Shown in pieces: positions 1-64,000 of a DNA stretch of 64,000 nucleotides. How positions within the stretch are numbered: the first letter of the stretch is position 1; the number at the start of each line of letters is the position of its first letter. The position numbers and the translations under genes are program-made. The notes under the pieces are model-generated. The model saw nothing but the letters and a program-made list of their open reading frames with translations. It ran no database searches and was not told where the DNA came from. Source of the stretch: Obrimoposthia wandeli (Eukaryota); NCBI GenBank assembly GCA_977020255.1, contig CDROCS010001609.1, forward strand, positions 186,001 through 250,000. Direction: 5' to 3'.

Positions 1-360
1 AACATCGAATTGATAATACTCTATCGGCCGATAATAGGCGTACGAAAAGTAAGGGACATTTATCGATTTTTGCAAACTGAATTAATGTGTACTTAATTGA
101 AAATCAAGCATTTCGAATCTCTCTAAAATCGGCTATACCGATTTTACACTAATCGTCAATATATACCTTCTACAATACATGTTCTAAAAAATAAAAATAA
201 ATGCAAAACTCATATTGACTTTTTTTCTTCATTACAATTCAAAGTTCCTAAAATGAACAATGATAAGTAATGGGTTAAAGTTTATTCGTCAACAAAATAA
301 TTTGGAATTGAAATCAATTTCATGACTACTGGCCATTGTTTCATGTTGTAAACTACCGAC

Positions 361-3300
361 CTTGGTAATGGAGGATATGAAGGCCTTATTGGGTTGCAAC
401 AGTTGTTTGTAGTGTGAGTAGAGTCCCGGTTTGATTTCGTCTTGACGAAGAAGATAGTTGGGACTTTTGAGATGGCGATCTCGGGAAATCCCTGTAGCAT
501 TCATATTGGCTAATAGAGTATCAAGATTTTTCATTTCCGTATTCAATTTTTAGAGATGATTTTAAATCTTCCAATTGTAAAATGATTGAGGGCAAACAAT
601 CTCATAATGACATGATTTGTTTACATTTATAATTATTATTTCGTCAATGACTATTTACTTAATGTAACATAAAGTAGTACTTTACCATACGATATACAAT
701 TTTGAATTGCAAAAGAGCAGTCGAGTATTTCAAAATATATAAGTATTGAAAAGCAGCTTTGTTTTATATTATGTATTTAATTTTAGAATAATTATTTACA
801 CGATTCATTGAAATCAAATACTGTGCACAAACTAAGAGAAGAAACAAATAATAAGTAAAACGACACACAATAAAATATGAATACTTTGACTTTTTTACGA
901 TATTTTTGAATCTTATTCGTTTTATTTTGGTTATAAAATTTTTGAGATAACTTGTTTATGACAAAATTAATAGCTTTTGAAAATATGGGCAGTATAAATC
1001 CCATAAAATCTGCTACGAAATATCAGGACGCCTGTTAAAGATTGACGTTGGAAAAGAGAAATAATATAATAATTTGATATTTATAAATTTTTATATCAGA
1101 CAAATATTAATTGATCATTTTTAATTCGTAAAGTAAATTTAACTATACACTAAAGTAGCACTTACTGTACACTTAAAATACTAGAAAAATCATAATTTAA
1201 ATAAGACCATTTTTCTCCCATTCTGCGTATGTGACTTACAGAAACCAAAAGAACAGAAATTTGAGTTGTATATATGTACAAGATTTAGTGCTAGTTAATT
1301 TCGTAACGGTTAAATTTATAACCATTTTTAAATAGAAATTGATTGGTGCTTAAATCTCAAATGAAAATTTATAACTATTTGCGATTAATTGATTGCTCCA
1401 TATTGCCATTTCTAAAAAATATTACATTTTGTTTCATCACTTGTACCATCACAATTTATGCTAAATAAGTCTATTATTTTTGTCACTCTTAACTTATATT
1501 AACATATATTTATTTTTCTTTCGATTTTTCATATTTCATATGAATGTTCTTCAATAAAATTAAATTCATTTTCTAAATAAATATTATATCTAAAATAAGA
1601 TTAAAATAAACCTTCCTTCGCATAATATATCAAATTTGTAGTAAAAGAAGATCCACATTTTCTATTTTCGCATATCCAATATATACGATATGTTAGTCTG
1701 TGCTTTGTATAAATTAAGCTTTTTGTAATGTAATTTATCTCTTTAACTTTTAATTATTTCCCTTTTATTAGATTTCAATTTAATTTAAGGTTTAAACACT
1801 TTAACATTATCTATTTAAAAACCAGTACGAAATTAATCGTTACGAAAAAAAAAGATTACAAAATTAAACAACACGCAGGATTTCAATCATAGCTATAAGA
1901 ATGAGCATTAAATATTTTCTTGTTTTTTATTCATAAAACCTGGGGTTTATCGCGTCAAAAGTGAGTAAGTCATATTTGGATAGAGTATAGTTTGATAGAT
2001 GAAAAATGTTTTAGTAAAATTGAGGGGTAAAATATTTTTTTAATACAATGAACAAATACCAACCGTTGGGCGCACCTAGTTTGACATCAGTAACCTTGAG
2101 GATGTTGGGCCAATGACTGAGGGCTTTCACAAAGAAGGGATTTGTAATTCCCAGAATGATCTGCGGTCTGTGTGGGATAAGCAAGGTGTAAATCCACTAA
2201 CCCCTAATTTAAGCGTTCTTGTATGAAGTAAAAGAAAGCATTCTTCTAATTTAGGGTTTTTATAGGAAACTATTTTAATTTTTTTTAATATATCGATTAT
2301 AAAAACTTTCGACATTGAAACCCAAGTGATCTTATTAAAATACTCTCCATTTCATATTGAAAGACACACTCGTTATCGTACTCGGGAAAATCGAATTTTG
2401 ATGAAATTTATCAGAAAAGGGGGTCGTTGCTAAGAGCCTAATTTAGTTTTTGTTTTACTGAATTAAATTTGCAGAGATGTTACAGAATCAAACAAGGGGT
2501 AGATGCAAAAATTAATGAAAAATTAAATGCGTTTATAATAAGATCTTAACAGTAAAAAGTATGTTACTAAAAGTCGGACTATAATTTCGTTAGATTTAAT
2601 TTGTAGTGTTCCATTTACATTCAAAGTACAAAAGATATTTTAGACAAAATAATTTCAAACTTTAAAAATATGAAAAAAACTATTAGTAATATTACTTAAG
2701 GATATTGAGGAAAACTGTATTACACAAAAAATGATCTAAAAATGGGTAAATGTTTCAAAATTAGAATTCACATTTCAAGGTTACGGCAGAAATCGCTACA
2801 TATCTTCCAACGTGATGTGAAATATCTCAAAACAGTAGTGAGCTTACGGAGCGGTTGATTTCGTCGTATATTCTTTAAATTCTGAATCATGAATTGTGAA
2901 GAAAGGTCTGTAGTCATTGGCGAATTGAAGAGGAGCGATCGATGTGACGAGAGACTGGACTATCATGGCAGATATGACAGGACTGCTGGCAATGACAAGG
3001 ACAGGCTGCAGAAAAATAACAACAATATAATAATATGTTTTATAGAGCACTCAAAAGCGCTTCCTGTTTTCCAAGATAACTATCATTCTTTGTAATATTT
3101 TCTGAATAGTAAATTTTTCAACTACTTCTTCAATTTTTAAACAAATATTTCATCATTCTGTATGTTATGTGAGAATTTCTTAACCAATTGGCTGTCAATA
3201 TCATTAATCCTAAGATGCATGTATAATATACATGCATCTTAGGATATACATTGTATATGCTCACTGTACCAGGCTCGAGAAGATCATATAAATATTTGAG

Positions 3301-6300
3301 CTTTTGTGAGAGAATAAAATGTTCGATAATTCTGGCGGCTTTGTTTTAACATTTTTGTAAGTGATTTTATTGATAATTTTAAATATTAAACAGAAAATAA
3401 TTTTGAAAATAATGTCTTGATGTAATAATCTCATATATTAGCATTGAAATTATATTAGTAGTTAAATATTTTATCATTGTATCAATTTTTCTGTTATGAC
3501 TGTTGCACGTTCTTTTCCCTTTATTAATATGACTATTCATTGTAATGTTTTCGGATAAGAATATTATTAGATCCTCCAGTTTCATTTTCATTCATCTTTA
3601 ATTATCTTGATTTCATCCATATAGATGTTTCATTATTAGGAATTTAGGACTTCAGTCATTAGAATCAAATACAACATAAAGTTGTATGTCATTAGTAAAA
3701 GTGGAAAATGGGTGAGATTAAAATATGAAGACGGGCAATTACACCCATAAAAGTCTGACCTGGTTTGTGAGTATCAGCTCCCACAAAAGTTGAAGCTGAT
3801 TGATGACAGAACCAAAAGCCGTAAAACAGTTGAGATTGTGAGGAGAGGCAAGGAAATAGACAGTATCTCCCGGTAGCGGCTGTGGATTCTCTATGTTGTT
3901 CTGTCGAGGAGCATTAAACTTTACATTTGTGGCTAAAATTGTAGTTTTGTTTACTCTTAAATTTGCAAAATATTAAAAAAAGGTCTGTAGTAGTATTACT
4001 TATAAATATAAATAGATTCAATATGTTGTTTTTATTATAAAAAACATTATTACCCCCCCAAAACAAACATTTTAAGAGAAACGGTTCACTTCTACAATGA
4101 AGCTACAGTATTGGCAAAAATTAATAGACAAGATCTAATGTTTTCTTCCATTTAGCAGAGGGTACTTTGATAAGAAGCAATACTTAACAACCAGGAGTCG
4201 CATGAAAATGCAGACGAACAAAAGATATACCGATGGATATGGCAAATGTATGTATGATAAACTTATCTGCAATAGAAACGAGATCATACCTAACTATCTG
4301 GAAGACAAGAGTGGGGAAAAGACCAGATCGTAACTCTTTTGAAATCTATAGTAGATGGAGAAAATAGGTTGAACCCTCCGCAAAATTCTTGAATCTACTT
4401 GAATAGAATACCAGCGGTTATTGTCCCCACAGGAACATACTAAATATTAAAACATCTTGCTGTTAAGGTAAATAAATGTAAAATACAGTGTATTTCTTTC
4501 ATTATCTCACAATTTTTCAGTTTCAAGTAGGCTTCAGGTGACATTGCAGAAGAATCGAAATTTTCATTTTATCAATTTATCAATGTAATTGAGATTTACA
4601 AATCCGATACACACACGCCCTACAGCTGTATTTATCGACACAAAACAGATTCACACAGTGTATCGAGTCAGTTGACACATTCCAATGACGCATTGAAAAA
4701 TCATTCAATAAAATTATATTTTTTTAGTTAATACTTGGTATTAAAAACTATGAATTTAGAAAAAGACAATATCAATTTTAAAATATTTGTAAATGTATAA
4801 CTTATTAATGAAAAGAGGTTAAACAGTTGCATTTGATCAATTATATTCACCTTTTCAACCCTTTCAATGAAAGAAGCGCGAATCCTGACTGATTTGGCAG
4901 TAAAGTCATTTTGCTTTCCACTTTCTACTTTGACGGCAGCTGAAATAGAAACAATGTTGAGGAATTTACTTTATATAATGGATTACAATGTGAAATATAT
5001 ACTGTTCACTCTCAATTTTTTTACTGTTAAAATAAATTATTTTGTATCTTTTCATTTAAAATAATATATTATTTCCGAGTTTATAAAAATTAGAATGAAG
5101 ATATAAACACAGCATGTAGTTTTTCTAAATATTTTTCGTTTGTTTGTGCTAAAGTTTAGACAAACCGAATAGGACAAGGCCCTTAGGGTTTTCAATACCG
5201 ATATTTCCTTAGAAAGTTCAATACCAAAATATCGGGTATAGCAAATTTTAAAAAGCGGTATTTCGTTACTGTATTATACCGAAAGAGATATTTTTTTATA
5301 ATTTTCAGCAAAACTTTCATCAAAATTATTTATTTTTTAATATTTACATATATATGTTTAAGAAGAATGACTCGAAGAGTAATATAATTTTTAAAAATAT
5401 ATCTTTGCTATTTTTGTTGTTATTTTAATACCGAAAATAGAAATTTTAAAGAAACTCATCGGTACTGGAAACCCCAAAAGTCATATCACATATTTTTGTC
5501 TCAAATTTAAAATGAAAACCTTATGAAACTGAACATTTGTTTCATCCATTTTCAAAACTATACAATTATTTTATCACCTATAGCACGGTTGTTTTGTTAA
5601 TACAGATCCCAACGTTTCAACTTTCCAAACCCAATCTGTAATGCTCTTCAAGAGGTTCCCTTTTGTCGCACGTATTACTTTTAGAAAATTCTTATTTGCC
5701 AAGCTTTTGTTATGTCGCATGAATAATTAGGCTATTATTAATTAATTAGATATTTACTATTTTATAATTAATATAATTTTGCATCAACATTTGGAGCTGA
5801 AACAGTTTGCTTATTTGTTAACTGTCAAGGTCATGAGACAAAAATTAACCCTAGTGAATTTCTTGTAGTGAGCAGCGAAATAATACAGGACGAAAGGACT
5901 TGTTGGATTAATAATAGCATTTGTTTCCGATGAACTCATCATCCATCAAGCTACAAATAGTCGATTTTAATAGGGGTTTTTTCCCCTTTATTTAGACCAA
6001 CACTATTTCCCCCCTTTATTTAGACCAACACTATTTCCCCCCTTTATTTCTGTAGTACATTTTGGAATATCAATTCGTTTATAATATATCAAGCTTGCTT
6101 GACACATTTATGTGCGATTCGCTTTTTTCTTTCATTTATCTCACATTCTACGTTGCTTTCTTTTGACACCTGGTCTACCATTTCTTGAATTGATATGTAT
6201 TCTTATCTTATTGTCCATTTGCAAAACATTTCTTTGTATGATAAATCATACTGCATTCCAAGTTCATACATTTGCCATAATCTCCAGTAATCTTCGTACA

Positions 6301-9300
6301 ATTATTTGGTTATCTAATTTTTGTCTAACATATGTATATATATACCACCATGCCGTTTTAAATTTCATTAAATTTATAAACCATAACTGTGATCAGTTTA
6401 TAATATTTATTTGTATAATATATTTAGATAGCAACAGCCCAAAGTTTTGGGAAAATTAAAGTCCGTATCGACCTTAATTACAATTGCCAATGTTCCTTGT
6501 TCCAGTATACAATTATATAAATTCGAACTTCCGATTAGAAAGATGCAAATGTTATGGTCCAAGACTTAAAACATATCAAAGAACAGATCGTCAGATTATA
6601 CGTTATGTCACGCTAAATCCATATATTATTTAAAGTGAAATAAAATATTACCTAAAACTCGATATATCGGAAAGAATAATAAGATATCACTTAAATGAAA
6701 ATGTTCACAACAATAAAAGGAAAAATCAGAAATCAAAGCCTAATTTAATTTCAATAGAAGAGCCTTTAAATGGGGCATGAAAAATTTGGAGGGCGGAAAT
6801 ATCATTTGGCAAGAATTGTTTGGTCAGTTGAGACTAGAGTATACGAATAAGAATAAAGATAATACTCTATCATGGTTCATAATGGTGGTAAATTAATGTC
6901 ATGAGGTTAAAAGAGTTAAGAGTTAAGACAAACATTTGGATTGTTGGATGATTACGTTGTTTTTGAACGATAAAGCACCTCCACATATGAGTAAGAATAA
7001 AATCTCCCACGAACAATAATCTTGCCTTCAAATTCTTCTGAACTGAACCCAATTGAAAACGTATGTTTAATTTTAAAAAAGAAAATCAGTAAAGAAATAT
7101 AATGACAATTTAGAATATTTAAGAAAGTGTGTAAGATAAAGTCGAGGTAAAATATCACCTGAAGTTATCGACAGTGTTAATTCAAACATGATAAATAGAA
7201 TGAACAAACTATAAAGAACCCTGAGGTAAATATTAAATATTTTACATTATACAATGTATGATTCTATTAAATTTTGGTTTTGAATTTACTATTAATGCTC
7301 CACCAAATTAGAATTTGTCAGTTGTCTATTTTTATGTCCATTACTGCAACTGATCTACGACTTTATTTTTATTAAAACTAAATAATGAAGAAATGGTTGT
7401 TTACAAGCGATTGCATTATTTAAGAAAAAGAGCGAAGACCATTTATTGAAAATGATTTATGATCTGATGTGGAATCTCAACACATTGATCTTTGTTAGGA
7501 GCCGCTTTGTGGTCTCAGAAAGGTCAACAGTTTGTTAAATTTTTGGTCAAGTGATTCAAATTACCTGATGACTGTTTAGCAATACTGCTGTTGTTTCTAT
7601 CTGGAACCGACGAGCCCACTGCCATTGTGTCGGCCTCAAGCAGCTGAACCGGAAGTTGTGTTTGTAGCACCACTCCACGCAGGGGCAAATTCATTGTCTT
7701 TCCCGCAGACGGCGGCTCCCAACAATCGATGTTGTGACACGCTACATTGGTAGAGGTTCTTTCATAGTATTTTATCGAAAAATTACAAATACAAATACCT
7801 ACGACATAGCCATTGTATTGCATTTTAAAATAACTTTAGATATAATTAATATTTAATAGATGAATCTTTCAATATATGCACTTTGTTGAGTTAACCTTCA
7901 TTATTGGAGAACGATGTCTGATGTCAGTGCTTATACGGGCGAATTTAGAATTTTTGCAGCTACTGTGTGGTTTAGTCAGCAGATAGGGTGGATTTTAAAA
8001 CGTGTCAAGAGAATGTTTTCAGCATTGGGTTAATATTGAAGAATCCACGTAGTGGCCACACAAATGACAAGGATGATGAATTATCGACTGTGGATTAACC
8101 GTTCGCGAATCAACAACTACTTTCTATTCGATGAAGATCTGCAGATTTAAAAAAGAAGTTATTGGAGGTTGACCAAAAAATCCTTGATAAATGTGACAAT
8201 TCATTGCGCCAGAACAAATTGGTATATTATTTATGCAGACATAACAACATGTGAGCTAGTCAAATTATCCTCGCATTACAATTGTTCGATAGGCAAATTT
8301 TGTGCAGTTCCTTAGCCTGTACGACAGCTAGAATTCGTCAAAAATGTACAAGTGTAAAGACAATGAAGAACCAATGGAAAGCGATAAAAAATGAGTCTTA
8401 CCCACTTCTAAACCGACCTCTCCGTCTTGAAAGTAAGCGTCAGCGACCAGCTCCACGACTTTGTAGAAGAAATTAACGAGTGGCAGAGCAGAAATGACTA
8501 CCACAGACTGCAAAGATTGAATTATTAAGTAAATAGGAATATCTCACTACAAGTTTTACAAGTCCTATTTCTTTAATTTTAATAAGCTCATCGTCACTTG
8601 GATTGTAGGTTTTTAATACATTAATTCAGAGTAGCCTTAACTCGATCCCAGACAACCTGACATGGTATTAGCCGGTCGATCTGGTGTCAATTGGGAACAA
8701 AATCAACACGAATTATAATCATGTATATAACATCCCTTGTCTCATTAACAGTAAATCAGCATGGTTACGTTCCTCCAGGCTTACTGACAATGGAAGCTTT
8801 TGAAGTGGAAATCACAAATCTTCTTCATATTTACAAAATACTGTAAAAATAATTTTCAGGTGAAATGTTAAACCTTTTCTAGATATAAAAAAATTATTTT
8901 TTTATAATGATAAATAATAATATTGTTTAAATGTTAGGTTTCTAATAGGTTTATAAATGTTTGAATTTGATTTTTTAAGAAAATACATTTTCTGAATTCA
9001 CTTTGATGTTAAGTAAAGATAAAAAGAAGTTTAGACCCTCAAAACTTAGTGAGAATGAAAAACACTGTCAAGAAATATGAATTAATAGTAAGCAAAATAA
9101 AAACAGGGTTACATTTTTTTCCATTTTAACTTAAACATAAAAAAATACAATTAATATGGAAAGTAGAAGTTTTTTCTAACCCATATGTTTCAGCATAGAA
9201 AACTTTAAAATATTCTAAAATTCTGTGATTCCCATCTTCAATTATGCCAATTAAACCTTATTTATCTTCACACACAAATTTCGCATTAAACTATACGGCT

Positions 9301-12300
9301 TAAACTAAAATGGAAATATTTCCCTCGAGTATGTAAGAATTTACATAACCTAAGTAACCTATTGAAAATTTTCCGTGTTAACTTTAACGTACATTTATAT
9401 ACATTTTAGTTTGTGGCACCCCAATTATCCAAGTTCAAACTGTTGAAAGTAGAATTTGTGCAAAAATAAGTCTATAAATACTCCTACTTTATGGCGTAAT
9501 TTTAGAATTTTTAGACTTTCTGAGCGTTTAGATTGTCTGACGCCTTTGTCTCGAGTTGAACTAATTTGTAATGTCAAAAAGAACTTGTTCACCTTCTGAA
9601 AATATCCCCGGCGAATGGATTTGTCTCGAACCTGACGGAATTTCACGAATCCGAGACAATGGTTTGGAACAGGCTGTAAAATGAAAATATAAGTGATGGA
9701 GATTTGTGGAGAACCAGATTTTTCAGAATTATTTTTAGAATAGTCTCGTAAAACGCGAGTCGGAAATTTTATGAAACAATGGAATGCAATTCATTAGAAT
9801 TTGCAAATTAAAAATATGCAAGGGTTCAGAAATTTCATATGGAACTTCATTCGGCCATCCTTCGTTTGATTTCGATAATTTTTCATAAAACAGTAAAAAA
9901 GTCATTTCGTTAAATTTTAAAATGAACAAATAGGAACTAAATTTAGTTAAAGGTTTTGCGTGAAATGAAAGAAGTCGACGCTTGAGAAAATACAGAATCT
10001 GAAGTCGTGTATGTCCAGAAGATACTCAACAAGCGATTATTCTTTTGATGTGAGAATAAAGTTCGGTTCAGTTTACATGATTATTTATGATGATCTGTCA
10101 AAGATGATCTGCAGTTGAGTCACAGAGTCAATAATGGAACTGTACAACAGTCTGATCAACAAGTACGATAAAGACTTTGATGTCATCACTGATAAGATTG
10201 TCACATCGAATGAAATAGGCCTATGAGTACAGCTATGAACCGAATCCGAGTAGATGTAAATTAAAACCAAATGAAACTAAGATGACGGTGTTGTAGAAGA
10301 TGACGGACAGAAGTTGTACCAGTTATTTTGAATCACACCGTATTGAATATTGAAGATAAAAAAGTCATTTAAAATCTTTATATCTTTTGAAAAAAGTGTA
10401 TAATTTTTATTTTCGTTTAATTTAAATGTGGACTTATTCAATTCAGTCGATAAGCCAAGTGACGAACAAAACAATTTGTCAGAAACAACTTGTAGTCCAA
10501 AGTCGATATCAAATTATCAATTTAGAGATAAAATAACCATTTTGATGATATTATGGCGATGATGGTAATCGGGCTATAGCAAATAAAGACAACACTTATG
10601 GGGGGGGGGGAAATCTGGTTATCGTCATTCGATAGTTTGTGCATAACAATTACACCATATTTGGATTTAGTACTGATTACAATTATTTTTTGCAGTTTGT
10701 TTCTAAATTCTATTTTTTCCTATTTTCAAAAATTTATGCCACTTTTGTTATTGTTCATTTTTTAAATAATCATTTATATTTGGTTTGTATAACAATTAGA
10801 AGTATATATTTTGAATATGACTAGTCATAGACAGTGTTAATTATCATCTGACTTATTTTGCTTTCTGTGAAAAATATATCATTCCAAAGATTATTAAATA
10901 TAGAAACCAATTACAAAGTATGCTGCTACTTATCAAATATATGTTTTGTTTACCGTTGGATGATTAGGATAAGAATTGGCACCTTATCATATGTGGATTT
11001 GCAACAAAATATATTGTCTATATTTGATAAGCTTTTAGATTATCTTTGTATTCATAAATAATTATAGATATCTAAAGTAATGTCGTCAGAATTTTTACTT
11101 TAATTTATTTTGTACAAATCAACCATAGTGCGAAGCGTCTTTTTATAAACGTCACTTATTCCTATACTTCTGTTTTGTGTTAGTTTTTGGTAAATCGTAT
11201 ACCTTTCTATACAGTTCTGAGACACTTAGGAATAAACATGTTTTTAATTTTGAACCCAGGTTGAATGTAACAACTACATCAAATCCCTTCGCTTTTATTT
11301 TATATTTTATGAAACTTTGAATAGAGAAACGTTTACTGGAATTCCTTGTGATTTTATGAAATCGAAATAACTCAATTCGATATAGATCTGGGACAGGGTA
11401 AAGTTATGGTAGTTGGCCACACATCAGTCAGAAATTGATGTTAGTCTGCGTTGTGATTAATTTTGATAGATTTGACTTAATTTACTAAACCTATCATCAA
11501 GCAATCTCACTCACTCCTCATCCCTCACCCAGTTTCTTTCTCATTCAATCGTAGTCCATCTAATTTAGTCGCAAACTCCCTGTCACTCTACCACTCCATC
11601 GCGCATCCTCATTTATTCACCATCGCACAACCATTCACCTTGATATAGTCAGGATAGTTGCAGCTGTACATCTCCGTTTGCTTGAGGAAGGACTTGCAGC
11701 GTAATCTGAAGTGGTATACGGTGTCCCCCATGCAACCTGCAAAATAGGACGTGTAGTGTAAACTGCCGCTGCCACAAGCACAACTATTATCAATTATAAC
11801 ATCTCGAAACACACACCTGAGTTTGAATCTGGAAACGCAGAATAGTTGATGTTGGCCTTCTGAAAATAACGGACCAGTTAGATTTTGGTAGCAGACTGAA
11901 GTTTAAAAACCAACTTAAATCTCCATCATTTAAGTTGTCATAAAGAAAGAAGGCCTTTCATAGTATAAATAATGGAGAACAAAAATTATTTTTAAAACTA
12001 TCTGTGACACATCTGTGGTACTCTTTCATGTTTTATGAAGGAATTGACCGAATGAATCGAGACAAATGGAAAATTTCGCTTTCCACTTGGAAAAGTTATT
12101 ACAGATTTTTATCATATTTTAAAAGTTACTTCTGTAATCTAAAATAATTTGATTAGCAAACATTTTACTTCAAATATTCATTATGTTAAAAGAAATTTAA
12201 ACATTTATGTACTCATTAATTAGTTTGTTTAAGATGAAACTGTAAGAAATGTAACATTGTCTTTAATATCTGAGGGTTATAAATTATCTGAACTTTTCAT

Positions 12301-15300
12301 AGAATCAAAGTGACCTCATAAAGTAAATTTGTTTTCTTTTAAAGAAATTGTAAAATCGATAAATTTAGCAGCGTAGCATTTTAGCAATACTATTATGTTT
12401 AAATTTATTAATTTGATTTATTTATATCTGATAATGTTTTGGGAGAGATAATATTTTAATTAATTTAGAGAATATTTTTAATATGAAGAAAATTAGTGAT
12501 TTTTCACTTCGATGACTTAACCTTGTGAAGCCTACTTGAAAATTGAAAAAGGCTATATGATGAAAATACACAATATATACATATAAAAAAAAATTGTTTC
12601 TTTGTTGAAAATAACCGTATGCATTATATTGAGCATTGGTTCGAAAGTTTTGCTAAGGGTTTCCTAGAAAATGGCGTCAGATTCCAACAAAAAAATGGCT
12701 TGATAGACTGTATGGAAGATATTTGATACGCGAATTTTAGTTTTTCGGATTGATAAGTTTGGTACGCAATCGTCATTTGATATTAAGCTTAATAATATCC
12801 AAACTCGAATAAATATTTAGATATTTGGCATGTGATATGTTTCAATGTACTATTCAGTGTTGGTTATTTTATGTATTCGTTGCTGAACATTCAATTGATA
12901 TTTTCCTTGACTACAGATAATCGGCATGGCCCAATGAAAGACTTTTTGATAACTGGATTGATAAATGACGACCACATACAAATAATTCCAGAGTTGAATA
13001 TATAGTATGCTAAATCGTTTTAAAATATCTAATGCCATTTCATTTTCACGTTTTAAACAATTTTTTATACTTGCTTATGATTTTCTAAAGGGTTTAGGTA
13101 TTGGTTATTATATTGTCTATCAGATAGTCGAATGTCAGAGCTCAGTAATGCATAAATGTCCTATTTACTTCAGGATACCATTCATTTTTAACGCGACTCC
13201 ACATTTGTCAAGTACTGCTCGTTTGCTCATCCTAACCTCTATCAAATAGAAACTAGAGTCTAATGTAAAATTGAGTCATTTTTTCATAACCCCATTGGTT
13301 TAACAAGCTGTCATCGGTTTTGTAAATTTACCACACCCTTGCACATTTAGGTTACAAACAGAAATATAAACTTAATTTTTTTAAAAAAACACAATAGAAC
13401 AGTTTACTATGTAACCTCCTTGAATCTTCTATATTATTCTACATGTATTAGGGCTTGCTTATTATGTTTCAAATTAGACAATTTTATGAACAGCCAAACT
13501 GAGACGTAAACACTTATTGATGGCCATCATCAGTTTTTAGCGAGAACAAATAATCTGGCTCAGTGCAATCAGAAGTTCATCTGATGATGTTGAAATCAAG
13601 TTGATGTCGTCTTATATCGACCAAAATGATTTACTGCTGAAACCCAAAAGTGTTTCGCTAGCTGTACTTTGTACCTACATAAACTACACTGCCGAATATA
13701 AAGTACGTAAAATATTAGGTTGTTCCAAAAGTAATTTATCAATGACATATTTTAAAATAAATTGACTGTTAAAAATTCAAATAAGCCTTTAAAAAACACC
13801 AATTTTGTTTTATTTACAGGTAAAATTTTTAAAAAATAATATTAAATTTTTTAAATTAGAGGGATTACTCATCATTAATGGAAAAAAGGTACGAACACGA
13901 CTGAAACTTCAGAAATTTGTCTCCGTACATTGTCAATTCAAATCTGGCGTAAGTTCAGACACGAGCCTAAAAGATAAAATCAAGTTCGGGTGTTCAAGTA
14001 CTGTTAATACTGATGCCATAAAAGAAGCAATCAAAGGAAGTATAATGTGTTTCGTGGGTTAAAAAGACTCGCGAAGCCAAATAAATACTGTAAAGAAATA
14101 CATTATCAATTGATTGAATTTCAATCAAATAGACGTCTTGGAATAGGCGAAAAATTGATTTATTAACGCAATACTTCTTTGAGATAAAACAAGTCTTGGA
14201 CAGCCTGGAATAACTTCGATAAAAATAAGTGTTTTCGAAAAGAAAGATATAAAAGAAGGCGGCATATAACTCATTTATTCGATAACGTTAGTCATAACTT
14301 CAGAAAATATAAATAACTAATTTCAAAATAGTTATTTAAACTTATTTCATGATAAAAAGTATACTTCAAATTGCTAACTAACTTAAAATTTAATTAAAAA
14401 TCTTTATTATAAAACTCCGATACACTTCATAAATAGTTGAATACTTTTTTAACGTAAACATAAATCGATGCTTAGCCCATGTGGCATTTAAAGCCAGATA
14501 GAAAATTACAGACCCAAAATACATACAATGTTTAAGGGAAAAAAATCGTGTGTGAAAGGGTTAAAATTTCTTTAAATTATTCACATATCATATTTTATAA
14601 AAAATTCATTCATTAATAGTCATGAAAAACTGAAATATGACTGAGAAAAGGACACTCAAAACAACTACCAATAAAATATTTTACTAAATCAAAAATAGAG
14701 AATATTTGAAGTTCAGTGTGCAAATTTTTAATGAAAAATTCCATTGATAATTATTAATAAATATAAAAAATCTTCAACATTATGAAGATTGCCTGTGACA
14801 TCTAGTATATGCAGAAATAAATGTATTTGTTTTTTAAACTTTAAACTGAGTAATGTACTATAACTAGATTATTTATTTTATGCTCGGCAAGATAGAAATT
14901 AAACAATACTTACCAATAAATAAAAATAGTATCAAAGCTTATTTATATTTTATCGTCAAAAATTGAATGTTTATTTTACAAAAAATGTTACAGTTAAAAT
15001 ATGATCAACTTTTTAAGTTATACAAAAAAATAAAACGGCTACAATTTTTTTCATTAATATAAAATTATTTATCTATTTTAATATTATATTTAGAAATTTT
15101 CATATTCATCTCAAAGAGCTATTACATTAAGAAAAATTACCTCTGTATCCGAGAGTTTTGTGTTCGGTGGATATAAACACTAACATATATAAGGACCAAT
15201 ACAAAAAATTCTACTTCCATGGTTTGACCCAACTCTAAATCAAACGTAACGACACAAACACAATAAATCCAATTGTTAAAGTTATCAAAAGGTAATATGT

Positions 15301-15328
15301 GGTGAGAATTTTCTTCATTAATATCCAT
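361..15328 (-). CDS. DENND6: DENND6-like (FAM116) Rab GEF, multi-exon; 3' end unresolved
   Basis: Manually joined GT-AG exons: 15328-15215 ([19 protein letters not shown]), 15179-15141, 11859-11817 (AFPDSNSG), 11736-11639, 9673-9593 ([16 protein letters not shown]), 8507-8402, 7741-7565, ~3933-3760 (LWELIL), 3005-2848 ([17 protein letters not shown]), 2167-2076 (ILGITNPFF), 509-361 (KPGLYSHYK). These match remembered DENND6 motifs in order with consistent phases. Confidence 0.9.
5184..5476. mobile_element. hAT-type MITE remnant
   Basis: Ends tagggttttcaataccg and cggtactggaaacccca form an imperfect 17-bp inverted repeat; no TSD found. Confidence 0.4.
6560..7250 (+). pseudogene. Tc1/mariner transposase remnant in a DENND6 intron
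   Basis: Broken frames give NDKAPPHMS (cf. QDNAPxH), [10 protein letters not shown] (cf. SPDLNPIENLW) and a MINRM...KY C-terminus. Confidence 0.65.
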
Positions 15329-17881
15329 CGTAGAAATAATTACTTAATAAAATTACTTTATAGAAAATATATAAACATAAATAAATAAGGAATATTATAA
15401 ATTAAATGTACAAAAAAGAAATAAAATTCAATTCAGAATCTGAAAATCTACAAATTCGAGGTTTTAGTACATGAAATATTTTAGAACTGGGTCAAAGAAG
15501 TTTATCATATGTTCGTCTTTTAAAATACGATATTTTAAATAAATTTATGTAAAAAATACAAAATTTATATTCATTAAAATTTTGATAGCTATAAATGATA
15601 TAATTTTTCCTGTTTTTAAAATGTTTTTTTCCTTAAAACAATATTAAAATTAAGTTTATTTTAATTTAGTGAAATATATCAAAAAATAAAACTCATAAAC
15701 AGTAATAACAGATAAAAAAACCTTTAAGAAATACTAAAAATTCATTATTTGTTAAATTTATTTTATTTCAATATACTGAAAATTTTATTTTTCTATCTGT
15801 TTTAAAAAACAATATCGAAAAATTTAATATATAAGTTATTTATTAAAATAATAACTTGAATATTACAACAAATGTGAAGAATAGTATAAAAATTGAAAAT
15901 GGATAACCCAAGATTCGTCGTTTTCTTTCCTCACTTGGGTGGTGTTTCAACTTATCCATTTACCCATTAATTGCTTGTTTAAACATTTTTACTTTGTTAA
16001 TTTTGAAATTTTCACTAAAATTAAAAAGTGAAAAACATTTATAAAAATCTATAAATCTTTCTTTTTTCTAAAAATAAAAAGATGACAAACCAATACTAAA
16101 CACAATTTTATTGTGATTCTTCTCATAAAATTATTTAAACTTACACAGCTTATATAAGTCATATAAAATCTAAAACAGATTAAAATAATTTAGATAATGA
16201 AGGTACTAAACAAGAGGTAGAAGATTATAAAGATTATCAAGATACTAAACTATACAAATAATATATAAATCCAATATATAATTATGATTTGGAAATTTTA
16301 AAAGGTTTTAATAGTAATGTATCGAATAGATATATAAAACTTTAAACTAATACAAAATCAGTATCTAATAAATTTTACAGCATTATCTTTCCAAATCTAA
16401 CAAAAAGTTATAGTAAGTTAAACAATAAAAAATCTTTCAAATATCATATTGAAATAATTGTAAAATATTTGAAAGAACCTAAAAATGAAATTTATATAAC
16501 TGATACAGTGTTTGAGTCAAATGCAACAATTTATCACAATATAGATGAACATTCAAAATAAACTAAACACTCAACGGCCAGAGTTTGAAGGTTGTGGAAG
16601 TGGTTTAGTATAAATAAAGTTAACAGTTTTTCTTCTTTAAAACCATACATGTGTGCTTGAAGTGAAATGTCATGGATGTTTGTAAAGAAAACTTACACAT
16701 GTCCTGAATTTTAGACGAATATATATACTTTTCAACTGTACAAGAGCAGTTTACTGACGGTGGTACAGTGGTCAAGGTTGTGAACTGAAATTGGAAGATT
16801 AAGCGCATAGGATACTTTAATTCTATCAAGAGTGATTTCTAGCAGGCGCCTATGATTCTTGGGTCACCATTTAACTTCTGAAATCCCTCAATTTGTCCTC
16901 ACATGTACCGACTGTATTATACCACTGCCATTAAATCCCTACTACTTTATTAATTACTACTTTAATTATTAATTTCAAAAAGTAAATTATATGTGTTTTT
17001 AAATGCAACTCCCCTCCACCCTCACTCCCACCACAAAATACCTTTTTACCCAACTTTATACACATTAAAACTGAAAATTCCATTGTGTGCACATAGAGTG
17101 ACAAAAAACCTGAGAGGCCATCTGAGGGCCAAAAAGTATGTGTGATTTTCTTCTTCACATTCTTGAGGCACGAAAAGAATTTCTGTTTAAGTATTTATAT
17201 CCATATACACTCAAAAAAGGGTATGCATTTCCCTCATCTATCATCAAATATCTACTGCTCCAACTACACACAGACAAACTTAAGGAATCTTAACAAAATA
17301 CTATGATTCTTTGAATAAACTAATTGTAAATATTTTTCTAACCCATGATACACTCACAGATGTAGTCATAAACTTAATAAATGATACGAATTTTCAAATA
17401 AATTATTCAAATAACACGCTATCATTGGACGACGAAAGAGGGTTTGTCAGATGTTAGTGTATGAGGAGACATATTCAATATTTTTCAAAATTTCTAAATC
17501 ATCAAAATTCCATTTTTAATAATGTTGACGTTGATTCAGAGATTTAAGATCAACTTTATGGAGACCTTTCTCAGTGTAGAGACGAACACTACCACTGTCG
17601 CAGTATATGACTTACTTAGTAAAGACTCGACGGTGATGAGCCAACCTCTCGCTATGAAAAGACAAGACGGTAGAGGCTTTGCTGAATGTCGACTGGATTA
17701 GTCAAATGTCAAAATGTCAAATGAACCTCTCGCCATTTTCATTCAAAAAGCTGCAAAATTGGGAGGAGCAGCAGCGCGAAGAAAAAGGTGTATATAGATC
17801 TCAATATATCGATCTGATTAGACAGGATTCAAAAGATAATTGGGAAGACTGTACTCTTCATCGGGATGCAGTCACCGTTAC

Positions 17882-18075
17882 TCAGCCGTAAACTTCAGTG
17901 GAAACAGCAAGGAGGCCATTATTTGTAATCAACTTATTCAACTCTTTCACATCATACACGCACTTAAAGTTAGCATACGATAAAGGCTGAGTAAGCGCCC
18001 ATCTATACAAATTAGTAATATCGATGTACAGAATCTCTGTGGATTGATTTCTGACGACAAAATATTTGTTTCGAA
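17882..18075 (-). pseudogene. Isolated Polinton pPolB fragment
   Basis: NQSTEILYIDITNLYRWALTQ is nearly identical to the PolB segment at ~32650-32730. Confidence 0.8.
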
Positions 18076-19104
18076 TCAATGAAAATCTGATTTATTTCCT
18101 ATGTAAAAATTTCGGTTTATAAATTTAATAAATATTTTTGTCATTAATTTGAAGAACCAGTAAAGAAAATGACCCAAAAAATAACAAAAGTGCCCTCTAA
18201 TTATAAGTCAAAAATATGTAAACTCAAATTGAAAAACATAAATAGATTGGAGATATCAAATGATTAATTTTAAGATAAAAAATAATATGAGCATTTCTAT
18301 TCCCGTTGTACTCCATATCTGATAACAGAAAAGTTATCAAAATTTCCGAAAAAAGAATAACTGTAGCTCTATGTGGAACGATTAAAATCACACCTAATAC
18401 TGCCAATAAAAAAACCATAATACTGCCAAAATTACTACAACACATTTACAACTGATGGACACTGGGATAATAAGAAATGTTAAGTTATTTTAACGTAAGC
18501 CAAGAATTTATGTATCATTTAATATCATGTGGATGTAAAAAAAGCAATTTTCTTGATTGAACTTTCTTCAGTAAAACTAGATAATTAAAAATAGTTTAAG
18601 GAAAACTGGTATTATACAATTATCGAAGAATAATTTGATTTTCATGGTTTGTAACATTAAAATATAAATGATCTAGACAACATAATTTCTTCGGATAAAA
18701 CTAGAGAAACAATGCAATTATAGTTATTGTTTATTATTTAATTTTTAAAAAAATATTTCATCCAGATTTTAGAAACCATTTAACCGAAAATAAACAAAAT
18801 ATCGAAAAATATTGTATGCTATAAATTACATTGAATGATTCAGGCGAAAATAATTGAATGAAATTATGTGCATCTATGTTAATATTCAGAATAAAACGTA
18901 ATCCAAAAAACCCCGCTATCCGTAACTAAGTTCGGATTATCGGGGGTAAACTGTATTTACGTAATTACCCGCTTTGATATACTAAGTTTAAATAAATAGA
19001 AAATAGTCTGACATAAGAACATCTAATCAAATATATTTGGGTGTTATCAAATCTAGGTAATAAAAAAATCAGTAGCATCGTCAATAGAAGATATATAGCT
19101 GGTC

Positions 19105-22100
19105 TTATTGTAGGTCAATTCCCAACTTTTTTAACTCGCTCAATAAATTTTTCTTAATGGCCCACAGCTTCAGTTTTTCCCGCTCACGTGTCAGCTGATC
19201 CAACTTTACGCTGTTCTCGCGCATTTCGTTCTTCATCCTGTTCATGATTTGGATCTTTTGCTTTTTGTAGCTGTGTCCAATCGTGTTAGGAAGTAGGGAC
19301 AGCAGGTCTTCATTTGTCTAAAACGCGGAATTTACCAAAATTATATTTATTTACTGCAATGTAGTAAAAGTTGATTAAACATAAATAAACGAATACTGCA
19401 AATTAAAATCCGTGATAAACCGTATCTTTTTGGCACAAAAATAGAACATTTCAAGATTTTATGGCAAAACCTAGTAACTTACCCAATGTTTATATTTAGA
19501 AAAATGCAATAACTACGACTGACTGTACATACTAGATTTTAGATTTAGGGATAACAAGAGTAACACGAAAACTAGGCCAAAACCTAAAAAGTCAAAAAAA
19601 TCTGCCATTGTACGGGATTGTAGGTAGACCGAATAATAGATTTACCCATAAATAATAAATATAACAAAGTTTATTTACTGAGATTTATTTAAACTTGTTT
19701 ATTTATCATTTTATTTAAAGCAGCAAGCATAATGAAGATTACATTCATCATATTTTTAATACCATTTTAAATAAACATCTTCTAGAGTTCTCAAATGTTT
19801 AGGACCAATATTTTAATTTTATTTCAGAACATATAAATGAATCGATTATTTCAGCATAATTTATAAATTACCGATCATACAAGTACCAGTTTTCAAGTTG
19901 GCGGCAAAAGTGTATAGATGGCGCAAAAAAGATCAATCTATGTTCAATTCGCTTCAATTTTAGATTACATATGCAGGGTATGGCAAAGAGCAGTAAAGGT
20001 TTATTGTACAAAATGAATATTAAGGAAATACCTTGTTTAGCCTCTCTCGTTGTTTGAAGGCGGCATCCAGCTCCAATGAGAGTTTCTGGATTTGTTCAGT
20101 CTTCACTCTTAGTCTGCATATGATTTATGTGATTATCAATACAAAATTAGAGTAATGTAAACAATATCAAATATTCTGATAGATTTAACTACTAGGATAA
20201 AAATATATATTTACGTTTTTTTTGTATTATAACAAATTTAAAGATATCAGACACATATGGTTATAGCAACTGTATAATAAAAATTATATGTTACTTAGGT
20301 TGTTCAAAACGTTTCTACTATTTAATCCAGATAAGTAGCTCCTAACAGATGATTCTCAGATGTGAATAAAGTGGGTTAGGTGGTTAGTCTACCAGTGCCA
20401 TTGATATAGCAATTTCTTTTGTTTTCCCCCAAGGTAACAAAGCATGAGAACTATTAAATCGCATAACGACATCCGTTGGTGGAGACGATTCCTGTTGCTT
20501 ATTTAGGCTGAGCAAAGCAGTACTTGATGAATTAAAGAAATGAACATGATATATAAATTAATTTTATTATTTAGCATTAACCACTATGCAAGAGAACGAA
20601 GAAAATCTGAATGAAAATTGACTCTAAGTTTCAGAACTCTTTGTTAAACAAATTAGATTATTTTCTTAATAAATAATCCTTCTAGTTCTGTATATGTTGG
20701 ATAAGATGTTGAAAGATAATACTTAGAAAGCCGATCAAAGCACTTACTGTTCGTCCACATTAACTTTCTGGCCAACCAGATTTTTGCAATCCTCATTGTT
20801 AGAATGGAGCTTACCGACGATGCTCTTGATGTTATCCAGTAATGATTTCCTGAATGAGATCGATGTTTTAATAATCATTTATACGTGTATTTAAAAAAAA
20901 CATAAAATACCACATGACAGTTTCTCAACGAGAATCAATGTTCTATCTAAATTTGATCTCATCTTACAAAGGAAGTCATTGAAGTTAAATCACAAATATC
21001 CACATTTACCAAATGCTCTCATAAAGGGTCAGAAATCATGTTAATATATTAAATTTATGCATAAGAACATTGTTTGAATGAAGCATAGCTGAGGGCTTCA
21101 TACATTTATGATATTAAAAACAATTTTGATCTAATTTTAAAAGGTCATTTTGATGTTAAGCAAAGTTAAGATAATGTATAACCCCTCAAAAATTACCGAG
21201 GTTGGAAAAATAAATACTGATTGGATAAATAATAGTAATTAATCGGTTCAATTTTAATAATTAGGGTTAAATTTGTTACAATAAATAAGATTAAAAAAGT
21301 AAATTTTAAAATATCATAAAGATCTGTAATTTTCACCGTCGATAAATTCCTTAATAAAATTAGTAAAAGTAAGTATCGAACATACAAACATTTAAAAAAA
21401 GGGTTTGGATGTTGATTTTATAAATGGAGTTGGTAAAGAAAAATAAATTTATCATTGATGCTATAACTTAGGTTGAAGTTGATAAAGCATGTTGTTCCAG
21501 ATCTCAAATTACTTAATGGACCATTGTCATCATAAACGTCCTCAAGCAAACGACTTTCAAAAAATATTGAAGTTAAAACATTCATCAAAATAAATTTTTG
21601 ACACGTAAATAGACATTTTAACTGACATTATAAAAATGAACTCACTCTATTTGAATCTTGAATTCACATAAAACAGTCTTGATGAAGTCCTACAAAAGGT
21701 ATTAAATATATCTTTCCAATAATAAAACAGTTACATTGCACTCATCAACGATGTCAGACTCGGTCTGCAGTTGACTATTGAGAGTGTCGATCTTTTCCTG
21801 AAGGCCCGTAATGACAGCGTTTTCTTCGAAATCGTCACTAGTGGCTTCATACATTGAAGAAGCCTCCAAGATCAAGTCTTCTGCCTCAATCTGATTATCC
21901 TGTACAAATAGGTTTGTGGGTTCGATAAACAGTAGGTTAGTGCAATACATGACAGTACAATGAAGTAGAAAAGTTTTTGTTGTTGCTATCTTAAATAGAG
22001 AATGGCGAAAAAGCAAAAATATAATTATAAATATGAACAATTTATTTAAAGTCAAACATGTAAAATGTGAACACCTTCAAACGTGAACATTGATTAATAT

Positions 22101-25100
22101 GAACATTTTAAAATTTATCGAATTCTCATAACTTTGTTAGTTTTATGGCGTGGTGTTTTAATTTTACTTTTTTAGATTTCGTTATTCTGCAAGTCCCATA
22201 AAGTGAACATTAAATTCAGCTGTTTTAGCATTTCCAAAAGTACGCATATCACTTTTTAATTTTTAGAGAAAAATTGAACTCCTAATTATTGGAAAATAAT
22301 TTTTCACAGTAAAAGTTTCCAAAATTAATCTGATGTTCACATTAAACAGGTTTGACTATATTTATTTTAAGTCATTACTCAGTTTTATGTGAAAATTTAC
22401 GAGGAACTATATTTTAGAAAGAACCATTTAGAAATTCTGGAAATCACTCAATTCGACCGTACTTACATTCTCAGTTTGGGTGAACGAGTCCACACTGCTG
22501 CAAATAAGGCTTTCATTAAGAGTATGCTGTATGTTATTCATCTGGTTGCACAACTTTTCCATTTCCTCGGCTTGTGCGGCATCTCGTTTGGCCAACTGCA
22601 AATAAATGTATATAACTAAAAAAGCAAAAATTATTTGAAAACAAGTCCCCAGTAAGTTATTATTACATATTAAAAAAAAGAAAATTCAAAATCCCATTCA
22701 GAAAATTGACTTCCAACTAGCTGCACTACGAAAATATTCGAATGTAGCCTTTAATAAATTTCTTTTTTTCCTTTGGTATACTTTTCAAAAATTACGATTT
22801 TAGAACTGGCGATGTGGGACTTATTTATCTAAAACTATTTATTAGATATTTACTTCTTCGCCTCGTCGCGGCTTTAAAATGACAAAAAATTGATTAAAAG
22901 AATGTACTGTAAAACTATAAAATAATTTTCATAAAACTAATCAAATTTAGTTCTGAAACAAACCTCAATATCGTGTTTCTTGTAGATATCTTCAATTATC
23001 TTTTCATTAGTCTCTTCACAGCTATTGTACTTCTCCAGTACAGACTCCATTTCATTCTCCAGATTATTCTGCTGTTCTGTGAGGTCCTTAACGACGTCTT
23101 CAAGTTCTATCCCTTGGTCTATGGCATGTTGCAGTGAGGCTTGAATTGTTATCTTCTCCGACTCAGTGGTCTCCAGGCGAATGATCAAATCCCGAACTTG
23201 TGACTGTAAACTGAGCAACTCCTTCGCCAGATTCGAATCCTGTTTGATGATAAACGTAAATTTTGATGTTTAAGCTTTCTAATCAGATTGAATAGTTTTT
23301 AAATTCGAAATAGTTTGAAGAAAACCAAACAGAAACAAAAGCTAAAAATGACACAAATGCATATTTCAGACAATATTGACACGGGTTATAATTGAGAGAT
23401 AAAATTAAGCGCTCCAAAATTCATCTACAAACAGACACCAGAATACCCAGTTCATACATATAAAATCCCTATAAACTAAAAACGTTTTGAAAAAAAAATA
23501 GTTACATTTCAGAACTCATCGTATTTGTATCATATAAAAACCGCATAAAAGGTTTGATTTCAACCAAAAAATACGGGACAGTAATAATCTTACGTTAGCA
23601 CTGGATACAAGATTTACATCAGAAGCTTTTGTCTTTGTTTCTAGTTCTACTTGGAGGTTCTCTATACTCTGAAAGTAAACTTCCTGTTTCTGTTCGAGTA
23701 AGTCACATTGTTTCTTGAGAACAGCATTGTCTTCGAGATAACTGTATTTCTCAGATTCTATATTTTCCAGACTCAGCTTAAGTTCATCAATCTATAAAGA
23801 TCAATTATTGTTAAACACGTCATATATACTCACATCCTTATTCAATTTATTGATTGACTTTTCATAGGCATTTTTCATATCATTCTTTTCTGTAGACAGC
23901 GATTTGATCGTTTGTTCGTAATCCTTAATTTTGAGTTCCTTTGTCTCATTCTTTTGTTTTAAATCTGATAAGATGGATTTAAAAGTCAAATTAAATGTTT
24001 AAAAGTTGCGCTTTTATGACATGCTAAACAAATAACAAAAGAACCTCAAATAAATATTTTTCTTTCAAAAAAACAAGGGGAAATCTTACCCTTATAATTC
24101 TTTTCTAGACCTTTGAATTCCAGCAGTTGCTTTTTCAGATCTTCATTATTCTAAAATAGTTTAAGTCAAAGATCCTTTTGAAAACTTACAATTCGAAGAT
24201 CTTTAACATCACGTTCAAGAATAAATATCTTTTCGTTTTCCGCCTTCTCCATTAACATATTTTGGGCAAAGGTTGGATCGAATTCCTAAATATATATTTT
24301 GGTTAGAAAAATAATGGAAAATATTACCAATAAATTCTGAAAGTCATTTCGAGCTACAAGAGCTTTTCTTGGTCGACTGTTAATACATTTAAAGTTGTTT
24401 GTAAGCATTGTCATCTTTTTTTGAGCTTTGTCCACGAATTCATTATTGTTTTTGTTGCGATTTTTTAATGCATCATATTCCTTTTCTAATCTACGGTAAG
24501 CCTCCTTGTAGTAGTTGATAGACTCTGTATCATTAACTTTCGTCTGTAATAAAGATTAATTAAATAAAGTGGATAAAAAGAAAAAAATATATAAAAAAGA
24601 TTTCAAAATAAATATATCAAACATGAGGCTTGAGAGAAACTAAGTCACGCTCTTCATCTGGTTCAAAAACCCAACGTAGTTTTTTTTTTATTTATTATAA
24701 TTATGTTAGTCAAGGTTTTGAGAACAATATCAGATATGACAAATAAAAATCAGATGCATATATTAAGACTTTTAAATCCTTTAAAGGTCTGTTCATTTCC
24801 TACAAAAAAACGGTCACTTTGAATGGCTTTAATACTGCTATGAAGGAAGTCTTTTGAGTCGTCAAATGTATCCATTTATGCAACAGTGCTTAAATTACAC
24901 AAAATTACATAGCTACCGATTACACAAATTAAAACTTTTTTACAACAAAAGGCGCCATTTATGTCGTAAGTTAAGTGATTTAGTTTAAATAACATATACA
25001 GAATCGAGGATTTTCAGTTACTAAATATTGAATATTAAATACATTTTTAGCAGTTAAAAATGTTCCGTTTAACCAACAACTCTACATATGTGAAACTAAT

Positions 25101-28100
25101 ATCTTGGTAGTTGGAATGCTTATAAACGATGGTTAGTTGTTTATTTTCTTAAATTCTTCCTTTTTTGTTTTAATTAATGTTGTCAGCTTTAGCTGGTTTT
25201 TAAACAGGTTTTCACATAACTTCTTGACTGACAAAAGTATTGTTAAATAAATAACACATATAAAGGGAAAATATTTAAAAGAAATTGTTGTTAATATAAA
25301 CTAAATCAAGGAAGAAAATACTCACATGATACGAATCCAGCTTATATTTGTTGAGTAACTCCTGCATTTTAACAAGATTCATTTTCTCCGACGTGAATAC
25401 ATCGGTCTTCTTTTTTAATTCTTTATCTAAACAAAAATGAAGTAACAATCTGGAAAAGCAAAAGAACACATTATGATTTGTACAAATAAAAATAATTTTC
25501 ATAAAGAGCTAAACTAAAAAATCCTGTACACCTTTCTTCAAATTTAACTGTTTGCAATATCCATATAATGATGAAAAATGTTATACAGTTTCTTATTATA
25601 ATACAGTTTGTACTTGAAAAATCCATATTTGTTTAAAAATAATAGTCATTGACATACCCACTACGAGTTCATTGTACTCGAGATAAACATTGGAGAGAAG
25701 GGTATCTCCGGAGATGGTATTGATGGTCTTGGCCTTCACTAGTTCAGTTTTGAGATGTTGAATTTCTGCTTCGAGCTTATCAACGCTAACCTCTTGACGA
25801 AGCTTGTCTTTGCACAACCCCATCTTTATATTGGCCTCCGCAATTGTTTGAATTAGTTCGTCAATTTGACCTTCTTCCTGATCAATATTGTGTTCTCGGA
25901 TCTTCTGTAGCGACTTGGTTAGCAGTTGGTTCTGTTTTTCAAGAATGGCACCTGAGTTTTCCATATTGGCCAGCGAGTTCGCCATGTACTCGATCTTTTC
26001 CACATGGTACTTAGCATCGTAAATGAGACATGCCCGTAAGATCATGGCGCTGATGAACTTTACTTTCCACACCGAATCGGTTTCCACTGAATAATGATGA
26101 AAAATGCGTTAATGATTTTAATTTATTACATTATTCCTTAAAATTAAACATTGTTTACTAACGATATAATGTTTTTTTTTTAAATTGTCATAATAAAAGG
26201 GTTGTTTCTTGTCAAGATAAATAAGTTAATTTAAAATAAATTCTCACTCTCGCTTTCTTTAATTGGCGGAAGTAGACAATGTATAGTCAACTGATATCTT
26301 AGTCGATTGACCTCTTCACGCAGCGACTCCAGATCTCCATGTATATCTAAGTTGATTTTAGCCTTGTTCTTGATCATTTTGGCCCGCCCTGCGAAGCCCA
26401 AAGTAGAGATCGACTCTCGCAAGAAAGCAGCATTTGGGTGGACACATGCAATCAATATCGCCTTGGAATTGCCACCAATCGAGTCCTGAAAATATTAGTT
26501 AAAAAGAATCAGACAAAATAGACTTAATGTAAGTGGTCGACTCAAAAAACCTAAAACTAGATATTAACTGAATATGTTACAATGTTCTATAAGATTATTT
26601 AATAATAGTCTAGTTTTTTTAATATAATTTTCTGAAAGAATATACTGTTAAATAATTTTATTTCGAAACTAACTTTTTTATTATTTTTTGTTTTCAAATA
26701 ATTTCTATTTGTAGAATATAAAATTGTTTTTTTTAATTTTACACGTATTACTAACTTTCAAGATTAAGGTCAACTTGGACTGTCGGTAGCAGACGTGTCG
26801 AGATTTTCCTTTTGATACGTCCGCTAGATTTCGAATGACATTTCCCAATGTCAACAGGGATTGATTGATCATACCGGCCTCCTTGAGACGAGTTCCTTCA
26901 CTCTTGGTGTGGGCCTGTCGCTCACTACCAGCTAAATCAACTAGGTAGAGACAACTACGCTTGATGTTGTCAATACCATTATTTTTCTCCTTCGATTCGA
27001 GAATTAATGAGAAGACGGCATGACTACGAGAACTCTCCCGATTCATATTTGTCGAGGCTACATGACGATTTGCCAGACCTGATTTGAGAACCTGATGGTG
27101 TAGTTAAATAGTGCTAAATTTTTTTTAAATAAATAAAAAATCTTATGCACCAAAAGGGAGACTATTTTTAAATATTTAATACTCAGGTTATTATTTTATT
27201 TGTGTATTTGCTAAAAATCATTGGTATTCTAACATGGAAACAATTAATGCAGAACGGCGACGTAATGTGGTCGATAGATTATATTTGACAATACTGAAAA
27301 GAGCGAATATTTTTGTGATAGTCGGAATAAGAAAAGCTTAAATAAAAAATAATAAATCTAAAACAGATAGAGTGAAATTCAGAAAGTGAAAGTTTTAACC
27401 GTTCAACTAAATACGAAATGCAAAGAAAATCAAAAATGTACTTAACCATATAAATCGTATTCTTCAAAAGAAAATTCACAACTACTTTCATTGTATATAT
27501 ACTTTCATTACTATATGACATTAGAAAACAGACTATCAAGTCAAAATATATATTTTATAATAAAATATGACATTTATAAAAAGTAATTATTTCCAGATAT
27601 TTGAAAAAAAATGTACCTCCTCTGCCTGTTTTGGACTAGTAACGATGACCTCCGTAAGCGGTTGAATGAACACCTCATTGTTTATGTTGACTCGAACATT
27701 AAGCCGCTGTTGTGATTTATCTAGTAAATCATAAACCTGTTCATTATAAATTTCTACGAAAGAGCATTTCAACAGATACTCCACTTCCGACTAAAGCAAA
27801 TAATTAAATTAATTTTTACAATAAAAATACTTTGAGCATTTTTTCAGCAATTCTGTTAAATATATAATCCAATCCTCGGGGAATTAATCCCGGTTGTTGG
27901 GTATTTCCAATCGCATCTGTGACACCTGTCATTGTGTATGTTTTACCACTGCTAGTTTGACCACTATACATTATTAAATAAATAAAATAAATTAGAACTT
28001 ACTATGCAAAAATTGTTGCGTTATATCCATTCATAAATGAATCAAATAAATCTTGACAATATTCAAAAATTTTGTCCTTTAAAAGATAATTATAATAATT

Positions 28101-28304
28101 TAAATGTATTCACTTGTGGTGCATCTTCGTTTGCAACATAGTCGAATGCATACTTTTGGGTTTCCCGATATACAGAATCATCATTCATGAGAATATTACT
28201 TGAAAAATTTGGCCTAATTCTAACAAGAACTTTTATGGACTCTTCTGAGCTTTGACTAAATTTCAATAAACTTATAGCATTAAAAGTTATTACCAAATGC
28301 TCAT
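19105..28304 (-). CDS. KIF15: Kinesin-12 / KIF15-like motor protein, multi-exon
   Basis: Motor motifs KVLVRIRP, IFAYGQTSSGKTYTM, SFVEIYNE, NRESSRSH, LVDLAGSER, RHVCYRQSKLT, DSIGGNS; then coiled-coil exons; last exon IGHSYKKQKIQIMNRMKNE resembles the KIF15/HMMR-type C-terminus; TAA at 19107-19105. Confidence 0.88.
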
Positions 28305-29271
28305 TTTAAATTTTATTTATATAAAAGATTTGAAATATACTTCTTAATATCAGAATAATTAAACAAATTTTTAAATAAAATATTTATTTTAAAGATAATA
28401 ATGTATTTTCATATGATAGTGGGTAAAGTTATTAAAATATAGTAAGTAATGGCAAAAAGTATGATATTATTTTTTTGTTTATTTTAACAACAGTAAACAT
28501 TTTAATTTTACTTTTGAACTTTAATTTCTTGTCGCAAACTTGTACTTTTTCTGGATTTTCGACAACGTGGAAAAGGTTCTGTCCTTAGTGGCTCTTTCGA
28601 TATTCTTGATATTCTTTCGATATTCTTTCGATTTCGATTGTACTGACTTTAAATCGCCTATTCCTTCTTCCTATATGATTTTGTTGGGGTTTCTATTTGA
28701 AATGCTTTGATTCAGATAGATCCCTTAGGGAGGCCCCCAACGTGAGTTCGGTAGAAATAGGGCTTACAGATGGATGTGGCCTATTTAGGTTTTGTATAAC
28801 TTAAATAAGTCTCAGATCTTAATGGGTTGTGCTATTGTTTTTGCGAGATGCGTACAGAGTTGTCTTCACCAATGTAACTGGTAGAGTTCCCGCTAATGTA
28901 GAGTGATGTGTAAATCGGTAAGTAGTGCTCTACAGCTATATGTGGGTACCAGAAATTAATCTATTCGAACTGTAGGAAAAACTATATTATTATACCAACT
29001 AAAAAGAATTTTCACAATTTGACAATTAGGTTGTCTAACGAAAGTTATTTCAAACACACCGTAACAAGAGATTACCCTAGACTGGTTTATGCCTTACAAT
29101 TTTCCTTGTAAATTGGATGTTATGAAGTTCGATCTCTTGATTGCAAAACTTTACAACTACAATTCAATATTACTTCACTATATAAGCTTATAGAATGTAC
29201 TACGCGATTTAAATTAAATTTAGCTTTGTATCGATTTATAAAATATACTCAGCGATTAATTTAACCTTCAC

Positions 29272-29548
29272 TATTACGATAACTTTATATTCACGATTAA
29301 TACAACTTTATATTCACGATTTCAACCACTTTATATTCACGATTTCAATAACTTTATATTCACGATAAAAATAACTTTATGTTCACGATTTCAATAACTT
29401 TATATTCGTGATCAAAATAACTTTATATTCACAATTTCAATAACTTTATATTCACGATCAAAATAACTTTATCTCAAGATTTCGATAACTTTATGGTCAC
29501 GATTTCAATAACTTTATATTCACGATTTCAATAACTTTATATTCACTA
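29272..29548. repeat. ~23-bp tandem repeat, about 12 copies
   Basis: Unit tcacgatttcaataactttatat. Confidence 0.9.
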
Positions 29549-29761
29549 TCAACATAAATTGCAACACTAAGATACATATTTCTGGACTCACCGTGATCTA
29601 TTAAAGATCGATTTGGTTCCTGTTGTTGGTTAGTCCACGAGGTCCTGTTGCTCCTCCGTCGAGATCCTTGAAGCCGGAATATCCGCTGGCTTGGTTTCTG
29701 CGTATTTTCTAGTTAATGTGTTTTATCTGTTTTACGTTTCTTGTCTTATCTCTGAAATTAT

Positions 29762-29968
29762 TTCAATCATTCGCTTCTAACGGAGCTTCTCAATTATATC
29801 AATCGTTCGTTTTTAACGGAGCTTCTCAATTATATCAATCGTTCGTTTTTAACGGAGCTTCTCAATTATATTAATTGTTCGTTTTTAACGGAGCTTCTCA
29901 ATTATATCAATCGTTCGTTTTTAACGGAGCTTCTCAATTATATCAATCGCTCGTTTTTAACGAAGCTT
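29762..29968. repeat. 36-bp tandem repeat, about 5.5 copies
   Basis: cggagc recurs at 29781, 29817, 29853, 29889 and 29925. Confidence 0.9.
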
Positions 29969-30694
29969 TTGCAATTTCTATATCCAACCAACAGAAAGTT
30001 CTTCAAATTTGATCCGCTTTATATAGTCGTTCATGTAAAATAGTTAATTAAATTCCACTTAACTAAATGTTCTTACCGTCAATTGATCTAGATCCCTCGC
30101 GTAATGGGTTTCTTAATTGATCAGCTTACAATTTCTCGCGCGTAAATGGCTTCTAATGGATTTGAGTCTGGCACTAAGTAGCGCCAGCTGGTACTGGTCC
30201 CAGCGCACGTTTGCTGCAGGAACTGTTTTTCTTTTTATAATTCTGTCTTTCACTTTAACTTCGTTAATTTTATTTGATTGCAAACTTCTGTTGTTAATTT
30301 TTCTTAATTGTAACTTCTATTTTCTTGCTTGAGTTTGATTTTCTTAATTAATTTGACTTTAACTTACCCATACAAGGCACGTAAGGCACATGACCTCTTC
30401 AAGGTCGTAAATCATTTTCTAAAATAATTTTATTTTTGAAATTTATTAACATTAAATTTACTTTCAACCTTGATTATAAGGTATAATTTTATTTTACTTT
30501 TTAGTTTTTCTAATTCTAACATACCTCCGGGGTTTTAAGAAAGTTACGTCCTCGGAACGGTATAGATTTTAGAAGTCATTCCCTTAACTCAATCAAACAC
30601 TTGATCTACATTACACTTGTAGATTTATTTAAACCTATCCAATTTTTTGCAAAACAAAATTCGGACTTTGTCATGAATATGTATTTACACTAAA

Positions 30695-31279
30695 TTAAAG
30701 TTTAGGATGAAGGAGAAGAAGAAGGAGAAGGAAAGGGGAAGGTGTCAATTTCGTTAAGTCTATTGTTAGTGTCCGGTTGTTCTGTTCTTCCAGGAACAGA
30801 ATTACTCGCTCCAGAAGCAATTCCGAGAAAGTTGGAGTGTCGCCGAAGTAGAGCCCCAGTAGTTGAATGACGTTAAGGTGAGGGCTTTGGTGGAACGTTG
30901 GGATGCCCTGGACGTTTGGAACGTGCCGCTCTCGAGTACTGAGCCACACATTCCGCGCGTATTGCCAGGAGTGCCGGTCCCGACTAGACCGCCATACTTC
31001 CATGACTCGTTGCTGCGTATCGCGACGGCATATTGGGCACGTGGAGCATTGGCATCACTCGCCACCGATACAACTGGTAGCCGAGTGTCTGCCCACGAGA
31101 CGGCCACAACATTGGACCGTCCAGTGTTCGAAAGGAGCTCGACACATAGGGCAGGTGGGGGTGCCGACTAACCGGGATTTGGCCCAGGTGTACAGGCACC
31201 CTTCATGGAACCGGTGGCCGCACCCTTAGGGAATCGCTGATAGGCCTCGGAGCTTATTGAGGCAAACTGAACACAGCAT
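30695..31279 (-). pseudogene. RING-H2 E3-ligase-like gene with a second Cys/His cluster; two in-frame stops
   Basis: One frame from ATG 31279 reads MLCSVCLNKLRGLSAIP*GCGHRFHEGCLYTWAKSRLVGTPTCPMCRAPF (canonical C3H2C3), then GRHSATSCIGGE*CQCSTCPICR. GC-rich relative to flanks. Confidence 0.85.
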
Positions 31280-31924
31280 TCTACATGAGTGGTGTGTTGG
31301 TTAAAATACGTTTCTTTCCTTAGTCTTATATGATTTTATTCCTAATGTTCAATTTATCCTAATGTTCAATTTATCGAATTTTGCCTTATTAATTGGACAC
31401 TTTTCTCACATTCTTAGTATATAATAAAATATCTTTTTAGGTTTTTTATCAATATAATAATGACAATTTCAGATATACATCATACATAAAAATGGTGAAG
31501 GTCATTTACAGTTTTACAAGATTATTCAATAATAATATACAATTTTATGATAGATATTTTATCGCGGTATGCGAAACACGGGTTTAGTTCATGATGTCAC
31601 GTTTTTGTCAAAAAGTTACCTTCGGTTATTGTTGCCTTCTGGGCTGATTTGTCCGTTACTCCTCCACACAAAAATACAACAGCAGTTGCAGATGTCTTTC
31701 CAGCAGTGTACGATGGGTACTACTATCTGGAGGTAATCTCGGTTGTAAATGCGATATACCGAGAAGGATGAGTAGTCGATGGGAGTGTTGCTGTTGACAA
31801 TGAGGATCCAGGTCTCGGGGTATTGAATATGAAATTCGTGTCTGCAGTTGTTGGGTTTGATGTAACAGTCCTGGAATTCCTCGTAGGTGGTGTTGAATTT
31901 GGACTCGATCGAGGGTTGATTGTT

Positions 31925-33810
31925 ACGGGGCGATACTTGGGAGCGGCGTGCAACCTTTGTAACCTTGGCCGTGGACTCCCTAAAAAACCACGCATTCCCA
32001 TCGTGTTTCATAACCTCAAAGGATATGATTTGCATCATATACTTAAATACGCGTTGGGTACATTAAGCTCTTGGGAAATTTCATGTATACCTCAAACTTC
32101 AGAGAAATATTTATCTTTAACTGCATATACTGAATTCTGCAGTTTAAGATTCATAGATTTTCTGCAGTTTTTGAGCGGGTCTTTAAAAAATTTAACGGCA
32201 TCTTTAAATGCATGGCCAATTACACAGTCAGTGTTCCAAGCTTCGGTTAACGATAAGAGGATTTTTCCGCATAAATTTGCGAAAACTTTCGCAGATTTAG
32301 AAAATACAACTGAAATCCCACCCATAACTGAATTTGAGGGTGTAAGTCTTCAAGACTATAATGAGGCCCGTACATTTTGGGTGAATAATTGTCGAAATCT
32401 TTTAGAATATATGCTTTATTATATGAAGTTAGACATTTATCTTTTAGCTGATGTTTTTGAGTCCTTTCGTGTAAAGTCTTTAGCAGAAGATGGGCTAGAT
32501 CCATTGCATTTCTTTAGTTTACCTGGTCATTCATGGGCAACAGCAATAAAAACTCTTAAAATTAATATCGAGTTACTGCAAGATCCCGCGATGTATCAAA
32601 TGTATGATTATGGTATACGCGGTGGAATGAATTTTGTCAACAAACATCATGTTGTCAAAAATCAATCCACGGAGATTCTGTACATCGACATTAATAATTT
32701 GTATGGGTGGGCGCTTACTCAAACTCTACTTCATGCCTACTTTAAGGGTTTATGATGAGGAAGAGTTGAATAAGTTGATGTCAGATTTGGCTACTGTTGA
32801 TACAGTTTCATCAGATATTAGCTATTTGGTTGAGGTTGACTTAACAATCCCTCCAAATGTGCATGATAAATTAGATGATCTTCCAGTAGCGCCTGTTCAT
32901 CAATTCTCACCTAATTCAAAGGTTAAGAAATTATTGTTAACACATGAAGACAAGTTGAATTATGTGGTGCATTGGCGGCTTCTTCAATTCTACTTAAAGT
33001 TGGGAGCGAAAGTTACTCGAATTCATCGTGCTATAAGCTTCAGTCAAAACTTTGTGTTTATGACTATATTGAGAAGAATTCAAGAAAACGTAATTTGGCC
33101 ACTAGCAAATTCGATCGAGATTTTTACAAGTTAAAAAGTAATAGTCTCTTTGGAAAAACTGTGGAGGACTTGCGGAAACGTATTTGTCTACGGTTTTGCA
33201 ATGATGAGCGTAAACTAATAACATATACTAGCAAGTACAAATTCAAGCGTAGTTTTACAATTGCAGATAACTTGGTAGCAGTGTTATTAGGAAAACAGAG
33301 TATTTGTCTCGATCGACCGAGTTATATAGGTCAAACAGTTTTAGACATTTTTCATCTCAGAATGTACGAGCTCCAATATATAGAATTAGAGAAATATCGC
33401 ATGAATTCAATTGTGAGATCAAAATCGCAGCTGGGGACACTGACTCTTTCTTTTTAGAATGTAAAAATGTTAGTTTAGATAATCAATTATTACCGGCAAT
33501 GTTTAGGGACAACTTACTAGATACCCATAAATATCCCGCTAACCATCCTCTACACTCTATGAGTTTAAAGGATATTATCGGGAAATTTAAGGATGAAAGC
33601 GAGGGACAGGTTTCGTATGATGATTGTATTTTCCTACGCCCTAAATGCTACAGTTTACATGCATCTAATAATACATGTTCAATGAGAGCAAAGGGTGTGG
33701 GAAGAAACAATCTTACACATGAGGCCTACCAGGAAGTTTATGATACTGTGTATATTGAAAGCGTTGAGCAAACTAAATTTATTTCAAGAACCCATCAATA
33801 TTTACATTCA
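31925..33810 (+). pseudogene. Protein-primed family B DNA polymerase of Polinton/Maverick type; frameshifted, 5'-truncated
   Basis: HNLKGYD, FIDFLQFL, DIYLLADVFESFR, GIRGG, YIDINNLY, KLKSNSLFGK, GDTDS, GKFKDE, RPKCYS and AKGV spread across four overlapping ORFs. Confidence 0.93.
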
Positions 33811-34480
33811 TTTACATTCAATCTAACTGTAATTTATTCAACGAAAACTCTATTTTAATTTACTTATAGTCTAAATTACACTTGCATTCAATCAAACTAT
33901 CGACACTCTTATTTTTAAATTACATTCACTTGCTAAGACACATACTTGTATTGAAATTCATACTATCAATCACTTGCATTCATACTCGCATTCAATCTAA
34001 CTATAATTTATTCAACGAAAACTCTATTTTAATTTACTTATAGTCTAAATTACACTTGCATTCAATCAAACTATCGACACTCTTATTTTAAAATTACATT
34101 CACTTGCTAAGACACTTACTTGTATTGAAATTCATACTATCAATCACTTGCATTCATACTTGCATTCAATCTAACTATAATTTATTCAACAAAAACTCTA
34201 TTTTAATTTACTTATAGTCTAAATTACACTTGCATTCAATCAAACTATCGACACTCTTATTTTTAAATTACATTCACTTGCTAAGACACATACTTGTATT
34301 GAAATTCATACTATCAATCACTTGCATTCATACTTGCATTCAATCTAACTATAATTTATTCAACAAAAACTCTATTTTAATTTACTTATAGTCTAAATTA
34401 CACTTGCATTCAATCAAACTATCGACACTCTTATTTTAAAATTACATTCACTTGCTAAGACTCTTACTTGTAAATGACAT
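33810..34480. repeat. 174-bp tandem repeat, about 4 copies
   Basis: atctaact recurs at 33821, 33995, 34169 and 34343. Confidence 0.92.
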
Positions 34481-34980
34481 TCATACTTGCATGCATAATT
34501 TTATTCATTTACATTCATTCTACCTCTCATTTATTCAAACTCTCATTCAAATATTCAAATAAATTAATATTTTTACTAATTTTCTATTAATTCCGTTGTA
34601 ACTTAGTCGTTGAAACGAAAAGAATGTATAAAGAATGGACTTTCTTACTTTGTAAATGTTATTCACTTAAGTTTGAAGATGATATTATGAAATTACATAA
34701 TAAATGTGTTTAATTTTGTATTATTCTCTGACTTCTTTCTTATTATTTTTTTTTTTTTGATTTAATACAAATTTTAACATAATTCTTTAGATGTGTAAGC
34801 CTAGGAAAAACTTTAGTCTAAATTTTCGCATAGAATAGTATGTGTGTGATTACGTAATACATTCTTAACTAATAAGAGTGAACTTAGTATAAATTTCACA
34901 TAAAATAGTGTGTGTATGATTACGTCATACATTCTTAATTGATAAGAGTGAACTTTATCCTAAATTTTCATTATAGACTA

Positions 34981-35535
34981 GATCACAAAAAAGAAGGGTG
35001 GAGACTAAGCCACTTGATCCTTTGAATTAGTAGTTAGCCAAAAAGAAGGGTGGAGACTAGACCACAAAAAGAAGGGTGGAGACTAAGCCACTTGACTCTT
35101 TGAATTAGCAGTTAACCAAAAAGAAGGGTGGAGACTAGACCACAAAAAGAAGGGTGGAGACTAAGCCACTTGACCCTTTCATAGTGGTATATCACAAAAA
35201 AGAAGGGTGGAGACTAAGCCAGCCACTTGACCCTTTCATAGTGGTATATCTCAAAAAGAAGGGTGGAGACTAAGCCACTTGACCCTTTAAACTATGGACG
35301 ACCATAGTGGTATATCAAAGAAGGATGGAGTCTAAGCCACTTGACCCCCCTATCCTTCCCCTCCCCTCCCCTCTCGCCTCCCCCTAAAGGGTGTCATACC
35401 ATAAGGGTATATGTTGCCTCACCAGAGGTGAGGCAACATATACCCTTATGGTGTGGCAAGACACCTTTATGGTGTGACATCCTTATGGTGTGACACCCTT
35501 TAGGGGGGGGTCAAGTGGCTTAGACTCCATCCTTC
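34981..35535. repeat. Iteron-like direct repeats plus nested palindrome
   Basis: Eight aagaagggtggagacta(agccacttga) copies; 31-bp perfect IR at 35320-35350 / 35505-35535; 25-bp perfect stem at 35398-35422 / 35428-35452. Confidence 0.9.
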
Positions 35536-35538
35536 TAC

Positions 35539-36125
35539 CTACTTATATGCATGTATTATTTTAGGTAAAACTTGGACCCATTTTTTATTTCCTTCTTTTG
35601 TGAAATACCTTTTTATTCGATCTCTTAAAGTACGATTAAATCTTTCTACTACTGCTGCTTTGTATTGTGAAAACACAGAGTAGTGATTTATATTATTTTG
35701 TTTAAATAATGATTGAACTTGCTTATTATAAAATTCTTTTCCTAAATCAGTTTTCACATTTTGTGGAATGTCCTCTTTTAATATTTCTTTAATGGCTTCA
35801 AGCATATTGAAGACTTTGCATTAACTGGAATTGCACGAGCAAACCTGCTAAATACATCAATACACGTTAAAATATATCGATATCCCTTATTAATGGAAGA
35901 ATATGTGATCATCTCCATCAAATCCATTTGCCATAAATTATTAGGACCGCTGGTTTTGTAAACTCTAGTTGGAAACCTTCTTCTCATCGGTTTGTTCAGA
36001 CTGCAAGCTAACTGGTCGCTCAGCCATTTCTGCGTTTTCTTGTAATTGTGTTTTGTTCTTTTTGCTTATTTTAAAACTCCGGTGTAGCCAATTGGATCTT
36101 TTGGATTGAACCATATCTTCTTCAT
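35539..36125 (-). pseudogene. Polinton-type retroviral-like (rve) integrase, C-terminally truncated
   Basis: MKKIWFNPKDPIGYTGV..KWLSDQLACSLNKPMRRRFPTR, LWQMDL, YILTCIDVFSRFA, KTDLGKEFYN, KAAVVERFNRTL; one stop and one frameshift. Confidence 0.92.
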
Positions 36126-36211
36126 TACAACAATTTGAATAGAAAGAAAATTTAAATTTAGGTAAAGAAGGGTTAGCCCCCATATCTTTAGCTGATTTTA
36201 TAAATAATTGC

Positions 36212-36541
36212 TTATGAACGTGTCACAGCTATAATACTACTGATAATTGAAGCAACAACTGGAATAACAGCCCCTATGAAACTACCATTCTGTTTAAGAA
36301 TAATATTTCGTTTCCTTTTTTTACTTTTTACATTAGGAATATCTAGAAGAGTTTTTCTATATTTCTTTAATATATTTTTCCGTTTTCCAACTTTTACTCG
36401 ACCCAAAACAATATTATACAAAACTTCCAATAAATCATCTACAACAAAAGATGGAAATGCTTTAAGAATAATCATTCTCTTATGAGAAGAGGCTTTGACT
36501 AAAGCTTTAAAATAGGGTATGCTTCTTTGTATTTTCTTCAT
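36212..36541 (-). CDS. Small basic Polinton protein with KQNGSF plus hydrophobic tail (core/pX-like)
   Basis: 109-aa intact Lys-rich ORF ending KQNGSFIGAVIPVVASII; lies between integrase and ATPase. Confidence 0.6.
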   Translation of the reverse strand: MKKIQRSIPYFKALVKASSHKRMIILKAFPSFVVDDLLEVLYNIVLGRVKVGKRKNILKKYRKTLLDIPNVKSKKRKRNIILKQNGSFIGAVIPVVASIISSIIAVTRS

Positions 36542-36556
36542 TTTAATAAAAAAGGT

Positions 36557-37390
36557 TCAATTTAAATATTGTTTATATTCGAAGCCATTAAAGTTTTTTT
36601 TATTTCTCACTACAGATTTAATTAATTTATTCACTTCTTTTTTCTTAATGATTCTTTTTATTGATTTCTTAGATTTTACTTTACGTTTTCGTTTCACTAT
36701 CAACTTCTTAAAAAGCTAAAAAATTTATCTTTTATAATTGTTCTCTATTTGTTTATAAACAGTTACTCCCTTAGAATTAAATATGTCTGTTAAAACACGT
36801 AAATCATCTGGGCAAGCTTGTGTAAAGTCAATAAATATATACCCATGTGCTTGTTTAGCGGCATCATGGAATGAATCAACTAGAAAGTGCTTATTTTGAG
36901 GAAACGCCTTCTGGCCACGAAATCTACAACTGTTTGATCTCTAGGATTTTTAAATAAAACTAAGTAATGTACATTAAGATTTCTTGTTCTATGGTGACCT
37001 CCTTGGTGAAAAAGATTTTGAGTGATAAATATAACTGTTACTTCACAATGTCTTGCAATCTTTGTAAATAAATTATTAAAGTCCGATTCCTTGTTAGCTT
37101 CCTGATACAAATCATCAATTATTATTACATCTTCTTTTTTCAATCTTTCACACCAATTTGCATCAAATCCTTTAATAAATTTTATTACCTTCAACTTGCA
37201 AACTTCTGTTTGGGTTAATCCACTTTCCTCTCCTCCACCATGATGCCAATAAATATTTTTGAAACTAGAATTGAAAAGAGATTCATTTTGCAACAATTTA
37301 CATTCGAAATGTGTCTTTCCACTTCCACTGGGACCAACTATTTGAAATACAGCATTATTATTTAGCTCCCTTGCATATACTCTTTCATTT
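36557..37390 (-). pseudogene. A32/FtsK-like DNA packaging ATPase of Polinton
   Basis: Walker A GPSGSGKT, Walker B IIIDD, ITQNLF, LNVHYLVLFKNPRD, HGYIFIDF; frameshift near 36900 and no in-frame start. Confidence 0.9.
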
Positions 37391-37408
37391 TTAATATTGT
37401 TTATATTA

Positions 37409-37690
37409 TTATAGAAGTTTCCTTATTGAAATGTACAATGTTAGAGCTATTGTAGATGAAATACAAAAATTAATTAATGAATAATTGGCTATAATTTTAT
37501 TTATTTGTGTACGATTTCTAAATTCTCGAATAACGTGTGATCTAACCAATATTTCAATGTTATCTCTTGTTATATCATTATTTTTTAACTCTGATAAAAT
37601 TTCTTTACCCCTAATTTTTCCAGAAAATATTTCGTCGGCAAGACGATCCACTTCATTGTCTGTATTTATAGTATTATTCATTTGAAACAA
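37409..37690 (-). CDS. Hypothetical 93-aa protein with hydrophobic C-terminus
   Basis: Intact ORF tightly packed and co-oriented between the ATPase and TBP-like genes. Confidence 0.45.
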   Translation of the reverse strand: MFQMNNTINTDNEVDRLADEIFSGKIRGKEILSELKNNDITRDNIEILVRSHVIREFRNRTQINKIIANYSLINFCISSTIALTLYISIRKLL

Positions 37691-37708
37691 TAAGTTTAAA
37701 CAGTTTGT

Positions 37709-38209
37709 TTATAGAAAAGATAACAAGATGTAATAAGATATATTTTCTAAAATCAAATCAACAATGTCTGGATAATCAAAATTTTTCAATCCCAATATCA
37801 TAACTTTACCACTGGAAAATATATTTACACATAGCGGTTTAAACTTCAAAAAACTGAGAGCAGGAAAAATTTATGGTTCAAACATGCATTCTTCTTTCAT
37901 TTTCTCTGCAGTTTTAAAAAGATTTATCAGTTTCCCAAAATTAGCCGAAATCGTGATTGATTGTATTGCAGTGATTTGAATTCCAAATCGTAAATTGAAC
38001 CCAAGCATTGGTATTTTGCATCCCATAACACGACAATTTCCTAAAGGAATTCAATATGAAAATAAAATAAAAAACTAACCTGTAGGAAAAATAACAACGG
38101 TGAAATTGTCAAACTTTTTCACATATTGTCTCGGCTTCCATTCATTGAATGGTAAGTACGAAACATCATCTTCTATTCTACCTTTATAATTTATATTTAC
38201 GAATTTCAT
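37709..38209 (-). pseudogene. TATA-binding-protein-like gene, two exons, one premature stop
   Basis: Exons 38209-38080 and 38040-37709 with a 39-nt GT-AG intron give 153 codons: TVVIFPTGNCRVMGCK ... IQSITISANFGKLINL ... FEP*IFPAL ... VNIFSSGKVMILGLK, aligning to both TBP repeats. Confidence 0.8.
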
Positions 38210-38789
38210 TAGACTAAAATTGTATTCTGTAAAATCTTCTTTATATATGTCTGAACCTGCTTTTTTATTGCATGTTTCTTGTAATTATCTTCCAAACCCA
38301 TTATAATTTGGATGATATATTTCTTCCAATCAAATTTGATTTTTAATATGGATTTAGTCCAATCAAATTCGATGCTTTAGTTATATTAACCAATGAGATT
38401 CATGTCTTTGTTAGAAATTAGTATAAAAGAATGCGCCATTGAAGGACAAATCACAGTAAATGCATTCATATCAAAGACAATTATCAACGATGTACGATAG
38501 TCAACGGATATTAAGCGGTGACGAAGAATTAGAAATGTAATCCGTTTTATATGCACTGGTGGAGAGACTACATGCTCATCAAGATCATGTCTGCAGATGT
38601 CTTTAACCAACGTCCTCTACAAGGGCTCACAAGCCAAACAATTGAAGGATACTTCGCATCCACAGCCAACGCGCTACCGCAAGCCGGGAAAAACCAGATA
38701 CTCGCCATTACAGAAACTGCCATCATCCAACTGAAGAAGACGATGCAGCCATTTTTTACAATGACTCCAGTGGATGGTAAGAAATAAGA

Positions 38790-40209
38790 AGACAGAAACA
38801 ACAATTGATGCAGAAGAATCAGCCAAGCCTTATTGATGCCTATCAAAAGAATATGCCAACCTCAACTTTTCAGATGCCGCAAGATTTCTCAGATGTAGAT
38901 TTAGACGGAAGAATGGCTATTATGGCAAAAAAGGATATGCCCCCTTTGCCGCTGTTAAAGCTTCAAGACAGAGGAAACGTAAAGTTATAAATCCTCAAGA
39001 GAGTGTTCCTATTGACGCCTGTATACAAGCTCTCACCAAAACTGGCATTGTAGAAAAATCCACGAAAGGCCCGTTCTGGTCACAAGTGAGGATGGTACCG
39101 AAGACTAACTCACAACTGCGGAGGCTAATGGTGGACTTCAAACATCTGACACCACACTTGCCGAAGCTCTACATGAAAATCCCAAATATTTTCCATAAAC
39201 TCGAGAAGATACTAGAAGACAGAAGAGCTATTTGGATAGATTTACGTGGAGCTTTTTTCTAAGTAAAAATTAGACAGGCGTCAAGACATCTCACAAACAT
39301 TTGGCATAAAGATAGCTTTTATAGATTCACAAGACTTCCAATGGGCTTGAGGCAAAGTCCTGTCATATTGCAGTGGATCATCACCAGAATACTGAGACAA
39401 CTGGTGACGAAATGGACGGTGGATGTGGCCCACGTTCATATTGACGACATCCTAATAATCGCTAAAAAGAAAGCCAAAGTTTGGAATCAAATCGAAGATT
39501 TCTTCAAAGGTTGGGGCCTTCAAATCAACTATGAAAAATCACAATTGCAGCCAACAAACAAGTTGGAATATTGCGGAATGTTAATCGACATCAAGGCCCA
39601 GTAGATCAGATTACCTAATGACAAATGGAGGTCAACAGATGACATCAAAGAAAAAGAGCAGTTCACAGATGATGCAATCGATTTTCTCAACTACGTAAGT
39701 TGTGTGCTACACTGGCCCTATGTGACAAATTATGTACACACGACATTGAGAAAAAGATGCTACCAATTATTGAAGATCTATGCATCATTATGGAGTTGGA
39801 GGAAGGAGAAGCATCAACTTTGGGCCTCAGACGCCACAAATAACACAATTGCAGTCACGCAAATCAGGCCAAAGATCAAGACACATATGACAGCAAAAAT
39901 CGAATACCAGAATATATACCTACAAGAGGCTACGGCCTCATGACCATGTGGAAGGCAAAAAGACACGACATGATCTTATGCGACAATATGGCCCTGATAT
40001 GGTGTATCAGAAATAGAAGGATCCCCAAACAAATCAAACATTGGCGGATATTGATAGCGATACAAATGATGGCCTCCATCAAACGCCTACAAGTGCAGTT
40101 CATCCGGACGGAAGACAATCTAGCGGACGCACCCACAAGAGCACAAGAGATACCACAAGAAGACAGGGGAATCCTGCTGTCATACGAGATGCACCAGCCC
40201 ATCTCATAA
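38790..40209 (+). pseudogene. RT-RNase H pseudogene with hepadnavirus/nackednavirus-like (or DIRS-related) motifs
   Basis: One frame: RLMVDFK, WIDLRGAFF*, RLPMGLRQSP, HIDD, GLQINYEKSQLQP, SDAT; after a frameshift near 39930, CDNMAL and NLADAPTR. Confidence 0.85.
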
Positions 40210-40369
40210 CTAATGACAAAGGTGACATGTTATTTTATTTGTGTTCTCGCATTCGACTTCTACGTCGTACTTTTTATGTCTCACCCACTTGGGTAAAAGT
40301 TTTATCACTGTTAGGTGTTCTTTGCAGATCAGTCACATCTCTCTCTTAGCCAATCATCTACGGATTCCA

Positions 40370-41982
40370 TCTAAAAGATTTAATTAAGAAAAACAGAAGA
40401 ATAACAGTTATGAAAGCCAGCCGCTAGGAGAAATAGCAGTTGCTGTTCACTCCCAGACTCAGAGTGCATTAGCAACGTGCGAACAATCCAGCTGCCGGGA
40501 CGAGTAAAGTTAACAACCACTTAAATTAAGAGATAGTTAATTTAAGATTTTTCCCTTGCAGGAGCCGGAATTCACAGACATATACTTCGCAGTCATATAA
40601 ATTAGAAATTTCAGGGAAATTAAACAAAAAAGAAAAAAACGTAAAAAAGAATCCGAATAACTATCCGAACTGTGAAATAAAAAGAATCCTAACGACTATC
40701 CGAACTAAACAAAAACTACAGAAATCAGAGAGATTAACCAGTAAATTGATATATATAAGAAATGAAAAGGGTAATTCTTCGAACTCGCAATAGAACTGAA
40801 TGTCCAAAATCACGAGACAAGCCAACAGAAACAGAGCAAGGAATCAAACGAACGCCGAGTCGAACCATGCGAGACAGGACCCAGGAATCTGAGAGATTAA
40901 TTCCGAGTATCAGAGCCAATGAACAAGGCCTAGCAATTGATCGGCATTAGGGAGTGAATTAGGACGGACCTCGGAAAACAATCCTAGACTTACTGGTGGG
41001 GAGAGAGTAACATTCGAAATTTATTGCTTCAGTAATTTTGTCATTGGAAATAATCAATTCTGCTATATATCATTTCAGTAATTTGTCATTGAAAATAATC
41101 AATTCTGCTGTATATCAATTCAGTAATTTGTCATTGAGATTAATCAATTTTGCCGTAGTCTTTTGATATAAAATAGTTAATTAAATGGTTAATAGTCGGG
41201 TTCAGATCGTTAATCGACGCTTAAACAAATCAGTAAAAAACTAATTAATTTTATGTTAAATGTGTTTCTTTGTATTTTTTATTATTGTTGTATCGACTGG
41301 CAATTAGCAGCTAAACTGCATAATTGAAGTTTTAATTGAAATTAAAAATAAAGAATCAATACATGTTTATCCTCTTCTCAATTCTCAAATCAACCACAAA
41401 TCAACTTAACACGTAGATAATTTCAGTAATTTTGTCATTGAAAATAATCAATTTTGCCGTATTTTGTTGAAATAATCAATTCATATTGTTCGAAGTACTT
41501 TCACTAGTGACGTAACCTATTTGTAAGCAACATATTATTGAAAAGTATCAAATTTGTATTGTTGCAAGATATCGATTCATATTACTCAGAAGTGTCCGAT
41601 TCGTAATAGTGAGAAACTATCTACGCGTGTAATCAAATTTAGCAAATTAAATTGTAACTAGGAAGCGTACCCCAAATCTTTAACTTACTAGGAATAGTAG
41701 AATATATTCTAATCTATGGTCATCGTTATTTGTGGTTTGTTTGAACTAAGTGTTGTTTGATCAAATTGTTAAAACCTCTTTAGTTGGTGTAATAATATAG
41801 CTCTTTCCTACAGTTGACTATATTAATTCAGGTACCCATATATAGCTATAGAGCACTATCAACCACGTTCACATCACACTAAACTAAAAATATAGGCCCC
41901 ATACACCTGTAAGCCCTATTGCTACAGAACTCACGTTGGGTGCCTCCATACGAAGATCTAATCTCAAATAGAAACCCCAACA
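40370..41982 (+). mobile_element. LTR-like element (copy 2), opposite orientation, left end truncated
   Basis: Ends aatagaaaccccaaca; contains taagccctattgctacagaactcacgttggg; ~46-bp internal repeats at 41029-41160 and 41421. Confidence 0.7.
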
Positions 41983-42230
41983 AAGGTACTCCAGGATGAG
42001 AGTTGTTGGGCGTCACCCAGTCTCATGTGGCTGGGATAACGAGAAGTTATCCCGAAAGGGGTGAGGCCACGATTCCGTCTGGACCGCCACCTTTCTGTCA
42101 CCTGCAGTCGCATGTTCCTGTGGCGTTGGGGACACGCGGGGCATTGACGGTGCTCTCCTCCGTTGCAGCTGCCTGGGGAGTGATGTCCCACTGTCTGTCC
42201 ACGGACGACCAGCTTCATTAGGATATGTAA
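41983..42230 (-). pseudogene. Diverged partial paralog of the RING-gene C-terminal region
   Basis: GQTVGHHSPGSCNGGEHRQCPACP...VTERWRSRRNR aligns with GRLVGRHSATSCIGGE*CQCSTCP...VMEVWRSSRDR. Confidence 0.65.
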
Positions 42231-43151
42231 TAAAAAGGGAAAGAACACATTAACAAATAATAGTGCATCAAAATATCCCACCGGTCGAATCAGTGAAATC
42301 GTAGTGAAACTGATTAAAATCTATACCTATTTAAATCGTATTGTAATATTGGTGTAACAGGTACCCTAATATCTGTACTCTATTTCAGATATGTTTTTTA
42401 AAATAAATTGTAGTATAAAATGTTCTGCATGAATAATTAAAACATGTTTATATAATTTGTATTATCAACAAAATGTGTGATGATTGCTAGACCATAACCT
42501 TGAGTAATTATCTGAAAGAAGGATAAGAGGGTTAATTTGATATCATTTCCTATGTTTGGGTTTAAAACTGTGTTTGTGATATTAATAGATCGGTATACTG
42601 TTTCGCGACATTGTTAAAGTGATACAACATTTTATTTTCACTGCTTTAAACGACTGTGTAAGAAATTTTCATTAAGATTTTTTTTACTTGGATATATTTT
42701 AGAAGAATTTGAGTTAATTCAGGTTTAGAAAATTTATATTAATTAATATGAAAAATAAAAATATAATAAAATAAAAGGTATATAATAAGTATAAGATGTC
42801 TAATATTTCTTGATGATTTTTTGCTATATACAAATTTAAAACCAATATTATAAGCAAATATAAGTATATAAATGTATGATTCAGATCTTCTATTATGCAA
42901 CAAAATTAGTGTGTATAGCACATATATTGTATGTTTTTAGCATAGAAATAAATTGACAATTAACTTCTAAAATATTTTTCAATTAATTATGTAAAATACA
43001 AGCTATCACGTTTTATTGATCACTAATATCAATAGATTGAATTTATTTTATAAAATAAACAACTTTAGTAGATTACAATTTGTTTAATTTAGGTGTTTTT
43101 TTAAATAATTTATTGTCAATTTCTAATTTTACGTGACGGATTGCAGCAAAA

Positions 43152-46100
43152 ATGCCTGAGGTTATTTATTTAATTAATCAATGAAATTACATTTACCATT
43201 TTAAAGCCAATAACTGTATTGCTAACCGGAGCGGCTGGTCAGATTGGGTATGCTTTGGTATCAGCTGTTGCTAACGGTTCTATCTTTGGTCCGAATCAGG
43301 TTTCGTTTTTGTATTTTATTGCGAGATTTAATTCTTTTTTAAATAGCATGTGATCTTGCATTTGTTGGACATTCCCCAAATGCTTCAATCACTCAATGGT
43401 CTCATAATGGAGCTGGAAGATTGTGCTTTTCCTTTGTTGAAAAGTGCATTTTATATAATTGATTTTCAGTAATTAATATTTTTCAGAGGTCATTGCAACA
43501 TCGGATCTGAAAGAAGCGTTTACTGATGTTGATTACGCTCTGATGGTGGGTGCAATGCCCCGAAAAGAGGGCATGGAGCGCAAGGACTTGCTGAAGGCCA
43601 ATGTCAGCATCTTTAAGGTACAAGGAGAGGCGCTTGACAAGCATGCCAAGAAGACGGTTCGTGTACTTGTGGTCGGGAATCCTGCAAATACAAACTGCTA
43701 CATCATGAGCCACTATGCACCATCAATTCCCAAAGAGAACTTCTCTGCTCTTACAAGACTCGATCACAACAGAGCTCAGGCGCAGGTGTGTATTAAGTAT
43801 AACGCTGTAAACATTGTAAGTGGAAAACTTTACTAATAATTTGAGTTCATTTATTATTAGAGTAAATATTCTGTAACATTTTTGATATTCACTCAAAATG
43901 ATTAATCTGTTTCACAGATTAGAATCCTATAAATTTACTAATTGTAATAAAATCAGTGAAAACTTCATTCAATTCAATCAAAAGTCATAAAACCTTTGCT
44001 ATGAAGTGCATATTTGTTACCATATGCGTATTTTATGTTGAAATATTTTCAGGATTTAATTAATAATGTATAATTTAGATCATACGGATGTAATTTAACA
44101 TTATGGATTAGGTATATTATTGAGTAAAAATATTCTAAAATTTTCATTTGAATGAGTCCTGCTAATTTATATATCTTTTCAAACAAACTTATCTGTAATC
44201 TTTGGTTTATAAGTTTGAATGTGTGTTTTAGCATTACCTGAAAATGATATTTTTCAAAAATAGAGCTGATAATTAATAATGAATATAGAAAAATAATGTT
44301 TACATGCTAACTGAAACTATTTTTTAGAATAAATACACCGGGTAAATTTTTTATTAAATGAAAGAGTAATTAAACAGTCTATAAAGAAGATGAAAATCGT
44401 ATGTTTTTTATGTGAATTTAATGTAAAAGAATTTATTAGACTGGTAAAGTGAGTTTATAAAGAACATATTCAATGTAAAATAACAATTCTTGGCCAAAGA
44501 ATTGTGTTTGTAAATATTTCAAAATTTCGGTGTTGAATTTTTGGTATTGAATAATGAAAATATTCACCTTTCCATTGCAATAATGTTATTTGGTGATTAA
44601 ACTAACATACTCTCTAACCTTTGTAAATATTTTGGATTTAGGTAACTTAAGCTAGGATTAATCAATAACTACTTCTTTAATTGTAATTAATCCATCTAAT
44701 TTTAGCGAATGCAGTTATTTGGTGATAGAAGCTCGTATAAAACTTCGAACTACGGTTTAATGTCATGAAAATAAACGTATTTTCTAATTGAATAGTATAT
44801 CGATCATAAATCTGAGTTTATTCATTGTTTAAAGTCAAAAATCACCTGTGTTATGTATTTATAAGATATCTACAGTAACATGCAAACAAATATTTCTGCT
44901 TCATATGTTTCAAAAATTAAATATGTAATTTTCGTGTAGTCATTTTCTTTTTCCCTTTCAGAAGGCCTAATTTTATAAATCACGATTTTGGCGTGAAAGA
45001 AGAACAGTGAAGGCTTGTCCAGTGGACAATGTCCGCTGTATTTTCAGTATTAACTTGATTTTGTACTATTAATTTATATAAATTATTTAAATACTGTAAG
45101 GACTGTTTTGCAATGTACAAATAAATTAATAAAAAATGTGTTTAATTTCCATTTCTTTTTTGGTTTCCTAAAAAGTACCGAAAATAACTTAATTTTTTGA
45201 GTACCGATTAATTATTAAATCGAACTCTAAATGAAAATATAAATCTTAAAAAGAAAGTTGACTAACGCAGATTAGTTTGAATAAGAGTTGGAAATGTACA
45301 AAATGTCGCTTGTTTAGATTGGATTTCTATCGTAATTTGTCTTATAACTATCCTTCACCATGTTGCAGATTGCTAACCGAGTTGGAGTGGCCTGCAATAG
45401 CGTGTCACGCTGCATCATCTGGGGCAACCACAGCAGCACGCAGTACCCGGACGTGAGCCACGGTATCGTACATGGTCTGGACGGCAAGCAACACAGCGTG
45501 AAGGATGCCGTCAAGGACGACTGCTGGCTCAAAAGCGAGTTCGTAAAGACAGTGCAGACTCGTGGGGGAGCTGTCATTGCCGCCCGAAAACTCAGCAGTG
45601 CTTTATCGGCTGCCAAGGCTATTGCGGACCACTGCAGAGACTGGTTCCATGGCTCGGTAAGTGATATCTCAATGTTCTAGAATCATTCGTCATTTGACTA
45701 TTTACAAAATGATTATTGATTATTTATTAAAATTTATTCAATAACATAATTTCTTAAAGGGCCATCAATTTAGTAAGTAAGCACTGAGACTGAGAGAAGA
45801 AATGCATACATAGTGATGAAGGATATGTGCTGGAAAGCATATGAAAGCGGTATACTCTGAAAAATGATATTATATAATAAAAATATGTCGCTAAAATATA
45901 CAGTTGCTTTGTCATGTCAGTTTTTTTCAATATTGTGGGCCAATCATGTCATTGAGAATAGCCGAGGAATTGTGAATTATAGCTAGGTGTAGCGAGCCTG
46001 CATTCTTCACTTTTTAATGATTCAATGCCTGTCTAACAAAGGCTTTGTTCTTACATTCTCAGCCAATTTTGTGATGGATATATTATGTTTAAGCATCGCA

Positions 46101-49100
46101 TTATATGTTCATTTTTCCCACTGTGTATGTTCAATTGTATTCACGTCAGATATGATTACATTTACTGATTTGTAGATTTGGTAGTAACTCAATCTTATAG
46201 ATTTTTAAGATCGAAAGGTTTTCATAGAATAAATATGCGATCAAATTGCATTCGAAAAGTTTATGATTATGTATTAGTATGAAGATCATGATAGCGGTAC
46301 CCCGTAAAATGAATAATTGTGTACATAGGGTGGATCCCTTCAAGATGGTCAAAATTATGCAATATTATGCGTACGTACTAAATGGATAACATCGATAAAA
46401 TCCAAAATATTCTTTACAATTTTATAATGTGCAGTTTTCTATACATTTTAGTGAACAATTGTACAAATAAACAATGTTTCAATAGATTACAATAGAAGAG
46501 TTGTCTGATTAAATTATTCATTCTTTTATTATTCTTATGACATTTAACAATATCTATTGGTGTTGGCTGGATAGTAATATTTCTGCTTAACACACCAGTT
46601 TGACCAAGTACAGACGAAGAATCGCGTCTGGAACAAACTGCAATGTGCGTACGTGACAAAGTACATATGAATTGTTTATTATATGCTGGGGTAAACAGAC
46701 GCCATTTGTGACCTATAATTTTAATTGGCACTGTCGTAATAATTACCACAGTTACCGGAAACAGATCTAAACTTGAGTTTACAGGTTACTACATCAACCA
46801 ATATTTGTTATGAGAAAATTCGTTTGAAATTATAAAATGAATTAAATTTTATAACAAACACAAAATTTTAAACATTAGTAGAAAATTAGTATTTAATTTT
46901 ATCACAAATTTTGCTTTTAAATGTCTGTTACATAAAGATTTAACAATATTATAAATATTTATTTTTCTTGGTTAGCATTGAGAAAATATCGAAATATAAT
47001 AAGAAAACTGAGATGCCTATTACATGACATTATTAGATAAATACTTTACTTACAAAATTCTTTACTTTAATATTCCAGTTAATCAATTAATCGCTTAACA
47101 AAGCTGTCAGAATTATATTCAAATTACAAAAATGTGTTAGTACAATTGAACATTTAATGGAGCTCCATTGCTTACTGATCATTGCCAGAATTTAATTTAA
47201 GATCCCTTTTATTACAAAAATTATATTTTGTCACAAAATCCTAAATATTTATATGGTTGTCTCGAGCCTGGTACAGTAAATATTTATATGCATCTTAGGG
47301 GCAACGATGACAGAAGATGGGTTAATAAATTCTTAAATAACACAGATTAATGGAATATTTGAAATTTAAGCTCCGATTTTTTCTCAAACTGTAACAATCT
47401 AGAAAAATTTAAGAAGCAACTAACGATTTTACTATGGGTGCGAAATTTGGACTAGTCAAATCGGTTAATTTTATCATCAAATAAAAAAAAATAGCAACAG
47501 AAAAAAAAAGTTGCACACAGAAAAATAAACTAGCATCAATTAAATAAATTTGCAAGAAATTAAATAGCTTTTACTACTAATTAAATTTATATTTGCAACA
47601 ATAAAAAATCATACTATATGCTTTTTTTTTCAATAGTCAAATCGATCAAATTTATCATCAAATAATATTTTTTTTTCATCAAATTTTTTTTCAAATTATA
47701 CATAATTAGATAAATTAAAAATATTCGATATTATTGGAATTTATAAGAAATAAAGGAAAACTAAGTATTTCCAGCAATAATAATGTGGTCATTTTCAATA
47801 ATTTAAATGAAGATGTTAAGACAATTCAAACTTTTGATAAAGCGATTGAAACAAACTTTTCAATAAGTACTGTCTCAGTTAATAATGATATATGGAAATC
47901 ATCAAAGTGTACTTGTGCTTCGTTTTTCAAGAACTACATATGTAAACATATAGTCATTTCTGCACTATTATTGAAACTAACAACTGATGATGAAAGGGCT
48001 AAATCCATATTTTAGGGTCAAAAGAAAAAACGCGGTCGTCCTAAGAAAGCAACTCGTGCGTTAATAATTTCTTAATATACATTTTGAATTATGTTATACG
48101 TTATATTCATTTAATTTTAAAATATTACCTTTTATAATCCCATATAATCCCATTTTAAGTTGAGAAACATAATATTTTAGAAACTAAATTTAAAATAAAA
48201 TTCTTAAAGTTCTTATGTTTTACGTTATATTCTTCTAAGAAACTAAATTTGATGCTAAAATTATTTTTTAGATGGTGAAAAATAATTAAATATTTGACTG
48301 TATTTTTTATTGTTTTGATGATAAAAAATTATTTCGCGTTTTACTATTTACAAATATTACGAAGAAAGCTCTTTTGACTAATAAAATATTATTTTATTAG
48401 ATATTATCGCTTTATTAAATATATTATTGTGATGGTTATTATTTTTATTCTAACTAAACAATGGCACAATATTATGTCATTCTCTTGATAATTTATGGAA
48501 TAATATGTAATTATTAGATCATTTAATTTTATATCAATGTGACAGTAATCAGTGCAATATTTTTTTAATTAACAGCTTTGGTGTTAAACTACTAATAGGA
48601 TGGAAAATTCTCATCTTGAGCAATATTGTACTTCTAAAATGTGCTTGTAAATAGTGCATAGATCATTTATGAAAAATCTTACGCGAATATTGTAAAAGTT
48701 GCTTATTTACGGCTCATCTAAAATTTTCCTTTTCAAAAACTTAATAATTTATATATAAGTGATTTATTTTCTCAGTAATGGAATTATATTAACAAAATAA
48801 TAACGTTTTCCCTTTATCGAAAGAGAATAATTTTAGTTTAAATGGGTTAGGTTATTACGAAAATGTTATAAAATTAATCAGATTTTGAAATATCAACATT
48901 TTCAGAAACGCAGTATTTTATATATATATCGGCAGTTAGTTGTATTTGAGGCAAGTGAAAGTAGAATTACGCCAAAAATTAGGGCCTCATAGTTGTATTT
49001 GATTTTATTATAATGATATTTTTTTGTTGCTCTACGTAAAAGTATTAAATAATTTTTTTAAAAGGTTTGCATAGTTTCTATAAAATTTATATCTAAATAG

Positions 49101-49692
49101 GCTCTTATAGGCCCTGTATATATATATATGAAAATTATATTTAGTTATAACAATAAAATATTAGGTACGATCTATTGCGAAAAAAGTAAATACTTGTTTT
49201 GATTTTTTTTATAAATTCTATTGTTGCAAAATAGATCCAAATATTTCAGGTTGCTGTTTAGAAAGATTCAAATCTCCTGACTTATTAATAAAAGTTTTCT
49301 AAACATCAGCATTGTGTAATCTGTATCCGTATTATCTTTTTTAATTTAAATAATTTAATTTGTTATTGATATAAAATATTTTTTGTAATCAAGATATTAA
49401 AAAAGCATTAAAACATATTTCCCTTTGAGAGAAAATTTTAAAGTTGTACTATTTTATTTTACAATGAATATATTCTGGTGTGCAGAAAGAATGGGTATCA
49501 ATGGCTGTCTACAGCGATGGAAGCTACGGAGTACCTGCCGACATATTTTACAGTTTCCCGGTCACGATATCTGGAGGCAAATGGCACATTGTGCAGGGTC
49601 TGTCTGTAGATGACTTCTCTCGCCAGAAGATGGATGACACCGCCAAAGAACTCGTACAGGAAAAGACGGATGCGGTTTCCTTCTGCAGTTGA
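43152..49692 (+). CDS. MDH1: Cytosolic malate dehydrogenase, multi-exon
   Basis: [108 protein letters not shown]; GT-AG introns. Confidence 0.97.
47860..48075 (+). pseudogene. MULE-type transposase C-terminal remnant (SWIM finger plus AT-hook)
   Basis: [18 protein letters not shown] followed in frame, past a stop, by KKKRGRPKK. Confidence 0.65.
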
Positions 49693-50146
49693 CTCGCGTC
49701 GTCTTCGGCAACTAGTACGGCGATCGCCGTCGTTAGACTCTAACTCTTTTAGCTTGACTACTCAACATTGCTCTCTCTCTTTGTCTGTTTCTGTTTGCGC
49801 CGGTGTAGTAAAATATTAATATTTAGCTAATTCGACATACTATTTTCCTATGACTTGCTTGAATTATACAAGTTCGACATGCACATCTGAAGAATGGATT
49901 TTAGCTCTGTTATGCCAAAGAAAAATAGATTTTGTTCATGAGATAGAATACGCAACATCATTCTAAAGAAAAGTTCAGTTTTCAAAAAATGATTTAGGAT
50001 ATATGGAATAATTTTTTAATATTTGCATGTGTGTTTAAAATGAAAGTCATAAAAGCTTATAACATCTCTCTATGTATGTTTGTAACAGTGAAAAGTTTAG
50101 TTGTCAAAATTAATTAAAATACAATCATTTTTGCTAGCCATCATAT

Positions 50147-51485
50147 GGTTGGGGTTTCTATGAAACTAGATTCTCATCCGGAGGCCCCAAAAGTGAATTA
50201 TGTAGCGATAGGCTTACACATGATGTGGTTTACCTATTCATAATTTGATGAAGCTTAGTCTCACTATTTATTTTTGTTTCGTGGTGTGTACAGAGAGTTG
50301 TTTTCAGGAGAACTAGAGATATCCCAAACTATTGTAGTGTAATGTGGGCTAATATTTTGAGCCAGTTAGGCCGAAGTGATTTTTTATTTCAAAATGGTCT
50401 GGCTAAAACCAAGACTGAAAATAACCAAACGAAGTCCGAACCAAGCGATGTTAACGATCACCCTCGGACTGTATCACGGCTCGAGTTACCGTTAGGCGGT
50501 TAGCTCTCGACTGTCCTATAGGTTAGTGGGTCATAAAGCTTCATAAGGTTGGTTGTTTCCAAAAAATCGTGCGATTATTTGGGAATTACTTAATTTTATT
50601 CCTAAAGATGGATATTTAAATATCTCAAAATATACCTTCGCCACTAAATAGATCTCCAGCGTTTCTTAATTATAAAATTCAATACATTCACGTTAAATTC
50701 TTTCAAACACAAACTTCAATATATTCACTTTAATTCTTTCAATTACAAAATTAAATATATTCACTTTAAGTTACTATCAATATTTTCTCTTTTAAAATTC
50801 AATCTATTTACTTTAACTCTTTACTGTGTTACCGTTGTTCTATAAGATCCCTGTCTGTTTTCCTTCGTCCAATCCACATAAGTCACTGTAATCTAGTTTG
50901 TCCTTCATCTTGTTCTTCCTCGAGAATCGTATCTCTTCCTTCTCCCTTGTTTGGATTCGTCTGTATAGCGTCTAGTTTCTATGTCCGTATCTCCTCCGTT
51001 TTATACACGTAAGCCTCGGTGTTTCTTAACTGCTGATTTCGCCTTATATATTACGGTCTGCTGAAATTGTATTGGATACACAATGCTGTTATTTACTAGA
51101 AATACTTTTACTGGACGATGGCCGGATGTTGTCAGTTCGTTCGAATCAGAATGTGGTTCGAACTGAATTTGATCGATAGTTTTTCACAATTATTCCTCAC
51201 TCGCAATGTTGTTATTGATTTGCGAATTCTATTTATAGAATTTCTTAATTTTGCTGCAATTCTCAATCTCGATTTTTCCACTGGCTCTTTTTGTTGAAAT
51301 TGTGTATGCCTTTATACACATCTCCTACGACCTCTTCAAGGTTTCAATTTACTCAATATAACATATTTTTATTTTATTTTAAAACTTTTTTTATTTTTAT
51401 TTCAACCTTATATGTTTTTAAGGTTACATTTTTAGTATAAATAATTGTTATTATTTATTTCATATTAGGTTTCCTTAATCTAACA
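50147..51485 (-). mobile_element. Solo LTR (copy 3) with ATAT target-site duplication
   Basis: atat|ggttggggtttctat ... aatctaaca|atat; first base differs from the TG consensus of other copies. Confidence 0.7.
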
Positions 51486-52649
51486 ATATTATGACAATGT
51501 GTGTATGTAACCATGCAAATGTTCGGACCATAGTTGAAGCCTCTGGTATGTGCGTTCTTTAGAGTGATAGGTTTTGTACGGATGGCCTACCCTTTTTTAT
51601 CGTAAAACTATCTGAAGGTTAAGTTTGGGTTTTTATGCCTCTTAATTTATGTGTGAATTTTTCTTAATAACACAACGTGTATGACCTAGCAAAATATGCT
51701 CTTCAGCTACACGTGGGGTTGTTATCTAAGTCTAGAGTCGCGTACAGTAAAGCTACTTTAGGCAAATGCCGATTTATCTTATTCTATGTCTTCTTAAAAT
51801 TACAATTCTACTCAAAAATAAAATGTTTTATTACACGACAAAATCTCAAACACAGGTTTAGGTTTAAATAAAATATACTACGTTTGTTTTAGAATCAAAT
51901 GTAAAACACGTTGGTTTCAAACAAAATAATATATGACAAAAATTTCGACTTATTCTACGTTCTCTAGCCAATATTTATCAGAGGTGTTTGAAAAGGTGTG
52001 GTGCAGTGTACAGGTTAATTTTAATATGAGGAAAATTTGAAATTAAAAAATTCTTCGGCCTGTTTCAGGATTTTTAGAAGTTTACCCTTAAGTTAAATTA
52101 CTAAAGACAGCGATCACTGTGAGTCAATAATTTTATAACTGTTAAATAGAATTAAAAAAATAAAGTATTATAATTTTATAAATGTTAATAAAATCCCTAG
52201 CCTGAGTGCCGCTTCCTGGAGCGTCTTGATACAAATTCGTCCTTCTGACAATTTTGGCTCTTTTCTTGTTCGATATTTGAGTTTCGTGTCTTGTTTGATA
52301 TAATTGTGCAAGAATTCTGGCTACCTCTTCTTTTTCTTGATTCCACAGTCTAATCAGCTCCGGGTCAATGGAATTTTGCTTCTTCTGAAACTCTCAGACA
52401 ATTCTCAGCTTGGGATTGCTAGAGGACAAGCTGCTCTGCCTCGTATTTGACAAATCCACTTAGTTGATACTAATAATTTCGTTTATGGTGTCTCAGGTGA
52501 CCTATATCTGCTGACTCAGAGGTCACCTGAGATTAATTAAACCTTCAATTTGTTTATGGAGTTTAATTAATTCTTTAATTTGTCCCCTTTAATTTATTTT
52601 TATTTAACGTTTAAATGTCAGGGTCATCAAATGTCCTTGGCCAGGATTA

Positions 52650-53900
52650 TAAATATAGCCAATTATTTAATTATTTACATTTTATTCGTAAAGATTTTGC
52701 TAGTCCATGTTGCGTTGTATTACAGTTGGTTATGTATGTACACGGGGTGTGCATGATGGTTGTAGAAATTCTTCGCTCGAAATCACATACTGTGATTTGG
52801 ACTGGGTGCACTTTGTTTTCTTTATCGTACAAATTATGATTGCTATCAATTTGTGCTTGAGAAATTCAGGTGTATCGAACAATTCACATCTTCCATTTGA
52901 CATTTGACAGAAGACTTAGGAATGTACTCTTAGTAATTATCTTTAACGTTTCTAAACTCGTCGTCATTTCGAAGATGTCTGCTTATGCGTTCCACGCTAC
53001 TCCCAAGGTCTTTATGCTTTGCATGGTTTCGCCATCCGCGATTTGTAATACTTTCGCTTGGTCTGCTGTGGCGATTTGTTGGTTGACTCTGTCATTGTTG
53101 CTTAACCATTTTTGGCACTCATTCCCACGCTGTCCCACACCCGCAGCATATCTTGTTGTAACTGTATTGCCTCTTCGACGGACGGCACATAATTCAAACT
53201 ATCATCTATGTATGTGGATTGTAGTATCGTCTCGATGGCTATGTCAAATAATCCCACGAACTTCTCCGTGTTTATTCGAGTCACTAACTGTGCTAAAAAG
53301 TTTATTCCAAACACTACCCGATTAAATTCATACATTTTCACTTTTCTGCGCTCTTTCCGTAGAAACCTCAACCACGCTTTATCCTTCTCTGCCACCTTTA
53401 TCTGGAGATACATCTCTGATATATCACAAACTAATGCTACAGCACCTTTTCTGAACCTTAACAAGATCGTTACTAGATCTACTTGCAGCTTCGGCACACA
53501 ATGAATTAAATCATTCATACTTATGCCTCGCACTTCCACCGCTGCATTGAACACTATTCGAACTTTAGTTGTTTCATTTTCCAGCTTGATGGTCGGAAAA
53601 AGCGATAACAACCACTTAGTCAACTTTACTTCATCTTCCGGTACCTTTCTGATGTAACCCTTCTCGTAAGCTCTCGATGACTGCCGTGTACTCCGATTTC
53701 AACTGTGTGTCTTTGTCCAATCGTCTCTCCAAGCTCCTCTGCCACTGGTTAGCCATTTCACAGTTTTATCTAACATTAGTGTTCTTATTTTTCACGGAAA
53801 ACTTACTTCAAAACTCTCTTCCACCTCTACTATTTCGCGTCGTGTTTCCTGCAATACTTTATCATCGTTATGATTTAACTTTCCTTGGATAGTTGGTACG
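52650..53900 (-). pseudogene. BEL/Pao LTR retrotransposon pol remnant
   Basis: TTKVRIVFNAA, LLRFR, CDISEMYLQI, LRFL, YEFNRVVFG, TYIDD are typical Pao-type RT motifs. Confidence 0.85.
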
Positions 53901-53999
53901 GCTTCTACTTCCCAGAATTTTACTATATCGAAAATCTCTGTTTCGATATGCGTTCTCAAATATGCATGGGTTAAATTTTGTATATTGTCGACCTCTCGT

Positions 54000-55600
54000 T
54001 GATCATCGTACCCGACCTATACAAGTCCATGTCTATCGACTGTTGTCTATCCATGTACTTATTATTCGTTCTCCATTGCGGCGGAGTATACCTACTACCT
54101 CTATTCCATGGTAGGGGTGAATTATATCATCTGTAATTATTTCCAAAATTATTATTACCGAATCTACTATTTCCGAATTCCTTACTTCTAGTACAATCTC
54201 TCGAGTAGAAACCCATTTTTTACCTGTATAACACATTATTCTTCCTCGAATGTATATTTTATTATGTCCGTCTTCGAACTGTACTGGACGACTATTCTGT
54301 CTATTATCATAGCGTCCTCTAAAATAATTTCTTCGGAAATTTGTTTCATAACCGTTTCCTCGATTATTGAATCTTCCATCACTATCTCCTGCATTATTTC
54401 TGAATCGAGAGTCTTTTCGCTCTCCTCTGTTTGCGTTATAATTCCGATCGTCTCCTCTTCAGGGTAGGCGATTTCTTGAATTGTCTCTACTAAATTTATT
54501 TCTGGAATCATCTCTGTTTCTGTTCCACGAATCATTACTATTTCTACTTCTCGAATCGTCTCGATTCCTATTCCATGCATCGTTATTGTTTCTACCTCTC
54601 GAATCATCTCTATTTTTACTTCTGAAATTATCTCTATTTCCGTTACCAGATTCATCTTTTTTTTGAACTTATTTTGTTCATAATTTCGATTCTGAAAATT
54701 ACTTGATTCTGCCTTATTCACGAATACTTTGTCTTATCCTCATCACCAGCGGCCACTGCGTTGATCGCAAATGCTGCCTTATTCTTTATATTTTTCTCAA
54801 TTTCTCTCGCCTTTCGTACGGCATTATCAAGATCATTTGTATCCGATACTGCCAATAATATTTTAATCTTTTTTCAATCCTCCTCTGAATATATCCATCA
54901 AAACGTCTGCCATTTCATTTTTGTTCCGATTATCTTCCGCTAATTGTACATCTTCAGCCACAGGTTCACCTGCCTGATTTCTCAATATCTTTCTTGGATG
55001 CGCTCGTGCTGCCAAGGTTCTCAAAACATACGCATATTCATTCAAGCTCTCGTCATGTTTCTGTTTATGTTCTCTCCAAATTCGCTTATTCACTTTTTCT
55101 AAATCTTCCAATACCAATTTTCCTATAAAAGCATTTTCTAGTGTTTCCCAATCTACATGTTTTGCTTCTGTCATGTGTTTATACACTTCGAGTGCTAGTT
55201 CAGTCAAATGCGTCTGTACGCGGACAAATATTTCTTTATCGTTCCATCCTTGAACGTCTGCGCAACTGGAATATTCCGCGAGGAAGACACAAATACTTTC
55301 CTCATCTTCTTTAAACTTTGTAATCTACAATTCTCCCGAAATGTTAGGTCTCAACGTCGCATTCAAAGCTTATGTCAACTGATTCGTATTCATATTACCT
55401 ATATTATGTACGGCATTATTTCCTGGTTGAGCTCCTGCGTGAGCCATATTTTCAACTTATTCCTTCAATATTATTCTAATCAATTTTCGCAATCTCTTCT
55501 GGATTGGCACTTTCAATATCATTTTTATTCACGACTTCAGTAACTTCAATTTCTTGGTTTACTTCACCTAACCAATCAGTCTATTCAAAACAGTCAGTTG
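54000..55600 (-). pseudogene. Gypsy-like gag remnant
   Basis: DWETLENAF...KQKHDESLNEYAYVLRTLA retrotransposon gag motif, downstream of the LTR at 56147. Confidence 0.65.
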
Positions 55601-55829
55601 AAACTGCTGATTGATTAATGTCTCTTTCTGATAAGTTTTCTTTGATTCTAACTTCTTCTATTACTTCTTTATCTGCTCGAGGAATCTGATTTTGTCTTCT
55701 AGTATTAAACGCGGGTCCTTTTTTATTATTCGTTGTCTTATAAATTATGTGTTTGCTTATTTTTACGATATCAATTTATTTATTACTTTTATATCTTATT
55801 TCTCAGCTATTATTTTACGACTTCTATAT

Positions 55830-56035
55830 CAATTATCTCTTCGAAGAACTTATCTACTCGATTTATCAACCTTATTCAATTACTTACTTCGAGGAACTTG
55901 TCAACTCGATTTACAAACTTATTCAAATTATTTACGTCGAGGAACTTGTTAACTTTATTCAAACACTTATTCAAATGACTTATTTTGAAGAACTTATCAA
56001 CTCGATTTAAACACTTATTCTCAATTCTCTTATGT
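55830..56035. repeat. ~47-bp degenerate tandem repeat in the LTR-gag leader
   Basis: Repeated cttattcaa...cgaggaacttgtcaactcgattta units. Confidence 0.75.
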
Positions 56036-56146
56036 CAATTTACTTATATATTCTTCTTTTATAACTTATTATCAATTCGCTGTCTTATTCTACGTGAATT
56101 CACTGTGTCCAACGAGCTATCACCACTCGGGCGTTTCAGTTTAATA

Positions 56147-57265
56147 TGTTGGAGTTTCTATTTGAAAGTCTTATTCAAGTAGATCCTCGTATTCAACTAG
56201 GCCCCCAACGTGAGTTCTGTAGCAATAGGGCTTACATATGGATGTGGCTTATTTAGGTTTTGTCATACTTAACTGAGTCTCAAGTCTTAAGGTTGTGTGT
56301 TAATGTAGTGGAGGTGTGTACATAGTTGTGTACACAAGGTACTAAAAAGGGTTCCACTATCGCAGTGTAGTATGTGGAGGGATTTATGTTTTTTATTGTA
56401 ATTTTGAGATTCTAATGAAATTGAACTACTAAACTTGTTACAGAATTATGAGCTTCTAACTTATCACCAAATATATCGTTGCACGAAACCTTTTTCTCCC
56501 CTACATCCACTGTCAAGATAAATTATCCGATAAGTCTACGGAGTCCGACTGTTTTCAGCCAAGTCCTTCGCGTCTTGTTTGTCCACTTAGTCTGAATGGT
56601 TCCTTCCCAACTGCGCTCTCAGATACCCAGCGGTCCCGTCGAATTTGTCTGGCCAATCTTCCTGGATAATCTGTAATTATCTTGAGTTCTCTGACGTCAT
56701 TTTTCCGTATCTTACCTCAGTCAATTCAAGTACTAGCGATCTTCTAATTCTGGACTTTGTTGTGTCTCTGATGATTGTATTACTTTGCTTGCGAGCTTGA
56801 TTTTGAAATGGTTTTCTGTGATTCAATTGGTGTAGGATTTCTGAGTAATACATTTTCTCTCAGTTCTGTAAAGCAATTAGCTTAAGGAAAATTGTCTATA
56901 GTTTTACCTTTAGATGCGTATGATTCTCCTGGGAAACTAATCGATCTCTTCTCAGTTTGCTAGATGGTTGACGGCTGGTCCTGTTCTCAGCAGCTGGCCT
57001 GGTTCCCACGATTAATCTTCGTTAATTATTTCCCAACGTTAACACTTTGATTTTCTTCTTTGTCTCTCGATTTTATGGTCGTATTACCTTTTTCGTTTAA
57101 ACTTACCTATATATAACGCAACACACACAATGTCTTCAAGGTCCTAAATTATTTTGCTTTTTGGATTTAATTTTAAATTTTATCTAACCTTAAATCAAGG
57201 TATTTACTTTATTCTTATAAATAGTCAATTTTATTTTTTAATTTTATAAATTCCTAATCTTAACC
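56147..57265 (-). mobile_element. LTR (copy 4), upstream of gag
   Basis: tgttggagtttctat start and shared internal blocks; on minus it is followed by a weak PBS-like ctgaaacgcccgag. Confidence 0.7.
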
Positions 57266-57979
57266 GTGTTGATACAACGCCAACCAAACCAATGGTAATA
57301 GGTCTCCCTCTTATATTTATTATTTACTTTTATTTCTACGTTCGGTTTTTCTTCGCTTGTGATGACTGTTATCTCGTCGTGACAGTGTCTTAATTTCTTC
57401 GCATCAGTTATATTAATTGACAATGTTACATTGACATTTTCGTTGGTTAATTTATATTCATCAGATATTTTACATACTGCTGTCTTTCCATAAAAGAACT
57501 TTACCTTCATTTGGCATAAAATTTACTGTGTGTTTACATTAATTAAGTGTACTCGTATTACTGTTGATTTGTCGAATTTTTGTGATAATATTGCAATTAT
57601 GTCTTGGTGTTTGTTTAACATTAGTTTAGGTGCACCATATAATACTGGTTTCTCATTTATATCTAATTCATCTACTTCAAACGTTGGGTAAATTATACTA
57701 ATTATATCGTCTATGGTGTCCTAATTTACATCATATAAATTGTCATAAAAACTGTTGACTGATAAGGTAAAACTGTTATTTGGTACTGTTAAATTTGGTG
57801 TCATACGTAATGTTATTTGTAATTTAGTTAGTTTAAATAGATTCTGTTCTGCAGGTATTGTAACTATTAATGTTCTACCATCGAAATACATTATATTTAA
57901 TTTAAAAGTGATTAATTCCATACATCCATTTCTGAACTCAAGTTTTGTTGGTTATTCGATATCTTTTTTTCAGCTTTTC

Positions 57980-60860
57980 CAATTCCACACTATGCATGGG
58001 GTGCAGAAGGATTATGCAGACATCATACATAAAATTTAATGATATGCGACCCCCCCTACCCCTAGCATACATCCATTTTATAAAAAAAATCAATTTTCTA
58101 ATTTGTTTAAATAATATTTTATTTATTTTTATTTGGTTTTCTAGTTTTTTAGACATTTTGTTTATTAAAAATATATTAAAAGGTAAATTATATTTATTTT
58201 TCATTAATTTCATCTATTTTCAGATTAACTAAATTATATAAGATCATAAATACTACAAAAATATAATTATGGCAACAAGAAGCAAAACTCAGAATTCTGC
58301 ATTTGGACAACCTGCAGAAATTCCACCATCTATGACCCCTTCAAAGGCTGATGTGTTTAGACATTATCTATTTGTAAGAAAAAGAGAAGAGGTAACATCT
58401 AAAGGCACTCTATCTGCAAAAGAAGTTTATAGAAAGGTTGCTAAAGATGTAGAAAAGGTTTGGAATATATTTTCTTTCCCACATATTCAATTTAATGGGA
58501 TTGTCCTAAAAGTTGAACGATTGGTAGAATCTGCATTGAAACTAAACAAAACTCCTTCAAAACAAAGAACACTTTTTTAACACCTTTCAGGAGAAACTAA
58601 AAACATATAATGTAATGTTTGATATTTGCACTTGTAACTGTTATGACAAAAATATCAAGCGATTTGATTGCAGATGTGAAGTAAGAATTCCAGTTAATGA
58701 ATGGGAAAGTTTTGTGGGACAAAAGGAACGGACTAATCAGTTAGGCCCAGTAGACCGTTTTACTACATCTGCCAGAAAAAGAACGGAAAATAGGAACATA
58801 AAATTGGAAGAGAGGAAGGCTAAATTAAAATTAGATATGAATGCTCCGTCAACTAATGATGCTTCTGGTTTTGATAGAAGCAGTGAAATTAATAGTAGCA
58901 GTGAAGAAATTGAAGAAATTGACTTTGTTCCAGATATTGAGCTTCAGGAAAACAACCAAAATAGATTTTCATATAAAAATTTAGCTATTACAGCAGATAG
59001 ATATAGAGTAAGTTGTAGAGCTACAGCTGCCATAGTAAATTCGGCATTGGAAGATATGGGAATATTAAACGAGAAGAATATGTTGGACAAAAAGAAAGTG
59101 GAAAGAGAAAGAGCACGAATAGGTAAAAGTAATATTACAAGAGTAACGTCAGAAAACACAGAAATTGAATGTCTAGGATTTGATGGCAGAAAAGATGATA
59201 CGAAAACAAAGAGTGGAACAGAGAATGAAGAACATTATGTAATAGTTAAAGAACCAGGTGGAATCTACGTTGATCATGTTTCTCCTGATAATGGAACTGC
59301 TCGATCTATTTCACGTGAACTCATGACGTTAATTACAGATTCAAATAGTAAAGAGTCCCTTAAAGCATTGCTATGTGATGGTACTCCAGTAAATACAGGA
59401 CATATTGGAGGAGTAATAAAACTAATAGAAATAGATTTAGAGCGACCATTACAGTGGTTGGTTTGCCTTTTACATGCAAACGAACTGCCATTTAGGCATG
59501 TATTTGAAGCAATAGATGGCAAAACTACAGGACCAAGTACTTTCTAGAGATCAATAGGGAATAAAATTAAAAAAAGATTTAACAGAATTAGAAGTTGTTG
59601 ACTATATCCCGGTTGAAGGCAACATAATTGAAGTTTCCAATGAAATAGTGAATAGTTTTAGCAGTGATCAAAAATATTTATATGAAATGTGCATTAGCAT
59701 TAAATCAGGGAACCTCTCACTCCAGTTAGCTTCAAGATCTCCTGGCACATTACATCATGTTAGATGGTTGACACGAGCTAACAGAATTCTGCGATTGTAT
59801 GTATCAACATATAATCCAGATAAAAGCCTTAAAGACCTTGTTAATATCATCATGACAGTTTATGCTCCAGGATGGTTTTGGATTAAGAGTCATCCTAAAG
59901 CATATGAAGGAGCACCTAACTTTTGGTATCTCACCCATTTAATTAATGATTTAGACAATGAAGAATACCAAATAATTATGGAACGTGTTTTAAAAAATAA
60001 TTCATATTTTGCTCACCCAGAAAACATGTTATTCTCAATGGTAAGAGACAGAAGAAGACATATTAGGGAATTTGCACTTCAAAAAATAATTCGCGCAAGA
60101 ACTACAGGTAAAATTGAAAGGAATTTTGAGCTTCTCAAAACATTGAATCTAAAGGCAAATGACTATGTTGATATGATTGACTGGGATAAAGAAAACATCA
60201 CAACGCCCCCTATTTTAAGACATTTGACAAACGACGAGCTTTTAATCATACGAAAAGAACCCCTACAACTTATTAATATCCCCTGTCATAGCCAAGTAGT
60301 AGAACATGCAGTTAATTTAGTTACAAGAGCATCAGCGGTTAGAATTGGCTACGCTAACAGGCAAACATATATTTTAAATGTCATTGATTCTAGGAAGAAA
60401 CTGCCTATATTTGAGTGGAAAAGTCAGTGGTCAATGTAATACGACGTATTATGTATATAAATATATGTTCATTTTCTAAAAAGCATATTTTATTTATTTT
60501 ATACCACCATTAAATATTTGTTAAGTATATTATAATTATTCTTTAAAAATAGAATTTCTACACATTGCTCATATGAAGAATGAACTCGTTTTCTATAATT
60601 TACATAATCTTTATTCTATAATTCATAAAGTACCTTAAAAACACATAATAACATTAAAAATAAAGTTTATGACCTACATATCTCATCTAGTTTAATTGTC
60701 TGAATATATGGATTTTTTCCATAGATTTAACAAAAATGATGGGGTCGTATGCGAGGGGTAGGGTGGGTCGCATGGCAATGTAATTTTAGTATGTTGTTCA
60801 GGAACCCAAAGGGAACTCAAGGCATAATGTGTAATTCAAATATAAAATTTCGACCCGGAT
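57980..60860 (+). mobile_element. hAT-like DDE DNA transposon with degenerate transposase (58269-60439) and long imperfect TIRs
   Basis: FDGRKD, CDGTPVNTG, CLLH (CxxH) and PCHSQVVEH motifs; IR core 58044-58070 vs 60747-60773 matches 25/27; similarity extends outward. Confidence 0.75.
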
Positions 60861-61169
60861 ATTATCCATGTTTAACGTTCATATTTTAGAAAATACCATA
60901 ATTATGTCCTTTTCTTCATCAATTTTGGTGTGAAGTATTTTACTACAGTTTTTTTCTCATTCGTGTTCTCCTGTTTGTTTGCTCTTTTTGTCATCCTAAC
61001 TCGTGTTAGTTTATTATTTTGCTGTACAGTCATCACATAATCTCAGTCTTTAGTCATTTTTGTTAATTTAAGTGTATTTGTATTCATTTTTGGTTTGCTT
61101 GATCTCAAATTATATCATGGGATTTCTCTCTCTTTACTTTACATCTATTGAGTAGGTGGATATGTCCAG

Positions 61170-64000
61170 TTTACTCTATCCATCTACTCTATTGGCATGT
61201 ACAATAATTGGTTCCTTTCTTTTTATGTCAAGTGATTTTACTTTCAAATTTGTCGCAGTTGTTTGAATTATCTCATACGGTCTCTTATAAGGTCTATGAA
61301 TTTTGGCCGACAATCCAGGCTCTAAACCTGGATAAAATATCATTACATGATATCCTACTTTGAATTGATGATCTTTCACTTTTTTGGCAATCTGTTCTTT
61401 GTATGTTTCCTGATTAAATCTCAATTTAAGACCAGCTTTTGTTCAAGCGTCTTGTAATCTTTCTTTCATTACAACGGCATATTCGTCTGTTTCTAAGTAC
61501 TGTGATGTTGGATTTGACCACTCTAAATCCATGGGCATGTTATTTTGTCTCAAGTACATTAAATAAAAAGGTGTATATCCTGTCGCTTCTCTGATTGAAT
61601 TTCTGTACGCGAATAGACATGGTGGAATATGGAAATCCCATTATTGTTGCTTTTCTGAGCAATACGATTGTATCATTGCACACAATGTTTTATTGAATCT
61701 TTTAACTAATCCATCCGCCTGTGAATGATATGGTGATGTTTGTAATTTACTTATTCCAAATATTTTTGATACTGATTTGATAACTTATTTTTTGTTGGAG
61801 CTCCACATCTGAATATTATCTTCTCGACTTTTAGTTGAGCTATTGTGTCAGCCTTTTGATTAAGCATTGCGTAAGCTTCCATCCATCTTGTTAAGTAATC
61901 TGTGAAAACAAGCACGTATTAGTTTCTTTTCGTTGATTCCTTGGGGTCCAAGTAGTAAATAAAAAAAATCATAGCAGTAAATTCCATTGGAACTAGCGGT
62001 ATCAGCATTGGTTTTAGTGTTACTCTTGTTCTCTGATCAGTATCTTTCCGAGTCAAACATACTTTACACAATGTTTTTATATCATTTTCCATTTCGTCCC
62101 AACAATATTTTTCCTTAATCCTGGATGCAGGTTTTCGATTAGATAAATGTCCACCTAACATTCCGTCGTGATAATGAATTATTACTGCTTTAATTAATGA
62201 CGTTGGCATCACTACTACTGTTTTTTCTTGACTGTTAACGAAGTGCAATATTCCTTCTTGATAGAATATTTCATGGTTAATTCCTCTTCTAGTTCTCCTT
62301 TAGCTAGAAATTCTAGTATTTAACTTAATTTTGGATTTTCTTCTGTTCTTTTACGATTTATTTATCGATTTTGGCTAATTTAACTAAAACTGTCAGTAAA
62401 TTTGGAATTTAAACTTTCTAGACATTTCCTTTCTTATCTACATTCTCCAGTCGTGACAAACAATCGGCGTTTTCGTTAGCTGTATCTGCTATTTTTAAAA
62501 AACCATGTGTTTAATTTATGTGTTTGTATAAATATTGAAGCAGTTTATGATCAGTGTATAGAATTATTATTTTCCCTAAAAATAATGTCTGAATTTACTT
62601 GTCGAATACAGTAATTATTCACCTATAAGGGGTCCCACCTATAAGGGTGTCCGGTCACCGAAAATTTCACGCTTCACCTATAATAGTACCTTTCCAAGCT
62701 TTTAAATAATGCATCTATAAGTGATTCGATGTCGGTCTCTCTCAAAAACATGTTTTAATGAATACCCTTACAGGTGAATAATTACTGTATACGATCACTA
62801 GACATTTTTCTTAACTATAGAATATCCTGCTTTATTTATGTCAGAAAAATCTAAAATAGATGCTTTAATTAACTTTTGTTTCAATTTCTCAAATGCTTTT
62901 TGAGCATCTGCTCCCCAGACGCATTTCTTGTCTTTCCTTGTGAGCTTTTTTATTGGCCCTGCTATGTATGAAATGTGTTTCACAAAAAGTCTTTAATAAT
63001 TAGCTAAATCTAGAAAATTTTGTAATTGTTTAACCGTTGTCGGTGCGGGATGTTCTTTTACTTTCTCAATATTAAACCGGATCAGGTTTTATCCCTTCTT
63101 TCGAAATTATGTGAACTAGGAATGTTACTTCTGCCTTGGCCCATTTGCACTTTGTTGGATTTACTTTAAGTTTAGCTATATTTTTGAGAAGTTCGTCAAA
63201 AGAATTTTAAAAGTTATTATGACGTCTATGTAAACTAATGTGTTTTCACATCCTGCTAACACAAAATTCATGCAACGTTGAAATGTTGCTGGTGCTTCCG
63301 TTAGTTCAAAATGTTTTTTTTCACACTCATACAGGCCTTCTCTGCATGAAAAAGCTGTTTTATGTTTGTCTTCCTTCTCAATCTCGATCTGCCAATAACC
63401 ACTGTGAAGATCTAATTTATCTAACATTTCCTCGAATCTAGGAAGTGGCTACATGTCTTTTCTAGTTATCTCGTTTAAATCGCGGAAATCGATGCAGAAT
63501 TGCATCTTACCATACTTTTTCGGACCTGCACCACCAGTGCTGAGAAAGGTGAGAAATTCGGTCTGACTACTCCTGCTTTTAACATAGTGTCGATCTGTTC
63601 CTTCGCATATCCTTGTTGGTGTAATGGTACTCTGTAAGGGCGTTTATACACTACTTTGTTTTCAGTTAGGGATATTGTGTGTTTAATTACTGGTGTTCTC
63701 CTTAATCATATTGATTCTTAGCTATCACTTTTGGAAATCTATTAATGACATACAGTTATTTATCGCTTTGTTGCTGATTTAATCTCGTGGATTATTTTGT
63801 TATTTCCTCGTAAATATCTGTCACTTCGATTTTTTTTAACCTAATTTCATTGCGTCTATGTGTAATGTGTCTGGTTTGATTAATTTACTTAATTTTATAC
63901 CATTGTACAGCAAAATTATCTTCATATGTTGGATTCATTAATCTTATAGACAGTTTATTATCATTTACATATCCTATAGAACATACGATCGGAAGTTCAT
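61170..64000 (-). pseudogene. Ty3/Gypsy pol remnant (RT, RNase H, integrase); runs off the window
   Basis: DLHSGYWQI, KTAF, APATFQRCM, VYID, HDGMLGGH, YHSQADGLVKRFNKTL, TGYTPFYL. Confidence 0.9.
62609..62787. mobile_element. Tc1/mariner-type MITE with TA TSD inserted in Gypsy pol
   Basis: ta|cagtaattattcacctataaggg ... cccttacaggtgaataattactg|ta. Confidence 0.8.

Follow-up and report, generated by a model that had tools for sequence, protein, structure and literature searches.

Is the block at 30695..38340 of this 64,000-nt stretch of Obrimoposthia wandeli DNA (GCA_977020255.1, contig CDROCS010001609.1, forward strand 186,001-250,000; hereafter the window) part of a Polinton-like virus lineage that carries its own transcription-initiation factor and ubiquitin ligase, as an earlier note proposed? 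Our answer, to which as a whole we give a probability of about 0.58, is that the block is a dead Polinton/adintovirus copy with internal deletions, from a highly amplified family, that its RING gene came from a different, mid-copy element or a rare subfamily, and that intact members of the family may switch on their late genes with a viral TBP and an TATAAACA box.

The block contains the features listed below. Depth is the sum across short contigs in runs X1, X2, X4 and X5 (four of five runs, X3 being left out), of which X1, X2 and X4 represent one sample; L numbers in the text denote related metagenome loci.

30695..31279, minus strand: RING-H2 gene, intronless (zf-rbx1 E 2e-7), with in-frame stops at 31226-31228 and 31055-31057
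31449..31634: intermediate-depth piece (bin depth 37,708; X5 record 25), with GTATATAA and an upstream ATTGG just before it on the plus strand
31640..31921: GC-richer, low-depth stretch replacing the 5' part of PolB; loose ends at 31921 in X1, X2 and X4
31921..33798, plus strand: protein-primed PolB (PF03175 E 8.5e-14) in four frames, both ends missing
33794..34487: 174-bp unit in 4.0 tandem copies, beginning where PolB similarity stops
34813..35350: repeat arrays of 70 bp (x2.2) and 78/57/26 bp, whose last unit makes up the left palindrome arm
35319..35536: 218-bp imperfect palindrome centred on 35425 (folding z = -16.6)
35543..36128, minus strand: rve integrase in two frames, with the C-terminal ~140 aa lost at the palindrome
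35965..36183, minus strand: small ORF overlapping the integrase start, kept in relatives (31-35% identity)
36212..36541, minus strand: 109-aa basic core-like protein, open, at the PZ position (30-63% identity in relatives)
36560..36715, minus strand: Lys/Arg-rich small ORF piece, placed by position only where relatives have a basic protein
36728..37422, minus strand: A32-like packaging ATPase (PF04665 E 1.8e-6) in two frames
37409..37681, minus strand: 90-aa ORF, open, hydrophobic at its C-terminus; L020 and L013 have weak homologues in the corresponding place
37712..38209, minus strand: short viral TBP split into three, one of the pieces matching PF00352 (E 0.007)
38422..38540, plus strand: divergent gene start with a canonical TATA, cut at ~38540 by a retroelement; right edge of the high-depth unit

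Profile matches place pPolB, rve integrase and A32-like ATPase where they had been claimed, and with each of these three defining genes the copy belongs to the Polintons/Mavericks (Eupolintoviridae). PolB is 43-63% identical to intact relatives and spans only residues ~392-1047 of a 1089-aa relative, its N-terminus being absent from the window, and the integrase piece covers residues ~10-205 of 348, with rve matches on two pieces (E 7.7e-7 and 7.4e-4) that each fall below the curated cut-off. The ATPase has 583 homologues, at up to 81% identity; IMG/VR searches with the ATPase, an ATPase alignment and an MCP alignment returned no relative. Among the smaller genes, the 109-aa protein falls in Atlas clusters of Preplasmiviricota, and its nearest Pfam entry, PF05829 at 0.77, offers the adenovirus pX family as a lead only. 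The 90-aa ORF shares 25-29% identity with its counterparts in L020 and L013 (pairwise E 4e-7 and 7e-7), while the Lys/Arg-rich piece had no tblastn match among 57 related loci and Rfam gave no match within 28.5-42.5 kb.

The state of these genes is that of a dead copy. The pPolB, integrase, ATPase and TBP genes are all broken, PolB and integrase are also truncated, and only the 109-aa and 90-aa ORFs read through uninterrupted. The absence of capsid and protease genes noted earlier extends to the whole window: 11 module proteins searched across 64 kb gave no match at E<0.05 and no remnant of a DJR major capsid, penton or adenain protease, and we therefore file the copy as a defective fragment rather than an intact member. 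Nor does the window hold a TIR pair flanking the element. The block had been taken as one element interrupted by a retroelement at ~38400; its Polinton core stands, but 30.6-31.9 kb is mostly low-depth, GC-richer DNA and does not belong to a single unit with it, and the retroelement is present, but the depth edge sets the break at ~38540. The suspicion that the family is closer to a virus is borne out by relatives that encode a double-jelly-roll MCP and adenain. The MCP model of L009 resembles iridovirus, Sputnik and mavirus MCPs at E ~1e-13, an identification made solely by fold search, the MCP profile having no PDB sequence match; Peptidase_C5 (adenain) was found in L031, and the penton of relatives is named from position only.

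Where relatives carry the capsid module, the window copy has a 1.75-kb non-coding cassette that separates PolB from the integrase and consists of the four 174-bp units, the 70-bp and 78/57/26-bp repeats and the 218-bp palindrome. The palindrome is a candidate TIR-TIR junction or internal hairpin; comparison of its arms shows that the centre resembles an AG-starting terminus joined to a trimmed end, and AG end motifs of Polintons have been described (PMC8097293). The cassette had no real match among the related loci, and the palindrome pattern had 0 matches in IMG/VR. It is possible, though we lean against it, that PolB, the repeats with the palindrome, and the integrase-to-TBP side form a capsid-less, non-autonomous unit that was amplified as a standard form, and that we are not looking at a one-off deletion or end junction. 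Such a unit would fit the roughly even depth over all three parts (0.6-1.2 million in X1), the other copies of the same layout in which PolB is linked at 33869 with the palindrome centre at 35422, or at 32998 with the 109-aa gene at 36442, and a gene order equal to that of L027 and L009 minus the module. Against this, one X5 contig continues past 35543 with different letters, which indicates that the integrase cut is not universal, the family PolB continues differently upstream of 31921, and the structure of the palindrome centre suits a TIR-TIR junction equally well. At the left margin, the piece at 31449..31634 is probably derived from the family, and homologue searches with the frame at 31619-31921 gave none.

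Contig depth summed over 31.9-38.5 kb stands 4-5 orders above the flanks, a sum that gives no copy number, and extraordinary amplification of the family is probable. One clonal replicating virus as the source of this depth was rejected, as the contigs spread over the 99+, 95-99, 90-95 and <90% classes. Vertebrate Maverick copies (median 8, maximum 287; PMC8097293) are far below this apparent abundance, and if the depth signal holds, Polintons are able to form a major genome component of an animal.

Of the two accessory genes proposed for the lineage, the TBP proved to be a syntenic family gene. A TBP-fold protein of 144-161 aa is encoded in 14/57 related loci and, among close-clade loci whose contigs reach 1.5 kb or more upstream of the ATPase, in 10 of 15; it was not seen in the other five, whose contigs are partial, and in L031 it sits at the other end, its position varying as for other accessory genes. 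The three pieces in the window are 43-59% identical to intact relatives, and these in turn match Pfam at E ~1e-17, are modeled with an AF2 pLDDT of 93 and retrieve TBPs in Foldseek at E 5e-10. The two-lobed TBP fold (PF00352) is thus present, with a reduced N-lobe that has lost helix H2 and one Phe and a C-lobe that keeps the TFIIB-binding glutamates; three of the four positions that we take to be those of the DNA-intercalating Phe residues are retained. Lobe spacing has a median of 46 residues, compared with 59, and a quick tree sets the short TBPs apart from those of cells (SH-aLRT 99); dN/dS in three related pairs is 0.18-0.33. Since the gene is intronless, syntenic and on a separate branch, we rejected an origin as a piece of a host gene or as a recent capture. 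In IMG/VR the TBP alignment found one weak match (36%), and a crude motif scan of 469 ORFs saw no TFIIB.

The window also retains four TATAAACA boxes, together with a canonical TATA on the TBP gene.

36570..36577, minus strand: TATAAACA box before the 109-aa gene
36750..36757, minus strand: TATAAACA box within the ATPase end (YKQ), before the basic ORF
37398..37405, minus strand: TATAAACA box before the ATPase
37706..37713, minus strand: TATAAACA box before the 90-aa ORF
38239..38247, minus strand: canonical TATA (TATATAAAG) 38 nt before the TBP start

In the related loci, which are partly redundant, so that neither box nor TBP counts are independent, TATAAACA was observed 205 times against 38 expected (the unrelated weak matches L056-L058 were excluded from all motif counts). 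It typically lies ~36 nt upstream of the start codon in ATPase, core and capsid genes. With sites near contig ends removed, 150 of the 153 distinct sites are on the gene strand, and an ATG follows 28-45 nt away in 93/153 cases, compared with 1/17 for TGTAAACA, 0/40 for TATAAAAA and 8/40 for TATAAATA. Spacing to the ATG is tight (IQR 33-42) and is kept in 27/44 boxes that have no nearby upstream stop, while the distance from the preceding stop varies widely (IQR -39 to 24). Where the box overlaps coding DNA its codons are fixed, TAT AAA in 32/32 cases (expected fraction 0.44) and ATA AAC in 9/9 (expected ~0.07). After removal of near-identical upstream regions, the box was present before the ATPase in 27/36, the 109-aa gene in 22/27, the MCP in 7/8 and the post-protease gene in 3/4 cases. 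Several structural genes are mostly without it (present at the penton in 6/13, the gene before the MCP in 2/8, the protease in 0/2), as are relatives of the 90-aa ORF (0/3); one RING-HC accessory gene carries it, and it precedes none of 12 TBP genes.

What reads this box is the point at which readings diverge. In one that we judge improbable, host TBP/TFIID or another viral or host factor reads it, and the viral TBP is an optional decoy that titrates TFIIB or occupies host promoters and so damps host transcription. An optional role would agree with the five of 15 assessable loci in which TBP was not seen, boxes being present in L004, L013 and L015 (again partial contigs), with the variable position of the gene, and with a dN/dS (0.18-0.33 in three related pairs) that exceeds that of the ATPase (0.015). 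Moreover, in PDB structure 1qn3 a wild-type plant TBP is bound to a TATA variant with C(-25), presumably reading TATAAAC, which suggests that host TBP may suffice. However, the box keeps its C at position 7 in elements whose ATPases are 50-80% identical, with no enrichment of TATAAATA or TATAAAAA; TBP genes carry a different TATA at the same spacing, and a pure host-TBP site would have no need to avoid the consensus. We favor the viral TBP as the probable reader of the box.

The second proposed accessory gene did not hold up as a lineage gene. A RING-H2 gene was found in 0/57 loci, its depth is ~700-6000-fold lower than that of the element (594 versus ~970,000 in X1), its GC content is 53% versus 29-36%, and a homologous piece lies outside the block at 42069-42200, an unrelated context of the kind that the earlier note itself named as refuting its reading; the gene is probably outside the Polinton unit. 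Its C3H2C3 ligand pattern is complete apart from an interrupting in-frame stop, and it would encode a putative E3 ligase. A frameshift was rejected, the defects being two in-frame stops, and no homologue was found at E<=0.001 in a 5.8-billion set. The broader idea of ubiquitin-pathway cargo survives at the clade level, with RING-HC, TRAF-like and E2 genes in some relatives. We consider it unlikely that RING-H2 is genuine cargo of a minor Polinton subfamily, lying head-to-head with an early gene; the gene has no introns and is oriented away from a family-type early promoter at ~31417, and relatives have those other ubiquitin-pathway genes in variable accessory regions, but besides the depth, the GC content and the missing match among the loci, its second homologous piece adjoins a retro-like repeat at 42.1 kb and the DNA just downstream is similar to the flank of an LTR element at 56-57 kb.

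Very improbable, finally, is a reading of ATAAACA as a forkhead-type site or as marking the 3' end of the gene upstream. Its core does match the forkhead consensus, boxes often overlap a stop codon (47/133 lie 0-19 nt from an upstream ORF end), and ahead of the small pre-integrase ORF the first T is replaced by C or G in 6/10 cases. Against it, strand polarity is strict and ATG spacing fixed, TGTAAACA, the forkhead variant, shows no enrichment (19 versus 22 expected), and at terminal gene ends AATAAA occurred in 6/8 checked and a box after the stop in none.

The best reading of these sequences is a late switch in which the viral TBP would act on host Pol II. Once the element has entered a cell or been de-repressed, early genes, the viral TBP among them, would be transcribed by host TFIID and Pol II from promoters that carry an ordinary TATA and in several cases a CCAAT box. 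The short viral TBP is predicted to fold as a two-lobed saddle whose retained glutamates could contact TFIIB, and it lacks helix H2, on which TFIIA, TAF1 and the evictor Mot1/BTAF1 dock (PMC7221094). It may then bind TATAAACA before the ATPase, core and capsid start codons and bring in TFIIB and Pol II of the host independently of TFIID, turning the virion genes on late. The TBP lobe equivalent to the changed lobe contacts the 3' half of the TATA box, and it is in its 3' half that TATAAACA departs from the TATA consensus. Lastly, pPolB would copy the genome and the integrase insert it, with defective copies such as that in the window piling up.

We speculate, tentatively, that this animal Polinton clade consists of self-sufficient nuclear viruses that reprogram host Pol II by means of a single 145-aa TBP, able to evade Mot1/TFIID, and their own TATAAACA late box, and that a largely capsid-less form exists at >=10^4 copies in the host, well above the Maverick loads that the literature consulted gives for animals. 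We know of no smaller early-to-late switch than one 145-aa TBP and such a box. The proposal addresses how Polintons, if they are true viruses, might activate virion genes when they have neither an RNA polymerase nor a helper giant virus. A defined viral TBP and an 8-bp box make it testable by binding assay and reporter, box-driven transcripts could serve as a marker for finding active elements, and a TBP without helix H2 would offer a natural means of studying initiation that is independent of TFIIA and Mot1.

Among known systems, the closest are the Polintons/Mavericks, or adintoviruses (Eupolintoviridae; PMC8502044, PMC8097293), which share the PF03175-type pPolB (their Alpha class), rve integrase, A32/FtsK ATPase and small core proteins and, with the window's relatives, penton-position genes, a DJR MCP and adenain, as well as convergent modules and variable accessory regions. 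The window copy differs in its missing capsid module, and a recurrent short TBP gene is a feature of its family; in PMC8502044, TBP appears only as a legend label in the MELD virus figure and is absent from the readable labels of the animal adintovirus maps. The literature searched held no description of a Polinton or adintovirus promoter box. The TBP mimics of beta/gamma-herpesviruses (KSHV ORF24, EBV BcRF1, HCMV UL87) may be likened to the proposed switch by analogy only, not membership: there a viral TBP-like protein reads a modified TATA, TATT, ~30 bp upstream of late genes for host Pol II, and the mimics are large proteins that bind Pol II directly, through an N-terminal domain, within a six-member complex (PMC6541308). 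The 144-161 aa proteins and TATAAACA box of the window's relatives do not fit that vPIC pattern, the Polinton protein being a true TBP fold of ~145 aa with the TFIIB glutamates kept and no partner complex seen. Large dsDNA virus TBPs have a diverged N-lobe regulatory surface, for which escape from Mot1/BTAF1 has been proposed, have mostly lost host-type TFIIB contacts and are accompanied by their own TFIIB (PMC7221094); viral origin and the diverged surface are common to the Polinton short TBP, whereas the latter keeps the glutamates, has helix H2 deleted outright and showed no accompanying TFIIB in the crude motif scan of 469 ORFs. With the cellular TBP/TRF family (PF00352), the short viral TBP shares the fold and C-lobe motifs, but it is ~13 residues shorter in the N-lobe, has the first N-lobe Phe replaced, has 20-27% identity in structural alignments and forms its own branch on the quick tree.

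The sequence comparisons point to a clade of Polintons that carries a reduced TBP together with a matching promoter box of a putatively late type, and the window appears to hold one dead member of a family that is very abundant. Two host genes of an AT-rich animal genome enclose a 14-kb cluster of mobile-element debris, and the block is part of this cluster. A Pfam scan confirmed the pPolB, rve integrase, A32 ATPase, and RING-H2 genes that had been read in it beforehand and also matched the TBP, although weakly. Nearly all of the block's genes are broken; its parts are as follows:

31921-33798 (+), PolB, in four frames with both ends missing
PolB-integrase interval, cassette of 1.75 kb with 174-, 70-, and 78/57/26-bp repeats, then a 218-bp palindrome at its end
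36128-35543 (-), integrase, ending after about residue 205 of 348
(-), ATPase, in two frames
TBP, in three pieces
RING-H2 gene, with two in-frame stops

A faint second PolB-like remnant (E 0.003) lies within the cassette at 34621-34710 (+), and an isolated PolB fragment of ~145 bp at 17921-18070 (-) shows 82% identity to 32639-32779. The surroundings hold three copies (75-82%) of a retro-like end segment, two of which (28680-29022 and 41761-41984) are inverted and bracket the entire 28.7-42 kb cluster, while the third (56147-56335) is upstream of a gag-like ORF. The motifs of an RT and RNase H-like region at 38540-40209 (+) (RVT_1, E 1.8e-13) are, we presume, reminiscent of DIRS or hepadnavirus; no tyrosine recombinase was seen in this region by eye. 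Two long ORFs of 333 and 293 aa at 58546-60439 (+) have no Pfam match and look transposase-like by eye, and a small inverted-repeat element with 30-bp arms (62602-62794) sits inside a Gypsy pol region. The host genes flank the cluster head-to-head: a kinesin (PF00225, E 1.8e-39) occupies 21-28.3 kb (-), and the gene at 43.1-49.7 kb (+) looks by eye like a malate dehydrogenase.

ATPase homologues numbered 583, with a maximum identity of 81%, and a metagenome scan gave 57 related loci. The longer loci start with variable accessory genes, the ATPase, a basic protein, a 109-aa core-like protein, and a small ORF plus the integrase, and continue with one or two penton-position genes, a small gene, the MCP, a protease, one more gene, and a convergent PolB, the labels penton, basic protein, and core-like being assigned by position or recall. 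The small gene before the MCP occupies the PW position of PMC8097293. Accessory genes of relatives (L004:190-3325, L015:952-1260, L027:225-719, and L011:1710-2168) include a dual-specificity phosphatase, a TRAF-like protein, a RING-HC protein, and an E2 enzyme, and two adjacent palindromes lie within one accessory region (L027:794-957). The L015 contig may be chimeric, because a piece of a bacterial-looking membrane-protein gene stands at its start (L015:2-511).

The predicted MCP model of the relatives resembles double-jelly-roll capsids, and the protease of one locus, L031, is adenain, in keeping with the virus-like nature that the earlier note had proposed for the lineage. The gene order of the window is that of loci L009 and L027, except that the cassette takes the place of the whole stretch between the integrase C terminus and the PolB C terminus, both termini included; capsid and protease genes are out of view, as had been noted, and no remnant of the capsid module was found anywhere in the 64-kb window. 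Because the relatives carry capsid and protease genes and the module is replaced by the cassette in the window, we regard the family as virus-like and, judging from sequence, the window copy as a defective fragment of it.

TBP, previously suspected to be a gene of this lineage, is real family cargo: the window pieces are matched by 14 of the 57 loci, which are partly redundant (L025-L027 are one element and L002/L010/L055 are close kin). Of the close-clade loci, 15 extend 1.5 kb or more upstream of the ATPase; TBP is present in 10 of these and was not seen in 5. Intact short TBPs have 144-161 aa (PF00352, E ~1e-17) and a predicted TBP fold (pLDDT 93; Foldseek E 5e-10), and a profile search with a cut-off of E<1e-30 brought in another 52 clusters (50% level). 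They separate from cellular TBPs in a quick tree and are under purifying selection, which is weaker than that on the ATPase. Relative to cellular TBPs, they retain the PE-x-F motif in the C-lobe and the strand Phe in the N-lobe, but the N-lobe has lost its first Phe and ~13 residues of helix H2. According to PMC7221094, TFIIB contacts the C-lobe glutamates, while contacts of TFIIA, TAF1, Brf, and Mot1 are mostly on H2. A conserved gene of ~115-190 aa adjoins TBP, often head-to-head, in L002, L003, L009, L010, L020, L027, and L055; it has no Pfam match and is missing from the window.

The TATA-like octamer TATAAACA occurs 205 times in the loci versus 38 expected, counted over related, partly redundant contigs. 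The gene strand holds 150 of 153 distinct sites, and an ATG follows 28-45 nt downstream of 93/153, versus 1/17, 0/40, and 8/40 for three control octamers. The box precedes the ATPase (27/36), the 109-aa gene (22/27), the MCP (7/8), the post-protease gene (3/4), the basic gene (2/3), penton (6/13), and the gene preceding the MCP (2/8); before the pre-integrase ORF, it occurs in 4/10 and an ATAAACA core, by eye, in 10/10. Among the related loci, it was not found before TBP (0/12), the TBP neighbour (0/7), the protease (0/2), or PolB (0/1). TBP genes often carry GTATATAA instead, at the same spacing and with a CCAAT box. Box position follows the next ATG rather than the preceding stop, and boxes within coding DNA fix synonymous codons (32/32 and 9/9); the conserved YKQ peptide, at the ATPase end, and the SINK peptide are therefore, on this codon evidence, partly DNA signals. 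The minus strand of the window retains four boxes, with a canonical TATA on TBP.

In the searched literature, TBP was associated with Polintons only through a figure label in the accessible parts of preprint 10.1101/697771 and of the Starrett paper (PMC8502044), whose further figures may show TBP in animal elements. Term searches of PMC11161782, 10.64898/2026.10.13.758929, and 10.64898/2026.06.19.733378 gave neither TBP nor TATA. TATAAAC was not found in the Polinton papers that were open to search.

The fold, the lost helix, the box, its spacing, and the two promoter types lead us to propose that the host would drive expression of the viral TBP in an early phase and that this TBP, with host TFIIB and host Pol II, would later act at TATAAACA for virion genes, where it could escape control by Mot1 and TFIID. 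The altered N-lobe presumably faces the TATA box on its 3' half. Alternatively, host TBP itself may read the box, toward which structure 1qn3 was counted, and the main weakness of the proposed switch to viral TBP is that L004, L013, and L015 bear boxes with no TBP in view; however, these three are partial contigs, L031 carries its TBP at another location in the locus, and viral TBP could possibly be supplied in trans.

Contig depth was taken from four of five runs, three of them from one sample. In those three, 3.3-4.0% of all contigs map to a 15.5-kb stretch, with all identity classes represented, and nearly all mapped depth falls on a 6.6-kb part (31921-38540), at 46,000-108,000x a single flank contig. 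Summed contig depth in run X1, which is not copy number and is inflated by short overlapping contigs, is flat at 0.6-1.2 million over 31.9-38.54 kb and 3-90 on the host and RT flanks. The simplest reading of this contig depth would be thousands to tens of thousands of element copies; vertebrate copies have a median of 8 and a maximum of 287 in PMC8097293. There are three possible accounts of the cassette: it may be internal to an amplified capsid-less unit, a recurrent layout that the even depth and some joints favour, or it may mark a local deletion or else a junction of two TIRs, both favoured by a contig of run X5 that continues beyond 35543 and by the AG-type palindrome centre.

The RING-H2 gene had been placed in the same unit, a claim that now looks wrong or unproven. 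It probably lies outside the Polinton unit because it has no match in the 57 loci or in the protein set, its GC content is 53% versus 29-36%, its depth is 700-6000-fold lower, it is cut off from PolB by a stretch of low depth and by a break at 31921, and a second RING-family piece at 41967-42218 (-) (homology at 42069-42200, 53% GC, 50% identity over 44 aa) abuts a retro-like repeat. Possibly, it belongs to a rare Polinton subfamily. The broader idea of ubiquitin-pathway cargo survives in part: RING-H2 is probably not a gene of the lineage, but relatives carry other genes of this pathway, as do the animal-virus maps of PMC8502044 to judge by their labels IAP and TRAF-like.

Follow-up and report, generated by a model that had tools for sequence, protein, structure and literature searches.

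The window analysed here is a 64,000-nt stretch of the genome of Obrimoposthia wandeli (contig CDROCS010001609.1). It contains a TBP-like gene at 37709-38209 on the minus strand, with its ATG at 38209 and its terminal stop codon at 37711-37709. Exon 1 (38080..38209, 130 nt, minus strand) encodes a helix-less N-lobe, strands S1-S4, as judged from the homologue alignment and the AlphaFold model, and exon 2 (37709..38040, 332 nt, minus strand) encodes the end of the N-lobe, a short linker and a complete C-lobe. The exons are separated by a predicted phase-1 GT-AG intron of 39 nt (38041..38079, minus strand) with two in-frame stops inside it. A premature stop at 37871..37873 (minus strand), codon 100 of the spliced frame, falls in the C-lobe stirrup loop and breaks the window copy.

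The Polinton copy and its decay

The TBP-like gene was said at first inspection to be co-oriented with an ATPase gene run, and TBP, orf99, ATPase, orf114 and integrase are indeed all on the minus strand. The gene orf99 (37409..37681, 90 aa from its ATG), which gave no Pfam hit above cut-off, follows TBP in 10/10 family-1 neighbourhoods. Next come an A32-like packaging ATPase broken into two frames (36725..37371; PF04665, 28 bits), the conserved small gene orf114 in the ATPase-integrase gap (36212..36541; its cluster, C4, is found in 9 metagenome loci), and an rve integrase remnant (35543..36128), matched by PF00665 below cut-off in two pieces. The integrase is cut at 35543, where a TIR-like repeat-rich segment (34681..35543, unstranded) has inverted matches to both ends of family-3 elements. 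On the plus strand lies a frameshifted remnant of a protein-primed PolB (31921..33798; PF03175, E 8.5e-14) that is 95-97% identical to family-1 PolB. On the other side of TBP, an unrelated RT element (38537..40209, plus strand; PF00078, 64.5 bits) replaces the Polinton left arm from 38537, the point at which family-1 copies diverge from the window. The RT element has 39 other matches, most of which begin at that same point, as for a repeat family with a sharp end. Its RNase-H-like tail gave no Pfam hit, and carries motifs that we take to recall DIRS or hepadnavirus-like retroelements.

In ten neighbourhoods of sister copies, complete or cut, the order is C1 (minus), TBP, orf99, ATPase, orf114 and integrase, then a capsid block of probable minor capsid gene, C15, probable major capsid gene (MCP) and protease, and then PolB (minus). 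The capsid-protease block is missing from the window copy. In sum, the window Polinton copy is decayed, with ATPase and PolB frameshifted, the integrase truncated and TBP broken by a stop.

Several repeats surround these genes. A near-perfect hairpin of about 215 nt (35319-35536) ends the TIR-like segment, after 26/52-nt repeats, and 174-nt tandem repeats occupy 33812-34633. Another candidate for the element TIR, an inverted repeat at 28.7/41.9 kb, was set aside because 56.1-56.4 kb and other loci match it too; its arms (28680-29011 and 41771-41984) are an inverted pair of a dispersed repeat that encloses the whole element cluster. Host genes with short introns flank the cluster, a kinesin at 25596-28305 (minus) and a cytosolic malate dehydrogenase (MDH) at 43152-49692 (plus).

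A single in-exon stop had been noted, and there is one, at 37873-37871. It is not private to the window copy, being common to 11/29 of the nearest copies by DNA, and it is present at 2-5% of contig depth (four contig runs, one sample). A test for a stop-bearing sub-lineage amplified in trans gave no support to the idea: no linked site was found between 12 stop-bearing and 40 other copies, and the distances in this comparison are equal (0.041, 0.039 and 0.038). The stop is therefore recurrent or shuffled among copies.

Profile and fold

Read through with X at the stop, the window TBP matches PF00352 at 40.4 bits (E 2.6e-10; cut-off 22.9), and intact homologues score 45-65 bits. A sequence search of the PDB gave 36 hits, the weakest being Hfq (E 0.72); the titles of the other 35 describe TBP chains or fusions, one of them without a name. 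An AlphaFold (AF2) model of the window TBP, built from a 17-row alignment, has a pLDDT of 90.7, and falls below 50 only at residues 47-51, which lie within the read-through intron. Foldseek with this model gave 44 PDB matches at E<=0.001, the next best being at E 0.11, and the matches listed are all TBP or TBP-containing entries. An intronless homologue is modelled with the same fold (AF2 pLDDT 94.0) and likewise has 44 Foldseek matches; TM scores across the matches of the two models are 0.56-0.72. By profile and model, then, 37709-38209 (minus) encodes a two-lobed TBP-fold protein of the PF00352 superfamily, far beyond chance. The profile score of 40.4 bits and the 44 Foldseek TBP matches thus uphold the original prediction of a TBP fold. 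That prediction also held that the fold is recovered only after intron removal. The 39-nt GT-AG segment is as described, but splicing is not needed to recognise the family, since exon 2 alone scores 38.9 bits with PF00352.

Copies, relatives and selection

The TBP gene is abundant in the host genome. At least 150 near-identical copies exist: 150 of 47,608 candidates were scored, and all are full length and 89-100% identical. A DNA query with the window gene gave 1,983 candidates. At least four TBP-bearing Polinton families are present (L115-L134, L182/L186/L190/L193 and L200-L211), and families 1, 2 and 4 show 55-58% identity in the protein encoded by exon 2. About 88 of 150 family-2 hits have one common score, which suggests that family 2 spread very recently.

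Outside this genome, a profile of 15 homologues retrieved 434 proteins, with 56 representatives at E<=1e-30, and 52 metagenome loci encode a TBP relative, with varying gene order. A Polinton core gene is found in 22/52 of these loci (ATPase in 13, integrase in 10, protease in 10, probable MCP in 8 and PolB in 2), and in 13/19 of the contigs of at least 3 kb. This linkage agrees with the placement of the gene in a Polinton-like element. Pfam confirmed the ATPase, integrase and protease in metagenome loci and PolB in the window remnant; pPolB (PF03175) and rve integrase (PF00665) occur in the window remnants and in contig L049. The protease matches PF00770 at E 1.1e-7 in contig L054 and has homologues in sister copies but none in the window copy. 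The probable MCP is a conserved gene of 403-427 aa at the expected place. Pfam names neither capsid gene, and we take them to be probable major and minor capsid genes from size and gene order. The A32 ATPase (PF04665) and the adenain protease by which Polintons/Mavericks (adintoviruses) are recognised are both found in the family. A search of viral contigs gave no relatives of the TBP alignment, of host TBP or of the MCP alignment, and one distant ATPase hit.

Other genes were seen beside TBP. Gene C1, for which a family search gave no family, adjoins it in 17/52 metagenome loci (L031-L082) and in host families 1 and 3 (L093, L190). A gene that is presumably DEDD-nuclease-like occurs in 18/52 metagenome loci, and LRR, RING, UBC and DSP phosphatase genes are carried as cargo.

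The dN/dS of TBP is 0.06-0.27 in 9/10 metagenome pairs, the remaining pair being saturated. Among young copies, rare variants are close to neutrality (16 synonymous and 48 non-synonymous changes, on 91 and 365 sites), the pattern to be expected if the copies are decaying. The TBP gene is a stable part of the Polinton/adintovirus lineage, and is under purifying selection. Profile, fold, linkage to Polinton genes and dN/dS together bear out the description of a divergent, element-borne TBP-fold factor.

The original prediction offered capture from the host as one origin. In a quick tree of 86 rows, from which nucleocytovirus TBP sequences were left out, the family and a sister group with a longer N-lobe stand apart from 11/11 cellular TBPs with support 100, and host TBP is placed among the eukaryotic TBPs. 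This tree gives no support to capture, at least as a recent event. A TBP/TRF cargo gene or pseudogene recently taken from the host, with a host-inherited intron, would explain the stop in the window copy and the short intron (39 vs 43-47 nt in a host gene), but is at odds with the separation from host TBP and its paralogues in the tree, with the low dN/dS and with the intronless homologues in many metagenome contigs that carry Polinton genes. Host genes also lack an intron at that codon, as described below, and we consider recent capture very improbable, indeed largely refuted.

The sister group (P0212-P0267, alignment A4) consists of proteins of 150-180 aa with the longer N-lobe and the same rewired motifs. 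A4 is homologous to the family at probability 100, and the E-x-E stirrup is kept in 9/18 of its members. In one case, L082, the gene is close to a fragment of a Polinton-type ATPase. In the host, canonical TBP is head-to-head with a close paralogue, and two more divergent TBP-like genes are present (L103-L108; C238, C968, C60, C1092).

Anatomy of the protein

The ten-strand saddle is kept. In both AF2 models helices are found only in the C-lobe, and N-lobe helices H1/H2 are absent. The linker between the lobes is 19 residues (median of 139), vs 32-33 in six cellular TBPs, and the best 120 TBP relatives are 131-194 aa long. Both C-lobe stirrup glutamates, which we take to be E186 and E188 in yeast numbering, are kept in 153/160 homologues; the window copy is broken in the stirrup loop. 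F116, F190 and F207 are retained in 159, 160 and 160, respectively, of the 160 full-length homologues, in line with the earlier view that three of the four intercalating Phe positions survive, and there is no conserved Phe at F99. Elsewhere the DNA face has been rewritten: V122 is R in 159/160, T124 is M in 160/160, N159 is S in 160/160, L205 is N in 160/160 and T215 is mostly L. Thus N69 is kept and the rest of the central hydrogen-bonding set N69/N159/T124/T215 is replaced. Yeast numbering follows Table 1 of PMC12529657, carried over by an alignment of the family with cellular TBPs. The invariance of N5, N7 and Y8 is circular, since the 160-homologue set was filtered on the N-x-N-Y motif. 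The family belongs to the TBP superfamily, but is not a canonical cellular TBP. Cellular TBP/TRF shares with it the two-lobe saddle, complete C-lobe, three Phe, N69 and stirrup glutamates; cellular proteins differ in having H1/H2, F99 and N159/T124/T215, and the Polinton family is a separate clade.

Two of these features bear on partners. Two acidic residues of a C-lobe loop contact TFIIB and not DNA, and a basic patch of N-lobe helix H2 is the contact for TFIIA, TAF1, Mot1 and Brf (PMC7221094). A genome profile search gave 29 candidates for PF00382 (TFIIB family) vs 19,768 for PF00352, so no TFIIB encoded by the elements themselves could be detected. Five of the eight PF00382 loci were read, all host-like, and no element-borne TFIIB was found among the element ORFs scanned with Pfam.

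The protein might instead bend DNA for replication, integration or packaging, for instance at AT-rich terminal repeats, with no role in transcription. Such a role would suit the loss of the N-lobe regulatory surface in both models, and the divergent transcription of TBP and PolB in family 3. It would not account for retention, in 153/160 homologues, of stirrup glutamates that face TFIIB and not DNA (PMC7221094), or for the existence of a box linked to gene starts. We judge it improbable, and prefer a role in transcription.

A predicted intron in the TBP gene

The 13 alignment columns of the intron are exactly absent from 16/16 of the first database homologues of the window TBP. Its GT and AG are kept in 29/29 of the nearest copies by DNA; in these copies indels are found in 13/29 introns (39 nt) vs 5/29 exon sets (462 nt). 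These are traits of spliceosomal (U2) introns: GT-AG ends are kept, the interior tolerates indels and removal restores the alignment. Splicing of 38041-38079 is likely, as predicted from this intron-shaped insertion. Among the joints listed for the four contig runs none skips the intron, a result that speaks neither for nor against splicing. Introns are found at the same site in other lineages. Host family 2 has a GT-AG intron at the same phase-1 site, 39-51 nt long, in 20/20 loci, these having been chosen by a protein query that favours triplet intron lengths. In host family 4, with 11 of 12 loci parsed, the same-site intron is 37 nt in 10/11 and 36 nt in 1/11, with GT in 10/11. The metagenome contig L060 has a 40-nt GT-AG intron at the same codon and phase. 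The non-triplet lengths in family 4 and L060 would make splicing a requirement there. An intron of host size had been proposed. It is short like those of the host, but the sizes are not equal, the MDH gene introns being 46, 47 and 43 nt.

No intron is present in host family 3 or in the 36 further metagenome loci that were parsed, and host TBP and its three paralogues are uninterrupted at the intron codon. The intron was therefore probably gained in the element lineage, the second of the two origins first suggested. The number of gains is less certain: an intron at one site in four lineages could reflect parallel gain, repeated loss or the swapping of genes. A clade uniting families 1 and 2 with L060 is rejected (AU p 0.001) by a backbone tree of ATPase, integrase and MCP, built from 10 rows in which some genes are missing; this tree makes L060 sister to the intronless L049 with bootstrap 95. 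A TBP tree of 26 rows, with family 4 left out, is compatible with a single intron clade (AU p 0.40). A single gain, followed by frequent loss or by swapping between elements, would fit this TBP tree and the identity of codon and phase in all four lineages; the backbone tree runs against it, as do the introns themselves, since the three that were compared resemble one another no more than shuffled sequences do (62-276 of 500 shuffles scored as high), and the local sequence, since 28/40 intronless contexts have TG|G, AG|G or similar Gly codons. The proto-splice site is ready only in part at the intronless contexts, with AG|G in 6/40. We give a single gain even odds against parallel gain at one site.

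Among 310 proteins, 13 start at a Met just past the intron site, as gene calls of exon 2 alone would. The intron, or a break at its site, may be more widespread among homologues. Introner insertions are known in dinoflagellate Polinton-like elements (PMC11957031). The intron departs from a statement in the available text of PMC8097293 that intact vertebrate Maverick genes are intronless.

The TATAAAC box

Several of the element genes are preceded by a 7-nt motif, TATAAAC. In the window, minus-strand copies lie before orf99 (37707..37713; 48/51 family-1 copies), where the TBP terminal stop codon falls inside the box, before the packaging ATPase (37399..37405; 40/44 copies) and before orf114 (36571..36577; 43/44 copies). 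TBP has instead a canonical TATA-like box, TATATAAA (38240..38247, minus strand), 38 nt before its start, a candidate early promoter. Across the family, TATAAAC is found 32-48 nt before 14/14 ATPase starts (shuffle mean 0.5, maximum 3) and before 8/8 MCP starts, vs 1/44 TBP starts. TBP upstreams have canonical TATA in 25/44, CCAAT in 17/44 and an Inr-like TCA motif in 32/44. With near-copies collapsed, TATAAAC precedes ATPase in 11/11, MCP in 7/7, C15 in 5/5 and TBP in 1/35, and canonical TATAWAW is present in 17/35 independent TBP upstreams. EXO upstreams, also collapsed, have TATAAAC in 5/7 and ATAAAC in 7/7. The collapsed distribution is patchy for integrase (1/4), protease (2/4) and mCP (0/4, with ATAAAC in 3/4). 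Family 3 repeats the pattern, with TATAAAC absent before PolB, TBP and C1 (six upstreams). The box is strand-biased in elements, and shows no enrichment in the flanking 49.5 kb of the window, where it makes up 21/173 TATAAAN.

A reading of the box as a poly(A) signal was rejected. The letter before ATAAAC is T in 33/36 and C in 3/36, never A; the spacing is constant relative to the start of the downstream gene, and the upstream reading frame contains several of the boxes. Protein constraint can conserve such boxes, given their position inside upstream coding sequence. A palindromic double box with TATAAAC on both strands lies at 36751-36760, near the ATPase end. In family 3 (L182, L190), PolB and TBP diverge from a short common promoter with repeated CCAAT and canonical TATA.

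Consensus TATA is TATAWAWR, and a Phe pair intercalates at step 7/8 (PMC1935006). The C at position 7 of TATAAAC departs from this consensus; if the step-7/8 pair is that of the N-lobe, as we presume, the most remodelled lobe would face the sole position at which the box differs from TATA.

A different reading has TATAAAC as a weak TATA for host TBP or a paralogue, with the element TBP a decoy or repressor that titrates host TFIIB by means of its retained stirrup or occupies the early promoters of the element. By the title of PDB entry 1qn3, wild-type cellular TBP was crystallised on a C(-25) TATA variant, which suggests that host TBP could use the TATAAAC box, and the host owns TBP and at least three paralogues. 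Replacement of the central hydrogen-bonding residues N159, T124 and T215 could likewise mean weak DNA binding. The replacing residues are, however, near-invariant (R 159, M 160, S 160 and N 160 of 160), as would be expected of a new specificity more than of a loss of binding, and the box is fixed before late-type genes and rare before TBP itself (1/35 upstreams). We regard a decoy as unlikely, though less so than a purely DNA-bending role, and favour recognition of the box by the element TBP. Searches for a TBP-less Polinton as control, with PF03175 and PF04665, led to TBP-bearing elements in 4 and 2 traceable neighbourhoods; a third A32 hit, L229, matched no element gene, and a PF00770 genome search found nothing. 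A dependence of the box on TBP is thus putative.

Discussion

The gene was first described as encoding a promoter-recognition factor, and a role of this kind is likely in light of the candidate box TATAAAC. We propose that Polinton TBP is a one-protein late-promoter factor that uses host TFIIB and Pol II, by analogy with the herpesvirus vTBP, and put the probability of this reading at roughly 60%. It builds on the fold, linkage, selection, intron-shaped insertion, residue pattern and box distribution; the binding, recruitment, timing and splicing steps we infer as follows. Host TFIID would read TBP and PolB early, from canonical TATA/CCAAT promoters, and in intact copies the TBP mRNA would be spliced and a mini-TBP made early. 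The mini-TBP would bind TATAAAC before packaging, probable capsid and nuclease genes, its rewired saddle reading the C at box position 7. The intact C-lobe would recruit host TFIIB and RNA polymerase II, and loss of the N-lobe helices would remove the docking of TFIIA, TAF1, Mot1 and Brf1, allowing escape from host control. Packaging and capsid genes would then be turned on in cis or in trans; if the mini-TBP acts in trans, broken copies like that in the window would need no TBP of their own. Against the host-TFIIB reading, most viral TBPs have left host TFIIB (PMC7221094).

Several features recall the vTBP of beta- and gammaherpesviruses (PMC12529657): a TBP fold without a viral RNA polymerase, kept Phe residues, a polar-rich DNA face with V122, L205 and others replaced, and a putative non-canonical TATA before late/structural genes, TATT there and TATAAAC here. 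The differences are as marked. KSHV ORF24, at 752 aa, carries an N-terminal domain that binds Pol II and works in a multi-subunit complex, whereas Polinton TBP is about 150 aa; ORF24 keeps four Phe, whereas Polinton TBP is without the F99 Phe and the N-lobe helices; and ORF24 is TFIIB-incompatible according to a section heading of that paper, whereas Polinton TBP keeps the TFIIB glutamates (PMC12529657). The Pol II-binding N-terminal domain and the additional C-terminal DNA-binding domain of the ORF24/BcRF1/UL87 type have no counterpart in the top representatives, and the best 120 relatives are only 131-194 aa long. EBV BcRF1 is a BFVD structure hit at E 4.3e-3. Polinton TBP thus probably works like the herpesvirus vTBP without being a member of that group.

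Nucleocytoviricota mostly carry their own RNA polymerase. Their TBP-like proteins are matched in BFVD at best at E 2.7e-6 and 15% identity, and share the two-lobed fold, the L5.1 Phe and loss of the eukaryotic N-lobe signature (PMC7221094). They mostly have their own TFIIB and a diverged stirrup (PMC7221094), whereas no TFIIB was found in the Polinton elements. Polintons/Mavericks as described by Barreat and Katzourakis (2021; PMC8097293) agree with the present elements in PolB, rve integrase, A32 ATPase, adenain protease, probable capsids and, in sister copies, TIRs; the available text of that paper has no mention of TATA or TBP, and describes the genes of intact elements as intronless.

Earlier work has already marked a TBP-like gene in a Polinton-related genome. 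The label "TBP" is given for MELD viruses with adintovirus-like PolB in the Fig. 5 legend of Starrett et al. (2021; PMC8502044) and in legends of bioRxiv 10.1101/697771, as a legend label only; the available text of PMC8502044 and one supplement describe no TBP family, promoter, mechanism or intron. No description of the TBP family or the box was found in the available text of a literature that includes PMC10748475, PMC11161782, PMC11131425, PMC8097293 and 10.64898/2026.06.19.733378; subscription journals, Repbase, figures and bioRxiv supplements are outside this scope and may bear on novelty. Within it, a figure-legend label is the only trace of Polinton TBP found in print.

More tentatively, and at somewhat less than even odds, the features may combine into a Polinton one-protein early-to-late switch, in which the N-lobe surface has been deleted, the saddle re-specified for TATAAAC and host TFIIB engaged directly, without a viral TFIIB, polymerase or complex, and in which an intron, acquired repeatedly at one codon by several element families, would place the gene under host splicing control.

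The finding bears on whether Polintons run a real viral programme. A named factor, a 7-nt box and an early/late split make the timing of Polinton capsid and packaging genes testable. A TBP of about 150 residues without N-lobe helices would be the smallest natural test of which TBP surfaces are needed for transcription, and Polinton TBP and TATAAAC might serve as an orthogonal TBP-promoter pair. Copies and boxes number hundreds to thousands in the genome, and could affect host transcription too.

What the first reader, a model, noticed from the sequence alone, without database searches (positions are those of the whole stretch)
38790..40209. Hepadnavirus/nackednavirus-like reverse transcriptase-RNase H in an invertebrate-type genome
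Seen: LPMGLRQSP (cf. hepadnaviral PMGxGLSP; LTR and DIRS usually PFG), RNase H SDAT (cf. hepadnaviral ADAT vs DIRS TDAS), CDN, and NLADAPTR (cf. NPADDPSR vs ADxLSR). No integrase, protease or tyrosine recombinase was found nearby. Established: HEART retroelements and nackednaviruses are the known relatives of hepadnaviral P. Inference: a possibly new HEART-like or endogenous proto-hepadnaviral lineage. A truncated DIRS/Ngaro element remains possible, since INYEKSQLQP is shared with DIRS.
Basis: partly seen in the sequence, partly recalled or inferred. Interest (0 to 1): 0.78.

Follow-up and report, generated by a model that had tools for sequence, protein, structure and literature searches.

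The report
Dead hepadnavirus-like RT gene in animal DNA
A broken, chromosomally integrated copy of a reverse transcriptase-RNase H gene whose nearest relatives are hepatitis-B-virus-like polymerases, not DIRS transposons; it adds one more fossil to a recently recognised invertebrate branch of that virus group.

Summary
The + strand at about 38.84-40.21 kb holds a full-length but broken RT-RNase H reading: two in-frame stops and at least one frameshift.

The hepadnavirus-like interpretation holds on three tests.
- **Nearest relatives:** among 1.84 billion representatives, several of the closest proteins pass Pfam's threshold for the hepadnaviral polymerase C-terminal (RNase H) domain, PF00336. 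None carries an integrase, a methyltransferase or a Gypsy-type RNase H.
- **Profile scores:** each of four stop-free pieces, scored apart, fits that group's profile far better than the DIRS-like or Gypsy profiles.
- **Tree:** an NJ tree separates the window and the PF00336 proteins from 85 DIRS-like and Gypsy RTs in 92% of bootstraps.

The closest relative shares only 36-44% identity. The window shares a His-for-Tyr change in RT motif C (HxDD) with 31 of 32 members of its clade.

I found no terminal protein, core gene, tyrosine recombinase or terminal repeats. The element sits in a roughly 2.6-kb GC-richer island between Maverick/Polinton debris and a cytosolic malate dehydrogenase gene. HEART retroelement or one-off viral integration remains open. 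Reference viruses and relatives' contigs were not fetched, because that step is barred.

Verdict: a new member of a known kind, of moderate interest.

The parts
38410..41020 (+). Compositional island, the likely extent of the integrated element (about 2.6 kb; edges approximate)
   Evidence: GC rises from 0.25-0.30 to 0.40-0.47 and the + strand turns A-rich (AT skew +0.15 to +0.42) between about 38.4 and 41.0 kb. A TATAAAAG string lies at the left edge. AT-rich 45-bp tandem repeats start just beyond the right edge.
38843..40209 (+). P-like gene remnant (reverse transcriptase + RNase H). Broken: two in-frame stops and at least one frameshift, with no large insertion or deletion
   Evidence: The outer bounds come from protein matches and the ORF end. 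RVT_1 E=1.8e-13. Colinear match of four pieces to positions 97-509 of the hepadnavirus-like group profile.
38900..39772 (+). RT domain (fingers, palm, thumb). Motif C reads HIDD and the Asp residues of motifs A and C are present
   Evidence: tblastn with P0001: E=1.8e-51, one aligned stretch.
39790..40150 (+). RNase H domain (approximate bounds). The three alignable catalytic Asp columns are kept; the Glu column could not be scored cleanly
   Evidence: A profile built from four PF00336-positive relatives hits the C-terminal piece at 32.6 bits, E=4.8e-10. Group profiles give 31-32 bits. Pfam itself gave no hit on the window's pieces.
38551..38787 (+). 78-codon ORF inside the island, upstream of the RT and in another frame. 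It is a candidate remnant of the N-terminal part of the P-like protein; its function is unknown
   Evidence: ORF listed. No Pfam family. No match to the N-termini of 17 relatives, best E=0.17.
40210..41020 (+). 3' part of the island with no recognisable coding signal. It is A-rich and holds a duplicated 35-nt unit at 40644-40706
   Evidence: Only short ORFs with no family. No protein relative extends past about 40140.

Best explanation
This is a dead, chromosomally integrated copy of a hepadnavirus-like element. What survives is its polymerase gene, a reverse transcriptase fused to an RNase H. That gene belongs to the assemblage holding hepadnaviruses, nackednaviruses, proto-nackednaviruses and the invertebrate HEART retroelements. 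It does not belong to the DIRS/Ngaro or LTR retrotransposons. In a working relative, the RT copies an RNA intermediate into DNA and the RNase H removes the RNA template. In Blubervirales the RT primes on its own terminal-protein domain at an RNA stem-loop. Whether this lineage did the same is unknown. This copy can no longer make the enzyme, because the reading has two stops and at least one frameshift. It belongs to a deep clade whose RT motif C reads HxDD instead of YxDD. It lies in intergenic, transposon-rich DNA about 2.2 kb upstream of a cytosolic malate dehydrogenase gene. Shown: RT-RNase H identity, decay, integration, and kinship to PF00336-bearing proteins rather than DIRS-like or Gypsy ones. 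Inferred: kinship to the named viruses and to HEART, the replication mode, and the route of arrival. I lean about 55:45 to a HEART-like retroelement copy over a one-off viral integration.
For: RVT_1 E=1.8e-13. In the exhaustive search only 414 of 1.84e9 representatives reach E<=1e-3 and 6 reach 1e-10. The 150 best hits fall into four groups: a hepadnavirus-like group HEP6 (32 proteins plus the window), HEP2 (13), a DIRS-like group (70) and Gypsy (15). All 8 PF00336 matches among the first 115 hits lie in HEP6 (P0004, P0005, P0008, P0047) or HEP2 (P0011, P0022, P0051, P0107). P0148 also matches PF00336, at 51.6 bits. None of about 50 scanned HEP members has RT_RNaseH, rve, Dam or a recombinase. 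Piece-by-piece profile scores for HEP6 are 82.7/135.8/31.7/31.4 bits, against 26.1/104.8/-1.4/11.8 for the DIRS-like group and 30.8/89.4/-2.0/-0.2 for Gypsy. The result also holds without P0001. NJ bootstrap: window+P0001 93%; window plus the PF00336 members against DIRS-like plus Gypsy 92%. Integration is shown by host MDH exons at 43.2-49.7 kb and by transposon debris on both sides. Relatives in the same clade sit on contigs of 6 to 277 kb, larger than any 3.0-3.5 kb blubervirus genome (genome sizes from PMC12691608). One HEP2 member is an annotated protein of the damselfly Hetaerina americana on a 4.3-Mb contig. HEART elements are described as insect and invertebrate relatives of Blubervirales with an unresolved mobilisation mechanism and frequent changes at conserved RT residues (PMC12691608, PMC11551314, PMC12440569).
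Against: Pfam PF00336 does not match the window's own RNase H pieces, even at E<=1, so the link runs through the relatives. I found no terminal-protein domain, core gene, epsilon-like RNA or direct repeats. A fold search with the model of the closest relative's RT was not specific: caulimovirid and retroviral RTs came first and hepadnaviral Protein P only from rank 36. I could not include reference hepadnaviral, nackednaviral, proto-nackednaviral or HEART sequences. The trees are distance-based, on 217 columns. The DIRS-like label of the comparator cluster rests on sub-threshold Dam and PCIF1 methyltransferase matches plus weak RT_RNaseH matches.
Confidence: 0.78

Rival explanations
1. A variant of the main reading: the island is a one-off endogenous viral element. 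It would be a germ-line integration of an episomal proto-nackednavirus-like DNA virus, not a copy of a transposing HEART-like retroelement.
For: At about 2.6 kb the island is close to, but below, the 3.0-3.5 kb genome size of these viruses (PMC12691608, PMC11551314). There is one copy in 64 kb. There are no terminal repeats or target duplications. Some relatives sit on contigs of viral genome size: P0022 on 3.4-3.6 kb and P0075 on 3.8 kb.
Against: No core gene remnant was found. At least nine members of the window's own HxDD clade sit on contigs of 6-277 kb, so integrated copies are common in that clade. The virus-size contigs belong to the YxDD group HEP2, not to the window's clade.
Confidence: 0.33
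2. A truncated DIRS/Ngaro/PAT tyrosine-recombinase retrotransposon that has lost its recombinase.
For: DIRS-like RTs are the most numerous class among the 150 best hits (70), and the RT core still scores 105 bits against their profile. The motif E region is equally common in both groups.
Against: The window is split from the DIRS-like cluster in 92% of bootstraps. Three of the four pieces score 20-57 bits lower against the DIRS-like profile. Diagnostic residues differ (M not F, S not A, H not Y, T not S). No methyltransferase, recombinase, inverted terminal repeats or split direct repeats were found in 34-46 kb.
Confidence: 0.05
3. A fragment of an LTR retrotransposon (Ty3/Gypsy or BEL/Pao), with the weak rve signal 2.9 kb upstream as its integrase.
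For: rve pieces lie at 35.5-36.0 kb. LTR-element debris lies elsewhere in the window.
Against: The rve pieces are on the opposite strand, between a protein-primed polymerase B and an A32-like ATPase, which is the Maverick/Polinton gene set. The window's RNase H pieces score about 0 bits against the Gypsy profile. No LTRs were found. No protease or gag family was found in the island.
Confidence: 0.03

Closest known systems
HEART retroelements (hepadnavirus-like retroelements of insects; Gong & Han 2018, as cited in PMC12691608, PMC11551314 and PMC12440569)
   Same: Integrated in an animal-type genome. The RT is related to Blubervirales rather than to DIRS or LTR elements. No integrase or recombinase is known, and the way of moving is unresolved. 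Conserved RT residues are often changed (PMC12440569), which fits the HxDD motif seen here.
   Different: I could not compare directly with HEART1/2, because the paper and its sequences are not held. The host is unidentified. The closest protein in 15 billion is only 36-44% identical, so the element may lie outside the two described HEART lineages.
Proto-nackednaviruses (Pliego, Toolik and rotifer-associated PnNV-1 to -5; PMC11551314, PMC12691608)
   Same: A P-type RT-RNase H. Several of the window's relatives pass Pfam PF00336 and sit on contigs of about 3.4-3.8 kb. An invertebrate association is suspected.
   Different: Those viruses are episomal circular genomes with a core gene, a terminal-protein domain, DR1/DR2 and epsilon. 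None of these was detectable here. This copy is integrated and broken. The virus-size contigs belong to the YxDD sister group, not to the window's HxDD clade.
Endogenous hepadnaviral elements of vertebrates (eHBV; PMC7955980)
   Same: A decayed polymerase-gene fossil in a host chromosome without terminal repeats.
   Different: eHBVs derive from true Hepadnaviridae and are recognisable by direct similarity. Here even Pfam's hepadnaviral RNase H model misses the window's own pieces.
DIRS1-like / Ngaro / PAT tyrosine-recombinase retrotransposons (PMC3266345, PMC6681497)
   Same: The same broad branch of eukaryotic RTs, the RT-RNase H order, and similar motif D and E regions.
   Different: No recombinase, methyltransferase or characteristic terminal repeats. 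The tree, the profile scores and the diagnostic columns all separate the window from the DIRS-like cluster.

Membership tests
Hepadnavirus-like P-type RT-RNase H (Blubervirales + HEART assemblage) | The RT groups with P-type polymerases rather than with DIRS or LTR-element RTs | tested here: met
   NJ on 217 columns and 146 sequences: window plus four PF00336-positive proteins against 85 DIRS-like and Gypsy RTs in 92% of 200 bootstraps. The references are proxies labelled by Pfam, not named viruses.
Hepadnavirus-like P-type RT-RNase H (Blubervirales + HEART assemblage) | RNase H of the hepadnaviral type (Pfam PF00336 DNA_pol_viral_C), scored directly on the window | tested here: not met
   No Pfam family at E<=1 for either RNase H piece. 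The pieces are short and broken, so this is a weak test.
Hepadnavirus-like P-type RT-RNase H (Blubervirales + HEART assemblage) | RNase H homologous to that of PF00336-positive relatives | tested here: met
   A profile of four PF00336-positive RNase H domains hits the window's C-terminal piece at 32.6 bits. The HEP6 and HEP2 profiles give 31-32 bits, against 11.8 for the DIRS-like profile and -0.2 for Gypsy.
Blubervirales (hepadna-, nackedna-, proto-nackednaviruses) | Terminal-protein domain N-terminal to the RT | tested here: inconclusive
   The N-termini of 17 relatives find nothing in 36.0-38.9 or 40.15-42.5 kb, best E=0.17. Those N-termini are alike only within four pairs of relatives. PF00242 matched none of the relatives.
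Blubervirales (hepadna-, nackedna-, proto-nackednaviruses) | Core (capsid) gene next to or overlapping P | tested here: not met
   No Pfam family in any ORF of 60 codons or more in 37.4-42.3 kb, and only short ORFs downstream. Divergent core proteins could escape Pfam.
Blubervirales (hepadna-, nackedna-, proto-nackednaviruses) | Epsilon stem-loop and DR1/DR2 repeats | tested here: inconclusive
   No Rfam family reaches the gathering score anywhere in the window. Only chance-size direct repeats occur in the island. Rfam's models come from vertebrate viruses.
Blubervirales (hepadna-, nackedna-, proto-nackednaviruses) | Small episomal circular genome of about 3.0-3.5 kb | tested here: not met
   The sequence is embedded in a 64-kb chromosomal stretch with a host MDH gene and transposon debris. 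At most it is a fossil of such a genome.
HEART retroelements | Integrated in an invertebrate genome | tested here: inconclusive
   Integration in a eukaryotic chromosome is shown. An animal host is likely: the cytosolic MDH is closest to animal MDH1, and Maverick and LTR-element debris is present. The species and phylum were not identified.
HEART retroelements | The RT clusters with HEART1/HEART2 reference sequences | not tested
   The describing paper and its sequences are not held. The step is referred.
HEART retroelements | Multiple genomic copies | not testable with these tools
   There is one copy in the window. The rest of the host genome is not available here.
DIRS/Ngaro/PAT retrotransposons | The RT nests within DIRS-like RTs | tested here: not met
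   The window joined a DIRS-like or Gypsy sequence to the exclusion of the PF00336 proteins in 4% of bootstraps.
DIRS/Ngaro/PAT retrotransposons | Tyrosine recombinase ORF. DIRS1-like elements also have a methyltransferase domain after the RNase H | tested here: not met
   No such family in ORFs of 60 codons or more across 35.5-44.2 kb on either strand. Decay could hide one.
DIRS/Ngaro/PAT retrotransposons | Inverted terminal repeats or split direct repeats | tested here: not met
   No flanking repeat pair of 20 nt or more with convincing identity in 34-46 kb.
LTR retrotransposons (Ty3/Gypsy, BEL/Pao) | LTRs, a same-strand rve integrase, and an RT_RNaseH-type RNase H | tested here: not met
   No LTRs. 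The only rve signal is on the opposite strand within Maverick remains. The Gypsy profile gives about 0 bits on the RNase H pieces.

The most novel reading that the evidence does not exclude
The window's element, its lone close relative P0001 and the roughly 30 HxDD proteins form a previously undescribed, family-level lineage of hepadnavirus-like elements. This lineage would have replaced the near-universal Tyr of RT motif C by His and kept it across deep divergence (median 32% identity). It would exist largely as integrated copies in invertebrate genomes. Such a lineage would sit between the described HEART elements and the proto-nackednaviruses and would bear on how hepadnaviruses arose from retroelements.
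Probability: 0.3. Interest if true: 0.72.

Novelty: new member of a known kind. Interest (0 to 1): 0.5.

Why it matters
The origin of hepatitis-B-type viruses is currently pictured as retroelement (HEART), then naked invertebrate virus (proto-nackednavirus), then fish nackednavirus, then enveloped hepadnavirus (PMC12691608). The retroelement end of that chain rests on very few sequences, described as enigmatic (PMC12440569). This locus is a chromosomal fossil from that poorly sampled end. The search it prompted shows dozens of mutually distant relatives in public assemblies, some on long cellular contigs, that share an unusual HxDD catalytic motif. If that clade is not simply HEART under another name, it widens the known diversity at the root of Blubervirales. 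It also gives a datable genomic marker, because the locus sits next to a conserved host gene. For this particular copy the practical meaning is small: it is broken and inert.

Tried and rejected
- **Word-index protein search with the RT core:** blank. This is expected, because that tool only sees proteins of 62-198 aa for this query.
- **PDB sequence searches:** run with the RT core and with a 28-member profile of relatives. They returned only caulimovirid, Ty3, foamy and retroviral RTs. No hepadnaviral polymerase chain came back, so the result does not discriminate.
- **Structure route:** the AlphaFold model of P0001 (pLDDT 70; RT part above 90, N-terminus below 50), searched against BFVD, put caulimovirid and retroviral RTs first and hepadnaviral Protein P from rank 36. 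This shows a generic RT fold and I did not use it as support.
- **Terminal-protein search:** nothing found with relatives' N-termini.
- **Flanking features:** Pfam on flanking ORFs, Rfam and terminal-repeat searches found nothing that belongs to the element. Two short edge matches of 13-15 nt are of chance size.
- **Host identification:** three exact look-ups of neutral window ORFs were not on record. A word search with a neighbouring transposon ORF gave only unnamed hits of 55% identity or less.
- **Closer kin of P0001:** none found.
- **HxDD as a decay mutation:** rejected, because 31 of 32 clade members share the His.
- **The rve signal as part of this element:** rejected on strand and neighbours.

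Full report
**Observation**

The three + strand frames of 37.5-41.7 kb show an RT followed by an RNase H between about 38.84 and 40.21 kb. The reading is broken by two in-frame stops and at least one frameshift.

I queried it as four stop-free pieces, never joined across frames. The RT core piece matches Pfam RVT_1 (E=1.8e-13). The other pieces match no Pfam family. Only one copy exists in the window.

**Extent and setting**

A fine composition profile shows an island of GC 0.40-0.47 with an A-rich + strand from about 38.41 to 41.02 kb. The surrounding DNA has GC 0.25-0.30.

- **Inside the island:** upstream of the RT lies a 78-codon ORF in another frame, with no recognisable family. Downstream of the RNase H lie about 800 bp without coding signal.
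- **Ends:** no LTRs, inverted terminal repeats or convincing terminal direct repeats exist. A TATAAAAG string sits at the left edge. I attach no weight to it.
- **To the left:** remains of a Maverick/Polinton. These are a protein-primed polymerase B split over four overlapping ORFs at 31.8-33.9 kb (+), weak rve pieces at 35.5-36.0 kb (-) and a weak A32-like ATPase at 36.9-37.3 kb (-).
- **To the right:** exons of a cytosolic malate dehydrogenase lie on the + strand at about 43.2-49.7 kb. They match Ldh_1_N and Ldh_1_C, and the best PDB matches are animal cytoplasmic MDH at E=4e-39. I searched these exons one by one by reference and left out the joined model.
- **Further right:** two LTR-retrotransposon remnants.

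So the element is integrated in intergenic, transposon-rich chromosomal DNA of a eukaryote, most likely an animal. I could not name the species. The contig is not human-like: it has about 31% GC, and its MDH differs from the mammalian enzyme.

**Relatives**

The word-index search was blank because of its length rule. Pfam gave only the generic RT family, so I used the exhaustive search once, with the RT core. Only 414 of 1.84 billion representatives reach E<=1e-3, and 6 reach 1e-10.

The best hit, P0001, is a partial protein on a 2.1-kb contig filed under a Chloroflexota MAG, which is surely a mis-binned contig. It is 44% identical over the core. Over 291 residues of a single-frame reading with X at the two stops it is 36% identical (blastp E=7e-56; tblastn E=1.8e-51). 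P0001 itself has no closer kin.

**Classifying the 150 best hits**

An RT alignment (217 kept columns) clusters them into four groups:

| Group | Members | Pfam content of scanned members |
|---|---|---|
| HEP6 | 32, plus the window | RVT_1; PF00336 in P0004, P0005, P0008, P0047 |
| HEP2 | 13 | RVT_1; PF00336 in P0011, P0022, P0051, P0107 |
| DIRS-like | 70 | RVT_1, weak RT_RNaseH, sub-threshold Dam or PCIF1-type methyltransferase after the RNase H |
| Ty3/Gypsy | 15 | RVT_1, RT_RNaseH, rve, Integrase_H2C2 |

Among the first 115 hits exactly 8 match PF00336 (DNA_pol_viral_C), the hepadnaviral polymerase C-terminal (RNase H) domain. I located all 8 in HEP6 or HEP2. P0148 matches it too, at 51.6 bits. 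None of about 50 HEP members scanned has RT_RNaseH, rve, Dam or a recombinase. None of 16 DIRS-like members scanned has PF00336.

**Three placement tests**

- **Profiles built per group, scored on each window piece apart.**

| Group profile | Piece 1 (bits) | Piece 2 (bits) | Piece 3 (bits) | Piece 4 (bits) |
|---|---|---|---|---|
| HEP6 | 82.7 | 135.8 | 31.7 | 31.4 |
| HEP2 | 49.0 | 108.3 | 18.2 | 32.4 |
| DIRS-like | 26.1 | 104.8 | -1.4 | 11.8 |
| Gypsy | 30.8 | 89.4 | -2.0 | -0.2 |

  The matches are colinear over HEP6 profile positions 97-509, and the result holds without P0001. A separate profile of four PF00336-positive RNase H domains hits the window's C-terminal piece at 32.6 bits.
- **NJ with 200 bootstraps.** Window+P0001 are sisters in 93%. 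The split of the window and the four PF00336 members of HEP6 from all 85 DIRS-like and Gypsy sequences appears in 92%. The window joins a DIRS-like or Gypsy sequence without them in 4%.
- **Column shares.**

| Column | HEP groups | DIRS-like group |
|---|---|---|
| Residue after LP in RT motif B | Met 87% | Phe 80% |
| Residue before the final Pro of that motif | Ser 84% | Ala 70% |
| Residue after DA in RNase H | Thr 56%, Ala 33% | Ser 100% |

**The HxDD motif**

The window's motif C reads HIDD. This is not decay. His occupies that column in 31 of 32 HEP6 members: 27 read HxDD and 4 have one Asp changed. Only P0001 has Tyr. All 13 HEP2 members, 62 of 69 DIRS-like members and all 8 scored Gypsy members read YxDD.

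HEP6 members are only 23-56% identical to each other in the RT (median 32%), so the His has been kept across deep divergence. One His in the query cannot explain this. I found no paper in the held library that uses 'HxDD' for an RT. Kojima notes that HEART sequences often carry changes at conserved RT residues (PMC12440569), which may be the same thing.

**Virus or retroelement?**

- HEP6 members sit on contigs from 1.8 kb up to 277 kb. Nine are on contigs of 6 kb or more. That is larger than any blubervirus genome of 3.0-3.5 kb (PMC12691608, PMC11551314), so integrated copies are common in this clade.
- HEP2 includes proteins on contigs of viral size (3.4-3.8 kb). It also includes an annotated protein of the damselfly Hetaerina americana on a 4.3-Mb contig.
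- In the window I found no terminal-protein match. That test is uninformative, because relatives' N-termini are alike only in pairs.
- I also found no core gene, no epsilon-like Rfam hit and no terminal redundancy.

I therefore commit to a decayed integrated copy of a hepadnavirus-like element. I lean slightly to a HEART-like retroelement over a one-off viral integration.

**What did not help**

PDB holds no hepadnaviral polymerase that either query finds. The fold of P0001's RT is generic, with caulimovirid RTs first and hepadnaviral Protein P from rank 36.

- I did not fetch the DNA of the contigs that encode the relatives, by look-up, pattern or accession.
- I did not bring in reference sequences of hepadnaviruses, nackednaviruses, proto-nackednaviruses or HEART.

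As a result, the tests 'full copies encode a recombinase or core gene' and 'tree with named references' remain open.

**Things a reader of the record should know**

- **Cluster look-ups.** I used the listing of cluster members on 30 hits to obtain names and contig sizes. This also returned seven extra member proteins (P0151-P0157), which I did not use.
- **Single-frame working file.** For the tree I used, inside scripts only, a single-frame reading of the window with X at its two stops. That working file is in /scratch.

**Verdict**

The locus is a new member of a known kind, a hepadnavirus-like or HEART-like endogenous element. It has an unexplained clade-wide HxDD motif that deserves a proper phylogeny.

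Noticed in passing
window 38900-39772 (motif C) and proteins P0002-P0109 of group HEP6: His replaces the near-universal Tyr of RT motif C (HxDD) in the window and in 31 of 32 of its nearest relatives. Those relatives are only about 32% identical to each other. The sister group, the DIRS-like group and the Gypsy group keep Tyr. No paper in the held library uses the term for an RT.
   Followed up: partly
window about 43200-49690 (+): Exons of a cytosolic malate dehydrogenase gene (Ldh_1_N and Ldh_1_C; best PDB matches are animal cytoplasmic MDH). The RT island lies about 2.2 kb upstream of the first coding exon I could see. I searched the exons singly and did not join them.
   Followed up: partly
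window 31823-37296: Decayed Maverick/Polinton remains. A protein-primed DNA polymerase B is split over four overlapping ORFs (+). Weak rve integrase pieces are split over two ORFs at 35539-35987 (-). A weak poxvirus-A32-like ATPase lies at 36880-37296 (-).
   Followed up: partly
window 34000-35540: Tandem arrays: three 174-bp units at 34000-34521, then 78-bp and 26/52-bp units at 34988-35350 with a matching inverted copy at 35505-35536. They lie between the Maverick polymerase and integrase remains.
   Followed up: no
window 53102-55207 (-) and 61919-63427 (-): Two LTR-retrotransposon remnants. One has RVT_1 and Retrotrans_gag pieces at 53.1-55.2 kb. The other has Integrase_H2C2 and RVT_1 pieces at 61.9-63.4 kb.
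   Followed up: partly
window 58269-60439 (+): Three consecutive open ORFs (103, 310 and 263 codons) with no Pfam family. The 310-codon ORF has unnamed relatives of 55% identity or less on megabase ENA contigs, some in clusters of up to 29 members. It is probably an uncharacterised transposon protein.
   Followed up: partly
window 41028-41171 and 41422-41476: AT-rich 45-bp tandem repeats start right at the 3' edge of the island, with a further copy 300 bp on.
   Followed up: no
window 41850-42300: A short GC-rich patch (GC 0.51-0.52) between the island and the MDH gene. It has open frames on both strands but no Pfam or Rfam match. It could be a CpG-rich promoter region or a 5' exon of the MDH gene.
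   Followed up: no
protein P0093 (group HEP2): NCBI XP_071447403.1, an 'uncharacterized protein' of the damselfly Hetaerina americana on a 4.3-Mb contig, belongs to the YxDD sister group. It is an annotated insect genomic relative of hepadnavirus-like polymerases.
   Followed up: no
protein P0001: The window's closest relative is filed in GenBank as a partial protein of a Chloroflexota MAG, on a 2.1-kb contig. That is almost certainly a mis-binned eukaryotic or viral contig.
   Followed up: no
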